DNA of 39,032 bases from Candidatus Babeliales bacterium. GTDB taxonomy: Bacteria; Babelota; Babeliae; Babelales; Vermiphilaceae. Numbering within the stretch: the stretch's first letter is position 1; each line of letters starts with the position of its first letter. The stretch covers positions 1-39,032 of the forward strand of contig JBIOKB010000003.1 in NCBI GenBank assembly GCA_044451405.1. Reading direction: 5' to 3'. This document shows, piece after piece, positions 1-39,032 of the stretch. The notes under the pieces were generated by a model, which worked only from the letters and a program-made list of their open reading frames with translations, had not been told where the DNA came from and made no database searches. The translations under genes were made by a program, and so were the position numbers.

Positions 1-5
1 TTAAT

Positions 6-443
6 ATGGATCATGAAGACCGAGATCACTCTGCTCATGAACAAATGGAAGAGCAGTTAACTGATTTTGATAAAGAATTGTTTGCATGCTGGGAGCAAGA
101 GAGAAAGAAATATACCGGCGACTTCTACATTGTAGTGATCACTAAGAAAGAGAAGTTATTAGCAAACGTAATCCGCAATTATTTCTTTTCCCGTCAGTCC
201 TGTCCTACTCCTGATTGGGATCAAACAGTCTATAAAGTATCGCGATATTTAGATGATGCAATTGATTATTTATGGTGCATCCCATCACGAGAAATCTGCC
301 AAGAATTTATCCATGATCCGTTATCCGTCCCCGAAGAAGAAAAACAATTGCTGAGTCACGTGCTTGATTTTAATGATGGCACACTATTCCGACTAGCAAA
401 ACAATTGAATGGTGAAGAGTTAGCAAGTCCATTATTAATATAG
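6..443 (+). CDS. Conserved phage head-region protein; diverged copy of 38513..38989
   Basis: Shares GDFY.VVITKKE.LL.NVIRNYFFSRQSCPTPDWDQTVY...LNGEELASPLLI with the last ORF of the window. N-terminus differs. Confidence 0.75.
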   Translation: MDHEDRDHSAHEQMEEQLTDFDKELFACWEQERKKYTGDFYIVVITKKEKLLANVIRNYFFSRQSCPTPDWDQTVYKVSRYLDDAIDYLWCIPSREICQEFIHDPLSVPEEEKQLLSHVLDFNDGTLFRLAKQLNGEELASPLLI

Positions 444-486
444 GAGAGTGAAGCATGTCAGGTTTTGATATTAAATATGATAAAAA
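408..486 (+). repeat. 79-bp exact direct repeat with window end (38954..39032); circularisation overlap
   Basis: AATGGTGAAGAG...ATATGATAAAAA is identical at offset 38546. Confidence 0.95.
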
Positions 487-1312
487 CGGCATGGCTATTA
501 AAGGGCCTGAACCAGTCATAGAAGAAGCACCGGTTGAAGCAGCACCACCAGAAGTTGAAGAAGTTGAAGCAGAATCTGAGTCTGATGATGTAGATCATGT
601 GCATGAAGATGAAATCATTGAAGAAGTAGTACCACAAAAGCCTCAAGTAAAACTATCATCTGAACAGCAAAATATGCGTGCATTACGCGAAAAAGCAGAA
701 CGCGCTGAACGTGAAGCTGATCGCAATGCTAAAGAACGCGATGAAATGATGCGCCTTATTCAAGAAATGCGTGCCAAGAATGAGCCTAAACTTCAGCTAA
801 AAAAAGAAGAACCTGAAGAAGATTATTCTTTTAGTATTGGTGATGATGATCTTGCTGAAGGCAAACATCTTGCCAAGATGCAAAAGCATATCAAGAAACT
901 TGAATCAGAATTAAAGAGTGTAAAACAACAATCAACTAGCATGTCAGTTGAGACACGTCTTAAGCTTCAGTATCCAGACATAGAAAAAGTGCTCAGCAAT
1001 GAGAATATACAGCGCTTAGGACAAGAAGAGCCAGAACTCGCCTATACTATTGGATCAAATACGGATTTATATACGCAGCAAGTTACCGCCTATAAATTGA
1101 TCAAGAAACTTGGTATATATAAAGATCAGACGTTTGATGCTGAAAAAGAGATCATTAAAAAGAATGCAGCTAAACCACGTCCTGTAGTGAGCCTATCTCC
1201 ACAGCAAGGAGATAGCCCATTATCGCGAGCAAATGCATTTGCTAATGGCTTAACAGAAGATCTCAAAAAGCAATTGAATCGTGAAATGCATGAAGCTACC
1301 AAGAACTTTTAA
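455..1312 (+). CDS. Putative capsid scaffolding protein
   Basis: Acidic N-terminus, long coiled coil, located between portal and major capsid gene. GGAG RBS upstream. Confidence 0.65.
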   Translation: MSGFDIKYDKNGMAIKGPEPVIEEAPVEAAPPEVEEVEAESESDDVDHVHEDEIIEEVVPQKPQVKLSSEQQNMRALREKAERAEREADRNAKERDEMMRLIQEMRAKNEPKLQLKKEEPEEDYSFSIGDDDLAEGKHLAKMQKHIKKLESELKSVKQQSTSMSVETRLKLQYPDIEKVLSNENIQRLGQEEPELAYTIGSNTDLYTQQVTAYKLIKKLGIYKDQTFDAEKEIIKKNAAKPRPVVSLSPQQGDSPLSRANAFANGLTEDLKKQLNREMHEATKNF

Positions 1313-1336
1313 AAGCTCCTTTTAACTCACTGCTTA

Positions 1337-1362
1337 CCGGATAGGCTTACTCACCTATCCGG
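1337..1362. terminator. Stem-loop after scaffold gene
   Basis: CCGGATAGG/CCTATCCGG perfect 9-bp stem; no clear U-tract. Confidence 0.45.
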
Positions 1363-1430
1363 GGTGGGATAACTTGCATTCTAAAATTGAGTGATGCATT
1401 ATAATATAAATCTAAGCAGAGGAGAATCGT

Positions 1431-1877
1431 ATGAAACTCATCTATCAATGGCTTATCATTATTGGTCTTGTTGGGCTTTTATGGCTTGTCCATATACAAG
1501 CAGGCGGAAAATTAAGCAGACTTCTTTGCTTTAAAGAACCAACGTCACGAGCAAGTATCACCCAAAATATAATTATCAAAACTCGTCGTTACTCTCATGA
1601 AGTGGCTAAAGATGTAGTTGCTGATCAAGTTAAAGAACCATCTAAAGGATTACCCCAGACCATTGATCCAAGCACAGCCGTCAAATCCGATAAATCAGAA
1701 AAAGAAGAATCTAAAAAGGATGATGTACCTAAGGTTCCGACAACACCGCCTTCAAAGACAGCAAGCCAAAAAAGAAAAGCAAGACGAAAAGCAATAAAAG
1801 TAATAATTAGAAGCGAACCTGTCAGCCCACGAAGTGAATGGGATTGGTGTGACCGTGAACCAAAGATGATTCAATAA
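1431..1877 (+). CDS. Membrane-anchored basic hypothetical protein
   Basis: N-terminal hydrophobic helix, Lys/Arg-rich C-terminus, GAGGAG RBS, TATAAT at 1400-1405. Confidence 0.7.
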   Translation: MKLIYQWLIIIGLVGLLWLVHIQAGGKLSRLLCFKEPTSRASITQNIIIKTRRYSHEVAKDVVADQVKEPSKGLPQTIDPSTAVKSDKSEKEESKKDDVPKVPTTPPSKTASQKRKARRKAIKVIIRSEPVSPRSEWDWCDREPKMIQ

Positions 1878-2087
1878 TTAGTTATCGTTAGTAAATACTA
1901 ATTTACGTCCTTCAATTCTATCCATGTAAATATGGATATTCTTTTTAGCCAATCTATGTTTTTCCTTGGTATCTCGCGGTGCTTCCTTAATAGGTTTTGG
2001 CCGCTCTATCTTTGGTGGCGTTCCACCGCGTTCTGCACCATATCCTAATGTCGATACTAATAACAATAATAACGCATATCTAAACAT
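1878..2087 (-). CDS. Small secreted hypothetical protein
   Basis: Signal-peptide-like MFRYALLLLLVSTLGYG; AAGGA RBS upstream on minus strand. Confidence 0.6.
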   Translation of the reverse strand: MFRYALLLLLVSTLGYGAERGGTPPKIERPKPIKEAPRDTKEKHRLAKKNIHIYMDRIEGRKLVFTNDN

Positions 2088-2188
2088 ATAAATCCTTTAA
2101 AAAAACATAGGGGCCCTAGAATGCCCCTACGCAATAATACCAAAAGCTCCTCCTACAAAAAGAGCATTCCCATCTTACCACAATAATC

Positions 2189-2217
2189 TTGAATGCGAAA
2201 ATTGAGATTATTACCCT
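2189..2217 (+). promoter_or_regulatory. Putative late promoter for capsid operon
   Basis: TTGAAT-17nt-TACCCT. The 18-mer TTGAATGCGAAAATTGAG is identical to 35181-35198. Confidence 0.65.
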
Positions 2218-2225
2218 TCAATTCT

Positions 2226-2299
2226 GAACGTAGTGAAGTGTCGTTCTCTTCTGGCGTATGAGCCTCGCCACCTCAGACGTATTCAAGTCTCGTCAACTT
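2226..2299 (+). ncRNA. Cis-regulatory leader RNA: three tandem mini-pseudoknots
   Basis: Three units NNCG-TA...T-CGNN with different but complementary stems. Each loop 4-mer is complementary to the 4-mer just 3' of its stem. Confidence 0.6.
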
Positions 2300-2343
2300 A
2301 AATTTGTTGTTTGTATTTACATACACCTATTTAAGGAAAAACT

Positions 2344-2580
2344 TTGGCTATAACAACTACAAGTACGTTGCCTGCTCCAGTGCAACAAAGCTTTAGCTAC
2401 AAGCTATTATCCGTTCCTGTTCCTAATATGATTCACAAAATACCGGCAATGAAAAAGAATATGCCGCGTAATGGTGGTACAACGCTAAGAATGCGTCGTT
2501 ACAATCCATTGAATACTGCAATGGTTCCATTAGGGAATGCTGGTGTTACTCCGCCAGCGCAGAATTTAACTGCCGTGGAT
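2344..2580 (+). CDS. Major capsid protein (N4-gp56-like), exon 1
   Basis: TTG start after AAGGA. MP.NGGTTLRMRRY.PL motif typical of N4-gp56-family capsids. Joins in frame to 2961 (…LTAVD|IDAKISFYG…). Confidence 0.85.
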
Positions 2581-2960
2581 AGACTTTATGTCCACGTTAA
2601 ATCTTCTCTAATAGACTTGGAAACCGAAGTAGTTTTTAACTAACCGGCAACAAGGGGCAAGATTATGGAATTTAAAGAACCATTTGTATGTGATAGTTGT
2701 GATTTTAAGATTACTCAATTGATTAGTAATTATAAATTCAATAGACAAGCAATGGTTAAAAGAGTTTGCGATTTTCAATCAGATAGATGTTTTTATGAAT
2801 TTATTGATTGGATTAAGAACAATTTCCATACTCAGCCTGAACGTAGCAAGCGAGAAGACCTCGAAAGAGGATGCGGTGCTCTGAACACGGCGGATAACGT
2901 CGTGAGGGATAAGTAGAGAAAGTCCCCGCCTAGAAATAGGTCACAAAAGTAACAGAATTG
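2581..2960 (+). mobile_element. Group I self-splicing intron (380 nt) in major capsid gene
   Basis: Exon ends in T and intron ends in G. P1 CGTGGAT/GTCCACG has a U.G pair at the splice site. P3 TCTTCTC(2602)/GAGAAGA(2852), P8 CCTC-GAAA-GAGG, P7 AGCA/TGCT, P9 CACGGCG/CGTCGTG. Removal gives a continuous 315-aa ORF. Confidence 0.9.
2665..2916 (+). CDS. Intron-internal small ORF of unknown function, possibly a remnant
   Basis: Starts in the P6 extension (TATGGAA 2664/TTCCATA 2824 stem) and runs into the ribozyme core. CxxC present; no homing-endonuclease motif seen. Confidence 0.3.
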   Translation: MEFKEPFVCDSCDFKITQLISNYKFNRQAMVKRVCDFQSDRCFYEFIDWIKNNFHTQPERSKREDLERGCGALNTADNVVRDK

Positions 2961-3671
2961 ATAGATGCAAAAATTTCATTTTACGGGACATACGTCCAGC
3001 TCAATGAACAGGTAACATTACAAAATCAAGATCCAGTTTTGAATGAATGCGCAGCACGTCTAGGAGTGTCTTTACGACAAACCGAAGATCAGCTAACTCG
3101 CGATATGCTCGCAGCCACCGCTTCTTTCATCAACTGTGTTGCTGGATTTAACGGAGATAATCCTACTGAAATTACACGCGGAGATATTAATAACGTAGTG
3201 CGTACATTATTGAACAATAATGCCTACACAATTATGGATAATATCGAGGGTGAAGATAAGTTCGGTACAGCTCCGGTTCGTGATGCTTATTTTGCATTAG
3301 CATCAACCAACTTAACGGCGAATCTTGATAACGTAGCTGGATTCATACACAAAAACCAATATCCCGCTCCCAATGAGGCTTTACGAAGCGAATGGGGCAG
3401 CGCAGGAAATTTGCGATTCTTAGTTTCATCGATTGGATCGCAGACTTCGCAAGCATCATCTCTCGGAGCAACGGTCTACAATATCTTCTGTGTTGGTATG
3501 GAAGCTTATGCATGTATTGAACAAGATGGATACAGCGCAAGCTTTATTTATCGTCCACCAATATATGACGGTCCATTAGCTCTTAATGCTTCAGTTGGAT
3601 ATAAATTCGCCGAAGTGCCAAGAATAACCAATGATCAATGGGTAATTAATTTACGCGCAACATTGGCTTAA
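2961..3671 (+). CDS. Major capsid protein (N4-gp56-like), exon 2
   Basis: YGTYVQLNEQV…DPVL…EWGSAGNLRF…GPLALNASVGYKF resembles N4-gp56-type capsid core. No independent RBS at 2958. Confidence 0.85.
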   Translation: MDAKISFYGTYVQLNEQVTLQNQDPVLNECAARLGVSLRQTEDQLTRDMLAATASFINCVAGFNGDNPTEITRGDINNVVRTLLNNNAYTIMDNIEGEDKFGTAPVRDAYFALASTNLTANLDNVAGFIHKNQYPAPNEALRSEWGSAGNLRFLVSSIGSQTSQASSLGATVYNIFCVGMEAYACIEQDGYSASFIYRPPIYDGPLALNASVGYKFAEVPRITNDQWVINLRATLA

Positions 3672-3695
3672 TATTTCTATTAGGAGAACTATAAC

Positions 3696-4925
3696 ATGGA
3701 CGGAACTATATTAGGACAAGGTACGTTTACCGCGTCTTCTTTCGGACTAGCAAACCCGAACCCGGGAAATGCTGAACAATCCAATGCCGTACAAACCATT
3801 ATTCAGATTCCATCTGGTGCTGATTGGTTGCGGGTATTTAACTACACCCAATTTGGTGTGGCTGGTTGGGCTGGTGCAGCATATTTTAATGGAACTGCAA
3901 ATGCTGATGTTGGTGTAGAATTTTGGTGGCAACGTGGTATGGCTGCTGGAACTGGTATCGTTAAATATAAAGCTGCTGCAACAGCAGTCTTATCTGGCGA
4001 TACATTAGCATCTGGTGGTTTCACCCTTTACGATCCATCAGGAACTTCAACAGGTGCTCAGCCATTATTGAGTGCTCCGGTAGCAACAACTGCTTCTACA
4101 AACGTAACGCGTCCTATAGTAAGCACCGGTAATACTGCTGGTGTATCAGTAGGTACTGTTGTACGTCTATATGGCACAGCTCAAACAGATGTGAATGGTG
4201 TTGATTTTGTAGTTGGTGCCGTGACTGCTAATACAAGCTTCACGCTCTTAACTGCTTCTAATGCTTTAGCAACTGCTCCTGGCGCAATTGGTGGTGCTGG
4301 ATTCTATAGCATTGTCTATAACGGAAATAGCCAGCTCTTTTATCCACGTCGTCGTACGATCGTGAATATATCACAAGCTGCTAATGCTCAAGTTGGTACT
4401 TCAGTTGCTCATGGATTAACAGTAGGACAAGAAGTTCGCTTCAACATCCCATCTGTTTCTGGCATGACACAATTGAATGCAGATCCATTGAACAACTACT
4501 TCCCAAGTAACTCATTAGTGCCCGCAATTGTTATGAGTGTTGTGGATGACTATAACTTCACGATCAACATCAATACAACGGCATATACTGCATTTACCTA
4601 TCCAACCATTGCACAACAACCAAGTTCATTCCCTATCGTCGTGCCAATTGGTGAAGATACTGCAACATCATTGTCTTCAGCTTCTGCTCAAGTGCCAATG
4701 ATTGGTGGTCAACAAATCTTTAACACAAACAGCCAAATACTCGCTGATTCAACTGTTAACACTGGTTACTTAGGAATGATCTTAGGTATTGGTGGCCTTG
4801 GTATTGAAGCAGCTGCCGTGCCATTAATTGGGCCTGCTGGGTCTATTGCATGGTCTGCTGGAAATGCGCCAACAGGTGACATCTTGTATTGGGTTGCTGG
4901 TAAATCAACATTTGGCGGTCTTTAG
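3696..4925 (+). CDS. Virion structural/decoration protein with FCCH-like beta repeats
   Basis: Gly/Ala/Thr-rich, IVNISQAANAQV.TSVAHGL.VGQEV motif, directly after capsid gene, AGGAG RBS. Confidence 0.6.
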   Translation: MDGTILGQGTFTASSFGLANPNPGNAEQSNAVQTIIQIPSGADWLRVFNYTQFGVAGWAGAAYFNGTANADVGVEFWWQRGMAAGTGIVKYKAAATAVLSGDTLASGGFTLYDPSGTSTGAQPLLSAPVATTASTNVTRPIVSTGNTAGVSVGTVVRLYGTAQTDVNGVDFVVGAVTANTSFTLLTASNALATAPGAIGGAGFYSIVYNGNSQLFYPRRRTIVNISQAANAQVGTSVAHGLTVGQEVRFNIPSVSGMTQLNADPLNNYFPSNSLVPAIVMSVVDDYNFTININTTAYTAFTYPTIAQQPSSFPIVVPIGEDTATSLSSASAQVPMIGGQQIFNTNSQILADSTVNTGYLGMILGIGGLGIEAAAVPLIGPAGSIAWSAGNAPTGDILYWVAGKSTFGGL

Positions 4926-4934
4926 TAATTAAAT

Positions 4935-4952
4935 AGGGGGCTTCGGCCCCCT
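4935..4952 (+). terminator. GC hairpin with C(UUCG)G tetraloop; terminator or mRNA stabiliser after head genes
   Basis: AGGGGGC-TTCG-GCCCCCT. Confidence 0.65.
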
Positions 4953-4966
4953 TCTATAGGAGAGCT

Positions 4967-5407
4967 ATGGAAACAGAATTAAAACCACTTGATCTTACAC
5001 ACAATGGGAAAAGAGAAGATACCCAAGAACCAACTAAGAAATCTAAGAAGTTGAATTTAAAACAACTTCGGGAAAAGCACGCTAAACCAGTGCGTGGGAT
5101 ATTCCGTTACCACGAATGTCCAGGTGGCCTCATGAAATTTTCTTTCATGGAATTTAAAGAAGATGGCGTGAAAGATTATGCATTACAAGATGGCGAAGTG
5201 TATACCATACCACTTGGTGTTGCTCTTCATCTGAATAAGAACGTTGCGTACCCAGAGTATGACTACTTCAAGACCGAAGACAAGATGAAGAATACGTTTC
5301 AAGTCGCGCGTAAAGTGCGTCGTGTGAGTTTTCAGTCTTTGGAATTCATTGATGAAGAAGAGTTTAATTCACCAGATCGCATCTTGCAGGTTACTTCCGC
5401 ATTCTAG
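4967..5407 (+). CDS. Hypothetical phage protein (head-tail region)
   Basis: 146-aa ORF with AGGAG RBS, in operon. Confidence 0.7.
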   Translation: METELKPLDLTHNGKREDTQEPTKKSKKLNLKQLREKHAKPVRGIFRYHECPGGLMKFSFMEFKEDGVKDYALQDGEVYTIPLGVALHLNKNVAYPEYDYFKTEDKMKNTFQVARKVRRVSFQSLEFIDEEEFNSPDRILQVTSAF

Positions 5408-5427
5408 CTCAAAAAAGGAGAGTAGAG

Positions 5428-5796
5428 ATGTCTACCTGTTACGCGCAACCAAATCCTATATTTCAACCGGCAATGCGCATCATTACTGCTATTACTAATG
5501 GCAATCCTGCTACGGTAACAACAAGTTTCGCGCATCAGTATATAAGTGGAACATTGGTTCGCTTAGATATCCCACCCGCAGATGGTATGCCAGAGGCAGA
5601 TCAATTTGTAGGTCCTATTACCGTAACAGGAACCACTACCTTTACTCTCCCGTTAGATACTACCACCTTCACACCTTTTGCAATTCCTGTATCGCCACTT
5701 TCTCAAATAAATACCTGCGCGCAAGTAGTCCCTATAGGTGAGATAACGCCGATTTTAGATGCGGCAGTTCAAAACGTTTTACCGTTTAAAGCATAG
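5428..5796 (+). CDS. Small structural protein with FCCH-like domain
   Basis: ITAITNGNPATVTTSFAH…G..VRL motif, similar to the repeat in 3696..4925. Confidence 0.6.
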   Translation: MSTCYAQPNPIFQPAMRIITAITNGNPATVTTSFAHQYISGTLVRLDIPPADGMPEADQFVGPITVTGTTTFTLPLDTTTFTPFAIPVSPLSQINTCAQVVPIGEITPILDAAVQNVLPFKA

Positions 5797-5804
5797 GAAA
5801 TACG

Positions 5805-6809
5805 ATGGCAGATACATTACAAGGAATACAAACAAAAGTGCGACGCTTAACGCGTAGCATGTCAGAATCAGTGTTATCAACCGTAGATTTAAATGACTAT
5901 ATCAATACATTCGTTTTGTATGATATGCCTGAGCATCTCCGCTTATTTGATTTAAGAACGCAATTCACGTTCTACTGTAATCCCTATCAGGATGTATACG
6001 TGACTGACACTACACTCAACGTAAACGATCCGCTCTACAACTTTAAAAATTTATATATATCCGTTCATCCTCCGCTCTATATAGCCGGTTTCGAAGCAAT
6101 GTATACGCAATCACGTGAGCAACTATTTGGCGTCTATCCTGGCATTAATTTTATTCAATCAATTGGCGTTGCGGGCAATGGTATTACGCAGACCTTTACA
6201 GGAGTTGTGCCTAATTCCCCATTCCTACAAAATCAGGTGCTCTTTTCATCAATAGATACTATGAACAACGGCCTTTCATTAATTGACGTTCCTACTTCAA
6301 ATAGCGCAGGCAACCTTGTAGTACCCGGAACTGCTACCGTCCAAGGAACGGTGAATTATGTAACCGGAGCATTCACCCTCACATTCCCGACTGCTCCAGG
6401 ATCTGGTCAGCCAATCAATAGCCAAACAGTGCCTTATGTTCCACAGATTCCATTGGCTATGCTCTACTATGATGACAAATTCACCCTCCGTCCGGTTCCT
6501 GATCAGCCATATAGAATTAATTTTGAAGTATTTAAACGACCAACTCAGCTCATAGCATCAAATCAGGTTCCTGAATTGGAACAATGGTGGCAATACATAG
6601 CCTATGGTGCAGCTAAAAAAGTATTAGAAGATCGTATGGATCTTGATAGCGTCGCACTCATATTACCTGAGTTTTTAAAGCAACAAAATTTAGTGCTCCG
6701 CAGAACACTTATTCAATATGCAAATCAACGTGTGGCAACTATATACACCGAGCAGACTTCTGTTGGATATAACAACTGGGGTATAGGCGGTGCTGGTGGT
6801 AATTTATAA
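5805..6809 (+). CDS. Putative head-tail adaptor (tail tubular A-like)
   Basis: L..I.TKVRRLT…L.DYIN N-terminus and L.PVPDQ.Y…P.L.QWWQYIAYGAA C-terminus fit podovirus adaptors; position. Confidence 0.55.
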   Translation: MADTLQGIQTKVRRLTRSMSESVLSTVDLNDYINTFVLYDMPEHLRLFDLRTQFTFYCNPYQDVYVTDTTLNVNDPLYNFKNLYISVHPPLYIAGFEAMYTQSREQLFGVYPGINFIQSIGVAGNGITQTFTGVVPNSPFLQNQVLFSSIDTMNNGLSLIDVPTSNSAGNLVVPGTATVQGTVNYVTGAFTLTFPTAPGSGQPINSQTVPYVPQIPLAMLYYDDKFTLRPVPDQPYRINFEVFKRPTQLIASNQVPELEQWWQYIAYGAAKKVLEDRMDLDSVALILPEFLKQQNLVLRRTLIQYANQRVATIYTEQTSVGYNNWGIGGAGGNL

Positions 6810-6825
6810 TAATTAAGGAACAGTA

Positions 6826-7383
6826 ATGGCATATTTAAATAATATTCCCCAGCTAACAGATCAACTCTCGCAATCACAACCAGCGATTCTGGGAAACTTT
6901 GGTGAAATTGGTACATGGGTGGCGGTAAACCACGTGACATTCGACTCAGGGGCAAATACAGGAAAGCATTTCTTTGTTGAATTTCCTGTACCTGGAGTAA
7001 CACCGGTCACAGCAGCTGGTGAAGTTGGCTTATATTCTCAAACATCCACATTCACTGCACAACCAGAACTTGTATTTTCAAAGCAAGGTGGTACCGGAGT
7101 TTATGAGTTCACCTCTTCTGGTCAAGTGGTTAATGGTGGTTGGGTACGTCATCCATCAGGCATCTTGATGAAATGGGGCACAGGAGCACCAGGAGGCCCA
7201 GGAAACTTAGCAATTAACTTTCCTGTTGCAGCAACTAATCCTGCCTTTGTAACTGCTTATGTGGCATTTGTAACACCAACAAGTGCTGGCATAATAACCT
7301 ACGTAAATGCTCTGACTAATTTAACATTGACGGTAAACGCATCAGCCGCAGGAAACTTTAACTATTTAGTTATAGGAATCTAA
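6826..7383 (+). CDS. Short tail-fibre-like structural protein
   Basis: GW.RHPSGILMKWG…INFP…F motif of fibre distal domains. Confidence 0.55.
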   Translation: MAYLNNIPQLTDQLSQSQPAILGNFGEIGTWVAVNHVTFDSGANTGKHFFVEFPVPGVTPVTAAGEVGLYSQTSTFTAQPELVFSKQGGTGVYEFTSSGQVVNGGWVRHPSGILMKWGTGAPGGPGNLAINFPVAATNPAFVTAYVAFVTPTSAGIITYVNALTNLTLTVNASAAGNFNYLVIGI

Positions 7384-9636
7384 ATGGCATACGATCGTTT
7401 TATTATCGCTCCATTTGATACGGGTCTTCAGACTGATGTTCGACCTTGGTTAGTGCCAGACGACGCATTCGTTTCATTAAAAAATGCCTATGTATTTCGT
7501 GGACGTGTGCGTAAACGATTTGGATCTTTGTATACCGGTAATGGCGCGCAGAATGTCTATACAGCACAGCTCTTTTCTCGCTTAGCAGTGCTCTTAGGTA
7601 CTACGAGTGGCGCAGGTGTTTTAGCAGGTAACGTTCCAGGAAATGTATTTGGTATAGGACAAGCATTCTCAGTTGGCACTGAAATGTTCACGGTCTATCA
7701 AACAGGAAATCCTGCCAATATGCTCACAACGGGCGCATCTACGGTATATACCTATGATACAACAACGGGTGCCTATGTAATTCATGGTGCAGCGCATAAT
7801 ACACCAGTATATTTCTATCCTGCAACTCCTGTTATGGGACTTACTCAATATGAAACGGGTGCTATAAACGCACATCCTGCCTATGCATTTGATACGCAAT
7901 TTGCCTATGTATATACAGGAAGTTTCTGGGAACAATCTCAAGGAGCAGCTACTCCAACATGGCAAGGCAGCAATTCAAATTTCTTCTGGGTAGCTAATTG
8001 GCGTGGTATATCAACAGCAATAACCAATATGTTTGTTACCAACTTTAATGCTACTGTTCCTGTACCAGCAGGAACAGATGATCCTGTGTATACCTTTGAT
8101 GGTACTACTTGGAGTAATTTTTCTGCTGTAATGATCTTTAATACGGCAGGCGATTTTGTTCAAACAGCACTCATGATCGTTCCCTTTAAAGATCGTTTAG
8201 TACTGCTTAACACTATTGAACAGAAAGCAGATAATTCAGCTAATACCCAATATAAAAATAGAGCACGCTTTTGCCACAATGGTTCTCCCTTTGCTACTAA
8301 TGCATGGCTTGAACCTAATACTTCATTTGGTGGTGCCAATGCTGATGGTGCTGGCTGGCTTGACGCTGTAACAGAAGAAGCGATTACCAGCTGTGAGTTC
8401 ATTAAGGATAGATTAATCGTTTATTTTGAACGATCTACGTGGGAATTAGCCTATACCGGAAACCAAGTCTTACCGTTTGTATGGCAGAAGATAAATACAG
8501 AACTTGGAAGTGAAGCAACTTTCAGTTCCATTCCTTTTGATAAAGTTATTTTAACTATGGGAACGACTGGCGTGCATGCTTGTAATGGCAGCAACGTAGA
8601 AAGAATCGACAATAAAATTCCTGACCAAGTATTTGATATTAATGATATTAATATGGGAGTTCAGCGTGTTGCTGGTATTCGTGATTATTTTACTGAATTA
8701 GTTTATTGGACCTTCCCATCGAATCAAGATACAACCGTCTTTCCAAACCAAATCCTGGTCTATAACTATAAAACGGGTTCATGGGCGCTCAACGATGACG
8801 TCATTACTGCCTGGGGCTATTTTGATCAGCAACAAACAGATACATGGGTAGATTCTGTATTTACCTGGGAAAATGCTGATATGACCTGGCAGAGTTCAAA
8901 CATTGAAGCGCAAGTACGTCAGATTATTGCCGGTAATCAAGAAGGTTACATATTTATAATATCGCCTGATTATGCTGACAACGCACCGGTTATGCAGATC
9001 AATAACATGACGGTGAGTGGTGCCTATGTAAATCTCTCTATAACAAATCATACACTGAGTGCTAACGACTTTATTACTATACAGTTTCCACAAGGCATAA
9101 CCTACGTTCCGCCTGCTATTCCTAATATTGTAATAACCAAAATTAATAAAGTTATTGATGCCAATACAGTTAAAGTAGGGCCATTAAATTTTACGGGAAT
9201 CTATACAGGCGGCGGCACCGTAAGCCGCGTATCCAACATCAATATTCTATCTAAGCAATGGAATCCCTATGTTGATCAAGGACGCAACGTCTACATCGCC
9301 AAGATAGATTTTGGTGTATTGAATACGGGTGGGCAAGTAACCGTTGATTATTACACTTCATCATCTAATTTATCTGAAGTAACTGAAGGGACCAATACAG
9401 GAGCAATCTTAGGAACATCAGTTCTGGAAACTGGACCATACACGCTTGTTCCTGTTCCTCTAGAATTCTATCAACAACGTCTATGGCATCCAATTTACTT
9501 CCAATCTGATGGAGAGTTTATTCAGATAAATCTGTATTGGAGCGATGCACAGATGCTTAATGGCGAATGCTTCTTTGATTTCCAATTAGAAGGACTTGTG
9601 CTTCATTCAATCCCTGTTTCTCAAAGGTTGCAATAA
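7384..9636 (+). CDS. Putative tail nozzle / DNA stabilisation protein (tubular B or P22 gp10-like)
   Basis: 750 aa, beta-rich, N-terminal L.NAYVFRGRVRKRFG motif, located between adaptor and ejection genes. Confidence 0.6.
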   Translation: MAYDRFIIAPFDTGLQTDVRPWLVPDDAFVSLKNAYVFRGRVRKRFGSLYTGNGAQNVYTAQLFSRLAVLLGTTSGAGVLAGNVPGNVFGIGQAFSVGTEMFTVYQTGNPANMLTTGASTVYTYDTTTGAYVIHGAAHNTPVYFYPATPVMGLTQYETGAINAHPAYAFDTQFAYVYTGSFWEQSQGAATPTWQGSNSNFFWVANWRGISTAITNMFVTNFNATVPVPAGTDDPVYTFDGTTWSNFSAVMIFNTAGDFVQTALMIVPFKDRLVLLNTIEQKADNSANTQYKNRARFCHNGSPFATNAWLEPNTSFGGANADGAGWLDAVTEEAITSCEFIKDRLIVYFERSTWELAYTGNQVLPFVWQKINTELGSEATFSSIPFDKVILTMGTTGVHACNGSNVERIDNKIPDQVFDINDINMGVQRVAGIRDYFTELVYWTFPSNQDTTVFPNQILVYNYKTGSWALNDDVITAWGYFDQQQTDTWVDSVFTWENADMTWQSSNIEAQVRQIIAGNQEGYIFIISPDYADNAPVMQINNMTVSGAYVNLSITNHTLSANDFITIQFPQGITYVPPAIPNIVITKINKVIDANTVKVGPLNFTGIYTGGGTVSRVSNINILSKQWNPYVDQGRNVYIAKIDFGVLNTGGQVTVDYYTSSSNLSEVTEGTNTGAILGTSVLETGPYTLVPVPLEFYQQRLWHPIYFQSDGEFIQINLYWSDAQMLNGECFFDFQLEGLVLHSIPVSQRLQ

Positions 9637-10181
9637 TGGCAGAGTTTGTATCATCTACAGTTGGATCATTCATACCAACGACGAATATTTGGGACGTGTC
9701 CGAACTGATGGAAGTTGATGTTAATAGTCCACAATTTAAGGAACTTCTTATTCGGTTGTATCAGAACATTAACAATATGGCATTGGTGCTTAATGTAAAA
9801 GACACAGGTATCTACAACAATAGTCAATTTATTAATGGGCAGACGTTTTTTCCTAATCCAACCTTGACTTCAGCATCGACCACTTTTCCTGCAATGCGAC
9901 AAGCCTATAGGTTGGCTGTTATTTTTGGTGCTTTGCCCAATACAGGAGCAAAATCAGTTGCTCATGGAATAACAATTACCAGTTCAACAACATTTACTCG
10001 TATATATGGTGAAGCAAGCGATACAACAGGAAATAATTATATCCCACTGCCGTATGCGAGTCCTACATTGGTGAACAATATACAGTTGGACGTATCAGCA
10101 ACTAATGTGACTGTCACAACAGGATCAAACAGAACGAATTTTAATGAATGCAAAATAATTTTAGAGTGGTTATCTAGTTAA
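9636..10181 (+). CDS. Virion structural protein
   Basis: Translationally coupled (TAATG); beta-rich C-terminus with SVAHGI motif. Confidence 0.6.
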   Translation: MAEFVSSTVGSFIPTTNIWDVSELMEVDVNSPQFKELLIRLYQNINNMALVLNVKDTGIYNNSQFINGQTFFPNPTLTSASTTFPAMRQAYRLAVIFGALPNTGAKSVAHGITITSSTTFTRIYGEASDTTGNNYIPLPYASPTLVNNIQLDVSATNVTVTTGSNRTNFNECKIILEWLSS

Positions 10182-10191
10182 GGAGAATAAG

Positions 10192-10869
10192 ATGCCTTGT
10201 AAACATGGCGTTTGCAGCCGGAAGTCAAAAAAATCACGTGGTGGCGTTACCGTACAACCACAAATGGTTAATCCTGTTGCTACTAATCCACAAATTCCCC
10301 AAATAGGGCAACAAGCTGGTGGTATTCAACAACCAAATCAATTTACCACGCCATCACAAGGTAAAGTAAATAAGCGTAGTGGAGTCCGTAGTTTTTTTGC
10401 GGGTGATCCTGCATATAGTATGGTGACTACACCTTACACGCCAGATCAACAAAATATACTCAATTGGCTCGCGCAAAGTGGACAACAAGGATTACAAGGA
10501 TTAGGAAATCAAGGATTTGATTTTGGACCATTGCAACAACAAGCTCAATCACAATTTTATTCTGAAACGGTCCCAACTCTCGCTGAAAGATTCACCGCTA
10601 TGGGTGGTGGTCAACGATCTTCTGCATTTGAATCTGCTATAGGGCGTGCTGGTGCTGGTCTTAAAGAAAATCTTGCTGCATTAAAAGCGCAATATGATTA
10701 TGGTAATCAACAAAATCAGCAAGCTAATTTCATGAATAGATTGCAAATGGGTCTTCGTCCACAATATGAAAATGCATTTGTGCCTTCAACTGGTGGTATA
10801 TTCCATGGTGCAGCATCCGCAGTAGGTAAAGCTGTTCCATTAGCTGCTGGCGCATACTTTGGTGGTTAA
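10192..10869 (+). CDS. Putative DNA ejection protein
   Basis: Gln/Gly/Ala-rich with hydrophobic Gly/Ala C-terminus; AAGGAG RBS; position. Confidence 0.55.
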   Translation: MPCKHGVCSRKSKKSRGGVTVQPQMVNPVATNPQIPQIGQQAGGIQQPNQFTTPSQGKVNKRSGVRSFFAGDPAYSMVTTPYTPDQQNILNWLAQSGQQGLQGLGNQGFDFGPLQQQAQSQFYSETVPTLAERFTAMGGGQRSSAFESAIGRAGAGLKENLAALKAQYDYGNQQNQQANFMNRLQMGLRPQYENAFVPSTGGIFHGAASAVGKAVPLAAGAYFGG

Positions 10870-10884
10870 TTTAAAGGAGATACG

Positions 10885-12225
10885 ATGCCTCAAATAATCA
10901 ATAACGTTGGCCGTGCTGCAATGTTTGGCCAACAATTTGGACAAGGACTAGGTGAAGGTCTATCTGCGCTTGCAGAATATAAATTACAGCAAGTACAGCA
11001 ACGAAATAATGTTAATCGTCTTGCTGATGTATATAAATCTCTTGGTGCTGATGAGAATACTGCACGAGGATTAGCAGCATTACCGCAAGAAATACAAAAA
11101 TCTTATTTAGAACGTGGCGGTGCTGCAACATGGGGTCAAGGAGGACAACAAGTAGCACAATCAGCACAGCAATCGGGTGTCTATGCACCATCAGCCTTAG
11201 AGCAACCACAACAACAGCAATTTGCACCTCCGTCAGAAACACAAGCAATACGACAACGTTTATCTGCGTTGAACCCTAATCAACCTGAGCAAGAACAAGA
11301 AGCATTGCTCAACAAGATTCGTTCACCAGAGCAACGACGACAAGCATTCCGTGAACAAGGGATTGGATTACCAGAACAACAACCATCTGCTGCGCAATTC
11401 GGACGCGGTATTCAACAAGCGCCACCACAACAAGCCCCTCAAGCAGCCCCAGGGGGCGCCCCAGCGGCTCCACAAAAAGGTAGTATCGGTGAAGTTCTTG
11501 CTCGTCCGTCCTTCCATGAACAGCAATTGAATCGTCGTCATGAAGAAGCGATGGGGCAAAAAGAACGGCACTTTCAAGCAAAAGAACAAAAAGAACTCCG
11601 CAAGGAAAGCGAAGGATTCAGAAAAGAAGTGCTTGATATTCATCATGCTGATATTGCTGATAGAGCTCGGTTGAAGAAGATTCTTTCTATCGATAAAAAG
11701 AATAACGTTATCAATCCTCAGTTATATGCAACACTTAAAGAACATGGATTTGCTACTGGAAGTGTATTAAATGCTGATACCCAAGAACTTGCAAAACTTT
11801 CAACTGACATGTTCACTAATTTTAAGAAGATGTTTCCACGTGGTACTAACATTGATGCGCAGATCTTTGAACAACGTATTCCTTCTCTAATGAATAGTCG
11901 TGAAGGCCGTGAACGTGTTATTGGAAATATGCTCAAACTTACTGATCTTAACGAGAAAATCTATGATGAGATGCAAAACGTCATCAAGGATAATGGCGGC
12001 AATGTACCTCCTCTCTTTCAGGAAGAAGTATATAAGCGCGTAGATCCGTATGTGAAAGATTGGGAACAAGACTTTGTTAATATGTCTCAAGAAAATGCTC
12101 CTCAAGTAGGACAAGGGTTTGATAAGTTGCCTCCTGCGAATTCATTGCCTAAAAACACCGAACTATTTAATGATGTGACTGGTAAATATTTTGTTACCAA
12201 TGGTAAAAATTGGAGGGTCGTATAA
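10885..12225 (+). CDS. Putative DNA ejection protein
   Basis: FGQQFGQGLGEGL N-terminus, Gln-rich helical body; AAGGAG RBS. Confidence 0.55.
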   Translation: MPQIINNVGRAAMFGQQFGQGLGEGLSALAEYKLQQVQQRNNVNRLADVYKSLGADENTARGLAALPQEIQKSYLERGGAATWGQGGQQVAQSAQQSGVYAPSALEQPQQQQFAPPSETQAIRQRLSALNPNQPEQEQEALLNKIRSPEQRRQAFREQGIGLPEQQPSAAQFGRGIQQAPPQQAPQAAPGGAPAAPQKGSIGEVLARPSFHEQQLNRRHEEAMGQKERHFQAKEQKELRKESEGFRKEVLDIHHADIADRARLKKILSIDKKNNVINPQLYATLKEHGFATGSVLNADTQELAKLSTDMFTNFKKMFPRGTNIDAQIFEQRIPSLMNSREGRERVIGNMLKLTDLNEKIYDEMQNVIKDNGGNVPPLFQEEVYKRVDPYVKDWEQDFVNMSQENAPQVGQGFDKLPPANSLPKNTELFNDVTGKYFVTNGKNWRVV

Positions 12226-13517
12226 TGCCTTTTAAGATTACTAAACTTGGTGAGCAGCCAGTTGAACAACAATATGATTCTTCTAATGAAAATATTGGCC
12301 AGACCATTGGTCGTAATATAGCGCGATTGCCCGTTACTGCTGCAAAGACAATAGGATCAATTCCTGGTGAAGCTGAAGCAACTGTGCGTAATCTAACTAA
12401 AAGTCAGCATGGACAGATTGCACAAGCTCTTGGTATTCCACAAGAATTACATGCACAATTAGAAACTCCTGGGCTATTATCGCATGACCATGTATTTCCT
12501 ACGTATGAGGAACTTGGTAAGGGCATAAAAGAAAAAGCCCCTTATTTAGCACCACAAGGACCTATAGAAGAACAGGTAGATAGCGCTGTATCGCGTGTTA
12601 TAGATCTTATGACAGGTGGCGTAAAAGCTGGTCGCGCAATAGGAGCAACCGCAGCAGGTAAATTAGGTAAATATTATACTCAATCATATACGGGATCAGA
12701 AGAAGCTGGAGATGCGGTTGATGTAGGAACTACATTATTAACTCTTACTGGTGGTCGTAAACCATTAGAGGCTAAAAATAATGCACTCTTTGATGAAGCG
12801 CGTTCATTTTTACCTGAAGAAGCCAAATTTAAAGCGCCAGTATTACGTGGCCAAATTGAACATGAAATAAAAAAATTAAAACGAAGCGATATGACAAGTA
12901 AATCATTTGTAGAAGATCGCTTAAAAGAATTAAAAAAAATTGTTGGCCCAGCTGGTACTGTTGATATAAATGAATTGTGGAGTCGTAAGAAAGAACTTAA
13001 TGATCATTTTAAGACGCGTGATTTACCCGTTGGGGCAGAAAAAGAACTCATTAAAATGATTGATTGGCTTAATGATGTATTAAAACGTGAATATGGAACT
13101 ACAAATCCGCGTTTTTCTAAAGCTCTTGATGAAGCTGATAAATTTCACCGCGGATTGCGTGAGGGAAGCAAGTTAAAGAAGTTCTTTGAGAAGAATATCA
13201 ACTTTGAGAATATAGCTCATCCCGTGGTTTTAGGTGCTTTAGGATTTAAAGCAGTAACACCTATACAAGCTGCAAAAGCAGGGGCTGGATTACTTGCAGG
13301 TAAAGAAATTGTATATTTAACAGAAGCTCTTGCCCGCAGTAAAGAAGTGCGTAAAGAATGGTTTAGTTTATTGCGCTCTGGTGCTAAAGGAAGCGCGATA
13401 GCAGCAAATAGATACGCTAAAAAGCTCTCTGATAGTATGCAGCAAGAATTCCCAATTGAACAACCAGCAGTTGAGGAAGCGCGTGGTCGTTTTAGAATTA
13501 CTCGTATGGGTTCTTAG
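12225..13517 (+). CDS. Putative DNA ejection protein (start revised to ATG 12225)
   Basis: TAATG coupling with the previous gene; helical with Gly/Ala hydrophobic stretches. Confidence 0.55.
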   Translation: MPFKITKLGEQPVEQQYDSSNENIGQTIGRNIARLPVTAAKTIGSIPGEAEATVRNLTKSQHGQIAQALGIPQELHAQLETPGLLSHDHVFPTYEELGKGIKEKAPYLAPQGPIEEQVDSAVSRVIDLMTGGVKAGRAIGATAAGKLGKYYTQSYTGSEEAGDAVDVGTTLLTLTGGRKPLEAKNNALFDEARSFLPEEAKFKAPVLRGQIEHEIKKLKRSDMTSKSFVEDRLKELKKIVGPAGTVDINELWSRKKELNDHFKTRDLPVGAEKELIKMIDWLNDVLKREYGTTNPRFSKALDEADKFHRGLREGSKLKKFFEKNINFENIAHPVVLGALGFKAVTPIQAAKAGAGLLAGKEIVYLTEALARSKEVRKEWFSLLRSGAKGSAIAANRYAKKLSDSMQQEFPIEQPAVEEARGRFRITRMGS

Positions 13518-13596
13518 TAGTTTCTGTTCTTCCAAACCACCACCCTGTAAATCCTACCCATACCATCCAAAATATAACTAATCCTATAGGTCCCAT
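13498..13596 (-). CDS. 32-aa membrane peptide (not in ORF track)
   Basis: MGPIGLVIFWMVWVGFTGWWFGRTETTKNPYE; GGAGG RBS upstream. Confidence 0.55.
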   Translation of the reverse strand: MGPIGLVIFWMVWVGFTGWWFGRTETTKNPYE

Positions 13597-13597
13597 A

Positions 13598-13702
13598 TTA
13601 AACCTCCCATTTTAGTACAACTACCACTAATACAACTACTCCTAATATTACCCATATAACATAGGGCATCTGTATCCCTGAATTATAAAAATCTGGTGGC
13701 AT
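13598..13702 (-). CDS. 34-aa membrane peptide (not in ORF track)
   Basis: MPPDFYNSGIQMPYVIWVILGVVVLVVVVLKWEV; GGGGGA upstream; tightly packed with neighbours. Confidence 0.5.
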   Translation of the reverse strand: MPPDFYNSGIQMPYVIWVILGVVVLVVVVLKWEV

Positions 13703-13710
13703 ATATCCCC

Positions 13711-13878
13711 CTAATCGTATTGCTTGTCTCTAGATATCTGGTTAAGCACTGCTTGTAAAATATAGTCCTTTATTGAAATTCTCTTATGAGCACATCGCAC
13801 TTTGAGGTCGTAGTGAACTTGCTCAGGTAACGTAAATATAAATCTCTTATGTTTTTTGTGTTTCTTAGGTTCATCCAT
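13711..13878 (-). CDS. 55-aa ribbon-helix-helix (Arc/CopG-like) DNA-binding protein (not in ORF track)
   Basis: KRFIFTLPEQVHYDLKVRCAHKRISIKDYILQAV matches the RHH strand-helix-helix pattern. Confidence 0.7.
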   Translation of the reverse strand: MDEPKKHKKHKRFIFTLPEQVHYDLKVRCAHKRISIKDYILQAVLNQISRDKQYD

Positions 13879-13883
13879 CTTTC

Positions 13884-14333
13884 TTACCTGCAGCTATTTA
13901 TGTCCTCTGCGGCTAACTTACAGAAAACCTTTAATAATTTATTATATTTTTCATTATTTTCTAATCCTTCTAACGTTTCAGATGCTTCGGAAAAAAAACC
14001 AGTAACAGCAACCCATGTCAGGGAAGAGAAAAAACACTTAAATCTAAAATGAGGATTATCTTTTTTTATAAATATAAACAAATCAACAAGAAAAAATAAT
14101 AAACTAAATCGTACGTTTTCTTCCTGAAACTTATCTGATTCCATTAACGCTAATATAATAGAACCAACGCTTCTTTCTTGAATATCTTCTAATGTTTCAT
14201 CTTTCAATAATTCATAGGATTTACATAATTCAAAAGCTAAAGCGCATTTAGTTTTTTTCTCATATTCTGTAGCAGGTAGAGCTTCTATAAAATAACTTAC
14301 CCAAAAATCGATTTCTCTATGCTCAAGTATCAT
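13884..14333 (-). CDS. Hypothetical AT-rich protein
   Basis: 149 aa, AAGGA RBS, between HTH and RHH genes. Confidence 0.6.
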   Translation of the reverse strand: MILEHREIDFWVSYFIEALPATEYEKKTKCALAFELCKSYELLKDETLEDIQERSVGSIILALMESDKFQEENVRFSLLFFLVDLFIFIKKDNPHFRFKCFFSSLTWVAVTGFFSEASETLEGLENNEKYNKLLKVFCKLAAEDINSCR

Positions 14334-14349
14334 ATTTTTCCTTATTAAT

Positions 14350-14538
14350 TTATTGATCTGGTTGAATAGAATTTAATAGTTCTTCTAAGTCTGATTTCTT
14401 GTATAAGCGATATCTATTAAAAGGGTGCCGCCATGATTTTAGTTTACGCGCTCGCTCCCAATTTCTTAGAGTATTAGCAGTTACCCCCAAAAAGGCAGCT
14501 GCTTCTTCTATCATCATAAAGTCATCAAATTTGTTCAT
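14350..14538 (-). CDS. MerR/excisionase-type HTH DNA-binding protein
   Basis: M.IEEAAAFLGVTANTLRNWER…R.PFNRYRLY..SDL. Confidence 0.85.
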   Translation of the reverse strand: MNKFDDFMMIEEAAAFLGVTANTLRNWERARKLKSWRHPFNRYRLYKKSDLEELLNSIQPDQ

Positions 14539-14687
14539 ATAAGCCCTTTCGTAGGAATTTTTCCTATGACTATATAGGAATTACAAAAGGTTACAATGGC
14601 GATCTCTTTTTTCTTTGTTCTTCCATCCACTCCTGGTCGTCATTCTTAGATATAAAGATATCACAAACTTTAAAAATAGCAAGTTTT

Positions 14688-14716
14688 AAGACTGCGAAAG
14701 TTGAGGCTTATAGAAT
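14688..14716 (+). promoter_or_regulatory. Putative late promoter for tail-fibre operon
   Basis: GCGAAAGTTGAGGCTTA-TAGAAT aligns with GCGAAAATTGAGGTTCA-TACAAT at 35187. Confidence 0.6.
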
Positions 14717-14751
14717 GAGGCAAGTAATGAACTAAAAAAATAGGAGACATT

Positions 14752-15936
14752 ATGTCAGTTCAACAATACCCAATAGTGGATTATGGCTTTACCCAAGCCC
14801 TTCAATCCGTCTTTCCTGCCCCTATAGTATCCAACCGTGCCCCTACAACAGCCGATAAGGCTCAGATAGGGACAGTATGGATTCAACCCGTAAATACTTC
14901 AGGAGTAGCTCAAAATGCTGCCTGGATTCTTACCTCAATTATAAGTAACTTAGCAAATTGGGCTAACGTATCTGGCGGCAATGGATCATTTTTAAATATC
15001 CTCCTTCCGTATACAACTGCTTCTGTCGGCAACATAGAATTTGGTGGTATTTCTTCATTTAAGATTCCTGAATCTAGTTCTGTATATATAGGACAAGCAG
15101 CAGGTAATACTTCTAATACCGGTACTAATAACGTTGCGCTCGGTACGTTAGCATTAACTGATGTTACAACTGGTCATGATAATATTTCTGTTGGTTATGA
15201 AGCAGGAGCTCATCTAACTACAGGTACTAATAATACTTTTGTAGGATCTTTAGCGGGAAATGCTATTACATCTGCATCTAATAACGTCGCTATTGGTCTT
15301 AATTCTTTAGCCAGTGCTACTACATCTCCTGGCAATACTATTGTAGGTGCTGGATCAGGTCTTCTTATTTCTACAGGTACTGGTGATAATACCAGCGTAG
15401 GATTTGTAAATCTTCAAAGCGTTACAACAGGTGCTAGTAATATCGCCCTTGGTACTAGTGTTTTAAATTTTATAACAACAGGTTCTAGTAATATAGCCAT
15501 TGGTAACAGCGCAGGATCTGCATTAGTAACAGGTACAGAGCACGGAAATATCTACCTCAATGATATTGGAGTGAATGCTGAAGTATCTACTATGCGACTA
15601 ACGTCTAATGGTGCTGCATTTATTACAACAACAGGATCGACGCTTTCTTTAAATACAACGGGTACTGGAGCAGTAAGTATCGGTAATACAACAGGTAATG
15701 TTGGTATTACAGGTAATGCTACCATTACTACGGGTAATATGGTGTTAGCAACTGCAGCTACGTTTGTACAACTTCCTGGACCAATTAAGATTATGTCTGG
15801 AGCAGGTGCACCAGCTGCTGGATTGGCAGCGGAAGCTGGTGACCTGTACATCAATACTACAGGATCTACCACAACAACACGTCTTTATATAGCAACTGGA
15901 GCAGGCGCTTGGACATACATAGCATCAAATGCGTAA
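14752..15936 (+). CDS. Tail fibre/spike with beta-roll (adhesin-like) repeats
   Basis: ~14-residue TTG..N.A(L/I)G..A repeats; N-terminal RAPTTADK…GTVW and C-terminal GAPAA…GDLYINT motifs. Confidence 0.8.
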   Translation: MSVQQYPIVDYGFTQALQSVFPAPIVSNRAPTTADKAQIGTVWIQPVNTSGVAQNAAWILTSIISNLANWANVSGGNGSFLNILLPYTTASVGNIEFGGISSFKIPESSSVYIGQAAGNTSNTGTNNVALGTLALTDVTTGHDNISVGYEAGAHLTTGTNNTFVGSLAGNAITSASNNVAIGLNSLASATTSPGNTIVGAGSGLLISTGTGDNTSVGFVNLQSVTTGASNIALGTSVLNFITTGSSNIAIGNSAGSALVTGTEHGNIYLNDIGVNAEVSTMRLTSNGAAFITTTGSTLSLNTTGTGAVSIGNTTGNVGITGNATITTGNMVLATAATFVQLPGPIKIMSGAGAPAAGLAAEAGDLYINTTGSTTTTRLYIATGAGAWTYIASNA

Positions 15937-15955
15937 TTAACTAACAATCAAAATA

Positions 15956-15992
15956 CCTCCCCGCTTGCTTTGCTAGGGTTAAAGCGGGGAGG
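15956..15992. terminator. Stem-loop after first fibre gene
   Basis: CCTCCCCGCTT/AAGCGGGGAGG. Confidence 0.5.
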
Positions 15993-16026
15993 ATTCACTA
16001 TCTAACCCTTGTCTGGAGAGAAGAGA

Positions 16027-16248
16027 ATGAACCAACAATTAATGATCGACATAGAGCACGTGAAGAACGGTCGTACGTATCGCATGCAAATACCTATGAT
16101 GCAACAACCATGGAGCGAAGCGCACGAAGCTGCTCTCGATTTTGCAAAACAAATTGTTGAGATGGAATCTTTAGCAAAAAATCAAGCTGAGCAAGCAAGT
16201 AAACCTGTTGAGGTAGTTATACCTGAAGTGGTTGAATCAGCTGGATAA
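16027..16248 (+). CDS. Small hypothetical protein (possible fibre chaperone)
   Basis: ATG 16027 after GGAGAG; within tail operon. Confidence 0.55.
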   Translation: MNQQLMIDIEHVKNGRTYRMQIPMMQQPWSEAHEAALDFAKQIVEMESLAKNQAEQASKPVEVVIPEVVESAG

Positions 16249-16269
16249 AATAAAATTAGGAGAATAGCA

Positions 16270-16623
16270 ATGAGCACATTAGGACAAGTAGCACGCTATG
16301 AAACGCTACGATCATTAGGCCATGCATCAGTTGGTGCTGGCTTTACCGCAATAGGAACTGCGTTTTTAAATCCTGTTCGCATTCTTATGGTTGACAATAG
16401 TACCGACGTCAATCTGATTATCTCATTTGATGGAATTAATAATCATATGTTTATCGCAGCCAATTCAGGCAGAGTAATCGATTACGCATCAGATGCAGAA
16501 TTACCGGTAGGAAAGCTTTCACAAGCAGCAGATGTAATTGTCTATGCAAAAGAAGAAAGTGGTGGTCCTACGGTAGGCAACGTGTATGTATCAGTTGTAT
16601 ATGCATTTGCTGGTAACTATTAA
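16270..16623 (+). CDS. Small beta-rich virion protein
   Basis: AGGAG RBS; tail operon. Confidence 0.65.
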   Translation: MSTLGQVARYETLRSLGHASVGAGFTAIGTAFLNPVRILMVDNSTDVNLIISFDGINNHMFIAANSGRVIDYASDAELPVGKLSQAADVIVYAKEESGGPTVGNVYVSVVYAFAGNY

Positions 16624-16653
16624 ATAGTGCGCCTAAGCGCACAAGGAGATGCC

Positions 16654-17124
16654 GTGAGTCAAATTACAAAGTACTTACTCGGTTCATCAAATCCTATCGA
16701 CACGTTGACCGGGAACAGCGGGGGCGCCGTTCCGCCTACAGCAGGCAATATTAACATCATAGGCAGTGGTTCTATCAATGTAGTAGGCAATCCAGGAACC
16801 AGTACTCTGACTATATCAACAACAGGTACTACTTTTTTGCATTATACAGCAGTAAATACATCACCTTATGTAGTACTTCTTACTGATGAATATCTTGGAG
16901 TTGATAGTTCTGGTGGAGCTATAACCATCGAATTACCCAATGCTCCAGCAACAGGGCAAGTATGGGTCATAAAAGATACCACTGGTTCAGCTGTTGCGCA
17001 TAATATTACCGTTACTACCGTTGGTGGTGTGGTGAATATAGATGGTGCTACTAGTTATGTAATGAATACAGTACATACATCCATTGAAGTCATATTCAAT
17101 GGAAGCGCCTACGAAATATTCTAA
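16654..17124 (+). CDS. Tail fibre-associated protein (start revised to GTG 16654)
   Basis: AAGGAG RBS; VDSSGGAITI.LP…G…IKD..G.A..HNITV motif common in fibre proteins. Confidence 0.7.
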   Translation: MSQITKYLLGSSNPIDTLTGNSGGAVPPTAGNINIIGSGSINVVGNPGTSTLTISTTGTTFLHYTAVNTSPYVVLLTDEYLGVDSSGGAITIELPNAPATGQVWVIKDTTGSAVAHNITVTTVGGVVNIDGATSYVMNTVHTSIEVIFNGSAYEIF

Positions 17125-17139
17125 AAAGGAGACTTTACA

Positions 17140-18108
17140 ATGGCATATACTACAGGCGTCATTCTTGGTCCTACATCTATAAATATATCGGGATCATCTG
17201 CAACCAATATAGGAACTGGGTCATATTCAGGCACTGTTATTTTAGGCAATGCATCAGCTACAGCAGTTAACGTTGTGGCCCCTACAAACATTAACATTGC
17301 AGGTGCATTAAGCACCGCTATAGGTTCAACATCCAATACAGGTACTGTAGCAATTGGTAATACCAATTCAACCTCAGTTACCCTTATTGGTCCAGTTAAT
17401 ATAAATACAAGCTCAACCAATAGTACTGCCATAGGCTCAACGTCTAATAGCGGTACGATCTCAATTGGTAATACTTCAAGTGGCGCTATAGCTATTGATT
17501 GTGGTACTGCTGGTATAACAGTAGGTGCTACTGCCAATGCCCATAGTTCCACATTTGGTTCTACCATTACTACTTCATCTACGATAATACGATCAGGCTC
17601 TGGAAATATTACAAATAATACTGGATTTACGGTCAATAGTGGTGGTGTAAATTATAACACCAAACAACCAGCATTCTTGGCTTATTTATCCGCTCCTGTA
17701 ACAGATGTCACTGGTGATGGTACTACGTATACGGTTGCATTTAATACAACACTCTATGATCAAGCAAGTAACTTCAATACAGGAACCTTTACCTTCACAG
17801 CTCCTATAACAGGAATTTATTGTTTGCAATCTAGTCTTATATGGACGGGTCTAACTGTAGCACATACGAATGCATTTAATTTTATAGTAACAACAGGTAC
17901 GGTTTATATGTTTGGATATCAGAATCCAGGTATAAATAGATCATCATCAAATACACTTCAAACTAATAATACGGTGCTAGCTAAAATGAGTGCCGGTGAT
18001 ACTGCTACAGTAACTACACGAGTATTGAATAGCACTTTAGTAGTCGGATTAGATCAAAATGGATCTGGTGATCCACGTACCACATTTTCTGGCTTTCTAG
18101 TCTGTTAA
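17140..18108 (+). CDS. Tail fibre with C-terminal C1q-like domain
   Basis: PAFLAY…V.FNT.LYDQ.SNFN..T.TFTAP.TGIY…GDT..V…FSGFLV is the C1q pattern. Confidence 0.8.
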   Translation: MAYTTGVILGPTSINISGSSATNIGTGSYSGTVILGNASATAVNVVAPTNINIAGALSTAIGSTSNTGTVAIGNTNSTSVTLIGPVNINTSSTNSTAIGSTSNSGTISIGNTSSGAIAIDCGTAGITVGATANAHSSTFGSTITTSSTIIRSGSGNITNNTGFTVNSGGVNYNTKQPAFLAYLSAPVTDVTGDGTTYTVAFNTTLYDQASNFNTGTFTFTAPITGIYCLQSSLIWTGLTVAHTNAFNFIVTTGTVYMFGYQNPGINRSSSNTLQTNNTVLAKMSAGDTATVTTRVLNSTLVVGLDQNGSGDPRTTFSGFLVC

Positions 18109-18120
18109 AGGAGAGTAGTA

Positions 18121-20265
18121 ATGAGTTTAAGATTAGACGGGAATAATCCCTTATCCTATATGGGCGTCACTCCTGTACAGCCTCCTCAGATGTATGTGTA
18201 TTCTATTAATCCTACAATCAATGATTTTGCTAATGTGGGGAGCTATTGGCTCAATATTGGTACCAACCAAACACCTCAACAAAATCTCTGGATTCTTGTT
18301 AGTGTACGAGATGGGATTGCTACCTGGTTAGAATTAACAGGCGCAGGAAGAGTAATAACTTTACAATCTAATAGCGGTGGACTCGTTCCGCCTACTGCTG
18401 GTGGCAACATATTTGTGTTGGGCGATACGACAACTATAACGGGCGTAGGTTCTCCAGGTACGAATACGATTACTCTTTCTACAGCTGGCACTGTTGCGAC
18501 TTCGTATCTCACTGATGATACTCATAGTGCAATACCTGCTTTAGGCGTATTAACTGTGCATGGAACTGGTGGTATTACGACATCAAGTTCTGGATCAACC
18601 GTATCAATTAATAATGGTGGTGGTCTTGCTGATTCATTTCAGACTGATAGTGGTACAGCTACACCTGTTGCAGGAGTAATTCAATTTCATGCAGTAACTC
18701 AAGCAGGATCGTCCGTATCATTTTCAGGTGCGACTAATGTAGTAAAACTCAATACAACAGATGCCAATGATAATACGATTATTGGATTAAGTGCTGGTAA
18801 TTCTACTGTTTCGGGAACTAATAATACAGGCCTTGGATTTGATGTATTACATGCTTTAGCTGGTGGTGGTTCTAATACCTGTATTGGTTATCAAGCAGGA
18901 TTAGCTATTACTACAGGTATAAGTAATACCATAATTGGAGGATCTGCTGGGATTGCTATTACAACGCATAATCAGAATACTCTCATTGGTCAGCAATCTT
19001 ATAATCTCGGTATAGGAAATCAGAATACTGTTGTAGGGTATGATTCACTTTCTAATGCTGCGGGAAATTCAAATAACAACGTGGTAATTGGTATACAAAG
19101 CGCTTCTAATTATACGACTACTGAGAGCAATAATATCATAATCCAAAATTCTGGAACCATCGGAGACAATAATATACAACGATTGGGCACTGATGGTACT
19201 GGTACTAATCAAGTAAGTCAGACATTTATAGCAGGTACGGTTACTACAGCGCGAGACCTTACAGTAACAACGGGCAATGCAACTATCACTGCTGGCAATT
19301 TATTAATGCCAAATACTAATGGTGCAGGCACACAAGGAGAAATTCAATTTGGTGGTGCTGTATTTGTATCTAATTTTGGAACTTCTAATACTTTTGTAGG
19401 TGGTGGCTCAGGTAATACAACAACTACCGGAGCTGGTACTAATACTGGTGTTGGCACTGGAGTATTAGCAGCACTTACTACAGGTGCTGGTAATGCAGCA
19501 TTAGGAAATATTGCTCTTTCTGCATGCACTACAGGATCAGGTAACGTAGCTTTAGGTACTGGAGCAGGACGAGCAATTACAACGGGCGGTGGTAATGAGA
19601 TCATGGGTGGCAATACTGCTATCGGCCTAACAACAGGCAACTTCAATATAATCTTTGGTTCTGGCTCTGCTCCTGATCTAACAACGGGATCAAACAATCT
19701 TATTATAGGTACTCAATCTACTACTACTCTTATAACAGGGAACAACAATATAATTCTTGGGCAAGATACGGGTACTTCTTATACAGGGGCAGAATCTGAT
19801 AACATCTTGATTAATTCTGTAGGCGTCGTAGGTGAATCAAATAAGATTCGTATTGGCGTAAGTGGTACAGGTGCAGGGTTGCAGAATGCATGCTACGTAG
19901 CAGGTATTGCCGGAGTAACTACCGTAGTTAATGATGCAGTGCCAGTACTTATATCTGCCAGCACAGGCCAACTTGGTACCATATCATCATCTCTTCGCTA
20001 CAAAGAAAACATCAACGATATGGGCTCGGCAAGCGAAGCAATCTATAAACTTAGACCCGTAACATTCAACTATAAAGATCGTTCGCCTGAGGTCAAATCT
20101 ATTGGTCTTATAGCAGAAGAAGTGGCAAAGGTATTACCGCAACTAGTGGTATATGATATTGATGGACAATCTGAAACGCTAAAATACCAAGATTTACCTG
20201 TATTACTACTCAACGAAATTATCAAACTCAAAAAAGAAATCCAAGAACTCAGAGAATTAATTTAG
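18121..20265 (+). CDS. Long tail fibre with C-terminal intramolecular chaperone (peptidase S74-type)
   Basis: TTG..N..LG repeats; SS.RYKENI.D…IYKLRPVTFNYK…GLIAEEV…P.LV and terminal coiled coil. Confidence 0.88.
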   Translation: MSLRLDGNNPLSYMGVTPVQPPQMYVYSINPTINDFANVGSYWLNIGTNQTPQQNLWILVSVRDGIATWLELTGAGRVITLQSNSGGLVPPTAGGNIFVLGDTTTITGVGSPGTNTITLSTAGTVATSYLTDDTHSAIPALGVLTVHGTGGITTSSSGSTVSINNGGGLADSFQTDSGTATPVAGVIQFHAVTQAGSSVSFSGATNVVKLNTTDANDNTIIGLSAGNSTVSGTNNTGLGFDVLHALAGGGSNTCIGYQAGLAITTGISNTIIGGSAGIAITTHNQNTLIGQQSYNLGIGNQNTVVGYDSLSNAAGNSNNNVVIGIQSASNYTTTESNNIIIQNSGTIGDNNIQRLGTDGTGTNQVSQTFIAGTVTTARDLTVTTGNATITAGNLLMPNTNGAGTQGEIQFGGAVFVSNFGTSNTFVGGGSGNTTTTGAGTNTGVGTGVLAALTTGAGNAALGNIALSACTTGSGNVALGTGAGRAITTGGGNEIMGGNTAIGLTTGNFNIIFGSGSAPDLTTGSNNLIIGTQSTTTLITGNNNIILGQDTGTSYTGAESDNILINSVGVVGESNKIRIGVSGTGAGLQNACYVAGIAGVTTVVNDAVPVLISASTGQLGTISSSLRYKENINDMGSASEAIYKLRPVTFNYKDRSPEVKSIGLIAEEVAKVLPQLVVYDIDGQSETLKYQDLPVLLLNEIIKLKKEIQELRELI

Positions 20266-20287
20266 GCTTCTTTATCTCTCTACTCAT

Positions 20288-20322
20288 TCCCTACGGTAAG
20301 TGCTCTTCCTTTGCCGTAGGGA
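20288..20322. terminator. Hairpin between converging transcription units
   Basis: TCCCTACGG/CCGTAGGGA. Confidence 0.6.
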
Positions 20323-20508
20323 TTATTCTTCTTCCCAAACTAATTCATCACTCACATCACCCATATGTACCCATAACGGGTTCTCTTCATCCCTGCTACG
20401 CTGTACATATAACTGATTGCCTTCACTATTTATTACTTCACATAGAGTACCATAGGGCGCTTGATCATATTTAGTAGGAGCACTATGGCGATAGAGTGGC
20501 TGCTTCAT
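20323..20508 (-). CDS. Hypothetical protein
   Basis: AAGGA RBS; last gene of the leftward unit. Confidence 0.55.
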   Translation of the reverse strand: MKQPLYRHSAPTKYDQAPYGTLCEVINSEGNQLYVQRSRDEENPLWVHMGDVSDELVWEEE

Positions 20509-20527
20509 GATTTCCTTTTTTTACAAG

Positions 20528-20716
20528 TTAATATGCTTCAAATTTATCTGCTTGTTCTTGCATATATTTCATGAAACGGTCACCACATTCATCACATCCA
20601 TAAATACTTTGTGTGAAATAATGATTACGCGAATTTTTCCATGTAACTACTTTATTACATATATCACAGTGATCAATTTCTGGTTCTTTTTTCTTCTTCA
20701 TTACTAATACTCTCAC
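20528..20716 (-). CDS. Small zinc-finger protein
   Basis: CDIC…CDEC; overlaps ERF stop. Confidence 0.55.
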   Translation of the reverse strand: MRVLVMKKKKEPEIDHCDICNKVVTWKNSRNHYFTQSIYGCDECGDRFMKYMQEQADKFEAY

Positions 20717-21291
20717 TTCTTAGGGTTGAGGGTTTTTATTAATGCATTTGCTTCGCTGCTTGTGAGTTCTTCCAAGGATTCTACACCAATTTTCTTAGCC
20801 GTGTCTTGTTCTGATATATTAGCAGTTTTTAATAACTTACGTATGAAATTCAATTGTGGACCAGTAGCTCCTAATGAAGGAGCTTCACCATCATTATCTT
20901 CTTCAGCTTCTACCAATCCTAATATGTTCTTCAATTCGTACCGCCTACAATACGTTATGGATTCTCCAATTCCTTGATTAACATTTTTATTTTGGTCACT
21001 TGGGGGTAATAAGAAGTATGATTCAGTAAATTGACTGCTTGGCCAATGCGTTAGCGTAGTAATAAGAATCCGTGATCCATCCACCGTAAATGCAGAAGAT
21101 TGCTTAAAGCAGAGACTGCAATTATCTAAATGCTCCTGAATTGCACTTCTCATTTCAGGCAATGAAGCATAAGAATATTTACCCATTTTGTCTTTATTAA
21201 CAATCTGCATCTCTTTCTGGAACTGAGCTAATGCTTGATACAGCTTATCAATCTGTTCTGATTGCTTGGGCATTATAAGGAAGTTTTCCAT
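20713..21291 (-). CDS. erf: ERF-family single-strand annealing protein
   Basis: L..AL..FQ…K…Y.YASL…T.L.H..SQF…Q.IG..ITY.RRY.L..ILGL…EDNDG. Confidence 0.9.
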   Translation of the reverse strand: MENFLIMPKQSEQIDKLYQALAQFQKEMQIVNKDKMGKYSYASLPEMRSAIQEHLDNCSLCFKQSSAFTVDGSRILITTLTHWPSSQFTESYFLLPPSDQNKNVNQGIGESITYCRRYELKNILGLVEAEEDNDGEAPSLGATGPQLNFIRKLLKTANISEQDTAKKIGVESLEELTSSEANALIKTLNPKK

Positions 21292-21611
21292 TAGAAACTC
21301 GAATCGCCGCTAAGCATAACTTTTATTGAATTGGCAAATTTATCCATATCCATATCTATACACATAAGTTTGTATGTCTCTTCCGAAAATTTAGCAGGAT
21401 TAAAGTCATTCTTCATGCGATTTACCTGTTCTTGGTATTGTATACTCTTTTGCTGCATCTTATCCAATAAAGCATCAATCAATTCTTTATTTTCCATATA
21501 TTTCTTTCGCGCTATACGTGCATTATTTAATTTTCCACACCAATCAAGGATTCTTGAATATCCTATCGCTAATCCTATTATTACTGCACCGAAAAACATA
21601 AATATCATCAT
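21291..21611 (-). CDS. Membrane-anchored coiled-coil hypothetical protein
   Basis: N-terminal hydrophobic helix; coupled to neighbours. Confidence 0.55.
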   Translation of the reverse strand: MMIFMFFGAVIIGLAIGYSRILDWCGKLNNARIARKKYMENKELIDALLDKMQQKSIQYQEQVNRMKNDFNPAKFSEETYKLMCIDMDMDKFANSIKVMLSGDSSF

Positions 21612-21832
21612 CCTTCATCCCTTCCAACATCATCCAGCATTGCGAGATATTTAGCATATTTATTAGGGCCGACATTATCTCTTATTTCGAGTTCTTTCTC
21701 ATGATCTTCTTTGGCTAACTCATCAAAGAATTCATCTAATGTCTGGATAGAGCCTTCATCCCATATGATTTCAATCTTATCTATAACGACTTTTGTATCC
21801 ATTACTCCCCCATTTCCATTGATAGTTTCCAT
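21608..21832 (-). CDS. Acidic hypothetical protein (start may be ATG at 21802)
   Basis: In operon; GGAG upstream of the internal Met. Confidence 0.55.
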   Translation of the reverse strand: METINGNGGVMDTKVVIDKIEIIWDEGSIQTLDEFFDELAKEDHEKELEIRDNVGPNKYAKYLAMLDDVGRDEG

Positions 21833-22113
21833 ACTTCTAATGATTCTTTTCTATACGGCTCTAAATCAACCCCACGCAATTCAGGAATACGTCCATAATC
21901 CACATTCCCTTTTCTCACGATAAAGTCATATACAAAGCCACCACCCTTTGACCATGCACCATGAGACAACGTCTTTAATATATCGCTATACATCTTCTCT
22001 TGCTTTTCAGCCTCCATACGAGCAGCTCTCCATTTGGCCATATTACGCGCTGTTTCTATCCAGGCGCTGTCTCTTTCAACATAGCCTTCTGTTACCTGAT
22101 ACTTGATTTCCAT
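21802..22113 (-). CDS. Stand-alone C-terminal domain of YqaJ/lambda-exonuclease-like proteins
   Basis: Coiled coil then RKGNVDY..IPEL.GVDLE.YRK…WKL, recalled from YqaJ-type C-termini; near erf; GAGG RBS. Confidence 0.5.
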   Translation of the reverse strand: MEIKYQVTEGYVERDSAWIETARNMAKWRAARMEAEKQEKMYSDILKTLSHGAWSKGGGFVYDFIVRKGNVDYGRIPELRGVDLEPYRKESLEVWKLSMEMGE

Positions 22114-22123
22114 AGTTACCTCA

Positions 22124-22372
22124 TTATTTAGTTTTTAACCACAATTGTTTTTTAATTTCTATCCAATTCCAGTAACAATCTTTCGTGCAAAATTTAGCAA
22201 CTTGATTTAAAGGCCTTTTTGCTTCCCCTAACCAATAATCAAGAGGAGCTAATTTTTTGCATTGATCACATATTTCTAAAGAACTTGGAATATCACGCCA
22301 AGGGCCCCAATCTCTTTCATATAATTGATAGTTTTCTTCTTTTCCCAAATTCAATTCAATCTTATTAATCAT
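22124..22372 (-). CDS. Hypothetical zinc-binding protein
   Basis: CDQC…FCTKDC; first gene of the leftward unit. Confidence 0.6.
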   Translation of the reverse strand: MINKIELNLGKEENYQLYERDWGPWRDIPSSLEICDQCKKLAPLDYWLGEAKRPLNQVAKFCTKDCYWNWIEIKKQLWLKTK

Positions 22373-22554
22373 GGTATTTTCCCTTATTGGTTAGTTAATG
22401 TTATGTATAATTTATCACCTTCTGCACATATTGCAAGGTATTTCTTGTTAATTTTAGAACAATAAAGATGTTGTTCAAGGCTAATACTTGCTATTATTGT
22501 GATAATCTGTAACTTATTATCATAACTACTACGTAAAGGTATAAAAGGAACTCT

Positions 22555-22803
22555 ATGAAACAAGAAATCACTGTCTTAAACCATAGGAATAAGGCGATCA
22601 GGGACCGTTTGCGCTCCCGGGTCCAAAAAATCATGCGAAGTCGAAGTATTGGTCCAATGAGGATTGTACATGAGGCAGGGGTACATCATTCAACCTTGGG
22701 CCTATTTTTAAAGGATATTAAGCTCATATCCTTTATTCAGATGTGCAAGATAGAAGATTGGGTATTAGAACACGAGTTTGATGAGGAAGATAATGATGAA
22801 TAA
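22555..22803 (+). CDS. Cro/XRE-like HTH regulator
   Basis: RIVHEAGVHHSTLGLFL…IEDW; first gene right of a divergent AT-rich intergenic region. Confidence 0.6.
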   Translation: MKQEITVLNHRNKAIRDRLRSRVQKIMRSRSIGPMRIVHEAGVHHSTLGLFLKDIKLISFIQMCKIEDWVLEHEFDEEDNDE

Positions 22804-23161
22804 GATGTGCACCCAATGTGAATATGTAAAGCCCATTACTGATTTTTCTATTGATAGGATTGTTAAAGGAGGCCGTAAGAATCAATGTAAGGAATGTAAA
22901 AAAGCATACGGCAAAGAGCATTACGCTAAAAACAAAGAAGCCTATATAGAGAGTACGCGGAAGTTTCGATTAAAAATGAATAACAATTGGTGTGGTGTTT
23001 GTTTTCAAGGATCAACGCCCACTGCTCCGTTATTGGAAGATCTGGATAATAACGACAAATTTAAAGGACTCTTATGTTATCCCTGTAAAACAGCATTAGC
23101 TTTATTTAAGAAACATATTGATATATTACACAACGCGATTAAATACCTAGGAAATGAATGA
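22793..23161 (+). CDS. Endonuclease VII-like zinc protein, catalytic residues substituted
   Basis: CTQC…CKEC N-terminal Zn module; CGVC…LEDLD…KGLLCYPCK…AIKYL. GAGG RBS before 22793. Confidence 0.7.
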   Translation: MMNKMCTQCEYVKPITDFSIDRIVKGGRKNQCKECKKAYGKEHYAKNKEAYIESTRKFRLKMNNNWCGVCFQGSTPTAPLLEDLDNNDKFKGLLCYPCKTALALFKKHIDILHNAIKYLGNE

Positions 23162-23718
23162 ACAAGATATGCACCCAATGTGACTATATAAAACCACTCG
23201 ATATGTTCCCTAAGAGCATGACAACTCTAGATGGCTATTATGAAGTATGTAAGAGCTGCTTTACCAATGGAAATAAGCCTGCTCTACGCATAGATCCTAC
23301 ACCTGTTGCCCCTATAGCCCCTCGCAATGAACAGCCAACAATAGCAGCTGCATGGGGACAACAGCCTGAATATATGTCTACGCCCTACATTCCCAAGAAA
23401 CGTGGAAGAATCCCTAAACCAAAGCGCACCGAGGAAGAGAAATTACAGATAGCACGCGCATGGTCTTATAATAATCACTATGGATTAAGCTTAGAAGGCT
23501 GGGAAAATATTAAAGCTTCCCAAGATAACAAATGCGCTATATGTAGGAAAGTTCCAACAGGCGAGAAGCAATTTGGTATACTTGTAGTAGATTATGATAA
23601 ACATACTGATACGGTGCGTGGTGCTGTATGTCGCCACTGTAAATTAGGACTCAGCAGTTTCCCTGATTCTGACAGATTATTCAAGGCTATTGAATATTTA
23701 GAAAAATCTAATAAGTAA
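23158..23718 (+). CDS. Endonuclease VII-like zinc protein, catalytic residues substituted
   Basis: YGLSLE.W…Q..KCAIC…LVVDYD..T..VRG.VCRHCK.GL…AIEYL. Confidence 0.8.
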   Translation: MNKICTQCDYIKPLDMFPKSMTTLDGYYEVCKSCFTNGNKPALRIDPTPVAPIAPRNEQPTIAAAWGQQPEYMSTPYIPKKRGRIPKPKRTEEEKLQIARAWSYNNHYGLSLEGWENIKASQDNKCAICRKVPTGEKQFGILVVDYDKHTDTVRGAVCRHCKLGLSSFPDSDRLFKAIEYLEKSNK

Positions 23719-23724
23719 AAAATG

Positions 23725-23762
23725 GTACACCCCTATTGGCATCTAGTTCAATAGGGGTGTAC
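23725..23762 (-). terminator. Intrinsic terminator (likely bidirectional)
   Basis: 14-bp stem GTACACCCCTATTG/CAATAGGGGTGTAC with A-tract on the left. Confidence 0.7.
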
Positions 23763-23860
23763 TGTATATGAATTCTATATAATATTATTGGTGTACTAGG
23801 ATTTCGTTAGGTTGCTCTATTACAATAATTCTTCCTATCCAATAACATCAGTGACAGAGC

Positions 23861-24112
23861 TCATCGTACCTTATCAAATACTTTTACAATATTATCGCTG
23901 CTCAGAATCATCGCAATCCCCATTATAAACATCGCTAAGCCACAAACATCATCTGAGTTGCATTTCTTTTCTTTAAAGATGAGATACATACCAGAATAGG
24001 ATAATCCTGCGCCTACAGCGCATACACCAAAAAATCGTGGATCACATTTAGTAAGTAAAGACATGCATAAGCACGTTACGGCAAGATAGTGCAGAAAAAA
24101 TCTGTTTGTCAT
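23861..24112 (-). CDS. Small three-helix membrane protein
   Basis: Three hydrophobic segments; isolated reverse gene with downstream terminator. Confidence 0.6.
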   Translation of the reverse strand: MTNRFFLHYLAVTCLCMSLLTKCDPRFFGVCAVGAGLSYSGMYLIFKEKKCNSDDVCGLAMFIMGIAMILSSDNIVKVFDKVR

Positions 24113-24247
24113 AGTACCACCCTTTTAAGAATTTACTTGTATATTTTATATCACTAGATATAATACGTGCTGTTGAAATCAAAAAAGAAGAGCCGCTCAC
24201 TAGGAACGACTCTAACTTTTTTATAACTTCTTGTTCTTGACGGACAC

Positions 24248-25390
24248 ATGAAAATTATGAATCCAATAATACCGCAAACAAACACAGCAAGTCAACAAAA
24301 ACTTTCACAAATAGTGGAATGTTTACAACATCTGAGCAAATCTCATCAACGTATTTGGCGCGAACTTAATTCCTACAAGAATCACTACGAATTTGTATTT
24401 CCATCACACGATCGGTTAGCTGTTGCATGTAATGTACACAGAAATACGGTAAAGAACGCTATCAACGAATTTAAACGTCTGGGTTGGATAAAAACCATAC
24501 GACGTTATAACAAGTCGTTGGTATATCTTTTTAGCAGTGATTTTGATTGCAAAGACGTTCAAAAAGCAATGTCAGTATTTTTCATAACATTAGCGCTTAT
24601 CACTCCCGTTTTACTTCAATCTCCAAAGCGTGCTACTAATCGAGATTGTCCATTAAGTAATATTAAGAGTTTTATTTATAAAACTAATCTCAGAATCTCA
24701 GAGAGTAATACCGTGGGCGCACGCGAGGAGAACGTCCTCGCTGTCATTCTTGAACTGAGACCTGGGATTTCCATACAGAAAAAAGAGAACGTAATGAATG
24801 AACAAGCAAATCCACGGGTTGCATGGGGTCATGCCATCAAAGATCTGCACCAAAAACTACCACTGGAGAATCATGGACTTGCAAAACTATCAGCATTTCC
24901 TGCTGAAGCAATACGTCATGCAAGTAAGTTTATACCGCAGATCTACAAAGCTACAACGCCTTTTCAGTATCTTGTATTTCTCTGCGATAAGTATTGCAGC
25001 GAGAATGCAATACAGCCTGATTGGGCGCAGTACAAAGCACTGTGCAGTAGATTCAACATCCAAGAAGGCAACAAAGAGTTTCTCGATATGACAGCGTTTG
25101 AGAAGCTAAAAGCTGACGAAGAAGAAAAGAGTGAGTATCAACTCACCACTACGCAGAACCAATATCTTAAACGGGATATGAGGCAGCAAACTGTTCAGTC
25201 GAAACCTTATACGCCACCATCAACTGGGCCATTGGCTATCTGGAAGCAAACTGATGTTCGCGATGAGAAGTTTACAGTTATGGGCAAACTGGCATATTTG
25301 GATGGTGACCCTACTGCAGCAGAATGGCAGAAAACTAAAAGGTATGATGAATATGCCGCGATTCTTAGAGAAGGATTTTCTAACCAGTAG
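24248..25390 (+). CDS. Replication initiator with N-terminal winged HTH
   Basis: VFPSHDRLAVACNVHRNTVKNAINEFKRLGWI…Y pattern of phage initiator HTH domains. Confidence 0.75.
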   Translation: MKIMNPIIPQTNTASQQKLSQIVECLQHLSKSHQRIWRELNSYKNHYEFVFPSHDRLAVACNVHRNTVKNAINEFKRLGWIKTIRRYNKSLVYLFSSDFDCKDVQKAMSVFFITLALITPVLLQSPKRATNRDCPLSNIKSFIYKTNLRISESNTVGAREENVLAVILELRPGISIQKKENVMNEQANPRVAWGHAIKDLHQKLPLENHGLAKLSAFPAEAIRHASKFIPQIYKATTPFQYLVFLCDKYCSENAIQPDWAQYKALCSRFNIQEGNKEFLDMTAFEKLKADEEEKSEYQLTTTQNQYLKRDMRQQTVQSKPYTPPSTGPLAIWKQTDVRDEKFTVMGKLAYLDGDPTAAEWQKTKRYDEYAAILREGFSNQ

Positions 25391-25452
25391 ACATATAAGT
25401 CCAAAGATAGACGATTGCCAAAATGGGAACAGGATAAATCTAAGTTGGGATA

Positions 25453-25713
25453 TTGATGTATATGAAGAATGCAAGTTTTGAAGATTTAAAGGATGAAATT
25501 ACTCAATCATTGAAAGATCCAAGTAAAGATTTCGAAATACATGAGCAAGTATCTCTTTTTGAAGGATTTATTGAATTTCCTATATGTAATTCACCTAGTG
25601 ATTATGGCCTATTTGCTAAAGAAACAGTTCCAACAATTATGTTAATTGGTAAAAGCGGAAGACTTTATTTTTTATCTTTAAAGATAATTTTACCACATAT
25701 GGTACTCAGGTAA
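25453..25713 (+). CDS. Hypothetical protein
   Basis: 86-aa co-oriented ORF; start uncertain. Confidence 0.5.
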   Translation: MMYMKNASFEDLKDEITQSLKDPSKDFEIHEQVSLFEGFIEFPICNSPSDYGLFAKETVPTIMLIGKSGRLYFLSLKIILPHMVLR

Positions 25714-25837
25714 AGGAACTGAATGAGTGATAAATTATTAGCGCAAGAAAAAATAGCGTAGATTCCCTTTTTAGAAATTGAGCATACACTATTCCTTAAC
25801 TGGCAACCCTAGCAAGTTATCGGTTAAGGAATACGTA

Positions 25838-26287
25838 ATGAAGTACACGTATATTATACCTGGTGATCCTACTCCTACAGCGCATATACGCAATGGCCAG
25901 CGCCAAGGATATGATGCACAAAAAGGAGAGCGTAAGCGATTTATACTGATCCTTACGAATCAACACAATGACAAGCCACTTCTTTATGGCCCCTTACATT
26001 TGCAAATACATTTCTATCTACCCATTCCCCTTTCTGGATCTCAAGAACCACTCAGCCCTCAATATACATTGCCGCGTTTAACCAGTCTGATATTTTATGT
26101 GGAAGAATGTGCACGTGGTATACTTATACCTGATGTATGCACTATAGTGTCGATGGAATGTACCAAGAGTTATGATAGTAATCCCCGCGTTGAATTTTCG
26201 TTAACCCCGTTACAGAAAAAAGGAAAAGTATGGCAACACCAACTCCAGCCCCAAGCACAGCCTCCAAGGCCGAAGCCTTCGTCTTAG
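25838..26287 (+). CDS. RusA-like resolvase-fold protein with degenerate active site
   Basis: Y.IPGDP.P…GPL.L.I.FYLP.P…P(RLTS)L…GI..PD…IV…K.Y..NPRVEF; AAGGA RBS before ATG 25838. Confidence 0.75.
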   Translation: MKYTYIIPGDPTPTAHIRNGQRQGYDAQKGERKRFILILTNQHNDKPLLYGPLHLQIHFYLPIPLSGSQEPLSPQYTLPRLTSLIFYVEECARGILIPDVCTIVSMECTKSYDSNPRVEFSLTPLQKKGKVWQHQLQPQAQPPRPKPSS

Positions 26288-26439
26288 ACGTTATTGGACT
26301 TCTCACCAAGTTAGACCCGTCCTCACTATCCAGCGACTATCAGTATGTGATGATCGGCATACAGGATATCCAGAAGATAGTTGCAGCCCTCCAAGAACTG
26401 GATCAACTTAAAAACAATATTTCAAATACGAATACTTAA
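26230..26439 (+). CDS. Small hypothetical protein
   Basis: AAGGA RBS; overlaps the 3' end of the RusA-like gene. Confidence 0.55.
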   Translation: MATPTPAPSTASKAEAFVLDVIGLLTKLDPSSLSSDYQYVMIGIQDIQKIVAALQELDQLKNNISNTNT

Positions 26440-26444
26440 TTACT

Positions 26445-26993
26445 ATGGCAAAGAAGAAGAGCATAAAGGCAATTAATAAAGAAAAACTAAGCCACGAAGA
26501 ATGTGTAGATGAGCATTGGTGCTTTCTAGAGATGAAAATGAAGCCTATGCCTATGCGAATGATAGTAATACTTGCAGAGCAACTCATAAAATGGGTGGAT
26601 GAAAGTGATCCTACTAAAGCAGAAGGATTACGTATAAGCGAATTCTTGAGTACTCATAAGCCTAAGATTTCTGAGCATGATTATTACGCATGGATAAAAA
26701 AGTGGCCAATATTAGATACAGCTCACAATTATGCTCTGGCTAAAATCGCTGAACGTAGAGAAAAAGGTGCATTGTTAGGGTACCTAAATCCCAATGTTGT
26801 TATGCGTTTCCAGCCAATATATGATCGTGAAGTTAAAAAGATGATGGAGTGGCAAGCATCACTTACTAAAAAGGATGATGAAAAAAGTGAGACAAAAATT
26901 GTTGTTATTGAGCGGTACCCTGACACTGGGTTACCTAGTGTTAAGAAAGTGGATGATCCGCAGAAAGTGGATGAAAACACAGGAGATAGTTGA
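26445..26993 (+). CDS. Putative terminase small subunit
   Basis: L.KW…ISEF…YY.W.KK.P.L..A…A…I..RRE.GAL.G.LN pattern resembles P22 gp3-like TerS. Confidence 0.55.
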   Translation: MAKKKSIKAINKEKLSHEECVDEHWCFLEMKMKPMPMRMIVILAEQLIKWVDESDPTKAEGLRISEFLSTHKPKISEHDYYAWIKKWPILDTAHNYALAKIAERREKGALLGYLNPNVVMRFQPIYDREVKKMMEWQASLTKKDDEKSETKIVVIERYPDTGLPSVKKVDDPQKVDENTGDS

Positions 26994-27083
26994 TGAGTAA
27001 CCAATCTGGATTCTTTGAGGTAATATTTCTTGTTATGGCAATTCCCTTCGCATTCTATCTTGGCCGCAATTTTCATTACTTTA

Positions 27084-27161
27084 AAGCGCAGGGGCGGTTA
27101 TTTTGTAAGCAAATATGGTGGCAAGATCAACGATAGCGATCATTTTGAGATGAAAGGCTGA
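27084..27161 (+). pseudogene. Possible C-terminal remnant of M15-type peptidase endolysin
   Basis: Startless frame KRRGGYFVSKYGGKINDSDHFEMKG resembles RWGG.F…D..HFE. Confidence 0.4.
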
Positions 27162-27338
27162 TATGAAATATGAATATCAAACATGTACGCCTATTACCGT
27201 TGAAGATGAGACCATCATGCAACATTGTAAAGGCTGTATTGAATATTGTCAGAGAATGAAGTGGCATCATTCTATGGGTAACTATTTAAAGACATCAGAA
27301 GAATGTTGTACACCCTATTTAACCGTTTATGGTAAGCA

Positions 27339-27647
27339 ATGATATTCCCTCGATGCGAAGTATGTTCATCACCAATTCTCGTATATGCATATGATTATGA
27401 TGCGCAGAAGATCACAGATAAATGTCGCTGTATGTGTATGTGGGCGTGTCCATTAAATGGACTATGTCCAACGAATAAGATTCCACTTCACGATGAACGG
27501 TTAAGTAAGATGCTCAAACCACATGAGAAATCTATTGATGCGGCTATTAGTGAGTTGCAGAGAATATTAGAAAAATTAAAGAACACTGAAGCTGAAGTGT
27601 GCATAGATATGAAAACAGGCGAAATAACCGTATGGAAAGATGTATGA
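27339..27647 (+). CDS. Cys-rich hypothetical protein
   Basis: CEVC…CRC.C..ACP; packed small-gene cluster. Confidence 0.55.
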   Translation: MIFPRCEVCSSPILVYAYDYDAQKITDKCRCMCMWACPLNGLCPTNKIPLHDERLSKMLKPHEKSIDAAISELQRILEKLKNTEAEVCIDMKTGEITVWKDV

Positions 27648-27889
27648 TATTGTACTTTATTGTGGCAATTGCGTTAGCAGTATTATTTGCGTGGGGCGCT
27701 CAAACTATCTGGGGATCTTCAGATGAATGACTGCATAAAAGGGTATGTGCGAATCTTGGTGATACTTGCATTGATTGGTCATCTTATTCAAGCATATTAT
27801 GTTATACAACTATGCCGAGAAGAGCTAACTATTATTGATGAAGATAGAAATATGGAACTTGCAGATTGGTTTAGTGATAAAGGAGATAA

Positions 27890-28150
27890 ATGAATTTTGA
27901 GTCGCTGGGATTTAGACCCTTAGGTAATAGAATATTGGGTAAGCGTGAAGAGCTGCCATCTGAATCAGTTATTATTTCAGCTGCTGAGACACCAGAACCC
28001 GTAAATACGATTCGCGTGTTATCAGTAGGTGAGAAGGTAACGTTGGTCAACATTGGCGATATTGTATACATCAACAAGTATGTGGGTACACCATTAGATG
28101 ATGAGCATGTCGTGGTGTTTGAGCAAGATATAGTAGGAGTGATTAAGTGA
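27890..28150 (+). CDS. groES: Co-chaperonin GroES-like protein
   Basis: FRPLGNRIL…V.SVG…V..GD.V…KY.GT…E.DIVGVI. Confidence 0.92.
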   Translation: MNFESLGFRPLGNRILGKREELPSESVIISAAETPEPVNTIRVLSVGEKVTLVNIGDIVYINKYVGTPLDDEHVVVFEQDIVGVIK

Positions 28151-28959
28151 ATAGTTATAGAGAGCAAGATGCTATAGATGATGGATTGAAGTGGTTATTC
28201 AAAAAGAAGTACATAATTCTGGGTATTATCGCCCTTATAATAATGGTTATGTTAAAACCATTCTATATCCTCGATCCTGGATATACAGCGATTCATACTC
28301 GATTAGGCAGAATTATTGATGTGCGCAGAGATGGTGGCGTCTATTACAAGTTTCCCTTGGTAGATTCAATTGTGTATATGAGTAATGGTATTCAGCGCGC
28401 CTCCATTGAAACTAATGCATTATCCAAAGATCTCCAGGCTATATCGATTGGTATTGACGTAAACTATCGTTATATCAATGAAACTGAATTGTATAAAGCG
28501 ACACGCGGCAAAGCAGAAGATATTATCCTAATACCTTTCTGCCATGAATCGATTAAAGCAGTTGTTGCCAAATATACTGCTGAAGATCTTATTTTGAATC
28601 GCCACGCAGCCAAAGATATGATTTATAAAGATCTCCGCGACCGTCTCCGTCCGCATTTCATAGACTTTATTGAAGTAAATTTCTCACACGCTGACTTTTC
28701 AGCTGAGTTTATTAAATCAGTTGAGAATAAGCAGATTGCATTACAACAATCTATGATGGCCAAGAATCTTACAGAAAAGATACGCGAGAATGCCCTACAA
28801 ACAAAGTTAACTGCTGATGCTGATGCATACAGCCAACAAGTAAAGAAACAATCGGCTACTAAGGAATTAGCTCAATTGAAAGCTATTGAGAAGTGGGATG
28901 GCGTGTTACCAAAGTATGTTACCGGATCGATACCCTTTATAACGGTGGATAAAGAATGA
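28147..28959 (+). CDS. SPFH/prohibitin-family membrane protein
   Basis: TM helix, then G…K.PLV…SKDLQ.I…VNYR…ESIKAVVAKY.AE.LI..R…FS.EF..SVE.KQIA.Q…IEKWDG.LP. Confidence 0.92.
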   Translation: MNSYREQDAIDDGLKWLFKKKYIILGIIALIIMVMLKPFYILDPGYTAIHTRLGRIIDVRRDGGVYYKFPLVDSIVYMSNGIQRASIETNALSKDLQAISIGIDVNYRYINETELYKATRGKAEDIILIPFCHESIKAVVAKYTAEDLILNRHAAKDMIYKDLRDRLRPHFIDFIEVNFSHADFSAEFIKSVENKQIALQQSMMAKNLTEKIRENALQTKLTADADAYSQQVKKQSATKELAQLKAIEKWDGVLPKYVTGSIPFITVDKE

Positions 28960-29082
28960 CCCAATACATACGCTTGATGATCGATATTGCATTTGTAGGA
29001 ATAGCCATTCTCTTGTTCTATATGTGGAGCATATTGAATGAGAAATATCGCAAGTTAAAAGAAGAGAAGGAAAGGTTGAAGA

Positions 29083-29274
29083 GTGAAAAAAAATAAAGAG
29101 ACAGAGTGGGGAACGCCAGAAAATGTACAATTTTTAGATGGATTAAATGCCACTGTTTATGATAGCAATGGTACCGAACTTCTTTGTTCAACACCCAATT
29201 GTGATAATAAAGTAGTAGGAGCGATAATGGGTGAAAGTTATTTTATAAACTTCTGTAGAGAACATAGGGCTTAA
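29083..29274 (+). CDS. Small zinc-binding hypothetical protein
   Basis: CSTPNC…FCREH. Confidence 0.5.
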   Translation: MKKNKETEWGTPENVQFLDGLNATVYDSNGTELLCSTPNCDNKVVGAIMGESYFINFCREHRA

Positions 29275-29275
29275 C

Positions 29276-29464
29276 GTGAAGTGGATATCGGTAAAAGATA
29301 GAATGCCTCAATTAGGTGTAGAAACTCTTTTTACTGATACAGAATCTATAACTGTAGGTCATTTGATTAATAACCATAAGATAGCTTGTTATTACAGCAA
29401 GATAGATTTTGAAGATATAACTCATTGGTTACCATTACCCAAACCACCTGAAGGAGTTAAATGA
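29276..29464 (+). CDS. DUF551-family protein
   Basis: MKWISVKDRMP…ITHWLPLPKPP. Confidence 0.85.
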   Translation: MKWISVKDRMPQLGVETLFTDTESITVGHLINNHKIACYYSKIDFEDITHWLPLPKPPEGVK

Positions 29465-29736
29465 AGTGGGTAAATATAAATAAGCGCAAGCCTTCTACCA
29501 AACAAGAAGGCTCTACATTTGTTGAAGCTATAAACATACGTTTTAATTCAATGCCTTTTGTGGTTACGTATGATCCTTTCTCAGATATTTTTACTTCGTC
29601 AGAGTATTGTTGCAGCTCTAAGAAAAACAGAGCATTGGACATTACGCATTGGATCCCATTAAGAGAGTATCCAAAAGCACAGTCTACGTGGAGCAATAAA
29701 GATAACCAATTACATTATGAGGTAGATGAAGAATGA
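29461..29736 (+). CDS. DUF551-like protein
   Basis: MKWVNINKRKP…ITHWIPL. Confidence 0.65.
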   Translation: MKWVNINKRKPSTKQEGSTFVEAINIRFNSMPFVVTYDPFSDIFTSSEYCCSSKKNRALDITHWIPLREYPKAQSTWSNKDNQLHYEVDEE

Positions 29737-30302
29737 AGCCAAAGAAGCAGCCAGAAAGAAAGAAGAGCATTGTTGATCGAGGGATCCTCACCCTCCAGCA
29801 AATTGAAGATCATATAATCGAGAGTAATAGTATTGAGAAGATATTAAGACCACCAACAGTAGAAGAGATAGCAGAGCTTGATCGCTTTCTGGATAATGAG
29901 AAGATTACCATTTCCGAGCTTGAGAAGTTTGTAAAAGTCTTTCAACCTGATGCCAAGTTGCGCCAAGATTATGGTATGAATGTTCGGGTAGGGAGATACA
30001 TTCCGCCCTATGGTGGTCCACAAATTCGCCATGGTCTTGATGGACTGCTTAATCAGCAAAGTAAATGGAGTTCGCATAAAATGCATGTGCATTATGAACT
30101 CTTGCATCCGTTTAGTGATGGTAATGGTCGTAGTGGCCGTGCATTATGGTTGTGGAAACGATTAAGTGAACAGAACATGAAGAATTGGACACCGTTTTTG
30201 CTAGAGTTTTACTACCAAACGCTCAGAGAAGCAGGCGAACTCTATGCACAACGAGATGCAATGATGAATATAACTAGCTTGGAGAACATAAAAGATGTTT
30301 AA
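29733..30302 (+). CDS. Fic-domain protein
   Basis: Canonical HPFSDGNGRSGR; N-terminal ESNSIE inhibitory-helix-like motif. Confidence 0.92.
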   Translation: MKPKKQPERKKSIVDRGILTLQQIEDHIIESNSIEKILRPPTVEEIAELDRFLDNEKITISELEKFVKVFQPDAKLRQDYGMNVRVGRYIPPYGGPQIRHGLDGLLNQQSKWSSHKMHVHYELLHPFSDGNGRSGRALWLWKRLSEQNMKNWTPFLLEFYYQTLREAGELYAQRDAMMNITSLENIKDV

Positions 30303-30651
30303 TGCGATACATGATGCTGATGTCTATCTATTTGCGATGGCGGCATTTGCAAAGAAGAAACATAAAAATGGCGTAGCAGTGCAATATGTTTGGGTAGGAT
30401 CAATAGCTAATGCAATTAATATGTTTGGTGGGATAAAGTATCATGCAGAGTTCTGTGAAGAACATCAAAAACCATCAGAAGAAACACTCTTTATCTTGCT
30501 TGGCTCAATGCCTAAAGAAGAATTAGATGCCATGGCCGATCAAGAACGTAAAGATTTTAATGACGCACAGTTCCATGGATACATGTGCAAGATGCGTCCT
30601 GAATGGAAAGAAGCGTTCCCTGATGGGTTTAAAAGAGCAGAACATGAATGA
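30295..30651 (+). CDS. Hypothetical protein
   Basis: 118 aa, overlapping neighbours in operon. Confidence 0.6.
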   Translation: MFNAIHDADVYLFAMAAFAKKKHKNGVAVQYVWVGSIANAINMFGGIKYHAEFCEEHQKPSEETLFILLGSMPKEELDAMADQERKDFNDAQFHGYMCKMRPEWKEAFPDGFKRAEHE

Positions 30652-31006
30652 AGTAATAACTTGTAGTTTTTGCCACAAAGAAAAGACTGAAGAACCACCT
30701 CGACCTAAAAACACATTGCGCATGAGACGATATCCTCGCTTTAATGAATGCAAAGAATGCTGTAAGGGAGTGATTTTTTACAGAGGTAAGATGAGAAATT
30801 TTAAAAGAAAATTAAAATTAGCTTTCAAGAACTATCAAGAAGCTATGAAAAAATCGTATGAACTTTTTTCTAAAGCTTTAGCAACAGAATTGGATAAACC
30901 TTTTTCAGGCAGGAGAATTATTCAACCAGAACCTATTTATAGATCGGAGGCGAGACGTGATCCAGTTGTGAGAATGAGACGTTATAGCAATGTGGGAGAA
31001 GAATGA
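30644..31006 (+). CDS. Cys-rich basic protein with two RMRRY motifs (start revised to 30644)
   Basis: CSFC…CKEC; ATG overlaps the 3' end of the previous gene. Confidence 0.6.
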   Translation: MNEVITCSFCHKEKTEEPPRPKNTLRMRRYPRFNECKECCKGVIFYRGKMRNFKRKLKLAFKNYQEAMKKSYELFSKALATELDKPFSGRRIIQPEPIYRSEARRDPVVRMRRYSNVGEE

Positions 31007-31277
31007 CAATAACTTCGCGAGATTATAGTGATTTTTAAGGTAAAGAATGACGAAATTTGAGAAAAAATTTAATGATTTGCCAGGAACTTTTGTAATTGTT
31101 GCTCCTAAAGAAATAAAGAGTAAATGGGAAAAATAAATGAGTGAAACTAAACTGTTAGTTATTCTTTTGTTTATGTGCATGTCGAGCTTTGGAAGATTTA
31201 TAGCGTTTTTTGTTATTATTTTTGCACTTTTTAAAATGTAACCCTCACGGTTAAGGTAATGAAGCCACCTTTTACCG

Positions 31278-32648
31278 GTGAAAAAAATGAGACCACATGT
31301 AGAGACCCAGATAAAACTGGATCGATTTAAGCCGCGTTTTTATCAGAATGCGTTATTTGATGCTATAGAGAACAAGGGATACAAGCGCGCCATGCTTATC
31401 TGGCCCCGGAGAGCCGGGAAAGATATGGCCGCCTTTCAATTATGTATCCGCGCATGTCTTAAAAAAGTCCAAGTAATCTACTACATATTCCCGACCTATT
31501 CCCAAGCCAAGAAAGTTATTTGGGATAGTATAACTAATACCGGAATGCGTGTTCTTGAATACATTCCTGAAGAGCTTATCAAATCCAAGAACTCTCAGGA
31601 CATGACTATCCGTTTCATAAACGGCAGTCTTCTCCAACTTGTAGGATCTGATAACTATGACTCCTTGATGGGAACTAACCCTGGTGGTTGTGTCTTTTCA
31701 GAGTATGCACTTCAAGATCCTCGAGCTTACCAATTCCTCCGTCCGATCCTTTTAGCCAATGACGGATTTGCTATCTTCCTCAGTACACCACGTGGTAAGA
31801 ACCACCTATATGAGCTCTATGAAATTGCACGCAATCATCCTGAATGGTTCTGCCAAAAGCTTACGGTAGAAGATACATTGCATGTCTCATTGCAGGAAAT
31901 TGAAAAAGATAGGCGTGAAGGCGTGATGAGTGACGATATGATATTGCAGGAGTGGTACACATCGTTTGATATGGGTGTAGAGGGTTCATACTACAGCAAG
32001 TATATTGACAAAATGAAATTAAATAACCAAATTGGCCAAGTGCCGTATGAGCCTGCATTTAGAGTATCAACATCGTGGGATTTAGGATTCCGTGATTCGA
32101 CGTGCATCATTTTCTTTCAAGTGGTTGGCCAGACTATTCGTATCATCGATTGTTATCAGCGCAATAAAGAAGGTCTTGAACATTACATTGATGTGATCAA
32201 CTCCAAGAAATATAACTATCATAAGCATATTGCTCCCCATGACATCAGAGTGCATGAATTTAGCTCAGGATTTACCCGATGGGAGAAAGCTAGGCAACTT
32301 GGCGTAACGTTTACTGACGCACCTAATTTATTGATTCCTGATGGTATTGAAGCAGTACGATCAACATTGTCCAAAGTCTGGATTAATGAAGCGACATGTA
32401 TGCCACTCATTAAAGCATTAGAAGGCTATCGCCAGGAATATGATTCCAAGCGTAATGTGTATAAGCAGCAACCATTGCATGATGTTAATTCTCACTTTGC
32501 TGATGCTATGCGGTATCTATGCGTATCATTACCAAAAATAAAGGATGGATTGTCTGCTGAAGAACTTGACAGACGCTATCAAGAAACGGTATACGGTACT
32601 AGTGGGCAGTTGCCAAAATTCTTCCGCGATGATGGACCAAAATATTAG
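31278..32648 (+). CDS. terL: Terminase large subunit
   Basis: Q-motif PRFYQ, Walker A WPRRAGKD, Walker B CVFSEYA, STPRGKNH, nuclease WDLGFRDST and SHFADAMRY. Confidence 0.96.
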   Translation: MKKMRPHVETQIKLDRFKPRFYQNALFDAIENKGYKRAMLIWPRRAGKDMAAFQLCIRACLKKVQVIYYIFPTYSQAKKVIWDSITNTGMRVLEYIPEELIKSKNSQDMTIRFINGSLLQLVGSDNYDSLMGTNPGGCVFSEYALQDPRAYQFLRPILLANDGFAIFLSTPRGKNHLYELYEIARNHPEWFCQKLTVEDTLHVSLQEIEKDRREGVMSDDMILQEWYTSFDMGVEGSYYSKYIDKMKLNNQIGQVPYEPAFRVSTSWDLGFRDSTCIIFFQVVGQTIRIIDCYQRNKEGLEHYIDVINSKKYNYHKHIAPHDIRVHEFSSGFTRWEKARQLGVTFTDAPNLLIPDGIEAVRSTLSKVWINEATCMPLIKALEGYRQEYDSKRNVYKQQPLHDVNSHFADAMRYLCVSLPKIKDGLSAEELDRRYQETVYGTSGQLPKFFRDDGPKY

Positions 32649-32656
32649 GAGTAACA

Positions 32657-32863
32657 ATGGCTAAGTTAAAAGAAACAAATGAGAACGAATTAAACGAAGC
32701 GTATCTTGAAGGTGTAATAGATGGATATAATCGCCTTCTCGATTGCGTAGACAGAGTTATGGATCGGAGAGAAGTACAAGATTCTGACACATTGCAGTTC
32801 ATACATGATATGATTCAGGCTGAGATTGAGTATGCAGAAACACTGAAAAAAACAATAGATTAG
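32657..32863 (+). CDS. Acidic hypothetical protein
   Basis: AGGAG RBS. Confidence 0.65.
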   Translation: MAKLKETNENELNEAYLEGVIDGYNRLLDCVDRVMDRREVQDSDTLQFIHDMIQAEIEYAETLKKTID

Positions 32864-32875
32864 TGGATTTTACGC

Positions 32876-33280
32876 ATGAGTCACATGAATAAATCGCTGC
32901 GTAAGCAGTTTGTTAATGAAATGAAGCGTATACACGGGACAATCATTCGCGATCTTGGTGATATGAAAATCGCTGGTGTAGGATGGGAACAAACTTTTGC
33001 TGGTAAAACATACAAATTCCTACCAATGGTTAATAATTATGATCTTCGTAAAGAATATGCAGATGCTTTGATTCAAGAAGCGCTTAAGAACCTAGAAAAT
33101 CAGATAACACATACATGTTCTCCTGAATGCTATGACAGTGAAGAATCGCCATGTCAACGAACTAATCCTTGGCATTATATAGATATAATTCTTGATGCTG
33201 GTGTAGGCACACGCAGGACAAGAAAAAAGAAAGAGAGGTCCCATGTCATATCATCAATGGGAACCAAAACCTCTGTTTGA
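32876..33280 (+). CDS. Hypothetical protein
   Basis: 134-aa co-oriented ORF. Confidence 0.55.
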   Translation: MSHMNKSLRKQFVNEMKRIHGTIIRDLGDMKIAGVGWEQTFAGKTYKFLPMVNNYDLRKEYADALIQEALKNLENQITHTCSPECYDSEESPCQRTNPWHYIDIILDAGVGTRRTRKKKERSHVISSMGTKTSV

Positions 33281-33527
33281 TGAAGACAATCCTGATCCGC
33301 GGCAGCTTGTATTAAAAGATACACAAATAATTGTTGAGCGTTTAACAGGTCCTGGAGATACAGTTGAAGTAGTTCAAGAAGAATATGTGCCATTTCTGCA
33401 AAAGATAAAAGCATACTATGCTGCTGATAATGATTGGCGTGATGGTATACCTCCTGCGATATTAAAGAAGTATGGTGGCATGTGGGTCAATATTGCAACC
33501 GGAAAATCCTATAATTTAGTGAGATAA
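33243..33527 (+). CDS. Hypothetical protein
   Basis: GAGG RBS; 94 aa. Confidence 0.55.
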   Translation: MSYHQWEPKPLFDEDNPDPRQLVLKDTQIIVERLTGPGDTVEVVQEEYVPFLQKIKAYYAADNDWRDGIPPAILKKYGGMWVNIATGKSYNLVR

Positions 33528-33528
33528 A

Positions 33529-33852
33529 ATGCATCCAATAGAAGAGCTATTTAAAGATATGGACAAATTAAAAGATCTGCTTTACTTTGTGGTATCTTTA
33601 CCAGAAAGAGATCTGCAAGATAAATTCACAAAGCGATTTGATGAGCAATGTATGGATTATATACTTCAGCTCGCATTAGAAGGTAACTATGAGCATGCGA
33701 ATAAAGTAGTATATTTGATGCAAAAGGTCTTTGAAAAGGTACCCGAAATTCTTGAACAGGTAACGAAAGAATACAATGAAGATAATAGAAGCGCTGAAGA
33801 AGATAAAAGAACTAAAGCGAAAAAGCGACGAACTAAAAGTAAAAGTACGTGA
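33529..33852 (+). CDS. Hypothetical helical protein
   Basis: Follows previous stop; 3' end overlaps next gene by 77 nt. Confidence 0.55.
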   Translation: MHPIEELFKDMDKLKDLLYFVVSLPERDLQDKFTKRFDEQCMDYILQLALEGNYEHANKVVYLMQKVFEKVPEILEQVTKEYNEDNRSAEEDKRTKAKKRRTKSKST

Positions 33853-34294
33853 ACATTGTGCTGGATTAGATTGCGATACCCCAACCTATGCAGATCAAAG
33901 AGGTCAAATTAAAGAATGGTTACAATCTAACCACGATATCGTTAAAGAAATTGGACATCTGCGTACTTCCATACAACGCACCAATCTCGATACAAAAGTT
34001 ACCATTGAATTGGGTGGAAAGTTTGTTACTAAGAGTATTTCTGAATGGATTGACCGTCGTCGCGAGCTTGCGAAGATGGAAGAAACAATTTGGTTGCAAC
34101 TTTATGATAAAGGACTAAAAGAAACCTACGAACATAAACTTACTCCACAAGCTCCCACCACAACAATTAAAAGAGTATTATACTTCGATCCTAAAGAACG
34201 AGATCAGAAAATAGAATTATATCGCTCAGAACCTGCGTTAATTGATTCTACGCTTGAAATTACTAATGCAGTAACTGAACTTAAAGAAGTTTAG
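33776..34294 (+). CDS. DIP1984-like coiled-coil protein
   Basis: MKI.EAL…K.L…L…IQRTN..T.V…SISEWI.RR…DP…ID..L…NA.T.L matches my recollection of DIP1984/DUF6847-type proteins. Confidence 0.65.
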   Translation: MKIIEALKKIKELKRKSDELKVKVREHCAGLDCDTPTYADQRGQIKEWLQSNHDIVKEIGHLRTSIQRTNLDTKVTIELGGKFVTKSISEWIDRRRELAKMEETIWLQLYDKGLKETYEHKLTPQAPTTTIKRVLYFDPKERDQKIELYRSEPALIDSTLEITNAVTELKEV

Positions 34295-34342
34295 ACTACT
34301 TCCATAAACCCGGCGTTCGTCTTACAAGGGCCTACGCTGGGC

Positions 34343-34353
34343 TTCTTTGAAAT
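34343..34353 (+). promoter_or_regulatory. boxA-like antitermination site (copy 1)
   Basis: TTCTTTGAAAT, repeated at 34671; resembles rRNA-leader boxA (GTTCTTTGAAA type). Confidence 0.45.
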
Positions 34354-34503
34354 GAACTTCAATTGGCATGCTTCGAGTATGTCTCCGTCAGCCCAGGCGG
34401 TAAAATTCCTGGGCTGTTAAAAAGATGTTTGTTGTCACTTGTGGCAATGCTATTGTGCAGGGGAATTTATTGATAATTATTTTGTCCCTGCACATAAAAT
34501 TAC

Positions 34504-34577
34504 GCGGATGTTGTCTAGTAGGTAAGACGCCGGTATAAAAAAACCGGACAACGGTGGTTCGATCCCATCCGTCCGCT
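34504..34577 (+). tRNA. tRNA-like gene with Gly-type acceptor and 8-nt anticodon loop (AUAAAAAA)
   Basis: GCGGATG/CGTCCGC, D GTCT/AGAC, AC CCGGT/ACCGG, T GGTGG-TTCGATC-CCATC; no encoded CCA. Confidence 0.8.
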
Positions 34578-34586
34578 TGAAATAAA

Positions 34587-34672
34587 AACCTATTAGTAGC
34601 CCAATTTGCAGCGAAAGCGGCAGCTACTTTTAGTAGTTTGCACACCAGGTGTGCTGCCCTGGCTAATAGGTT
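34587..34672 (+). ncRNA. Degenerate tRNA-like cloverleaf
   Basis: AACCTATTAG/CTAATAGGTT, TA-GCC…GGC, GCTAC/GTAGT, CCAGG/CCTGG; lacks TTCGA. Confidence 0.5.
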
Positions 34673-34681
34673 CTTTGAAAT
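34671..34681 (+). promoter_or_regulatory. boxA-like antitermination site (copy 2)
   Basis: GTTCTTTGAAAT directly before the structured RNA. Confidence 0.45.
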
Positions 34682-34746
34682 TATCAGACTAACGTACAGA
34701 CATAAAAATTGGTAAAACGTAGAAGTTGCTGAACTCAAATCAGTAT

Positions 34747-34817
34747 AATGCTATAGCTCAGAGGTAGAGCGTCAGGCTAATAACCTGAAAACGTAGGTTC
34801 GATTCCTATTAGCGTAA
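34747..34817 (+). tRNA. tRNA-Ile(AAU)-like gene
   Basis: AATGCTA/TAGCGTA (1-72 mismatch), D GCTC/GAGC, AC TCAGG-CTAATAA-CCTGA, T GTAGG-TTCGATT-CCTAT, A73; no CCA. Confidence 0.8.
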
Positions 34818-34855
34818 TTGGCCTGCAAAGCCCGTTTCACGACGTAAACGTGTTA

Positions 34856-34929
34856 TTAAAGTACGTAAGATTCATGGTTTAAGATCGTAAGTTTTAAAAA
34901 GCTTTAAGTATTAAGAATCAAGGATCAAG
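34856..34929 (+). repeat. Degenerate ~7-nt tandem repeat ending in AAG (~10 units)
   Basis: ttaaag tacgtaag attcatg gtttaag atcgtaag ttttaaaaag ctttaag tattaag aatcaag gatcaag. Confidence 0.8.
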
Positions 34930-35066
34930 GATCATCCCTTCCTCTTGTAGGATAGGGAATGACCTATAAAAGTTATTTTGTCTTCGTTTTTAACCCACAC
35001 TTTGTAGGGTCCTATACGGGTAGTCTGTAAAAATATTGGTTAGTGTCGTATGATACTAATAATGTT

Positions 35067-35102
35067 CCCCACAAGTTGACACCATCCTCTTGTGGGGTTT
35101 TT
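35067..35102 (+). terminator. Intrinsic terminator
   Basis: CCCCACAAG/CTTGTGGGG + T5. Confidence 0.75.
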
Positions 35103-35147
35103 GATAGCCTTAAACTCTGTATGCTTTAGCATATATAGTCCTTTTTT

Positions 35148-35179
35148 CCCCAGTGAGAACATTCTCATTGGGGTTTTTT
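35148..35179 (+). terminator. Intrinsic terminator
   Basis: CCCCAGTGAGAA/TTCTCATTGGGG + T6. Confidence 0.8.
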
Positions 35180-35180
35180 A

Positions 35181-35209
35181 TTGAATGCGAAAATTGAGGT
35201 TCATACAAT
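35181..35209 (+). promoter_or_regulatory. Putative late promoter for portal operon
   Basis: TTGAAT-17nt-TACAAT; same 18-mer as 2189-2206. Confidence 0.7.
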
Positions 35210-35312
35210 CGCTTTGTAGTCAGTGAAGCGATGAAGATTCAAGACCTCCTATAAGTTAATAAGTCTCATGCGGCATTCCCTGACTACCCTTATTACTATT
35301 AAGGGAGAATGA

Positions 35313-37370
35313 ATGCTATTTCCTCAACTTGGGCCACAGTACCTCGACGATAAAGATCGCGCTATTCTTGCGCGCATGGAATCTTTTTATGCAGAAAGTA
35401 TCACAATAAACCAATCTTTTTGGGGTGAAGCTGATACTGACACTCGTTTCTATACCGGTGATCAAACACTCTGGAATGATCTGTATGGTAACCTGCCTGC
35501 AAATCGACGTAGGCAATTTAGCTTTAATCGTATTATGCGTGTAGTGAATATGATTCATGGCCATCAGTGTCGGAATCGTAAATCCATAATTGCTACCGGT
35601 GTAGAAAATGCCGATGCAAAGACCGCAGATCAATTTACAAAAATAATTCTGAATATAAATCAGCAAGAAAATGTCCTTGAAACAATATCCACCGCTTTTC
35701 GTGGTGCATTAGTCACTGGCATGAATCTGCTCCAAATATGGGTAGATTATCGACAGGATCCTGTTTCAGGAAACATAAAAGTAGATTACCTACCATATAA
35801 CGCATTCCTCATAGACCCGTTTTTTACCAAGCACGACTTATCTGATTGCAATTCATTGTGGACACGCAAATTCCTCACTAAACGTGAATGCATCGCTTTA
35901 TTGTCTGAACATGTTGAAGAAATAATGGGACTATCTGGCAATGATTCTGGTAACGGTAGGGACGGAAAATTTCAATTTGCTCCCCAGAGCTACAATTACG
36001 GAATGAAAAATCTATTAACGTACGATGAATACTATTATCGCACCTATCGTACGCAGCAAATGCTCGTTGATTCTCAAACGGGTGAAACAATGGAGTGGAA
36101 ATCAAATAATGAAGAAGGATTGAAGCAATTTCTACAAATGTACCCTTCAGTAACGATCATTGAGCAAGAAATTCCAACGGTGAATGTTGCTCTCGTGGTA
36201 CAAGGAAAGGTAATGTACGATGGTCCGAATCCACTTGGTATCGACTCATACCCCTTTGTCCCAGTTTGGGCTTACTACGAACCGCAAAGTCCGTATTTCC
36301 CGTGGCGTATTCAAGGGGTCGTTCGCGGTCTCCGTGACGCCCAATATCTCTATAATCGTCGTAAAGCGATAGAACTCGATATCCTTGAAAGCCAAATTAA
36401 TTCAGGTTTTAAGTTCAAAGAAAATGCGCTCGTTAACCCGCGCGATGTGTGGGAACAACAAGGGCAAGGTCGTGGTGTAGCTATTAAAGAAGAAGCTCAG
36501 ATGACTGATGTGGAACAAATCCTTCCTCCACAAGTTCCTCCGTCCATGATTGAACTATCCAAGATTCTTGCTGAAGAAATTAGCCAAATATCCGGCGTCA
36601 ACGAAGAATTGCTTGGTTCAGCAATGGATGATAAAGCAGGCATACTTTCTATGTTGCGCCAAGGCGCAGGTCTTACAACACTCCAAGGTCTATTTGATAA
36701 CCTCGATAATGCTCAAAAAACATTGGGCAAACTCATGATCGATATTATCCAGACCAATTATACGCCCGGTAAAGTGAAAAAGATTTTAGAGGGTGAAGAG
36801 CCACAACCGCAATTCTATAACAAAGCATTTGGCGTCTATCATGCCGTTGTAGAAGATGGCCTCAATTCATCTACTCAAAAACAAATGCAGTTCGCGCAAA
36901 TGTTGCAGCTGCGTGAAGTTGGCGTTCCAATTACTGATGAGGATCTTCTTGAAGCAGCTACTCTACAAGGCAAGAGCGACATGGTCGAAAATATGCAGGC
37001 ACAGAAACAACAAGCTATGCAGATGCAAATGCAACAAATGCAATTGGATATGCAGGAACAGATGGCGAATATTGATCTGGCTAAAGCACGGGCGACAGCT
37101 GATGAAGGTCTTGGCGTTGAACGTTATTCACGTGTGCAAGAAAATCAAGCGTTAGCGCGTGAACGTGATGCAGCTGCTGAAAAAGATCATGAAATTGGCG
37201 TGCTGAATGTAATAAAAGCACTTAAAGAAATAGACAGCATTGATATAGATCAGATGAACAAATTAATAGCGCTATCGCATCTTTTAAAGCAACACGAAAT
37301 GAATCAGCAAAAGCATGAAAAAGAAATGGCGATACCGAGTCCAGTAAATAATGCCATGGTGGCACAGTAA
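35313..37370 (+). CDS. Portal protein (P22-like)
   Basis: 685 aa; D.RFYTGDQ…FN.I..VVN.I.G, YPFVPVW…GVVR.LRDAQ..YN.R, ISGVN.E.LG, Gln/Met-rich barrel helix; downstream of TerL. Confidence 0.9.
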   Translation: MLFPQLGPQYLDDKDRAILARMESFYAESITINQSFWGEADTDTRFYTGDQTLWNDLYGNLPANRRRQFSFNRIMRVVNMIHGHQCRNRKSIIATGVENADAKTADQFTKIILNINQQENVLETISTAFRGALVTGMNLLQIWVDYRQDPVSGNIKVDYLPYNAFLIDPFFTKHDLSDCNSLWTRKFLTKRECIALLSEHVEEIMGLSGNDSGNGRDGKFQFAPQSYNYGMKNLLTYDEYYYRTYRTQQMLVDSQTGETMEWKSNNEEGLKQFLQMYPSVTIIEQEIPTVNVALVVQGKVMYDGPNPLGIDSYPFVPVWAYYEPQSPYFPWRIQGVVRGLRDAQYLYNRRKAIELDILESQINSGFKFKENALVNPRDVWEQQGQGRGVAIKEEAQMTDVEQILPPQVPPSMIELSKILAEEISQISGVNEELLGSAMDDKAGILSMLRQGAGLTTLQGLFDNLDNAQKTLGKLMIDIIQTNYTPGKVKKILEGEEPQPQFYNKAFGVYHAVVEDGLNSSTQKQMQFAQMLQLREVGVPITDEDLLEAATLQGKSDMVENMQAQKQQAMQMQMQQMQLDMQEQMANIDLAKARATADEGLGVERYSRVQENQALARERDAAAEKDHEIGVLNVIKALKEIDSIDIDQMNKLIALSHLLKQHEMNQQKHEKEMAIPSPVNNAMVAQ

Positions 37371-37427
37371 GAGGATTATAAACCTTGCAACACATAATGT
37401 GGCTTGCAGTTACTATAAGGAACGATT

Positions 37428-37700
37428 ATGGCAAAAAGACATCACAGCGCGCGTCATGGTGACGGACACTATGAAGGGCATGAAGGCAAACGCCGTCAGG
37501 AAATGATGGATGGTAGCATGATCAAAGAAGATCATTCAGCTATTGCTAATATGCCGCAAGGCGTGATTATGCGTGAATATCCAAAAGTATCGCATTATAC
37601 CCCTGAAAATCTTGATGACACTATGAAGGGCATTGATCATCAAATGGATTCTCTTGATGGTGCTAAAGAGAAATCTCATATGCATCCAAAAAAGGTGTAA
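37428..37700 (+). CDS. Small His/Met-rich head-region protein
   Basis: AAGGA RBS; paralogous to 37963..38154. Confidence 0.7.
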   Translation: MAKRHHSARHGDGHYEGHEGKRRQEMMDGSMIKEDHSAIANMPQGVIMREYPKVSHYTPENLDDTMKGIDHQMDSLDGAKEKSHMHPKKV

Positions 37701-37702
37701 CT

Positions 37703-37855
37703 ATGCCTATGATGCCACGCCCTAAAGGCAAAGCACGCGCAATATGTTTTAGGATATTAGGAATTCCTCAAAACATGCAAAAACGTAAGCATAGTGAAGT
37801 TGAAAAGAAGATTAATGAACGGCTTCTTTTTGAAGAAACTTCACGTGCTCGATAA
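37703..37855 (+). CDS. 50-aa basic protein (not in ORF track)
   Basis: MPMMPRPKGKARAICFRILGIP…; AAGGTG upstream; starts just after previous stop. Confidence 0.55.
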   Translation: MPMMPRPKGKARAICFRILGIPQNMQKRKHSEVEKKINERLLFEETSRAR

Positions 37856-37897
37856 GACTTCATTACCTGGGAAAGCGGTGTAGCTTTCTTAAATCCT

Positions 37898-37940
37898 TGC
37901 ACGAAAGAGAGAGTTCACGTCATTCGCTCTCTTTCGTGCA
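37898..37940. terminator. Long intergenic hairpin
   Basis: TGCACGAAAGAGAG/CTCTCTTTCGTGCA 14-bp stem. Confidence 0.5.
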
Positions 37941-37962
37941 GAGAAACAAATAAGGAATAGTA

Positions 37963-38154
37963 ATGTTTGTAATACGAGAACGAATACCAAAAGTAGATCC
38001 ACGCAGACGCCAAGAACGAGCTGATGCAGCCATGATATCAGAAGGTGAGATGGCACCAGCTAACATGCCTACTCAAGCATCACACCACACCTTTAATGCA
38101 TGGAAATACCCAGAACGATTAGCTATGTATGACCAATCTGAAGGACAGGATTAA
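37963..38154 (+). CDS. Small head-region protein
   Basis: TAAGGA RBS; RRQE..D..MI.E…ANMP shared with 37428..37700. Confidence 0.65.
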   Translation: MFVIRERIPKVDPRRRQERADAAMISEGEMAPANMPTQASHHTFNAWKYPERLAMYDQSEGQD

Positions 38155-38156
38155 CT

Positions 38157-38510
38157 ATGAAGTATCCATCCAAATGTAAGTTGGAGAAAGTTGTGAAACA
38201 CCTCAAGAAAGATGTAAAAAAAGCCAAAGCTTCAAAAGTACATAAAGCCAAAAAGGTGCATGTCAAAAAGGCTCATTCAAAAGCTGTTTCTAAAGCAATG
38301 AAACATCCTGATAAATTGGGTGCTGGGGCTAAAAAAAGAAAGCATCTAAAAGGCAAAAGCAAAGTTGAAGTTGTCATGAAAGAATTTAAAAGAGGCACGC
38401 TTCGCTCTGGTGGTTCTGGTAAACATGTAACAAATCCAAAACAAGCGATCGCTATAGGTCTTTCAGAAGCACGTAAAGCTGGTGCTAAGATTCCTAAGAA
38501 AAAGAAGTAA
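38157..38510 (+). CDS. Lys-rich histone-like protein with DUF6496-type C-terminus
   Basis: KV..VMKEFK.GTLRSG.SG..VTNPKQAIAIGLSEARKAGAKIPKK. Confidence 0.8.
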   Translation: MKYPSKCKLEKVVKHLKKDVKKAKASKVHKAKKVHVKKAHSKAVSKAMKHPDKLGAGAKKRKHLKGKSKVEVVMKEFKRGTLRSGGSGKHVTNPKQAIAIGLSEARKAGAKIPKKKK

Positions 38511-38512
38511 TT

Positions 38513-38989
38513 ATGACAGAGAAAAAGGACACGGTCGGAGCGATTGCATCCGACCTTCTTTTAAAAGCAGATACACCGGATCATTCGGTAACTGAACAGA
38601 TGCGTGAGCAACTTGATAAGTATGACGAGAATCTTATTGAGTGCGTGGAAAAATCTAAAAAAGAATATGCAGGTGACTTTTACGTGGTAGTAATCACTAA
38701 AAAAGAGCGATTGCTTGAGAACGTAATCCGCAATTATTTCTTTTCCCGTCAGTCCTGTCCTACTCCTGATTGGGATCAAACAGTCTATTACGTATCCAGA
38801 TATGCAATTGAATATATGTGGTGCATCCCCTCACGAGAAATATGCCAAGAATTTATTCATAATCCGCTATTCGTACCCGATGAAGAAAAAGAATTGCTGA
38901 AACATGTGCTCGATTTCAATGATGGCACGTTATTTCGACTAGCAAAGAAATTAAATGGTGAAGAGTTAGCAAGTCCATTATTAATATAG
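38513..38989 (+). CDS. Conserved phage head-region protein preceding scaffold gene
   Basis: 158 aa; homologous to 6..443; followed by the start of the scaffold gene. Confidence 0.8.
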   Translation: MTEKKDTVGAIASDLLLKADTPDHSVTEQMREQLDKYDENLIECVEKSKKEYAGDFYVVVITKKERLLENVIRNYFFSRQSCPTPDWDQTVYYVSRYAIEYMWCIPSREICQEFIHNPLFVPDEEKELLKHVLDFNDGTLFRLAKKLNGEELASPLLI

Positions 38990-39032
38990 GAGAGTGAAGC
39001 ATGTCAGGTTTTGATATTAAATATGATAAAAA

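Follow-up and report, generated by a model that had tools for sequence, protein, structure and literature searches.

An array of small two-helix RNA modules in the capsid gene leader of an uncultured phage clade, a proposed and apparently undescribed switch for capsid protein synthesis

The capsid locus and its leader

The stretch of DNA analyzed here, called the window, comprises 39,032 nt of contig JBIOKB010000003.1 (assembly GCA_044451405.1, Candidatus Babeliales bacterium). Its + strand contains a gene for a major capsid protein of the N4-gp56 type, which is encoded in two blocks. The first block (2344-2580, residues 1-79) was identified by a match to profile positions 22-100 of PHROG 1357, major head protein, and by tblastn against relatives. 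The second block (2961-3671) matches profile positions 106-302 of the same family and is 83-90% identical in relatives. The gene begins with a TTG codon (2344-2346), preceded by the Shine-Dalgarno (SD) sequence AAGGA (2333-2337). An earlier note on this DNA had proposed the TTG as start codon, and the alignment confirms it, as ATG is found at the aligned codon in 109 of 115 distinct relatives. The two coding blocks are separated by a group-I-intron-like insertion of 380 nt (2581-2960) with an ORF of 83 aa (2665-2916), and this site is uninterrupted in 78 of 80 relatives from IMG/VR. The insertion shows a P1-like helix (2575-2580/2590-2595) with U2580.G2590 at the junction, and its last base is G2960. 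A group I core was not matched by Rfam at gathering score in the window, nor at E<=10 over positions 2540-3000.

Upstream of the capsid gene, no ORF of at least 40 aa overlaps positions 2092-2343 on either strand. This region harbors an array of three abutting units at positions 2226-2299 of the + strand, each with the organization S1a-UA..S2a..U-S1b-N-S2b. In unit 1 (2226-2251) the first helix S1 is formed by 2226-2230/2242-2246, followed within the loop by L1 (2231-2234), S2a (2235-2238) and L2 (2239-2241), and downstream of the hairpin by L3 (2247) and S2b (2248-2251). The respective elements of unit 2 (2252-2275) are S1 2252-2256/2266-2270, L1 2257-2258, S2a 2259-2262, L2 2263-2265, L3 2271, and S2b 2272-2275, and those of unit 3, the last unit (2276-2299), are S1 2276-2279/2291-2294, L1 2280-2284, S2a 2285-2288, L2 2289-2290, L3 2295, and S2b 2296-2299. 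A covariance model matches the three units at 2227-2251 (21.3 bits, this unit being a seed sequence), 2253-2275 (21.6 bits), and 2276-2300 (28.3 bits), and the predicted energies of the S1 hairpins are -4.1, -6.4, and -3.7 kcal/mol, respectively. The CG-UA that follows from S1a into the loop and the U-CG that leads into S1b are common to all three units, in agreement with the invariance claimed for them by the earlier note.

A generic unit scan (S1>=4, S2>=4, loop 7-13, L3 0-2) detected 157 single units on the + strand of the window, and the array in the capsid leader is the sole chain of three abutting units. It was recovered at exactly the positions that had been proposed before. When 39-kb sequences were simulated with a first-order Markov model, the longest chain had one unit in 56 of 100 runs and two units in 44, and a chain of three units was never obtained. 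With a stricter scan based on a sequence anchor, neither the window nor the complete assembly of 1.02 Mb yielded a second tandem copy. Tandem Repeats Finder reported no repeat at positions 2100-2400, therefore the units repeat in structure and not in DNA sequence. The nested minimum free energy (MFE) fold of the window's leader is not more stable than that of shuffled sequences (z -0.64).

A putative sigma-70-type promoter (2189-2217, + strand) can be read from the sequence just upstream of the array, with the -35-like motif TTGAAT (2189-2194) and, as -10 candidates, TATTAC (2209-2214) or TACCCT (2212-2217). The predicted -10 box is weak in the window, and a promoter scan reported no promoter ahead of the array; many relatives, however, have clear TATACT/TATAAT boxes. 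The best TATAAT-like hexamer, resembling a sigma-70 -10 box, most often ends 3-7 nt ahead of the first unit in the relatives. As far as the promoter sequences tell, the capsid mRNA therefore probably begins with the array or within a few bases of it.

A conserved module with two covarying helices

Relatives of the N4-gp56-type capsid are encoded on at least 422 IMG/VR contigs. The earlier note had made conservation in related capsid leaders a test of its reading, and between two and five units were indeed parsed in 82 of 115 distinct leaders, while 18 contained one parsed unit and 15 none. Some of the leaders with no or one parsed unit hold variant units that were missed by the parser. By sequence comparison, conservation of the array thus extends over the capsid leaders of a large clade of uncultured phages. 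The array is also present ahead of capsids that are only 47-59% identical in their N-terminal part, as found in an unbiased pattern scan of IMG/VR, in which 80 loci were taken from at least 120 matching stretches. Eighteen of these 80 loci lie ahead of a capsid homologue according to tblastn, and locus L222 seems to be one more example at a greater distance. The remaining loci look like chance matches in coding DNA, e.g., L183 and L239. Among GenBank phages no DNA match was found, and on the protein level only capsids with less than 30% identity were detected. In three of these phages, Pseudoalteromonas phage vB_Pun_Y3, Bacillus phage poppyseed, and Pseudomonas phage Rollin, only 11-33 nt separate the preceding gene from the capsid gene, therefore there is no room for an array. 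The relatives occur in genome bins of many phyla, which we read as binning noise. No spacer-like match links the window to any of the other 88 contigs, and the window has no terminal repeat.

The array is restricted to capsid leaders. Of 80 loci, 59 have strict units in their capsid leaders, 114 in total, whereas 47 single strict units were found outside leaders (580,601 bases, both strands counted). All other clusters of strict units precede capsid genes with unmapped first codons and lie on the same strand as these genes. A search with the covariance model (R1, E<=1) of 42 loci comprising 157,681 bases resulted in 72 matches, all of them on the sense strand and at most 200 nt upstream of a capsid start. 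In five complete relatives of 37-39 kb, four of the five model matches are in the capsid leader; the fifth is weak (E 0.6) and lies elsewhere.

The module has a length of about 25 nt. The S1 hairpin has 4-5 bp with an invariant C-G/G-C top, and its loop of 9-13 nt begins with UA, less often with CA, and ends with U. A purine-rich S2a within the loop pairs over 3-5 nt with a pyrimidine-rich S2b, which is situated 0-2 nt after S1b. The covariation of both helices was analyzed with 150 units, which were picked solely by the anchor CG[U/C]A..UCG from 251 distinct unit windows. In the two-helix structure 76.0% of the cells are paired, compared to 61.1 +/- 0.8% in shuffles (0 of 500 as high), 345 cells are changed on both sides versus 143 after shuffling, and the covariation score is 0.379 versus 0.168. 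When the 3' partners were slid by 1-3 columns, only 30-46% were paired. Changes on both sides affect three of the five S1 pairs and all six S2 pairs. In the core pairs of S2, G-C and A-U are swapped about equally often (53:50 and 61:57), and G.U exceeds U.G (13:2 and 16:1), a bias that indicates a sense-strand RNA. An independent permutation test with 106 units selected by the anchor only gave the same result: S1 has 1.80 outer pairs versus 0.715 after permutation (maximum 0.98 in 1000), and an S2 of at least 4 bp is formed in 72% of the units versus 20% (maximum 33%). The covariation of both stems, which had been noticed among the three units of one genome, thus extends to the homologues, where the complementarity between loop and downstream strand is also kept.

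The strands follow one another in the H-type order S1a-S2a-S1b-S2b, with compensatory changes in both helices. The geometry is less straightforward. L3 comprises 0-2 nt for S1 helices of 4-7 bp and tends to be shorter when S1 is longer (rho -0.43). The parser admitted only 0-2 nt between S1b and S2b, but the slid controls favor the same register. In a classical coaxial H-type pseudoknot L3 would have to lengthen with S1, therefore a full S1 and a full S2 may not coexist. A junction loop of 2-3 nt could permit a non-coaxial fold. Structurally, the module may therefore be an H-type mini-pseudoknot or, if sterics bar both helices from forming together, a two-state toggle.

Two further readings were rejected. 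Against an array of SD mimics, the purine-rich S2a segments are in most cases no SD words. Against a CsrA-type GGA platform, many loops appear to be devoid of GGA when the unit alignment is read by eye.

The last unit and the capsid ribosome-binding site

The MFE fold of the window predicts an anti-SD hairpin at 2297-2335 with an energy of -7.8 kcal/mol. Three nucleotides of its 5' arm (2297-2303) also belong to S2b of unit 3, and its 3' arm (2329-2335) overlaps the first 3 nt of the SD sequence. A corresponding link between the last unit and the ribosome-binding site (RBS) was observed among the relatives. The predicted duplex of the last-unit tail with its own -22 to +6 region has a mean energy of -6.94 kcal/mol, compared to -5.15 kcal/mol for the tails of upstream units (Mann-Whitney p 1e-7) and -5.08 +/- 0.20 kcal/mol for last-unit tails combined with the RBS of other leaders, and none of 300 permutations was as low as the own combination. 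In the MFE folds, at least 4 nt of the tail are paired with the RBS window in 53 of 82 leaders, whereas shuffled tails yielded 24.5 +/- 3.0 (maximum 30), and at least 2 nt of S2b join the helix between tail and RBS in 49 of 82 leaders. The partner in the RBS changes together with the tail, e.g., CUU-AAGG, CCCC-GGGG, and CAU-AUG. S2 has the same length in last units (3.95 bp) and in upstream units (3.94 bp), therefore neither of the two alternative pairings has been lost. Mimicry was not detected, since the RBS window does not contain the exact S2a word of its last unit more often (14 of 82) than is the case for upstream units (26 of 140). When the S2b strands were blocked in the predictions, the unpaired fraction of the SD sequence increased from 0.27 to 0.38 (Wilcoxon p 4e-5), and in the window from 0.17 to 0.40. 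The median gain in accessibility is only 0.03, and of the 47 strongly sequestered leaders only 21 gain at least 0.2. A statistical coupling thus exists between the last-unit tail and its own SD/start region, although not universally, since 29 of 82 leaders have no helix between tail and RBS in the MFE fold. Of the options that had been listed earlier, translational control has therefore received positive support.

We propose that the array is a cis-acting translational switch for capsid synthesis, and we regard this proposal as having an even chance of being correct. In the last module, S2b and the bases following it would alternatively contribute the 5' arm to a helix in which the SD sequence or the start codon is buried. 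Formation of S2 would leave the RBS freer (ON), while opening of S2 would allow the anti-SD helix to close the RBS (OFF). As an isolated hairpin S2 has about 0 kcal/mol, compared to -7.8 kcal/mol for the anti-SD hairpin of the window, and therefore the ON state would need help. The weakness of S2 alone thus suggests that some factor sets the balance between ON and OFF. A small ligand or a protein of either phage or host might take this role, as might tertiary folding that depends on Mg2+ or the kinetics of co-transcriptional folding. The upstream modules would provide cooperativity or protect the 5' end. The only riboswitch-like feature observed is the predicted competition between S2 and the anti-SD helix, which resembles an expression platform. 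A more far-reaching version of the proposal, which we hold only tentatively and consider on balance rather doubtful, is that the arrays constitute a new modular class of sensors. They would have the smallest aptamer-like modules known (about 25 nt), would act as cooperative arrays of 2-5 modules that respond to a small molecule or to a dedicated RNA-binding protein as the signal of an infected cell, and the last module would free the capsid RBS from the anti-SD helix.

Several other functions have to be weighed against the translational switch. The array might be a 5'-terminal stabilizer that shields the abundant capsid mRNA from entry by RppH/RNase E or from the 5'-3' exonuclease RNase J, the hairpin at the RBS being a separate element. 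The arrays of the relatives begin where a transcript driven by the -10 box would start, they are confined to the most highly expressed late gene, their copy number varies from two to five as expected for a bulk barrier, and the leaders that lack a predicted helix between tail and RBS would also fit. A barrier, however, needs neither an invariant C-G/G-C top nor the UA and U at the loop ends nor a covarying second helix at a fixed offset, and the single folds are weak (S1 -3.7 to -6.4 kcal/mol, S2 about 0). In addition, a barrier does not account for the closer match between the last tail and its own RBS, compared to other tails or to the RBS of other leaders, and we judge this function unlikely. 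The better match of the tail would be equally compatible with regulation of the opposite sign, in which a phage protein, e.g., surplus capsid or scaffold, binds the hairpin tops and loops, blocks S2, and frees the anti-SD tail, turning off capsid translation autogenously. Several like sites with few invariant bases (C-G/G-C, UA, U) resemble the reiterated operators of proteins, and T4 gp32 and the P22 scaffolding protein are examples of phage proteins whose own synthesis is controlled after transcription. No RNA-binding protein was found in the window, where most neighboring ORFs have no family match, and the thermodynamics of the window already favor a closed RBS, which makes a repressor seem less necessary than an activator. 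Taken together, a repressor platform appears quite improbable.

Processive antitermination, which the earlier note had also considered, would require that the nascent RNA modifies the RNA polymerase for read-through of the late operon, in the manner of HK022 put. The array is indeed promoter-proximal and heads a run of structural genes on the + strand from 2344 to about 13.5 kb. However, positions 2300-21000 contain 10 terminator-like sites compared to 13.1 +/- 4.0 in shuffles, the one weak site on the + strand lies inside the capsid gene, the coupling to the RBS would be left unexplained, and none of the families contained in Rfam matched. Antitermination is therefore not supported and we consider it very improbable. 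Tandem pseudoknot RNA repeats are a hallmark of type III antitoxins, and phages carry mimics of them, so that a trans-acting or decoy RNA, e.g., a ToxI-like mimic that neutralizes a host abortive-infection nuclease, also comes to mind. But the units are not DNA tandem repeats, and the members of an array differ in sequence. They occupy a fixed place upstream of a single gene, to whose RBS they are tied, and no toxin-like gene is adjacent, which leaves this idea with a very slight probability indeed. Hardly any probability at all is given to reiterated binding sites of a transcription factor on the DNA level (CGTA-N-TCG) or to a chance arrangement. A DNA-binding protein could make use of the conserved CGTA..TCG, which recurs about every 25 bp, but compensatory changes in two helices, the G.U bias of the sense strand, and the absence of three-unit chains from all 100 simulations speak against both.

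Relation to known systems and meaning

The earlier note could not assign the element to a named family and suggested a search of Rfam. In agreement with this, Rfam 15 yielded no match at E<=10 over positions 1800-2800 or at gathering score over the window, and 18 related loci likewise gave no match at E<=1. Among the closest known systems is the preQ1-I riboswitch (RF00522), the smallest aptamer with an H-type pseudoknot. It is also a small module with a first stem of about 5 bp and a second stem of 3-4 bp that involves a 3' tail, it governs access to the SD sequence, and it sometimes occurs in tandem. However, RF00522 does not match the array, its third loop is an A-rich strand of 6-7 nt that lies in the minor groove of S1, compared to 0-2 nt in the array, and the array has other conserved bases (CG-UA ... 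U-CG) and 2-5 units. The preQ1-I riboswitch is associated with genes for the synthesis or transport of queuosine or preQ1, while the array precedes the major capsid gene in every case examined. Furthermore, the preQ1-I pseudoknot itself contains the SD sequence, while that of the array is proposed to compete with the anti-SD arm and would be ON when folded.

Other systems share single features. In the Com-mom system of phage Mu the RBS is locked in a hairpin that is opened by an event just upstream, as proposed for the array, but this event takes place at the site of a zinc-finger protein, and neither a pseudoknot nor tandem modules are involved. The upstream pseudoknot domain of Tobamovirus consists of three abutting small pseudoknots with very short loops, which can stack into a rod; it belongs to the 3' UTR of a plus-strand RNA virus of eukaryotes, is not coupled to an RBS, and has no sequence relationship to the array. 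Phages and plasmids carry type III antitoxin RNAs (ToxI and relatives) as tandem pseudoknot units of about 36 nt, but these are near-identical direct repeats followed by the gene of an endoribonuclease toxin, whereas the array has no DNA repeat and a capsid gene downstream. HK022 put is composed of two stem-loops, in contrast to the 2-5 mini-pseudoknots that an array would form. The leader of T4 gene 32 contains one pseudoknot followed by an unstructured tract and is bound by its own product, a ssDNA-binding protein, while the array is a reiterated module with no known binder. In this leader, as in other autogenous phage operators and as proposed for the array, downstream translation is set by a pseudoknot close to the 5' terminus of the mRNA (PMC10690425).

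Full-text searches of the literature revealed no description of the motif, and the sole possible overlap met is DNAVirus_3698 (PMC10690425). The entries for this unnamed candidate csRNA from IMG/VR give a length of 85 nt, 180 sequences mainly from marine and freshwater sources, 37 copies at most 25 bp upstream of capsid_maj_N4 genes, and only two covarying bases (PMC10690425). About three units would fit into 85 nt. The entries mention no tandem modules, pseudoknots, or coupling to an RBS (PMC10690425). If DNAVirus_3698 should be the same motif, the element has already been catalogued, though not interpreted (PMC10690425).

The array looks like a switch for capsid protein synthesis that apparently has not been described before. 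Structured RNA leaders that control structural genes of phages are poorly charted, and this one is abundant, being present in hundreds of uncultured phage genomes, as well as tiny and modular. The natural compensatory variants of each helix ease mutagenesis and probing, and a second helix that begins 0-2 nt after the first is a geometry that challenges the textbook H-type pseudoknot. On the practical side, the arrays were met only ahead of the capsid gene of this clade in the sequences searched and can serve as a marker, and the array is a compact natural part for the control of an RBS. If an effector exists, the array would be a new ON switch, either riboswitch-like or operated by a protein, and would explain how the timing or dosing of capsid synthesis is achieved in a phage without its own RNA polymerase. 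Should the sensor reading be true, an abundant uncultured clade that relies on host sigma-70-type promoters would possess a post-transcriptional "late" switch.

Tandem two-helix units in the capsid leader

The leader upstream of the major capsid gene contains three tandem units of about 25 nt at 2226-2251, 2252-2275 and 2276-2299, and the sequence and a generic scan agree base for base with the array that an earlier note had placed at 2226-2299. Each unit consists of the 5' strand of the first helix (S1a), a loop that starts with UA, encloses the 5' strand of the second helix (S2a) and ends with U, the 3' strand S1b, one base, and the 3' strand S2b. None of 100 simulated 39-kb Markov sequences contained three units abutting in a chain; the longest chain was one unit in 56 simulations and two in 44. 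A stricter scan of the window and the whole assembly detected no further tandem copy, Tandem Repeats Finder found no DNA repeat at the array, and no ORF of at least 40 aa overlaps 2092-2343.

The first 80 related loci from IMG/VR yielded 56 distinct leaders, most of which have two to five units of the same build. To avoid circularity, units were picked by the anchor CG[T/C]A..TCG alone, which gave 106 units in 43 of the 56 leaders. Pairing of the bases on either side of the anchor extends over 1.80 contiguous positions, compared to 0.715 for permuted partners (maximum 0.98 in 1000), and 72% of the 106 units have a complementarity of at least 4 nt between the loop and the tail, i.e., S2b and the following bases, versus 20% after permutation (maximum 33%). 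Pooling of all loci resulted in 176 leaders, 115 of them distinct, and 96 leaders contributed 251 distinct anchor-only unit windows. The claim that both stems covary was borne out by an alignment of 150 of these 251 windows, on which the two-helix structure was counted: 76.0% of the cells are paired versus 61.1% after shuffling (0 of 500 shuffles reached this value), both sides have changed in 345 versus 143 cells, and the covariation score is 0.379 versus 0.168. Sliding the 3' partners by 1-3 columns reduced pairing to 30-46% for every slide. The C-G and G-C pairs at the top of S1 are invariant, partly via the choice of the anchor, while the lower pairs swap between G-C and A-U. The three core pairs of S2 are about half G-C and half A-U, with S2a nearly always purine and S2b pyrimidine. 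G.U pairs are much more frequent than U.G pairs, and therefore the structure is on the sense strand. The element is real and strongly conserved.

The anatomy was derived from 240 parsed units, with a parser that permitted an L3 (the stretch between S1b and S2b) of 0-2 nt only. S1 is a helix of 4 bp (151 units), 5 bp (70) or 6-7 bp (19), and S1a has a one-base bulge in 55 units. L1 is mostly 3-4 nt long and starts with UA in 200 units, CA in 31 and AA in 9; S2 has 3-5 bp in 224 of the 240; L2 is mostly 2-3 nt with a U at its end; L3, mostly A, is missing from 76 units, a single nucleotide in 98 and 2 nt in 66; and the gap to the next unit is mostly 1-2 nt. Of the 115 distinct leaders, 44 have three parsed units, 32 have two, 18 have one and 15 have none, with 4 leaders reaching four units and 2 reaching five. 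Some leaders with none or one hold variant units missed by the parser, e.g., CCCAA..UGG forms. The S1 hairpins of window units 1, 2 and 3 have predicted energies of -4.1, -6.4 and -3.7 kcal/mol, S2 alone is at about 0 kcal/mol, and nested folding of the window leader is unremarkable. Because the distance from UCG to S2b is nearly constant across units, longer S1 helices go with a shorter L3 (rho -0.43), which is the opposite of what a classical coaxial H-type pseudoknot needs. Three options remain: S2 coexists with just the conserved upper 3-4 bp of S1, both helices fold side by side via a 2-3-nt junction loop, or S1 and S2 alternate.

Phage context and restriction to the capsid leader

The window is the whole of one contig of an assembly of 1.02 Mb and 89 contigs. 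Its gene content reads as that of a tailed phage, with a terminase large subunit (31278-32648), a portal (35313-37370), tail and fibre-like proteins between 3696 and 20265, and Erf, RusA, endonuclease VII and a replication initiator in the right part; no RNA polymerase family was matched among the window ORFs scanned. Two adjacent, overlapping ORFs (22778-23161 and 23158-23718) both match endonuclease VII / HNH-type families and might represent a duplication or one split gene. The phage also has two tRNA genes, one at 34504-34577 with an odd four-base anticodon (aaaa) according to ARAGORN and an Rfam tRNA score of 47.6 bits, and a tRNA-Ile with anticodon AAU at 34746-34818.

The gene downstream of the array has two segments, 2344-2643 and 2958-3671, that match PHROG 1357, 'major head protein', and its relatives are annotated as 'N4-gp56 family major capsid protein' in the source records. 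It is split by a 380-nt insertion (2581-2960), which 78 of the 80 IMG/VR relatives do not have at that point. The insertion has group-I-intron hallmarks (exon 2575-2580 paired with 2590-2595, U.G at the junction, terminal G2960), an Rfam search of it found no intron, and it includes an 83-aa Cys-rich ORF (2665-2916) with no Pfam or PHROG match. The capsid gene is an insertion hotspot in the clade: it is interrupted at loci L021, L028, L083, L084, L086, L087 and L089, by insertions of about 200 to 1100 nt at several different codons, with two in L086 and three or four in L089.

The search of IMG/VR with the second capsid block retrieved at least 422 relatives among 429 pattern matches, of which the best 80 (83-90% identity) were kept. 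With the capsid of L085 (69% identical) as query at least 592 relatives were found, and a search with the capsid protein resulted in 2410 clusters (E<=1e-5). Five relatives are complete genomes of 37-39 kb, four of them with direct terminal repeats. Eight further copies (L082-L089) are in genome bins of very different phyla, labeled Bacteroidota, Actinomycetota, Gemmatimonadales, Parachlamydiaceae, Pseudomonadota and a Nitrososphaeria archaeon. We read this scatter as binning noise, and therefore the bins do not tell the host; bin labels, probably including that of the window's own assembly, say little about it. No spacer-like match was found between the window and the other 88 contigs of the assembly. 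No capsid of a cultured phage in GenBank is more than 30% identical to that of the window, and the three distant cultured relatives compared have no long capsid leader.

Within the 80 IMG/VR loci, 114 strict units, from 59 loci, lie no more than 200 nt ahead of the capsid start, versus 47 elsewhere (580,601 bases, both strands), all singles. Other clusters occur just at L039, L048, L053 and L078, all of them on the capsid strand and ahead of capsid genes with unmapped first codons. A covariance model was built from 34 seed units, including the three window units, which are its top matches in the window, followed by a single further match of 15 bits within the capsid gene. When the model was run on 42 further loci (157,681 bases, E<=1), all 72 matches were on the sense strand and at most 200 nt upstream of the capsid start, and in the five complete genomes four of five matches are in the capsid leader. 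A capsid-blind pattern scan of IMG/VR (80 loci of at least 120 matching stretches) yielded 18 loci that precede a capsid homologue, some just 47-59% identical in the N-terminal part; the others look like chance matches in coding DNA. It is near certain that the array is a structured sense-strand RNA module specific to the capsid leader.

Transcript position and pairing with the ribosome-binding site

In relatives with a correctly parsed first unit, the best TATAAT-like hexamer (TATACT, TATAAT, TATATT) most often ends 3-7 nt before this unit, often with a -35 of TTG type about 17 nt upstream, and therefore the array would begin at or next to +1. The window signals are weaker: TTGAAT (2189-2194) is followed by TATTAC (2209-2214) or TACCCT (2212-2217), so that the predicted -10 before the array has candidates, but weak ones, and a promoter scan of the window listed none upstream of the array. 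Between the upstream plus-strand gene and this putative promoter lies a minus-strand 69-aa ORF (1878-2087), with minus-strand terminator-like hairpins at 2105-2132 and 2146-2165, upstream of its start, an odd site for terminators. Two short contigs from different samples, L054 and L062, have start points that differ by at most one base, about 140 nt before the capsid ATG, and L062 stops shortly after a hairpin that follows the second gene; the window has an equivalent GC-rich palindromic hairpin (4935-4952) after the second late gene (3696-4925). These ends resemble assembled transcripts and hint at a discrete two-gene capsid transcript.

In the window, 2297-2303, including three bases in S2b of unit 3, pairs with 2329-2335 in a predicted hairpin of -7.8 kcal/mol, which covers the first three bases of the Shine-Dalgarno (SD) sequence AAGGA (2333-2337), seven bases before the TTG at 2344. 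Relatives have the same layout with different sequences: tails that contain CUU are opposite SDs of AAGG type, CCCC tails opposite those of GGGG type, and CAU tails opposite the AUG. In 82 leaders with at least two parsed units, the tail of the last, capsid-proximal unit forms a predicted duplex of -6.94 kcal/mol with its own -22..+6 region, compared to -5.15 for upstream tails (p 1e-7) and -5.08 +/- 0.20 with the ribosome-binding sites (RBSs) of other leaders (0 of 300 as low). At least four tail bases are paired to the RBS window in 53 of the 82 MFE folds, versus 24.5 +/- 3.0 for shuffled tails, and at least two S2b bases take part in 49. Blocking S2b raised predicted SD accessibility from 0.27 to 0.38, with a median gain of just 0.03 and a gain of at least 0.2 in 21 of 47 strongly closed leaders. 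The translational control proposed earlier is supported by the match between the last tail and its own RBS. A stricter mimicry test, the presence of the S2a word in the RBS of the 82 leaders, was negative.

Possible functions of the array

Alternatively, the array might be a 5' stabilizer of the capsid mRNA. Its position and variable copy number fit, but the invariant bases, the second helix and the RBS match would be left unexplained, and we regard this as rather unlikely. A repressor platform would be the same circuit as a translational switch with the opposite sign, and appears improbable. The antitermination RNA suggested in the earlier note would have no terminators to overcome, so that little speaks for this role. 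It is harder still to believe in a decoy resembling a type III antitoxin, which fails on repeat identity and context, and duplex-DNA sites or chance, which fail on covariation, are barely conceivable.

The closest working analogies are the preQ1-I-type pseudoknot riboswitch and the activation, as in Com/mom, of an RBS locked in a hairpin. The element does not belong to the preQ1-I family, because it has no match to the model, no A-rich third loop and the wrong gene context. Literature searches found no description of the motif, which the earlier note could not assign to a named family. A catalogue of viral candidate RNAs lists an unnamed 85-nt DNAVirus_3698 upstream of capsid_maj_N4 genes in 37 cases (PMC10690425), which may or may not be the same element; the consulted part of this catalogue describes neither tandem pseudoknots nor RBS coupling for it, and as far as we found the element is without published interpretation.

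The best reading, held with moderate confidence, is a translational switch that acts through the last unit. S2 is equally long in the last and the other units, and therefore both pairings of the tail are maintained, which is what a switch needs. Because S2 alone contributes about 0 kcal/mol and nested folding is unremarkable, a closed RBS is favored unless the pseudoknot is stabilized, and we therefore infer that an activating factor takes part or that the route is a kinetic, co-transcriptional one.

Follow-up and report, generated by a model that had tools for sequence, protein, structure and literature searches.

A small gene and an intricate RNA encoded beside it recur together in dozens of other phages, and the pair therefore appears to be an undescribed protein-RNA machine. 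We found it in a 39-kb phage contig (39,032 nucleotides, the whole stretch of DNA analysed here, which we call the window), and the phage is an uncultivated one. We propose with moderate confidence that the locus is a self-contained phage module pairing a DIP1984-like protein with its own structured RNA, and that the protein coats a tract of AAG triplets as a ribonucleoprotein. Rfam 15 holds no family that matches the RNA, and our literature searches returned no description of it. In the window, the gene and the RNA sit between the terminase and portal genes, and about 1 kb 3′ of the gene is without a credible ORF. The parts of the locus are as follows.

31278-32648: terminase gene, window landmark 5′ of the module
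33776-34294, + strand: DIP1984-like protein gene, 172 aa (NCBIfam and Pfam profiles, AF2 model, Foldseek)
34504-34577, + strand: extra tRNA gene (ARAGORN "tRNA-???", anticodon aaaa; Rfam tRNA, 47.6 bits)
34685-34691 and 34693-34699, + strand: 5′ strand of helix P1 and start of the RNA (covariation, replicated in a second alignment)
34700-34708, + strand: single-stranded leader ACAUAAAAA (conserved across relatives)
34709-34712, + strand: 5′ strand of the pseudoknot, UUGG (covariation)
34746-34818, + strand: tRNA-Ile (anticodon AAU) in the variable slot of the RNA (ARAGORN; Rfam tRNA, 64.8 bits at 34747-34817)
34856-34929, + strand: periodic AAG tract, 9 triplets (sequence count, conservation)
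34936-34957, + strand: P2 hairpin, CCCUUCC...GGAUAGGG, running into GGGAAUGACC (read from the sequence)
34955-34974, + strand: conserved GGGAAUGACC, 5′ strand of helix P3′ (34963-34972) and AAGUU motif (covariation, both alignments)
34994-34997, + strand: 3′ strand of the pseudoknot, CCCA, in the P3′ loop (covariation; 3 of 4 positions pair in the window)
35000-35011, + strand: 3′ strand of P3′, CUUUGUAGGGUC (covariation)
35012-35018 and 35021-35027, + strand: 3′ strand of P1, conserved end of the RNA (covariation)
35067-35102, + strand: terminator-like hairpin CCCCACAAG / CUUGUGGGG, then UUUUU (read from the sequence)
35148-35173: second terminator-like hairpin, 3′ of the first
35313-37370: portal gene, window landmark 3′ of the module

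The structured RNA occupies positions 34685-35027 (∼343 nt) downstream of the gene. The original prediction, made from the window alone, had described the stretch after the gene as non-coding and closed by two terminators. Both terminators are present as terminator-like hairpins and the stretch is free of credible ORFs, but it contains the two tRNA genes listed above. The first, upstream of the structured RNA, has an 8-nt anticodon loop, AUAAAAAA; the second, embedded in the RNA, scores as a member of RF00005 (64.8 bits against an Rfam gathering score of 29), with A-A as its first acceptor pair. The embedded tRNA and the tRNA-gene context, which had been missed, change the likely biology of the locus. 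Among relatives, the content of the slot varies between a real tRNA, a tRNA-like remnant and a short hairpin, and it is often a full tRNA, with varied anticodons.

From 5′ to 3′, the RNA consists of P1, an A-rich leader, a 4-bp pseudoknot, the variable slot, the AAG tract, a hairpin and the 3′ helix P3′. The closing helix P1 comprises 14 bp (34685-34691/35021-35027 and 34693-34699/35012-35018). The leader, with the consensus AGA-N-AUAAAAA, runs into the pseudoknot, which is formed with the loop of the 13- to 14-bp P3′. We defined the class by P1, the AUAAAAA leader and pseudoknot, the AAG tract, the GAAYGNCC...AAGUU...CUU...GGSUUCC 3′ helix, and an adjacent DIP1984-like gene. The window RNA scores 70.7 bits with our model R1, with all class parts present and the gene adjacent, and length across relatives is about 300-390 nt. 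The hairpin expected after the AAG tract is P2, at 34936-34957, and equivalents of variable sequence are visible by eye in relatives. A TCTTTGA motif, which could be the RNA's own promoter, is conserved directly 5′ of P1 in many loci.

Support for the fold comes from two alignments drawn from separate contig sets, one of 23 RNAs and the other of 29 further RNAs. Over both, the three helices are paired in 93-97% of cells, compared to 8-59% with slid partners. In the 23 RNAs, P1 and P3′ together are paired in 93.3% of cells (30-51% when slid), both sides have changed in 19 of 21 pairs, and the covariation score was reached by none of 500 shuffles. RNAalifold, run de novo on the 29 RNAs from other contigs, returned an identical architecture, with 94.4% of cells paired against 35-59% when slid and a covariation of 0.609 against at most 0.155. 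For the pseudoknot, the second set gave 97.4% paired cells (8-53% when slid) and 31 double-change cells, and 0/500 shuffles did as well. A generic "longest helix" permutation test of the pseudoknot was weak (345/5000) since CUGG/CCAG is common to many RNAs; its support comes from column counts in tool-made alignments, in place of that test. Covariation in the aligned sequences shows that P1, P3′ and the pseudoknot together form a compact RNA core. A helix-closed RNA had been predicted, and a covarying closing helix does exist, in P1, but the conserved register differs from the coordinates first given. Across relatives, only 42% of cells are paired in the helix proposed at 34695-701/35023-29 and 52% in that at 34822-30/35000-08, values that do not exceed those of slid controls, and the helix at 34688-93/35039-44 falls outside both the conserved element and the alignment.

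The AAG tract had been read as ∼10 units of ∼7 nt with a constant AAG and variable spacers. The constancy of the triplet and the freedom of the spacers are kept in relatives, and the tract is periodic; in the window, however, there are 9 AAG (at 34859, 34867, 34881, 34889, 34899, 34906, 34913, 34920 and 34927) and the spacings range from 7 to 14 nt (8, 14, 8, 10, 7, 7, 7, 7), the last five triplets being in exact 7-nt register. Across 56 RNAs, a tract has a median of 10 AAG (range, 7-15), and the 415 spacings between neighbours are 7 nt in 151 cases and 8 nt in 100. By prediction, AAG bases in these RNAs have an unpaired fraction of 0.57, compared to 0.38 for the spacers, and in 50 of the 56 the AAG fraction is also above that of the remaining RNA (0.42). 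G follows 48% of AAG units across the class. What sets the tract apart is its 7- to 8-nt phasing and its conservation, not its AAG count, as 9 AAG are likewise counted in another 75-nt stretch, which lies near 11543 in coding DNA. Tandem Repeats Finder reported only 34913-34934, with a period of 7 and 3.1 copies.

The tie between gene and RNA was visible from both sides. In viral contigs searched with the RNA motif only, the gene lies on the same strand within 2 kb in 43 of 44 RNAs, and the remaining RNA is located at a contig end; three of the 47 viral motif matches (L112, L129 and L155) are chance matches in coding DNA. The same scan of genome-bin contigs gave 43 stretches, of which the model left 38 unconfirmed, and the gene is present beside all 5 model-confirmed RNAs. 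The RNA is absent from all 80 portal-related loci that do not have the gene. Starting from the protein, the RNA was found at 59-99 bits in 23 of 28 loci and weakly in 2 more. In L027 and L028, the most divergent homologues (26-32% identical), the 3′ domain is absent according to the model and an AAG tract lies downstream; a scan for further members of their subfamily returned only already known loci. The central claim of the original prediction, that the gene and a helix-closed AAG-repeat RNA are one protein-ncRNA system, is strongly supported by comparative genomics (43/44, 5/5 and 0/80).

Both gene orders occur. The RNA is usually 3′ of the gene, and it is 5′ in six loci (L127, L137, L143, L150, L192 and L193). 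No other gene family is found in more than 7 of 68 loci, and the module shifts, like a moron, from one genome setting to another. Of the 28 loci identified through the protein (L001-L028), L020 alone reproduces the terminase-gene-portal order of the window; in L004, L005, L006, L007, L013 and L024, a match to terminase or portal lies no more than about 4 kb away. We searched 50,697 deposited phage genomes at the DNA and protein levels and found neither a relative nor a cultured phage with the module, and a protein-pattern scan of genome contigs gave no match. To look for the phage host, we compared a fragment of RNA polymerase from the genome of the window with three genome bins, and none of them matched.

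The 172-aa protein had been called DIP1984-like, and the profiles and the fold agree. NCBIfam NF038048 matches it over the full profile (E = 1.7e-8; 34.8 bits, cut-off 70) and Pfam DUF6847 with an E value of 1e-3 (19.6 bits, cut-off 27); judged by its sequence, it is a distant DIP1984/DUF6847 relative that lies below both curators' cut-offs. The AF2 model (pLDDT, 93.3) is a mostly helical bundle with a small sheet. At E ≤ 1e-3, Foldseek gave only two PDB matches, both to 3kdq (chain A, 4e-5; chain C, 6e-5), a fold solved in 2009; chain A aligns with an E value of 4.2e-5, a probability of 1.00 and TM scores of 0.55/0.61, which places the protein in the same fold as this solved DIP1984 member, and the best match beyond these two chains has an E value of 0.096. 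The protein has the fold of the family and a full-length HMM match to it, whereas its scores are under both curated cut-offs and the phage clade has invariant motifs of its own: the N-terminus MKIIEALK is invariant, and TN, WIxRRR and LExxN are conserved. The family comprises 987 representative clusters at E ≤ 1e-3. Some DIP1984/DUF6847 members are annotated as "putative septicolysin," and DUF6847 also occurs in an Atlas look-alike cluster that bears the name "putative Septicolysin." Literature searches returned no description of a function or an RNA partner for the family. Pfam, PHROGs, NCBIfam and PADLOC gave no recognisable RNA-binding domain in the protein, PADLOC had no match for the module, and PDB sequence searches with the protein or a 26-row profile returned only chance matches to repeat proteins.

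We predicted a homo-oligomer from four protein copies only and obtained an ipSAE of 0.74, compared to 0.01 for the best control. Contacts agree by at least 91% between runs, with partner pLDDT of at least 86. Among solved homo-pairs, 20 of 30 attained the ipSAE mark, as did 1 of 23 single chains; this calibration is only roughly valid here because it was based on two copies and on alignments of its own. The result may in part be memory of the multi-chain 3kdq crystal. Where the original prediction put forward a ring or filament with one repeat per subunit, the model supports only a symmetric, two-fold pair interface.

In the RNA, P1 joins the two ends and the leader leads to the pseudoknot with the P3′ loop, giving a core from which two parts project, the variable tRNA slot and a mostly unpaired tract of ∼10 AAG. 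In the reading that we prefer, the protein, predicted to pair with itself, would coat this tract, each subunit or dimer covering one or two units, and the ribonucleoprotein would be made during infection. It may then act on tRNA or translation biology, for example as a handler of phage tRNAs or as a decoy for a tRNA-acting host factor. From context, a tRNA-related role is likely, since the RNA has a tRNA slot built in and lies in a tRNA/tmRNA neighbourhood. That the protein binds the AAG tract is what we infer; the tract could instead be a site for a host protein, and co-transcription or regulation, rather than a complex, could explain the linkage. A bolder proposal, possible but on balance doubtful, is that the module represents a previously unrecognised class of phage ribonucleoprotein, with a pseudoknotted chassis, a swappable tRNA or mimic in a slot that serves as an exchanged cargo site, and a protein-coated rail of ∼10 AAG, which manipulates host tRNA or translation or blunts tRNA-cutting defences.

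It is unlikely that the RNA is instead autonomous like GOLLD and ROOL, forming an assembly or scaffold of RNA only and at times carrying tRNAs, with the protein an accessory (for example a chaperone, a stabiliser or the product of a co-transcribed gene) that does not bind AAG. An ornate pseudoknotted core is what autonomous structured RNAs typically have, no known RNA-binding fold is present in the protein, and, in their published descriptions, GOLLD and ROOL also lie near tRNA islands and tRNAs are sometimes found in the GOLLD linker. However, those descriptions give no identified partner for ROOL, whereas here 43/44 and 5/5 RNAs adjoin the same gene in either order, and triplets that are conserved and single-stranded, with free spacers between them, typify protein sites and not RNA-RNA contacts.

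Many RNA-binding proteins regulate their own mRNA, and such autoregulation, together with an RNA that in every case directly adjoins the gene on its strand (mostly 3′, and 5′ in six loci), would suit a cis-acting UTR of the DIP1984-like mRNA, serving as an autoregulatory operator or stability element. We consider this quite unlikely. With its closing helix, pseudoknot and tRNA slot, an RNA of 300-390 nt far exceeds what known operators need, the two parts are separated by tRNA genes or several hundred nt in the window, L003, L004, L013 and L019 and by ∼1 kb with another ORF in L134, and the TCTTTGA motif could give the RNA a promoter of its own.

Very unlikely in our judgement is a toxin-antitoxin-like or sponge pair, in which the RNA neutralises a toxic protein in type III fashion or acts as a sink for an RNA-binding factor of the host or a defence nuclease, the protein then having some other role. 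As in ToxIN, a repeat-bearing RNA gene adjoins a small protein gene on a mobile element, here a phage-borne module that changes context like a moron, and tRNA-like decoys against tRNA-cleaving defences are plausible. ToxI-type antitoxins, however, have near-identical tandem units of 34-45 nt, and the two systems differ in the length and identity of the repeats, in gene order and in protein fold. The units here are 7-8 nt, degenerate and set inside a large fold, with only 3.1 copies of a 7-mer by Tandem Repeats Finder; there is no ToxN-like endoribonuclease fold among the Foldseek PDB, Pfam, PHROGs, NCBIfam and PADLOC matches, and no Rfam match. The type III interpretation offered in the original prediction is therefore a poor fit. 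Hardly credible is a role of the AAG repeats as DNA (iterons, a packaging site or an origin) with incidental RNA structure, which would suit the place of the element between terminase (31278-32648) and portal (35313-37370), since this position is not conserved (only L020 of L001-L028), the repeats keep a fixed strand with respect to the gene, and compensatory changes in three helices point to selection on RNA pairing.

Large structured RNAs with a protein partner of their own are rare in bacteria and phages, and this one combines covariation for three helices, a pseudoknot included, with a candidate protein site of ten spaced AAG. With 987 representative clusters and a high-confidence model, binding, stoichiometry and structure are directly testable with cloned parts. 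The RNA would offer a first functional handle on the DIP1984/DUF6847 fold, and its variable slot may bear on how phages acquire and use tRNAs.

Among known systems, TRAP binds about 11 (G/U)AG triplets with 2- to 3-nt spacers through a ring-forming beta-sandwich protein, and HutP sites have a 7-nt period; such proteins are beta-rich or alpha/beta rings that act as attenuators on leader mRNAs. Purine triplets, free spacers and single-stranded RNA are shared with the AAG tract, whereas our system has a helical protein with a predicted two-fold pair and a large stand-alone RNA fold. It does not qualify as TRAP-type triplet binding, with AAG at 4- to 5-nt spacers and a mostly helical protein. CsrB/RsmZ sponges carry many GGA motifs, mostly in hairpin loops; a sponge of this type was rejected (G after only 48% of AAG, no Rfam match), and a CsrA-like reading suggested by two CAAGGAU in the window was dropped as GGA is not conserved across the class. 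The terminase-portal position also suggested a role in packaging like that of phi29 pRNA, which was dropped because the position is not conserved. Y RNA/YrlA with Ro60 is also a protein-RNA pair, and there too the ends close as a stem and a tRNA-like module projects; the AAG-repeat RNA differs in having no Rfam match, no Ro60/TROVE protein and a slot that often holds a full tRNA, and to our knowledge YrlA has no AAG tract.

Comparable phage RNAs are GOLLD (RF01998) and ROOL (RF03087), the latter roughly 600 nt long. Neither these nor other Rfam models matched positions 34250-35330 at E ≤ 10; neither gave a gathering-score match in the whole window, and neither matched in 15 related loci. In the papers describing them, both are phage RNAs near tRNA islands; many GOLLD RNAs exceed 800 nt and have tRNAs sometimes embedded in the linker, and ROOL, for which no protein partner is identified there, is proposed to form an RNA-only complex. 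The AAG-repeat RNA is likewise phage-encoded, placed beside tRNA genes and intricately folded, but it is much smaller and has a periodic AAG tract and a near-obligate neighbouring protein gene. It would add a third, protein-linked type to the puzzle posed by ornate RNAs among phage tRNA genes.

A conserved, pseudoknotted RNA that exposes a periodic AAG tract is co-inherited with one protein gene. This gene, the open reading frame at 33776-34294, encodes a 172-amino-acid distant relative of DIP1984, matching the full NCBIfam profile NF038048 with an E value of 1.7e-8 (34.8 bits; cut-off 70) and Pfam DUF6847 with an E value of 1e-3. The family is sizable, with 987 representative clusters when the cut-off is E≤1e-3 and 147 when it is E≤1e-30. 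An AlphaFold2 model from 26 homologues reached a pLDDT of 93.3, and a Foldseek search of the PDB at E≤1e-3 returned only two chains of 3kdq, a protein of unknown function from Corynebacterium diphtheriae (E values of 4e-5 and 6e-5; TM 0.55/0.61 for chain A). The phage protein is a single domain with invariant basic and polar motifs. When four copies were predicted together, a symmetric pair interface was obtained with an ipSAE of 0.74, compared to 0.01 for the best control, with at least 91% of contacts agreeing between runs and a partner pLDDT of at least 86. Of 30 solved homo-pairs, 20 attain this ipSAE mark, as does one of 23 single chains; the calibration was based on two copies and other alignments, as against the four copies modeled here, and the passing of this mark by the predicted interface may draw on the 3kdq crystal. 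Since homologues share the invariant N terminus MKIIEALK, the comparison supports 33776 as the true start; an upstream 107-amino-acid open reading frame at 33529-33852 runs 77 nt into the gene in a different frame.

No credible open reading frame was found at 34295-35312, as expected from the original prediction of non-coding DNA after the gene, which had nevertheless overlooked two tRNA genes detected here by both ARAGORN and Rfam.

Features of the window (P1 and P3' from RNAalifold on A1, a full-length alignment of 23 sequences)
31278-32648: large terminase (gene annotation of the window)
34504-34577, + strand: tRNA gene with an 8-nt anticodon loop, AUAAAAAA (ARAGORN and Rfam)
34685-34691/35021-35027 and 34693-34699/35012-35018: P1, long-range closing helix of the RNA
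34746-34818, + strand: tRNA-Ile, anticodon AAU (ARAGORN and Rfam)
34963-34968/35002-35008: P3', 3' helix of the RNA
35313-37370: P22-type portal (gene annotation of the window)

The first tRNA, with regular acceptor, D, and T arms, an Rfam tRNA score of 47.6 bits, and a four-base anticodon "aaaa" according to ARAGORN, could be a tRNA-Phe that is defective or resembles a frameshift suppressor. Between both tRNA genes, a perfect long-range inverted repeat of 10 bp (AACCTATTAG/CTAATAGGTT; 34588-34673, + strand) surrounds GC-rich hairpins, and a AUAAAAAC motif resembling the RNA leader stands just 5' of it, at 34582; the repeat may be the remnant of a second element. Directly 5' of P1 lies a conserved TCTTTGA(A/C) motif (34671-34679 in the window and the same place in the related loci L001-L007, L012, L015, and L021), which could be a promoter element or a portion of the RNA.

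Scanning IMG/VR with the protein, we found 28 loci encoding homologues (26 to 63% identity), most of which share the window's non-coding element within the 1.1 kb downstream of the gene. From 5' to 3', it consists of an A-rich leader (AGAGAUAAAAAYYGG), a tRNA or tRNA-like insert, ∼10 NNNN-AAG units, a hairpin, and a 3' motif (GAGAGAAYGNCCU...AAGUU...CUU...AGGCUUCCUGUUUGGG). RNAalifold on A1 gave two main helices, P1 and P3', and over their 21 pairs in 23 RNAs, 93.3% of cells were paired, compared to 30 to 51% with slid partners. The covariation score was 0.813 against 0.12 to 0.19 for slid partners and was reached by none of 500 shuffles, with two-sided changes seen in 19 of these pairs (146 cells). 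As a replication set (A6), we aligned 29 further RNAs from contigs found via the RNA motif and not the protein; eight of 37 listed RNAs were dropped before alignment, seven without a leader by pattern (L123, L127, L128, L131, L149, L211, and L143, which had too little flank) and L111, with its leader too near the contig end. P1 was recovered de novo and P3' was lengthened to 13 pairs. Over these 27 pairs, 94.4% of cells were paired (35 to 59% when slid), 186 cells carried double changes, and the covariation of 0.609, compared to at most 0.155 when slid, was again reached by 0 of 500 shuffles.

Covarying closing helices are thus present near the homologues, as had been proposed, and P1 covaries in both alignments, whereas the coordinates originally predicted were mis-registered and unconserved. 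The two predicted helices that could be tested paired in 42% and 52% of A1 cells (32 to 46% when slid), with a covariation of 0.083 against 0.047 to 0.075 that 46 of 500 shuffles reached; they rely on a second CAGAC in the window.

The RNA also forms a pseudoknot, in which four bases after the leader A-run pair with four bases of the P3' loop, covarying as CUGG/CCAG, UUGG/CCAA, CCGG/CCGG, CUGC/GCAG, UUGA/UCAA, CCGC/GCGG, and others. Its four pairs were formed in 97.4% of A6 cells (8 to 53% when slid), with a covariation of 0.772 against at most 0.254 and 0 of 500 shuffles reaching the score. The count was weaker in A1 because the P3' loop is partly misaligned there: 67% of cells were paired (21 to 48% when slid), with a covariation of 0.35 against at most 0.23, reached by 13 of 500 shuffles.

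For all linkage counts we used R1, a covariance model of the RNA 3' domain. R1 matched 23 of the 28 loci found via the protein, with 59 to 99 bits, and two more weakly. A scan of IMG/VR with the RNA motif alone gave 47 stretches, of which R1 confirmed 44 (10 on contigs already in the protein-found set and 34 new); the other three, which R1 did not confirm, were chance matches in coding DNA. The gene lies on the same strand in the fetched locus for 39 of the 44 confirmed RNAs, 35 times upstream and four times directly downstream. It had previously been seen upstream on the same contigs for three more (L005, L011, and L012), is located ∼1 kb upstream in L134, and in the remaining one, L111, the RNA sits at the contig edge. 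The motif found 43 stretches in 596 Gb of prokaryotic genomes, five of them real, and all five are on metagenome-bin contigs with the gene present. One of these is a 37-kb contig in a Saccharibacteria bin (L193).

The AAG triplets are where they had been predicted: nine were found at 34859-34929, with spacings of 8, 14, 8, 10, 7, 7, 7, and 7 nt. Their number alone is no proof, since coding DNA near 11543 in this A-rich contig also reaches nine in 75 nt. The tract recurs 3' of most homologues, and AAG stays constant while the spacer bases drift, as originally described, across 56 distinct RNAs drawn from the window and from the loci found via the protein or via the viral motif scan. A median of 10 AAG (range, 7 to 15) occurs in the 170 nt that precede P3'. 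Among 415 neighbor spacings, 7 nt occurs 151 times, 8 nt 100 times, 14 to 16 nt (a single unit missing) 94 times, and 4 nt 34 times. Two bases 5' of the triplet, 86% of units carry G or U, and directly after it, 48% carry G. In partition-function folds, AAG bases were 0.57 unpaired compared to 0.38 for spacers, and they were less paired than the remaining RNA (0.42 unpaired) in 50 of 56 RNAs. Binding of this tract by the DIP1984-like protein is a plausible proposal; the two most divergent homologues (L027 and L028) keep the AAG tract while R1 no longer recognizes their 3' domain, as expected if the tract were the protein's site.

Between leader and tract, at a variable site that we call the slot, ARAGORN found a tRNA in 21 of the 56 RNAs, with widely differing anticodons (Ile AAU/UAU/GAU, Ser, Thr, Pro, Arg, Tyr, Gln, Leu, Asn, Lys, and an opal-suppressor-like UCA), and some of these tRNAs are proper type II molecules (86-nt Leu and 84-nt Ser) while others do not have the long arm that their identity would need. 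In an Rfam scan of 15 loci, the slots of L024 and L120 matched truncated tRNA cores only and most gave no tRNA match; the L018 slot is only a short stretch. The slot tRNA is therefore an interchangeable passenger at a permissive site. In L021, L111, L124, L130, L154, L156, and L159, remnants resembling a tRNA 5' half (acceptor strand and D arm, type UAGCUCAGYGGUAGAGCA) follow the tRNA-like domain, between slot and AAG tract, which suggests that tRNAs inserted and decayed repeatedly at this site.

Further tRNA genes surround several loci. In L004 (4594-6626), a 17-tRNA array begins right after the DIP1984-like gene, with the AAG-repeat RNA inside it, around the second tRNA. A suppressor-like "tRNA-Stop" with anticodon UUA lies just after the RNA in L001 (4862-4937), and the L140 slot (within 9559-9944, minus strand) holds a 73-nt tRNA with a UCA anticodon, called as tRNA-SeC; these two hint at stop-codon recoding in some of the carrier phages. 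L019 carries a phage tmRNA (3306-3661, + strand; Rfam, 116.3 bits) immediately 5' of its DIP1984-like gene (4001-4516) and among several tRNAs. By context only, the slot, the flanking arrays, the L001 tRNA, and the tmRNA point to tRNA or translation biology.

The window is an entire 39,032-bp contig from a 1.02-Mb genome bin, and its gene content is phage-type. The bin has 89 contigs and an estimated completeness of 95.7% and therefore represents a very small-genome organism. For binned phage contigs of this kind, the assigned host is uncertain. DNA and protein searches found no resemblance to the region among deposited phages. Neither the DIP1984-like gene nor the RNA was present in 80 control loci found via the portal protein (49 to 76% identity), so the cassette is an insertion in this phage, outside the packaging module. 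No other gene family accompanies the gene-RNA pair at more than 7 of the 68 loci.

Overall, the original prediction was largely right, as to the gene, the AAG tract, and the idea of closing helices, and wrong in helix register and in missing both tRNAs. The protein-RNA module of these uncultivated phages is real and conserved, and apparently undescribed. The proposed Rfam search (Rfam 15) matched only both tRNAs in the window, with no other family, and a permissive scan added nothing credible. Literature searches for DIP1984, DUF6847 (no paper), and septicolysin (among the papers listed, mostly work on genomes or plasmids of Acinetobacter baumannii) gave no description of this module, nor did the portions consulted of PMC5737381, of PMC10690425, or of the GOLLD/ROOL cryo-EM, Minerva, and tRNA-mimic preprints. 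Among the 8,495 candidate RNAs from IMG/VR that PMC10690425 reports without names in its supplements, a fragment of the AAG-repeat RNA may be listed. The slot tRNA found here recalls GOLLD, for which the sections consulted of the GOLLD/ROOL cryo-EM preprint describe tRNAs in the linker.
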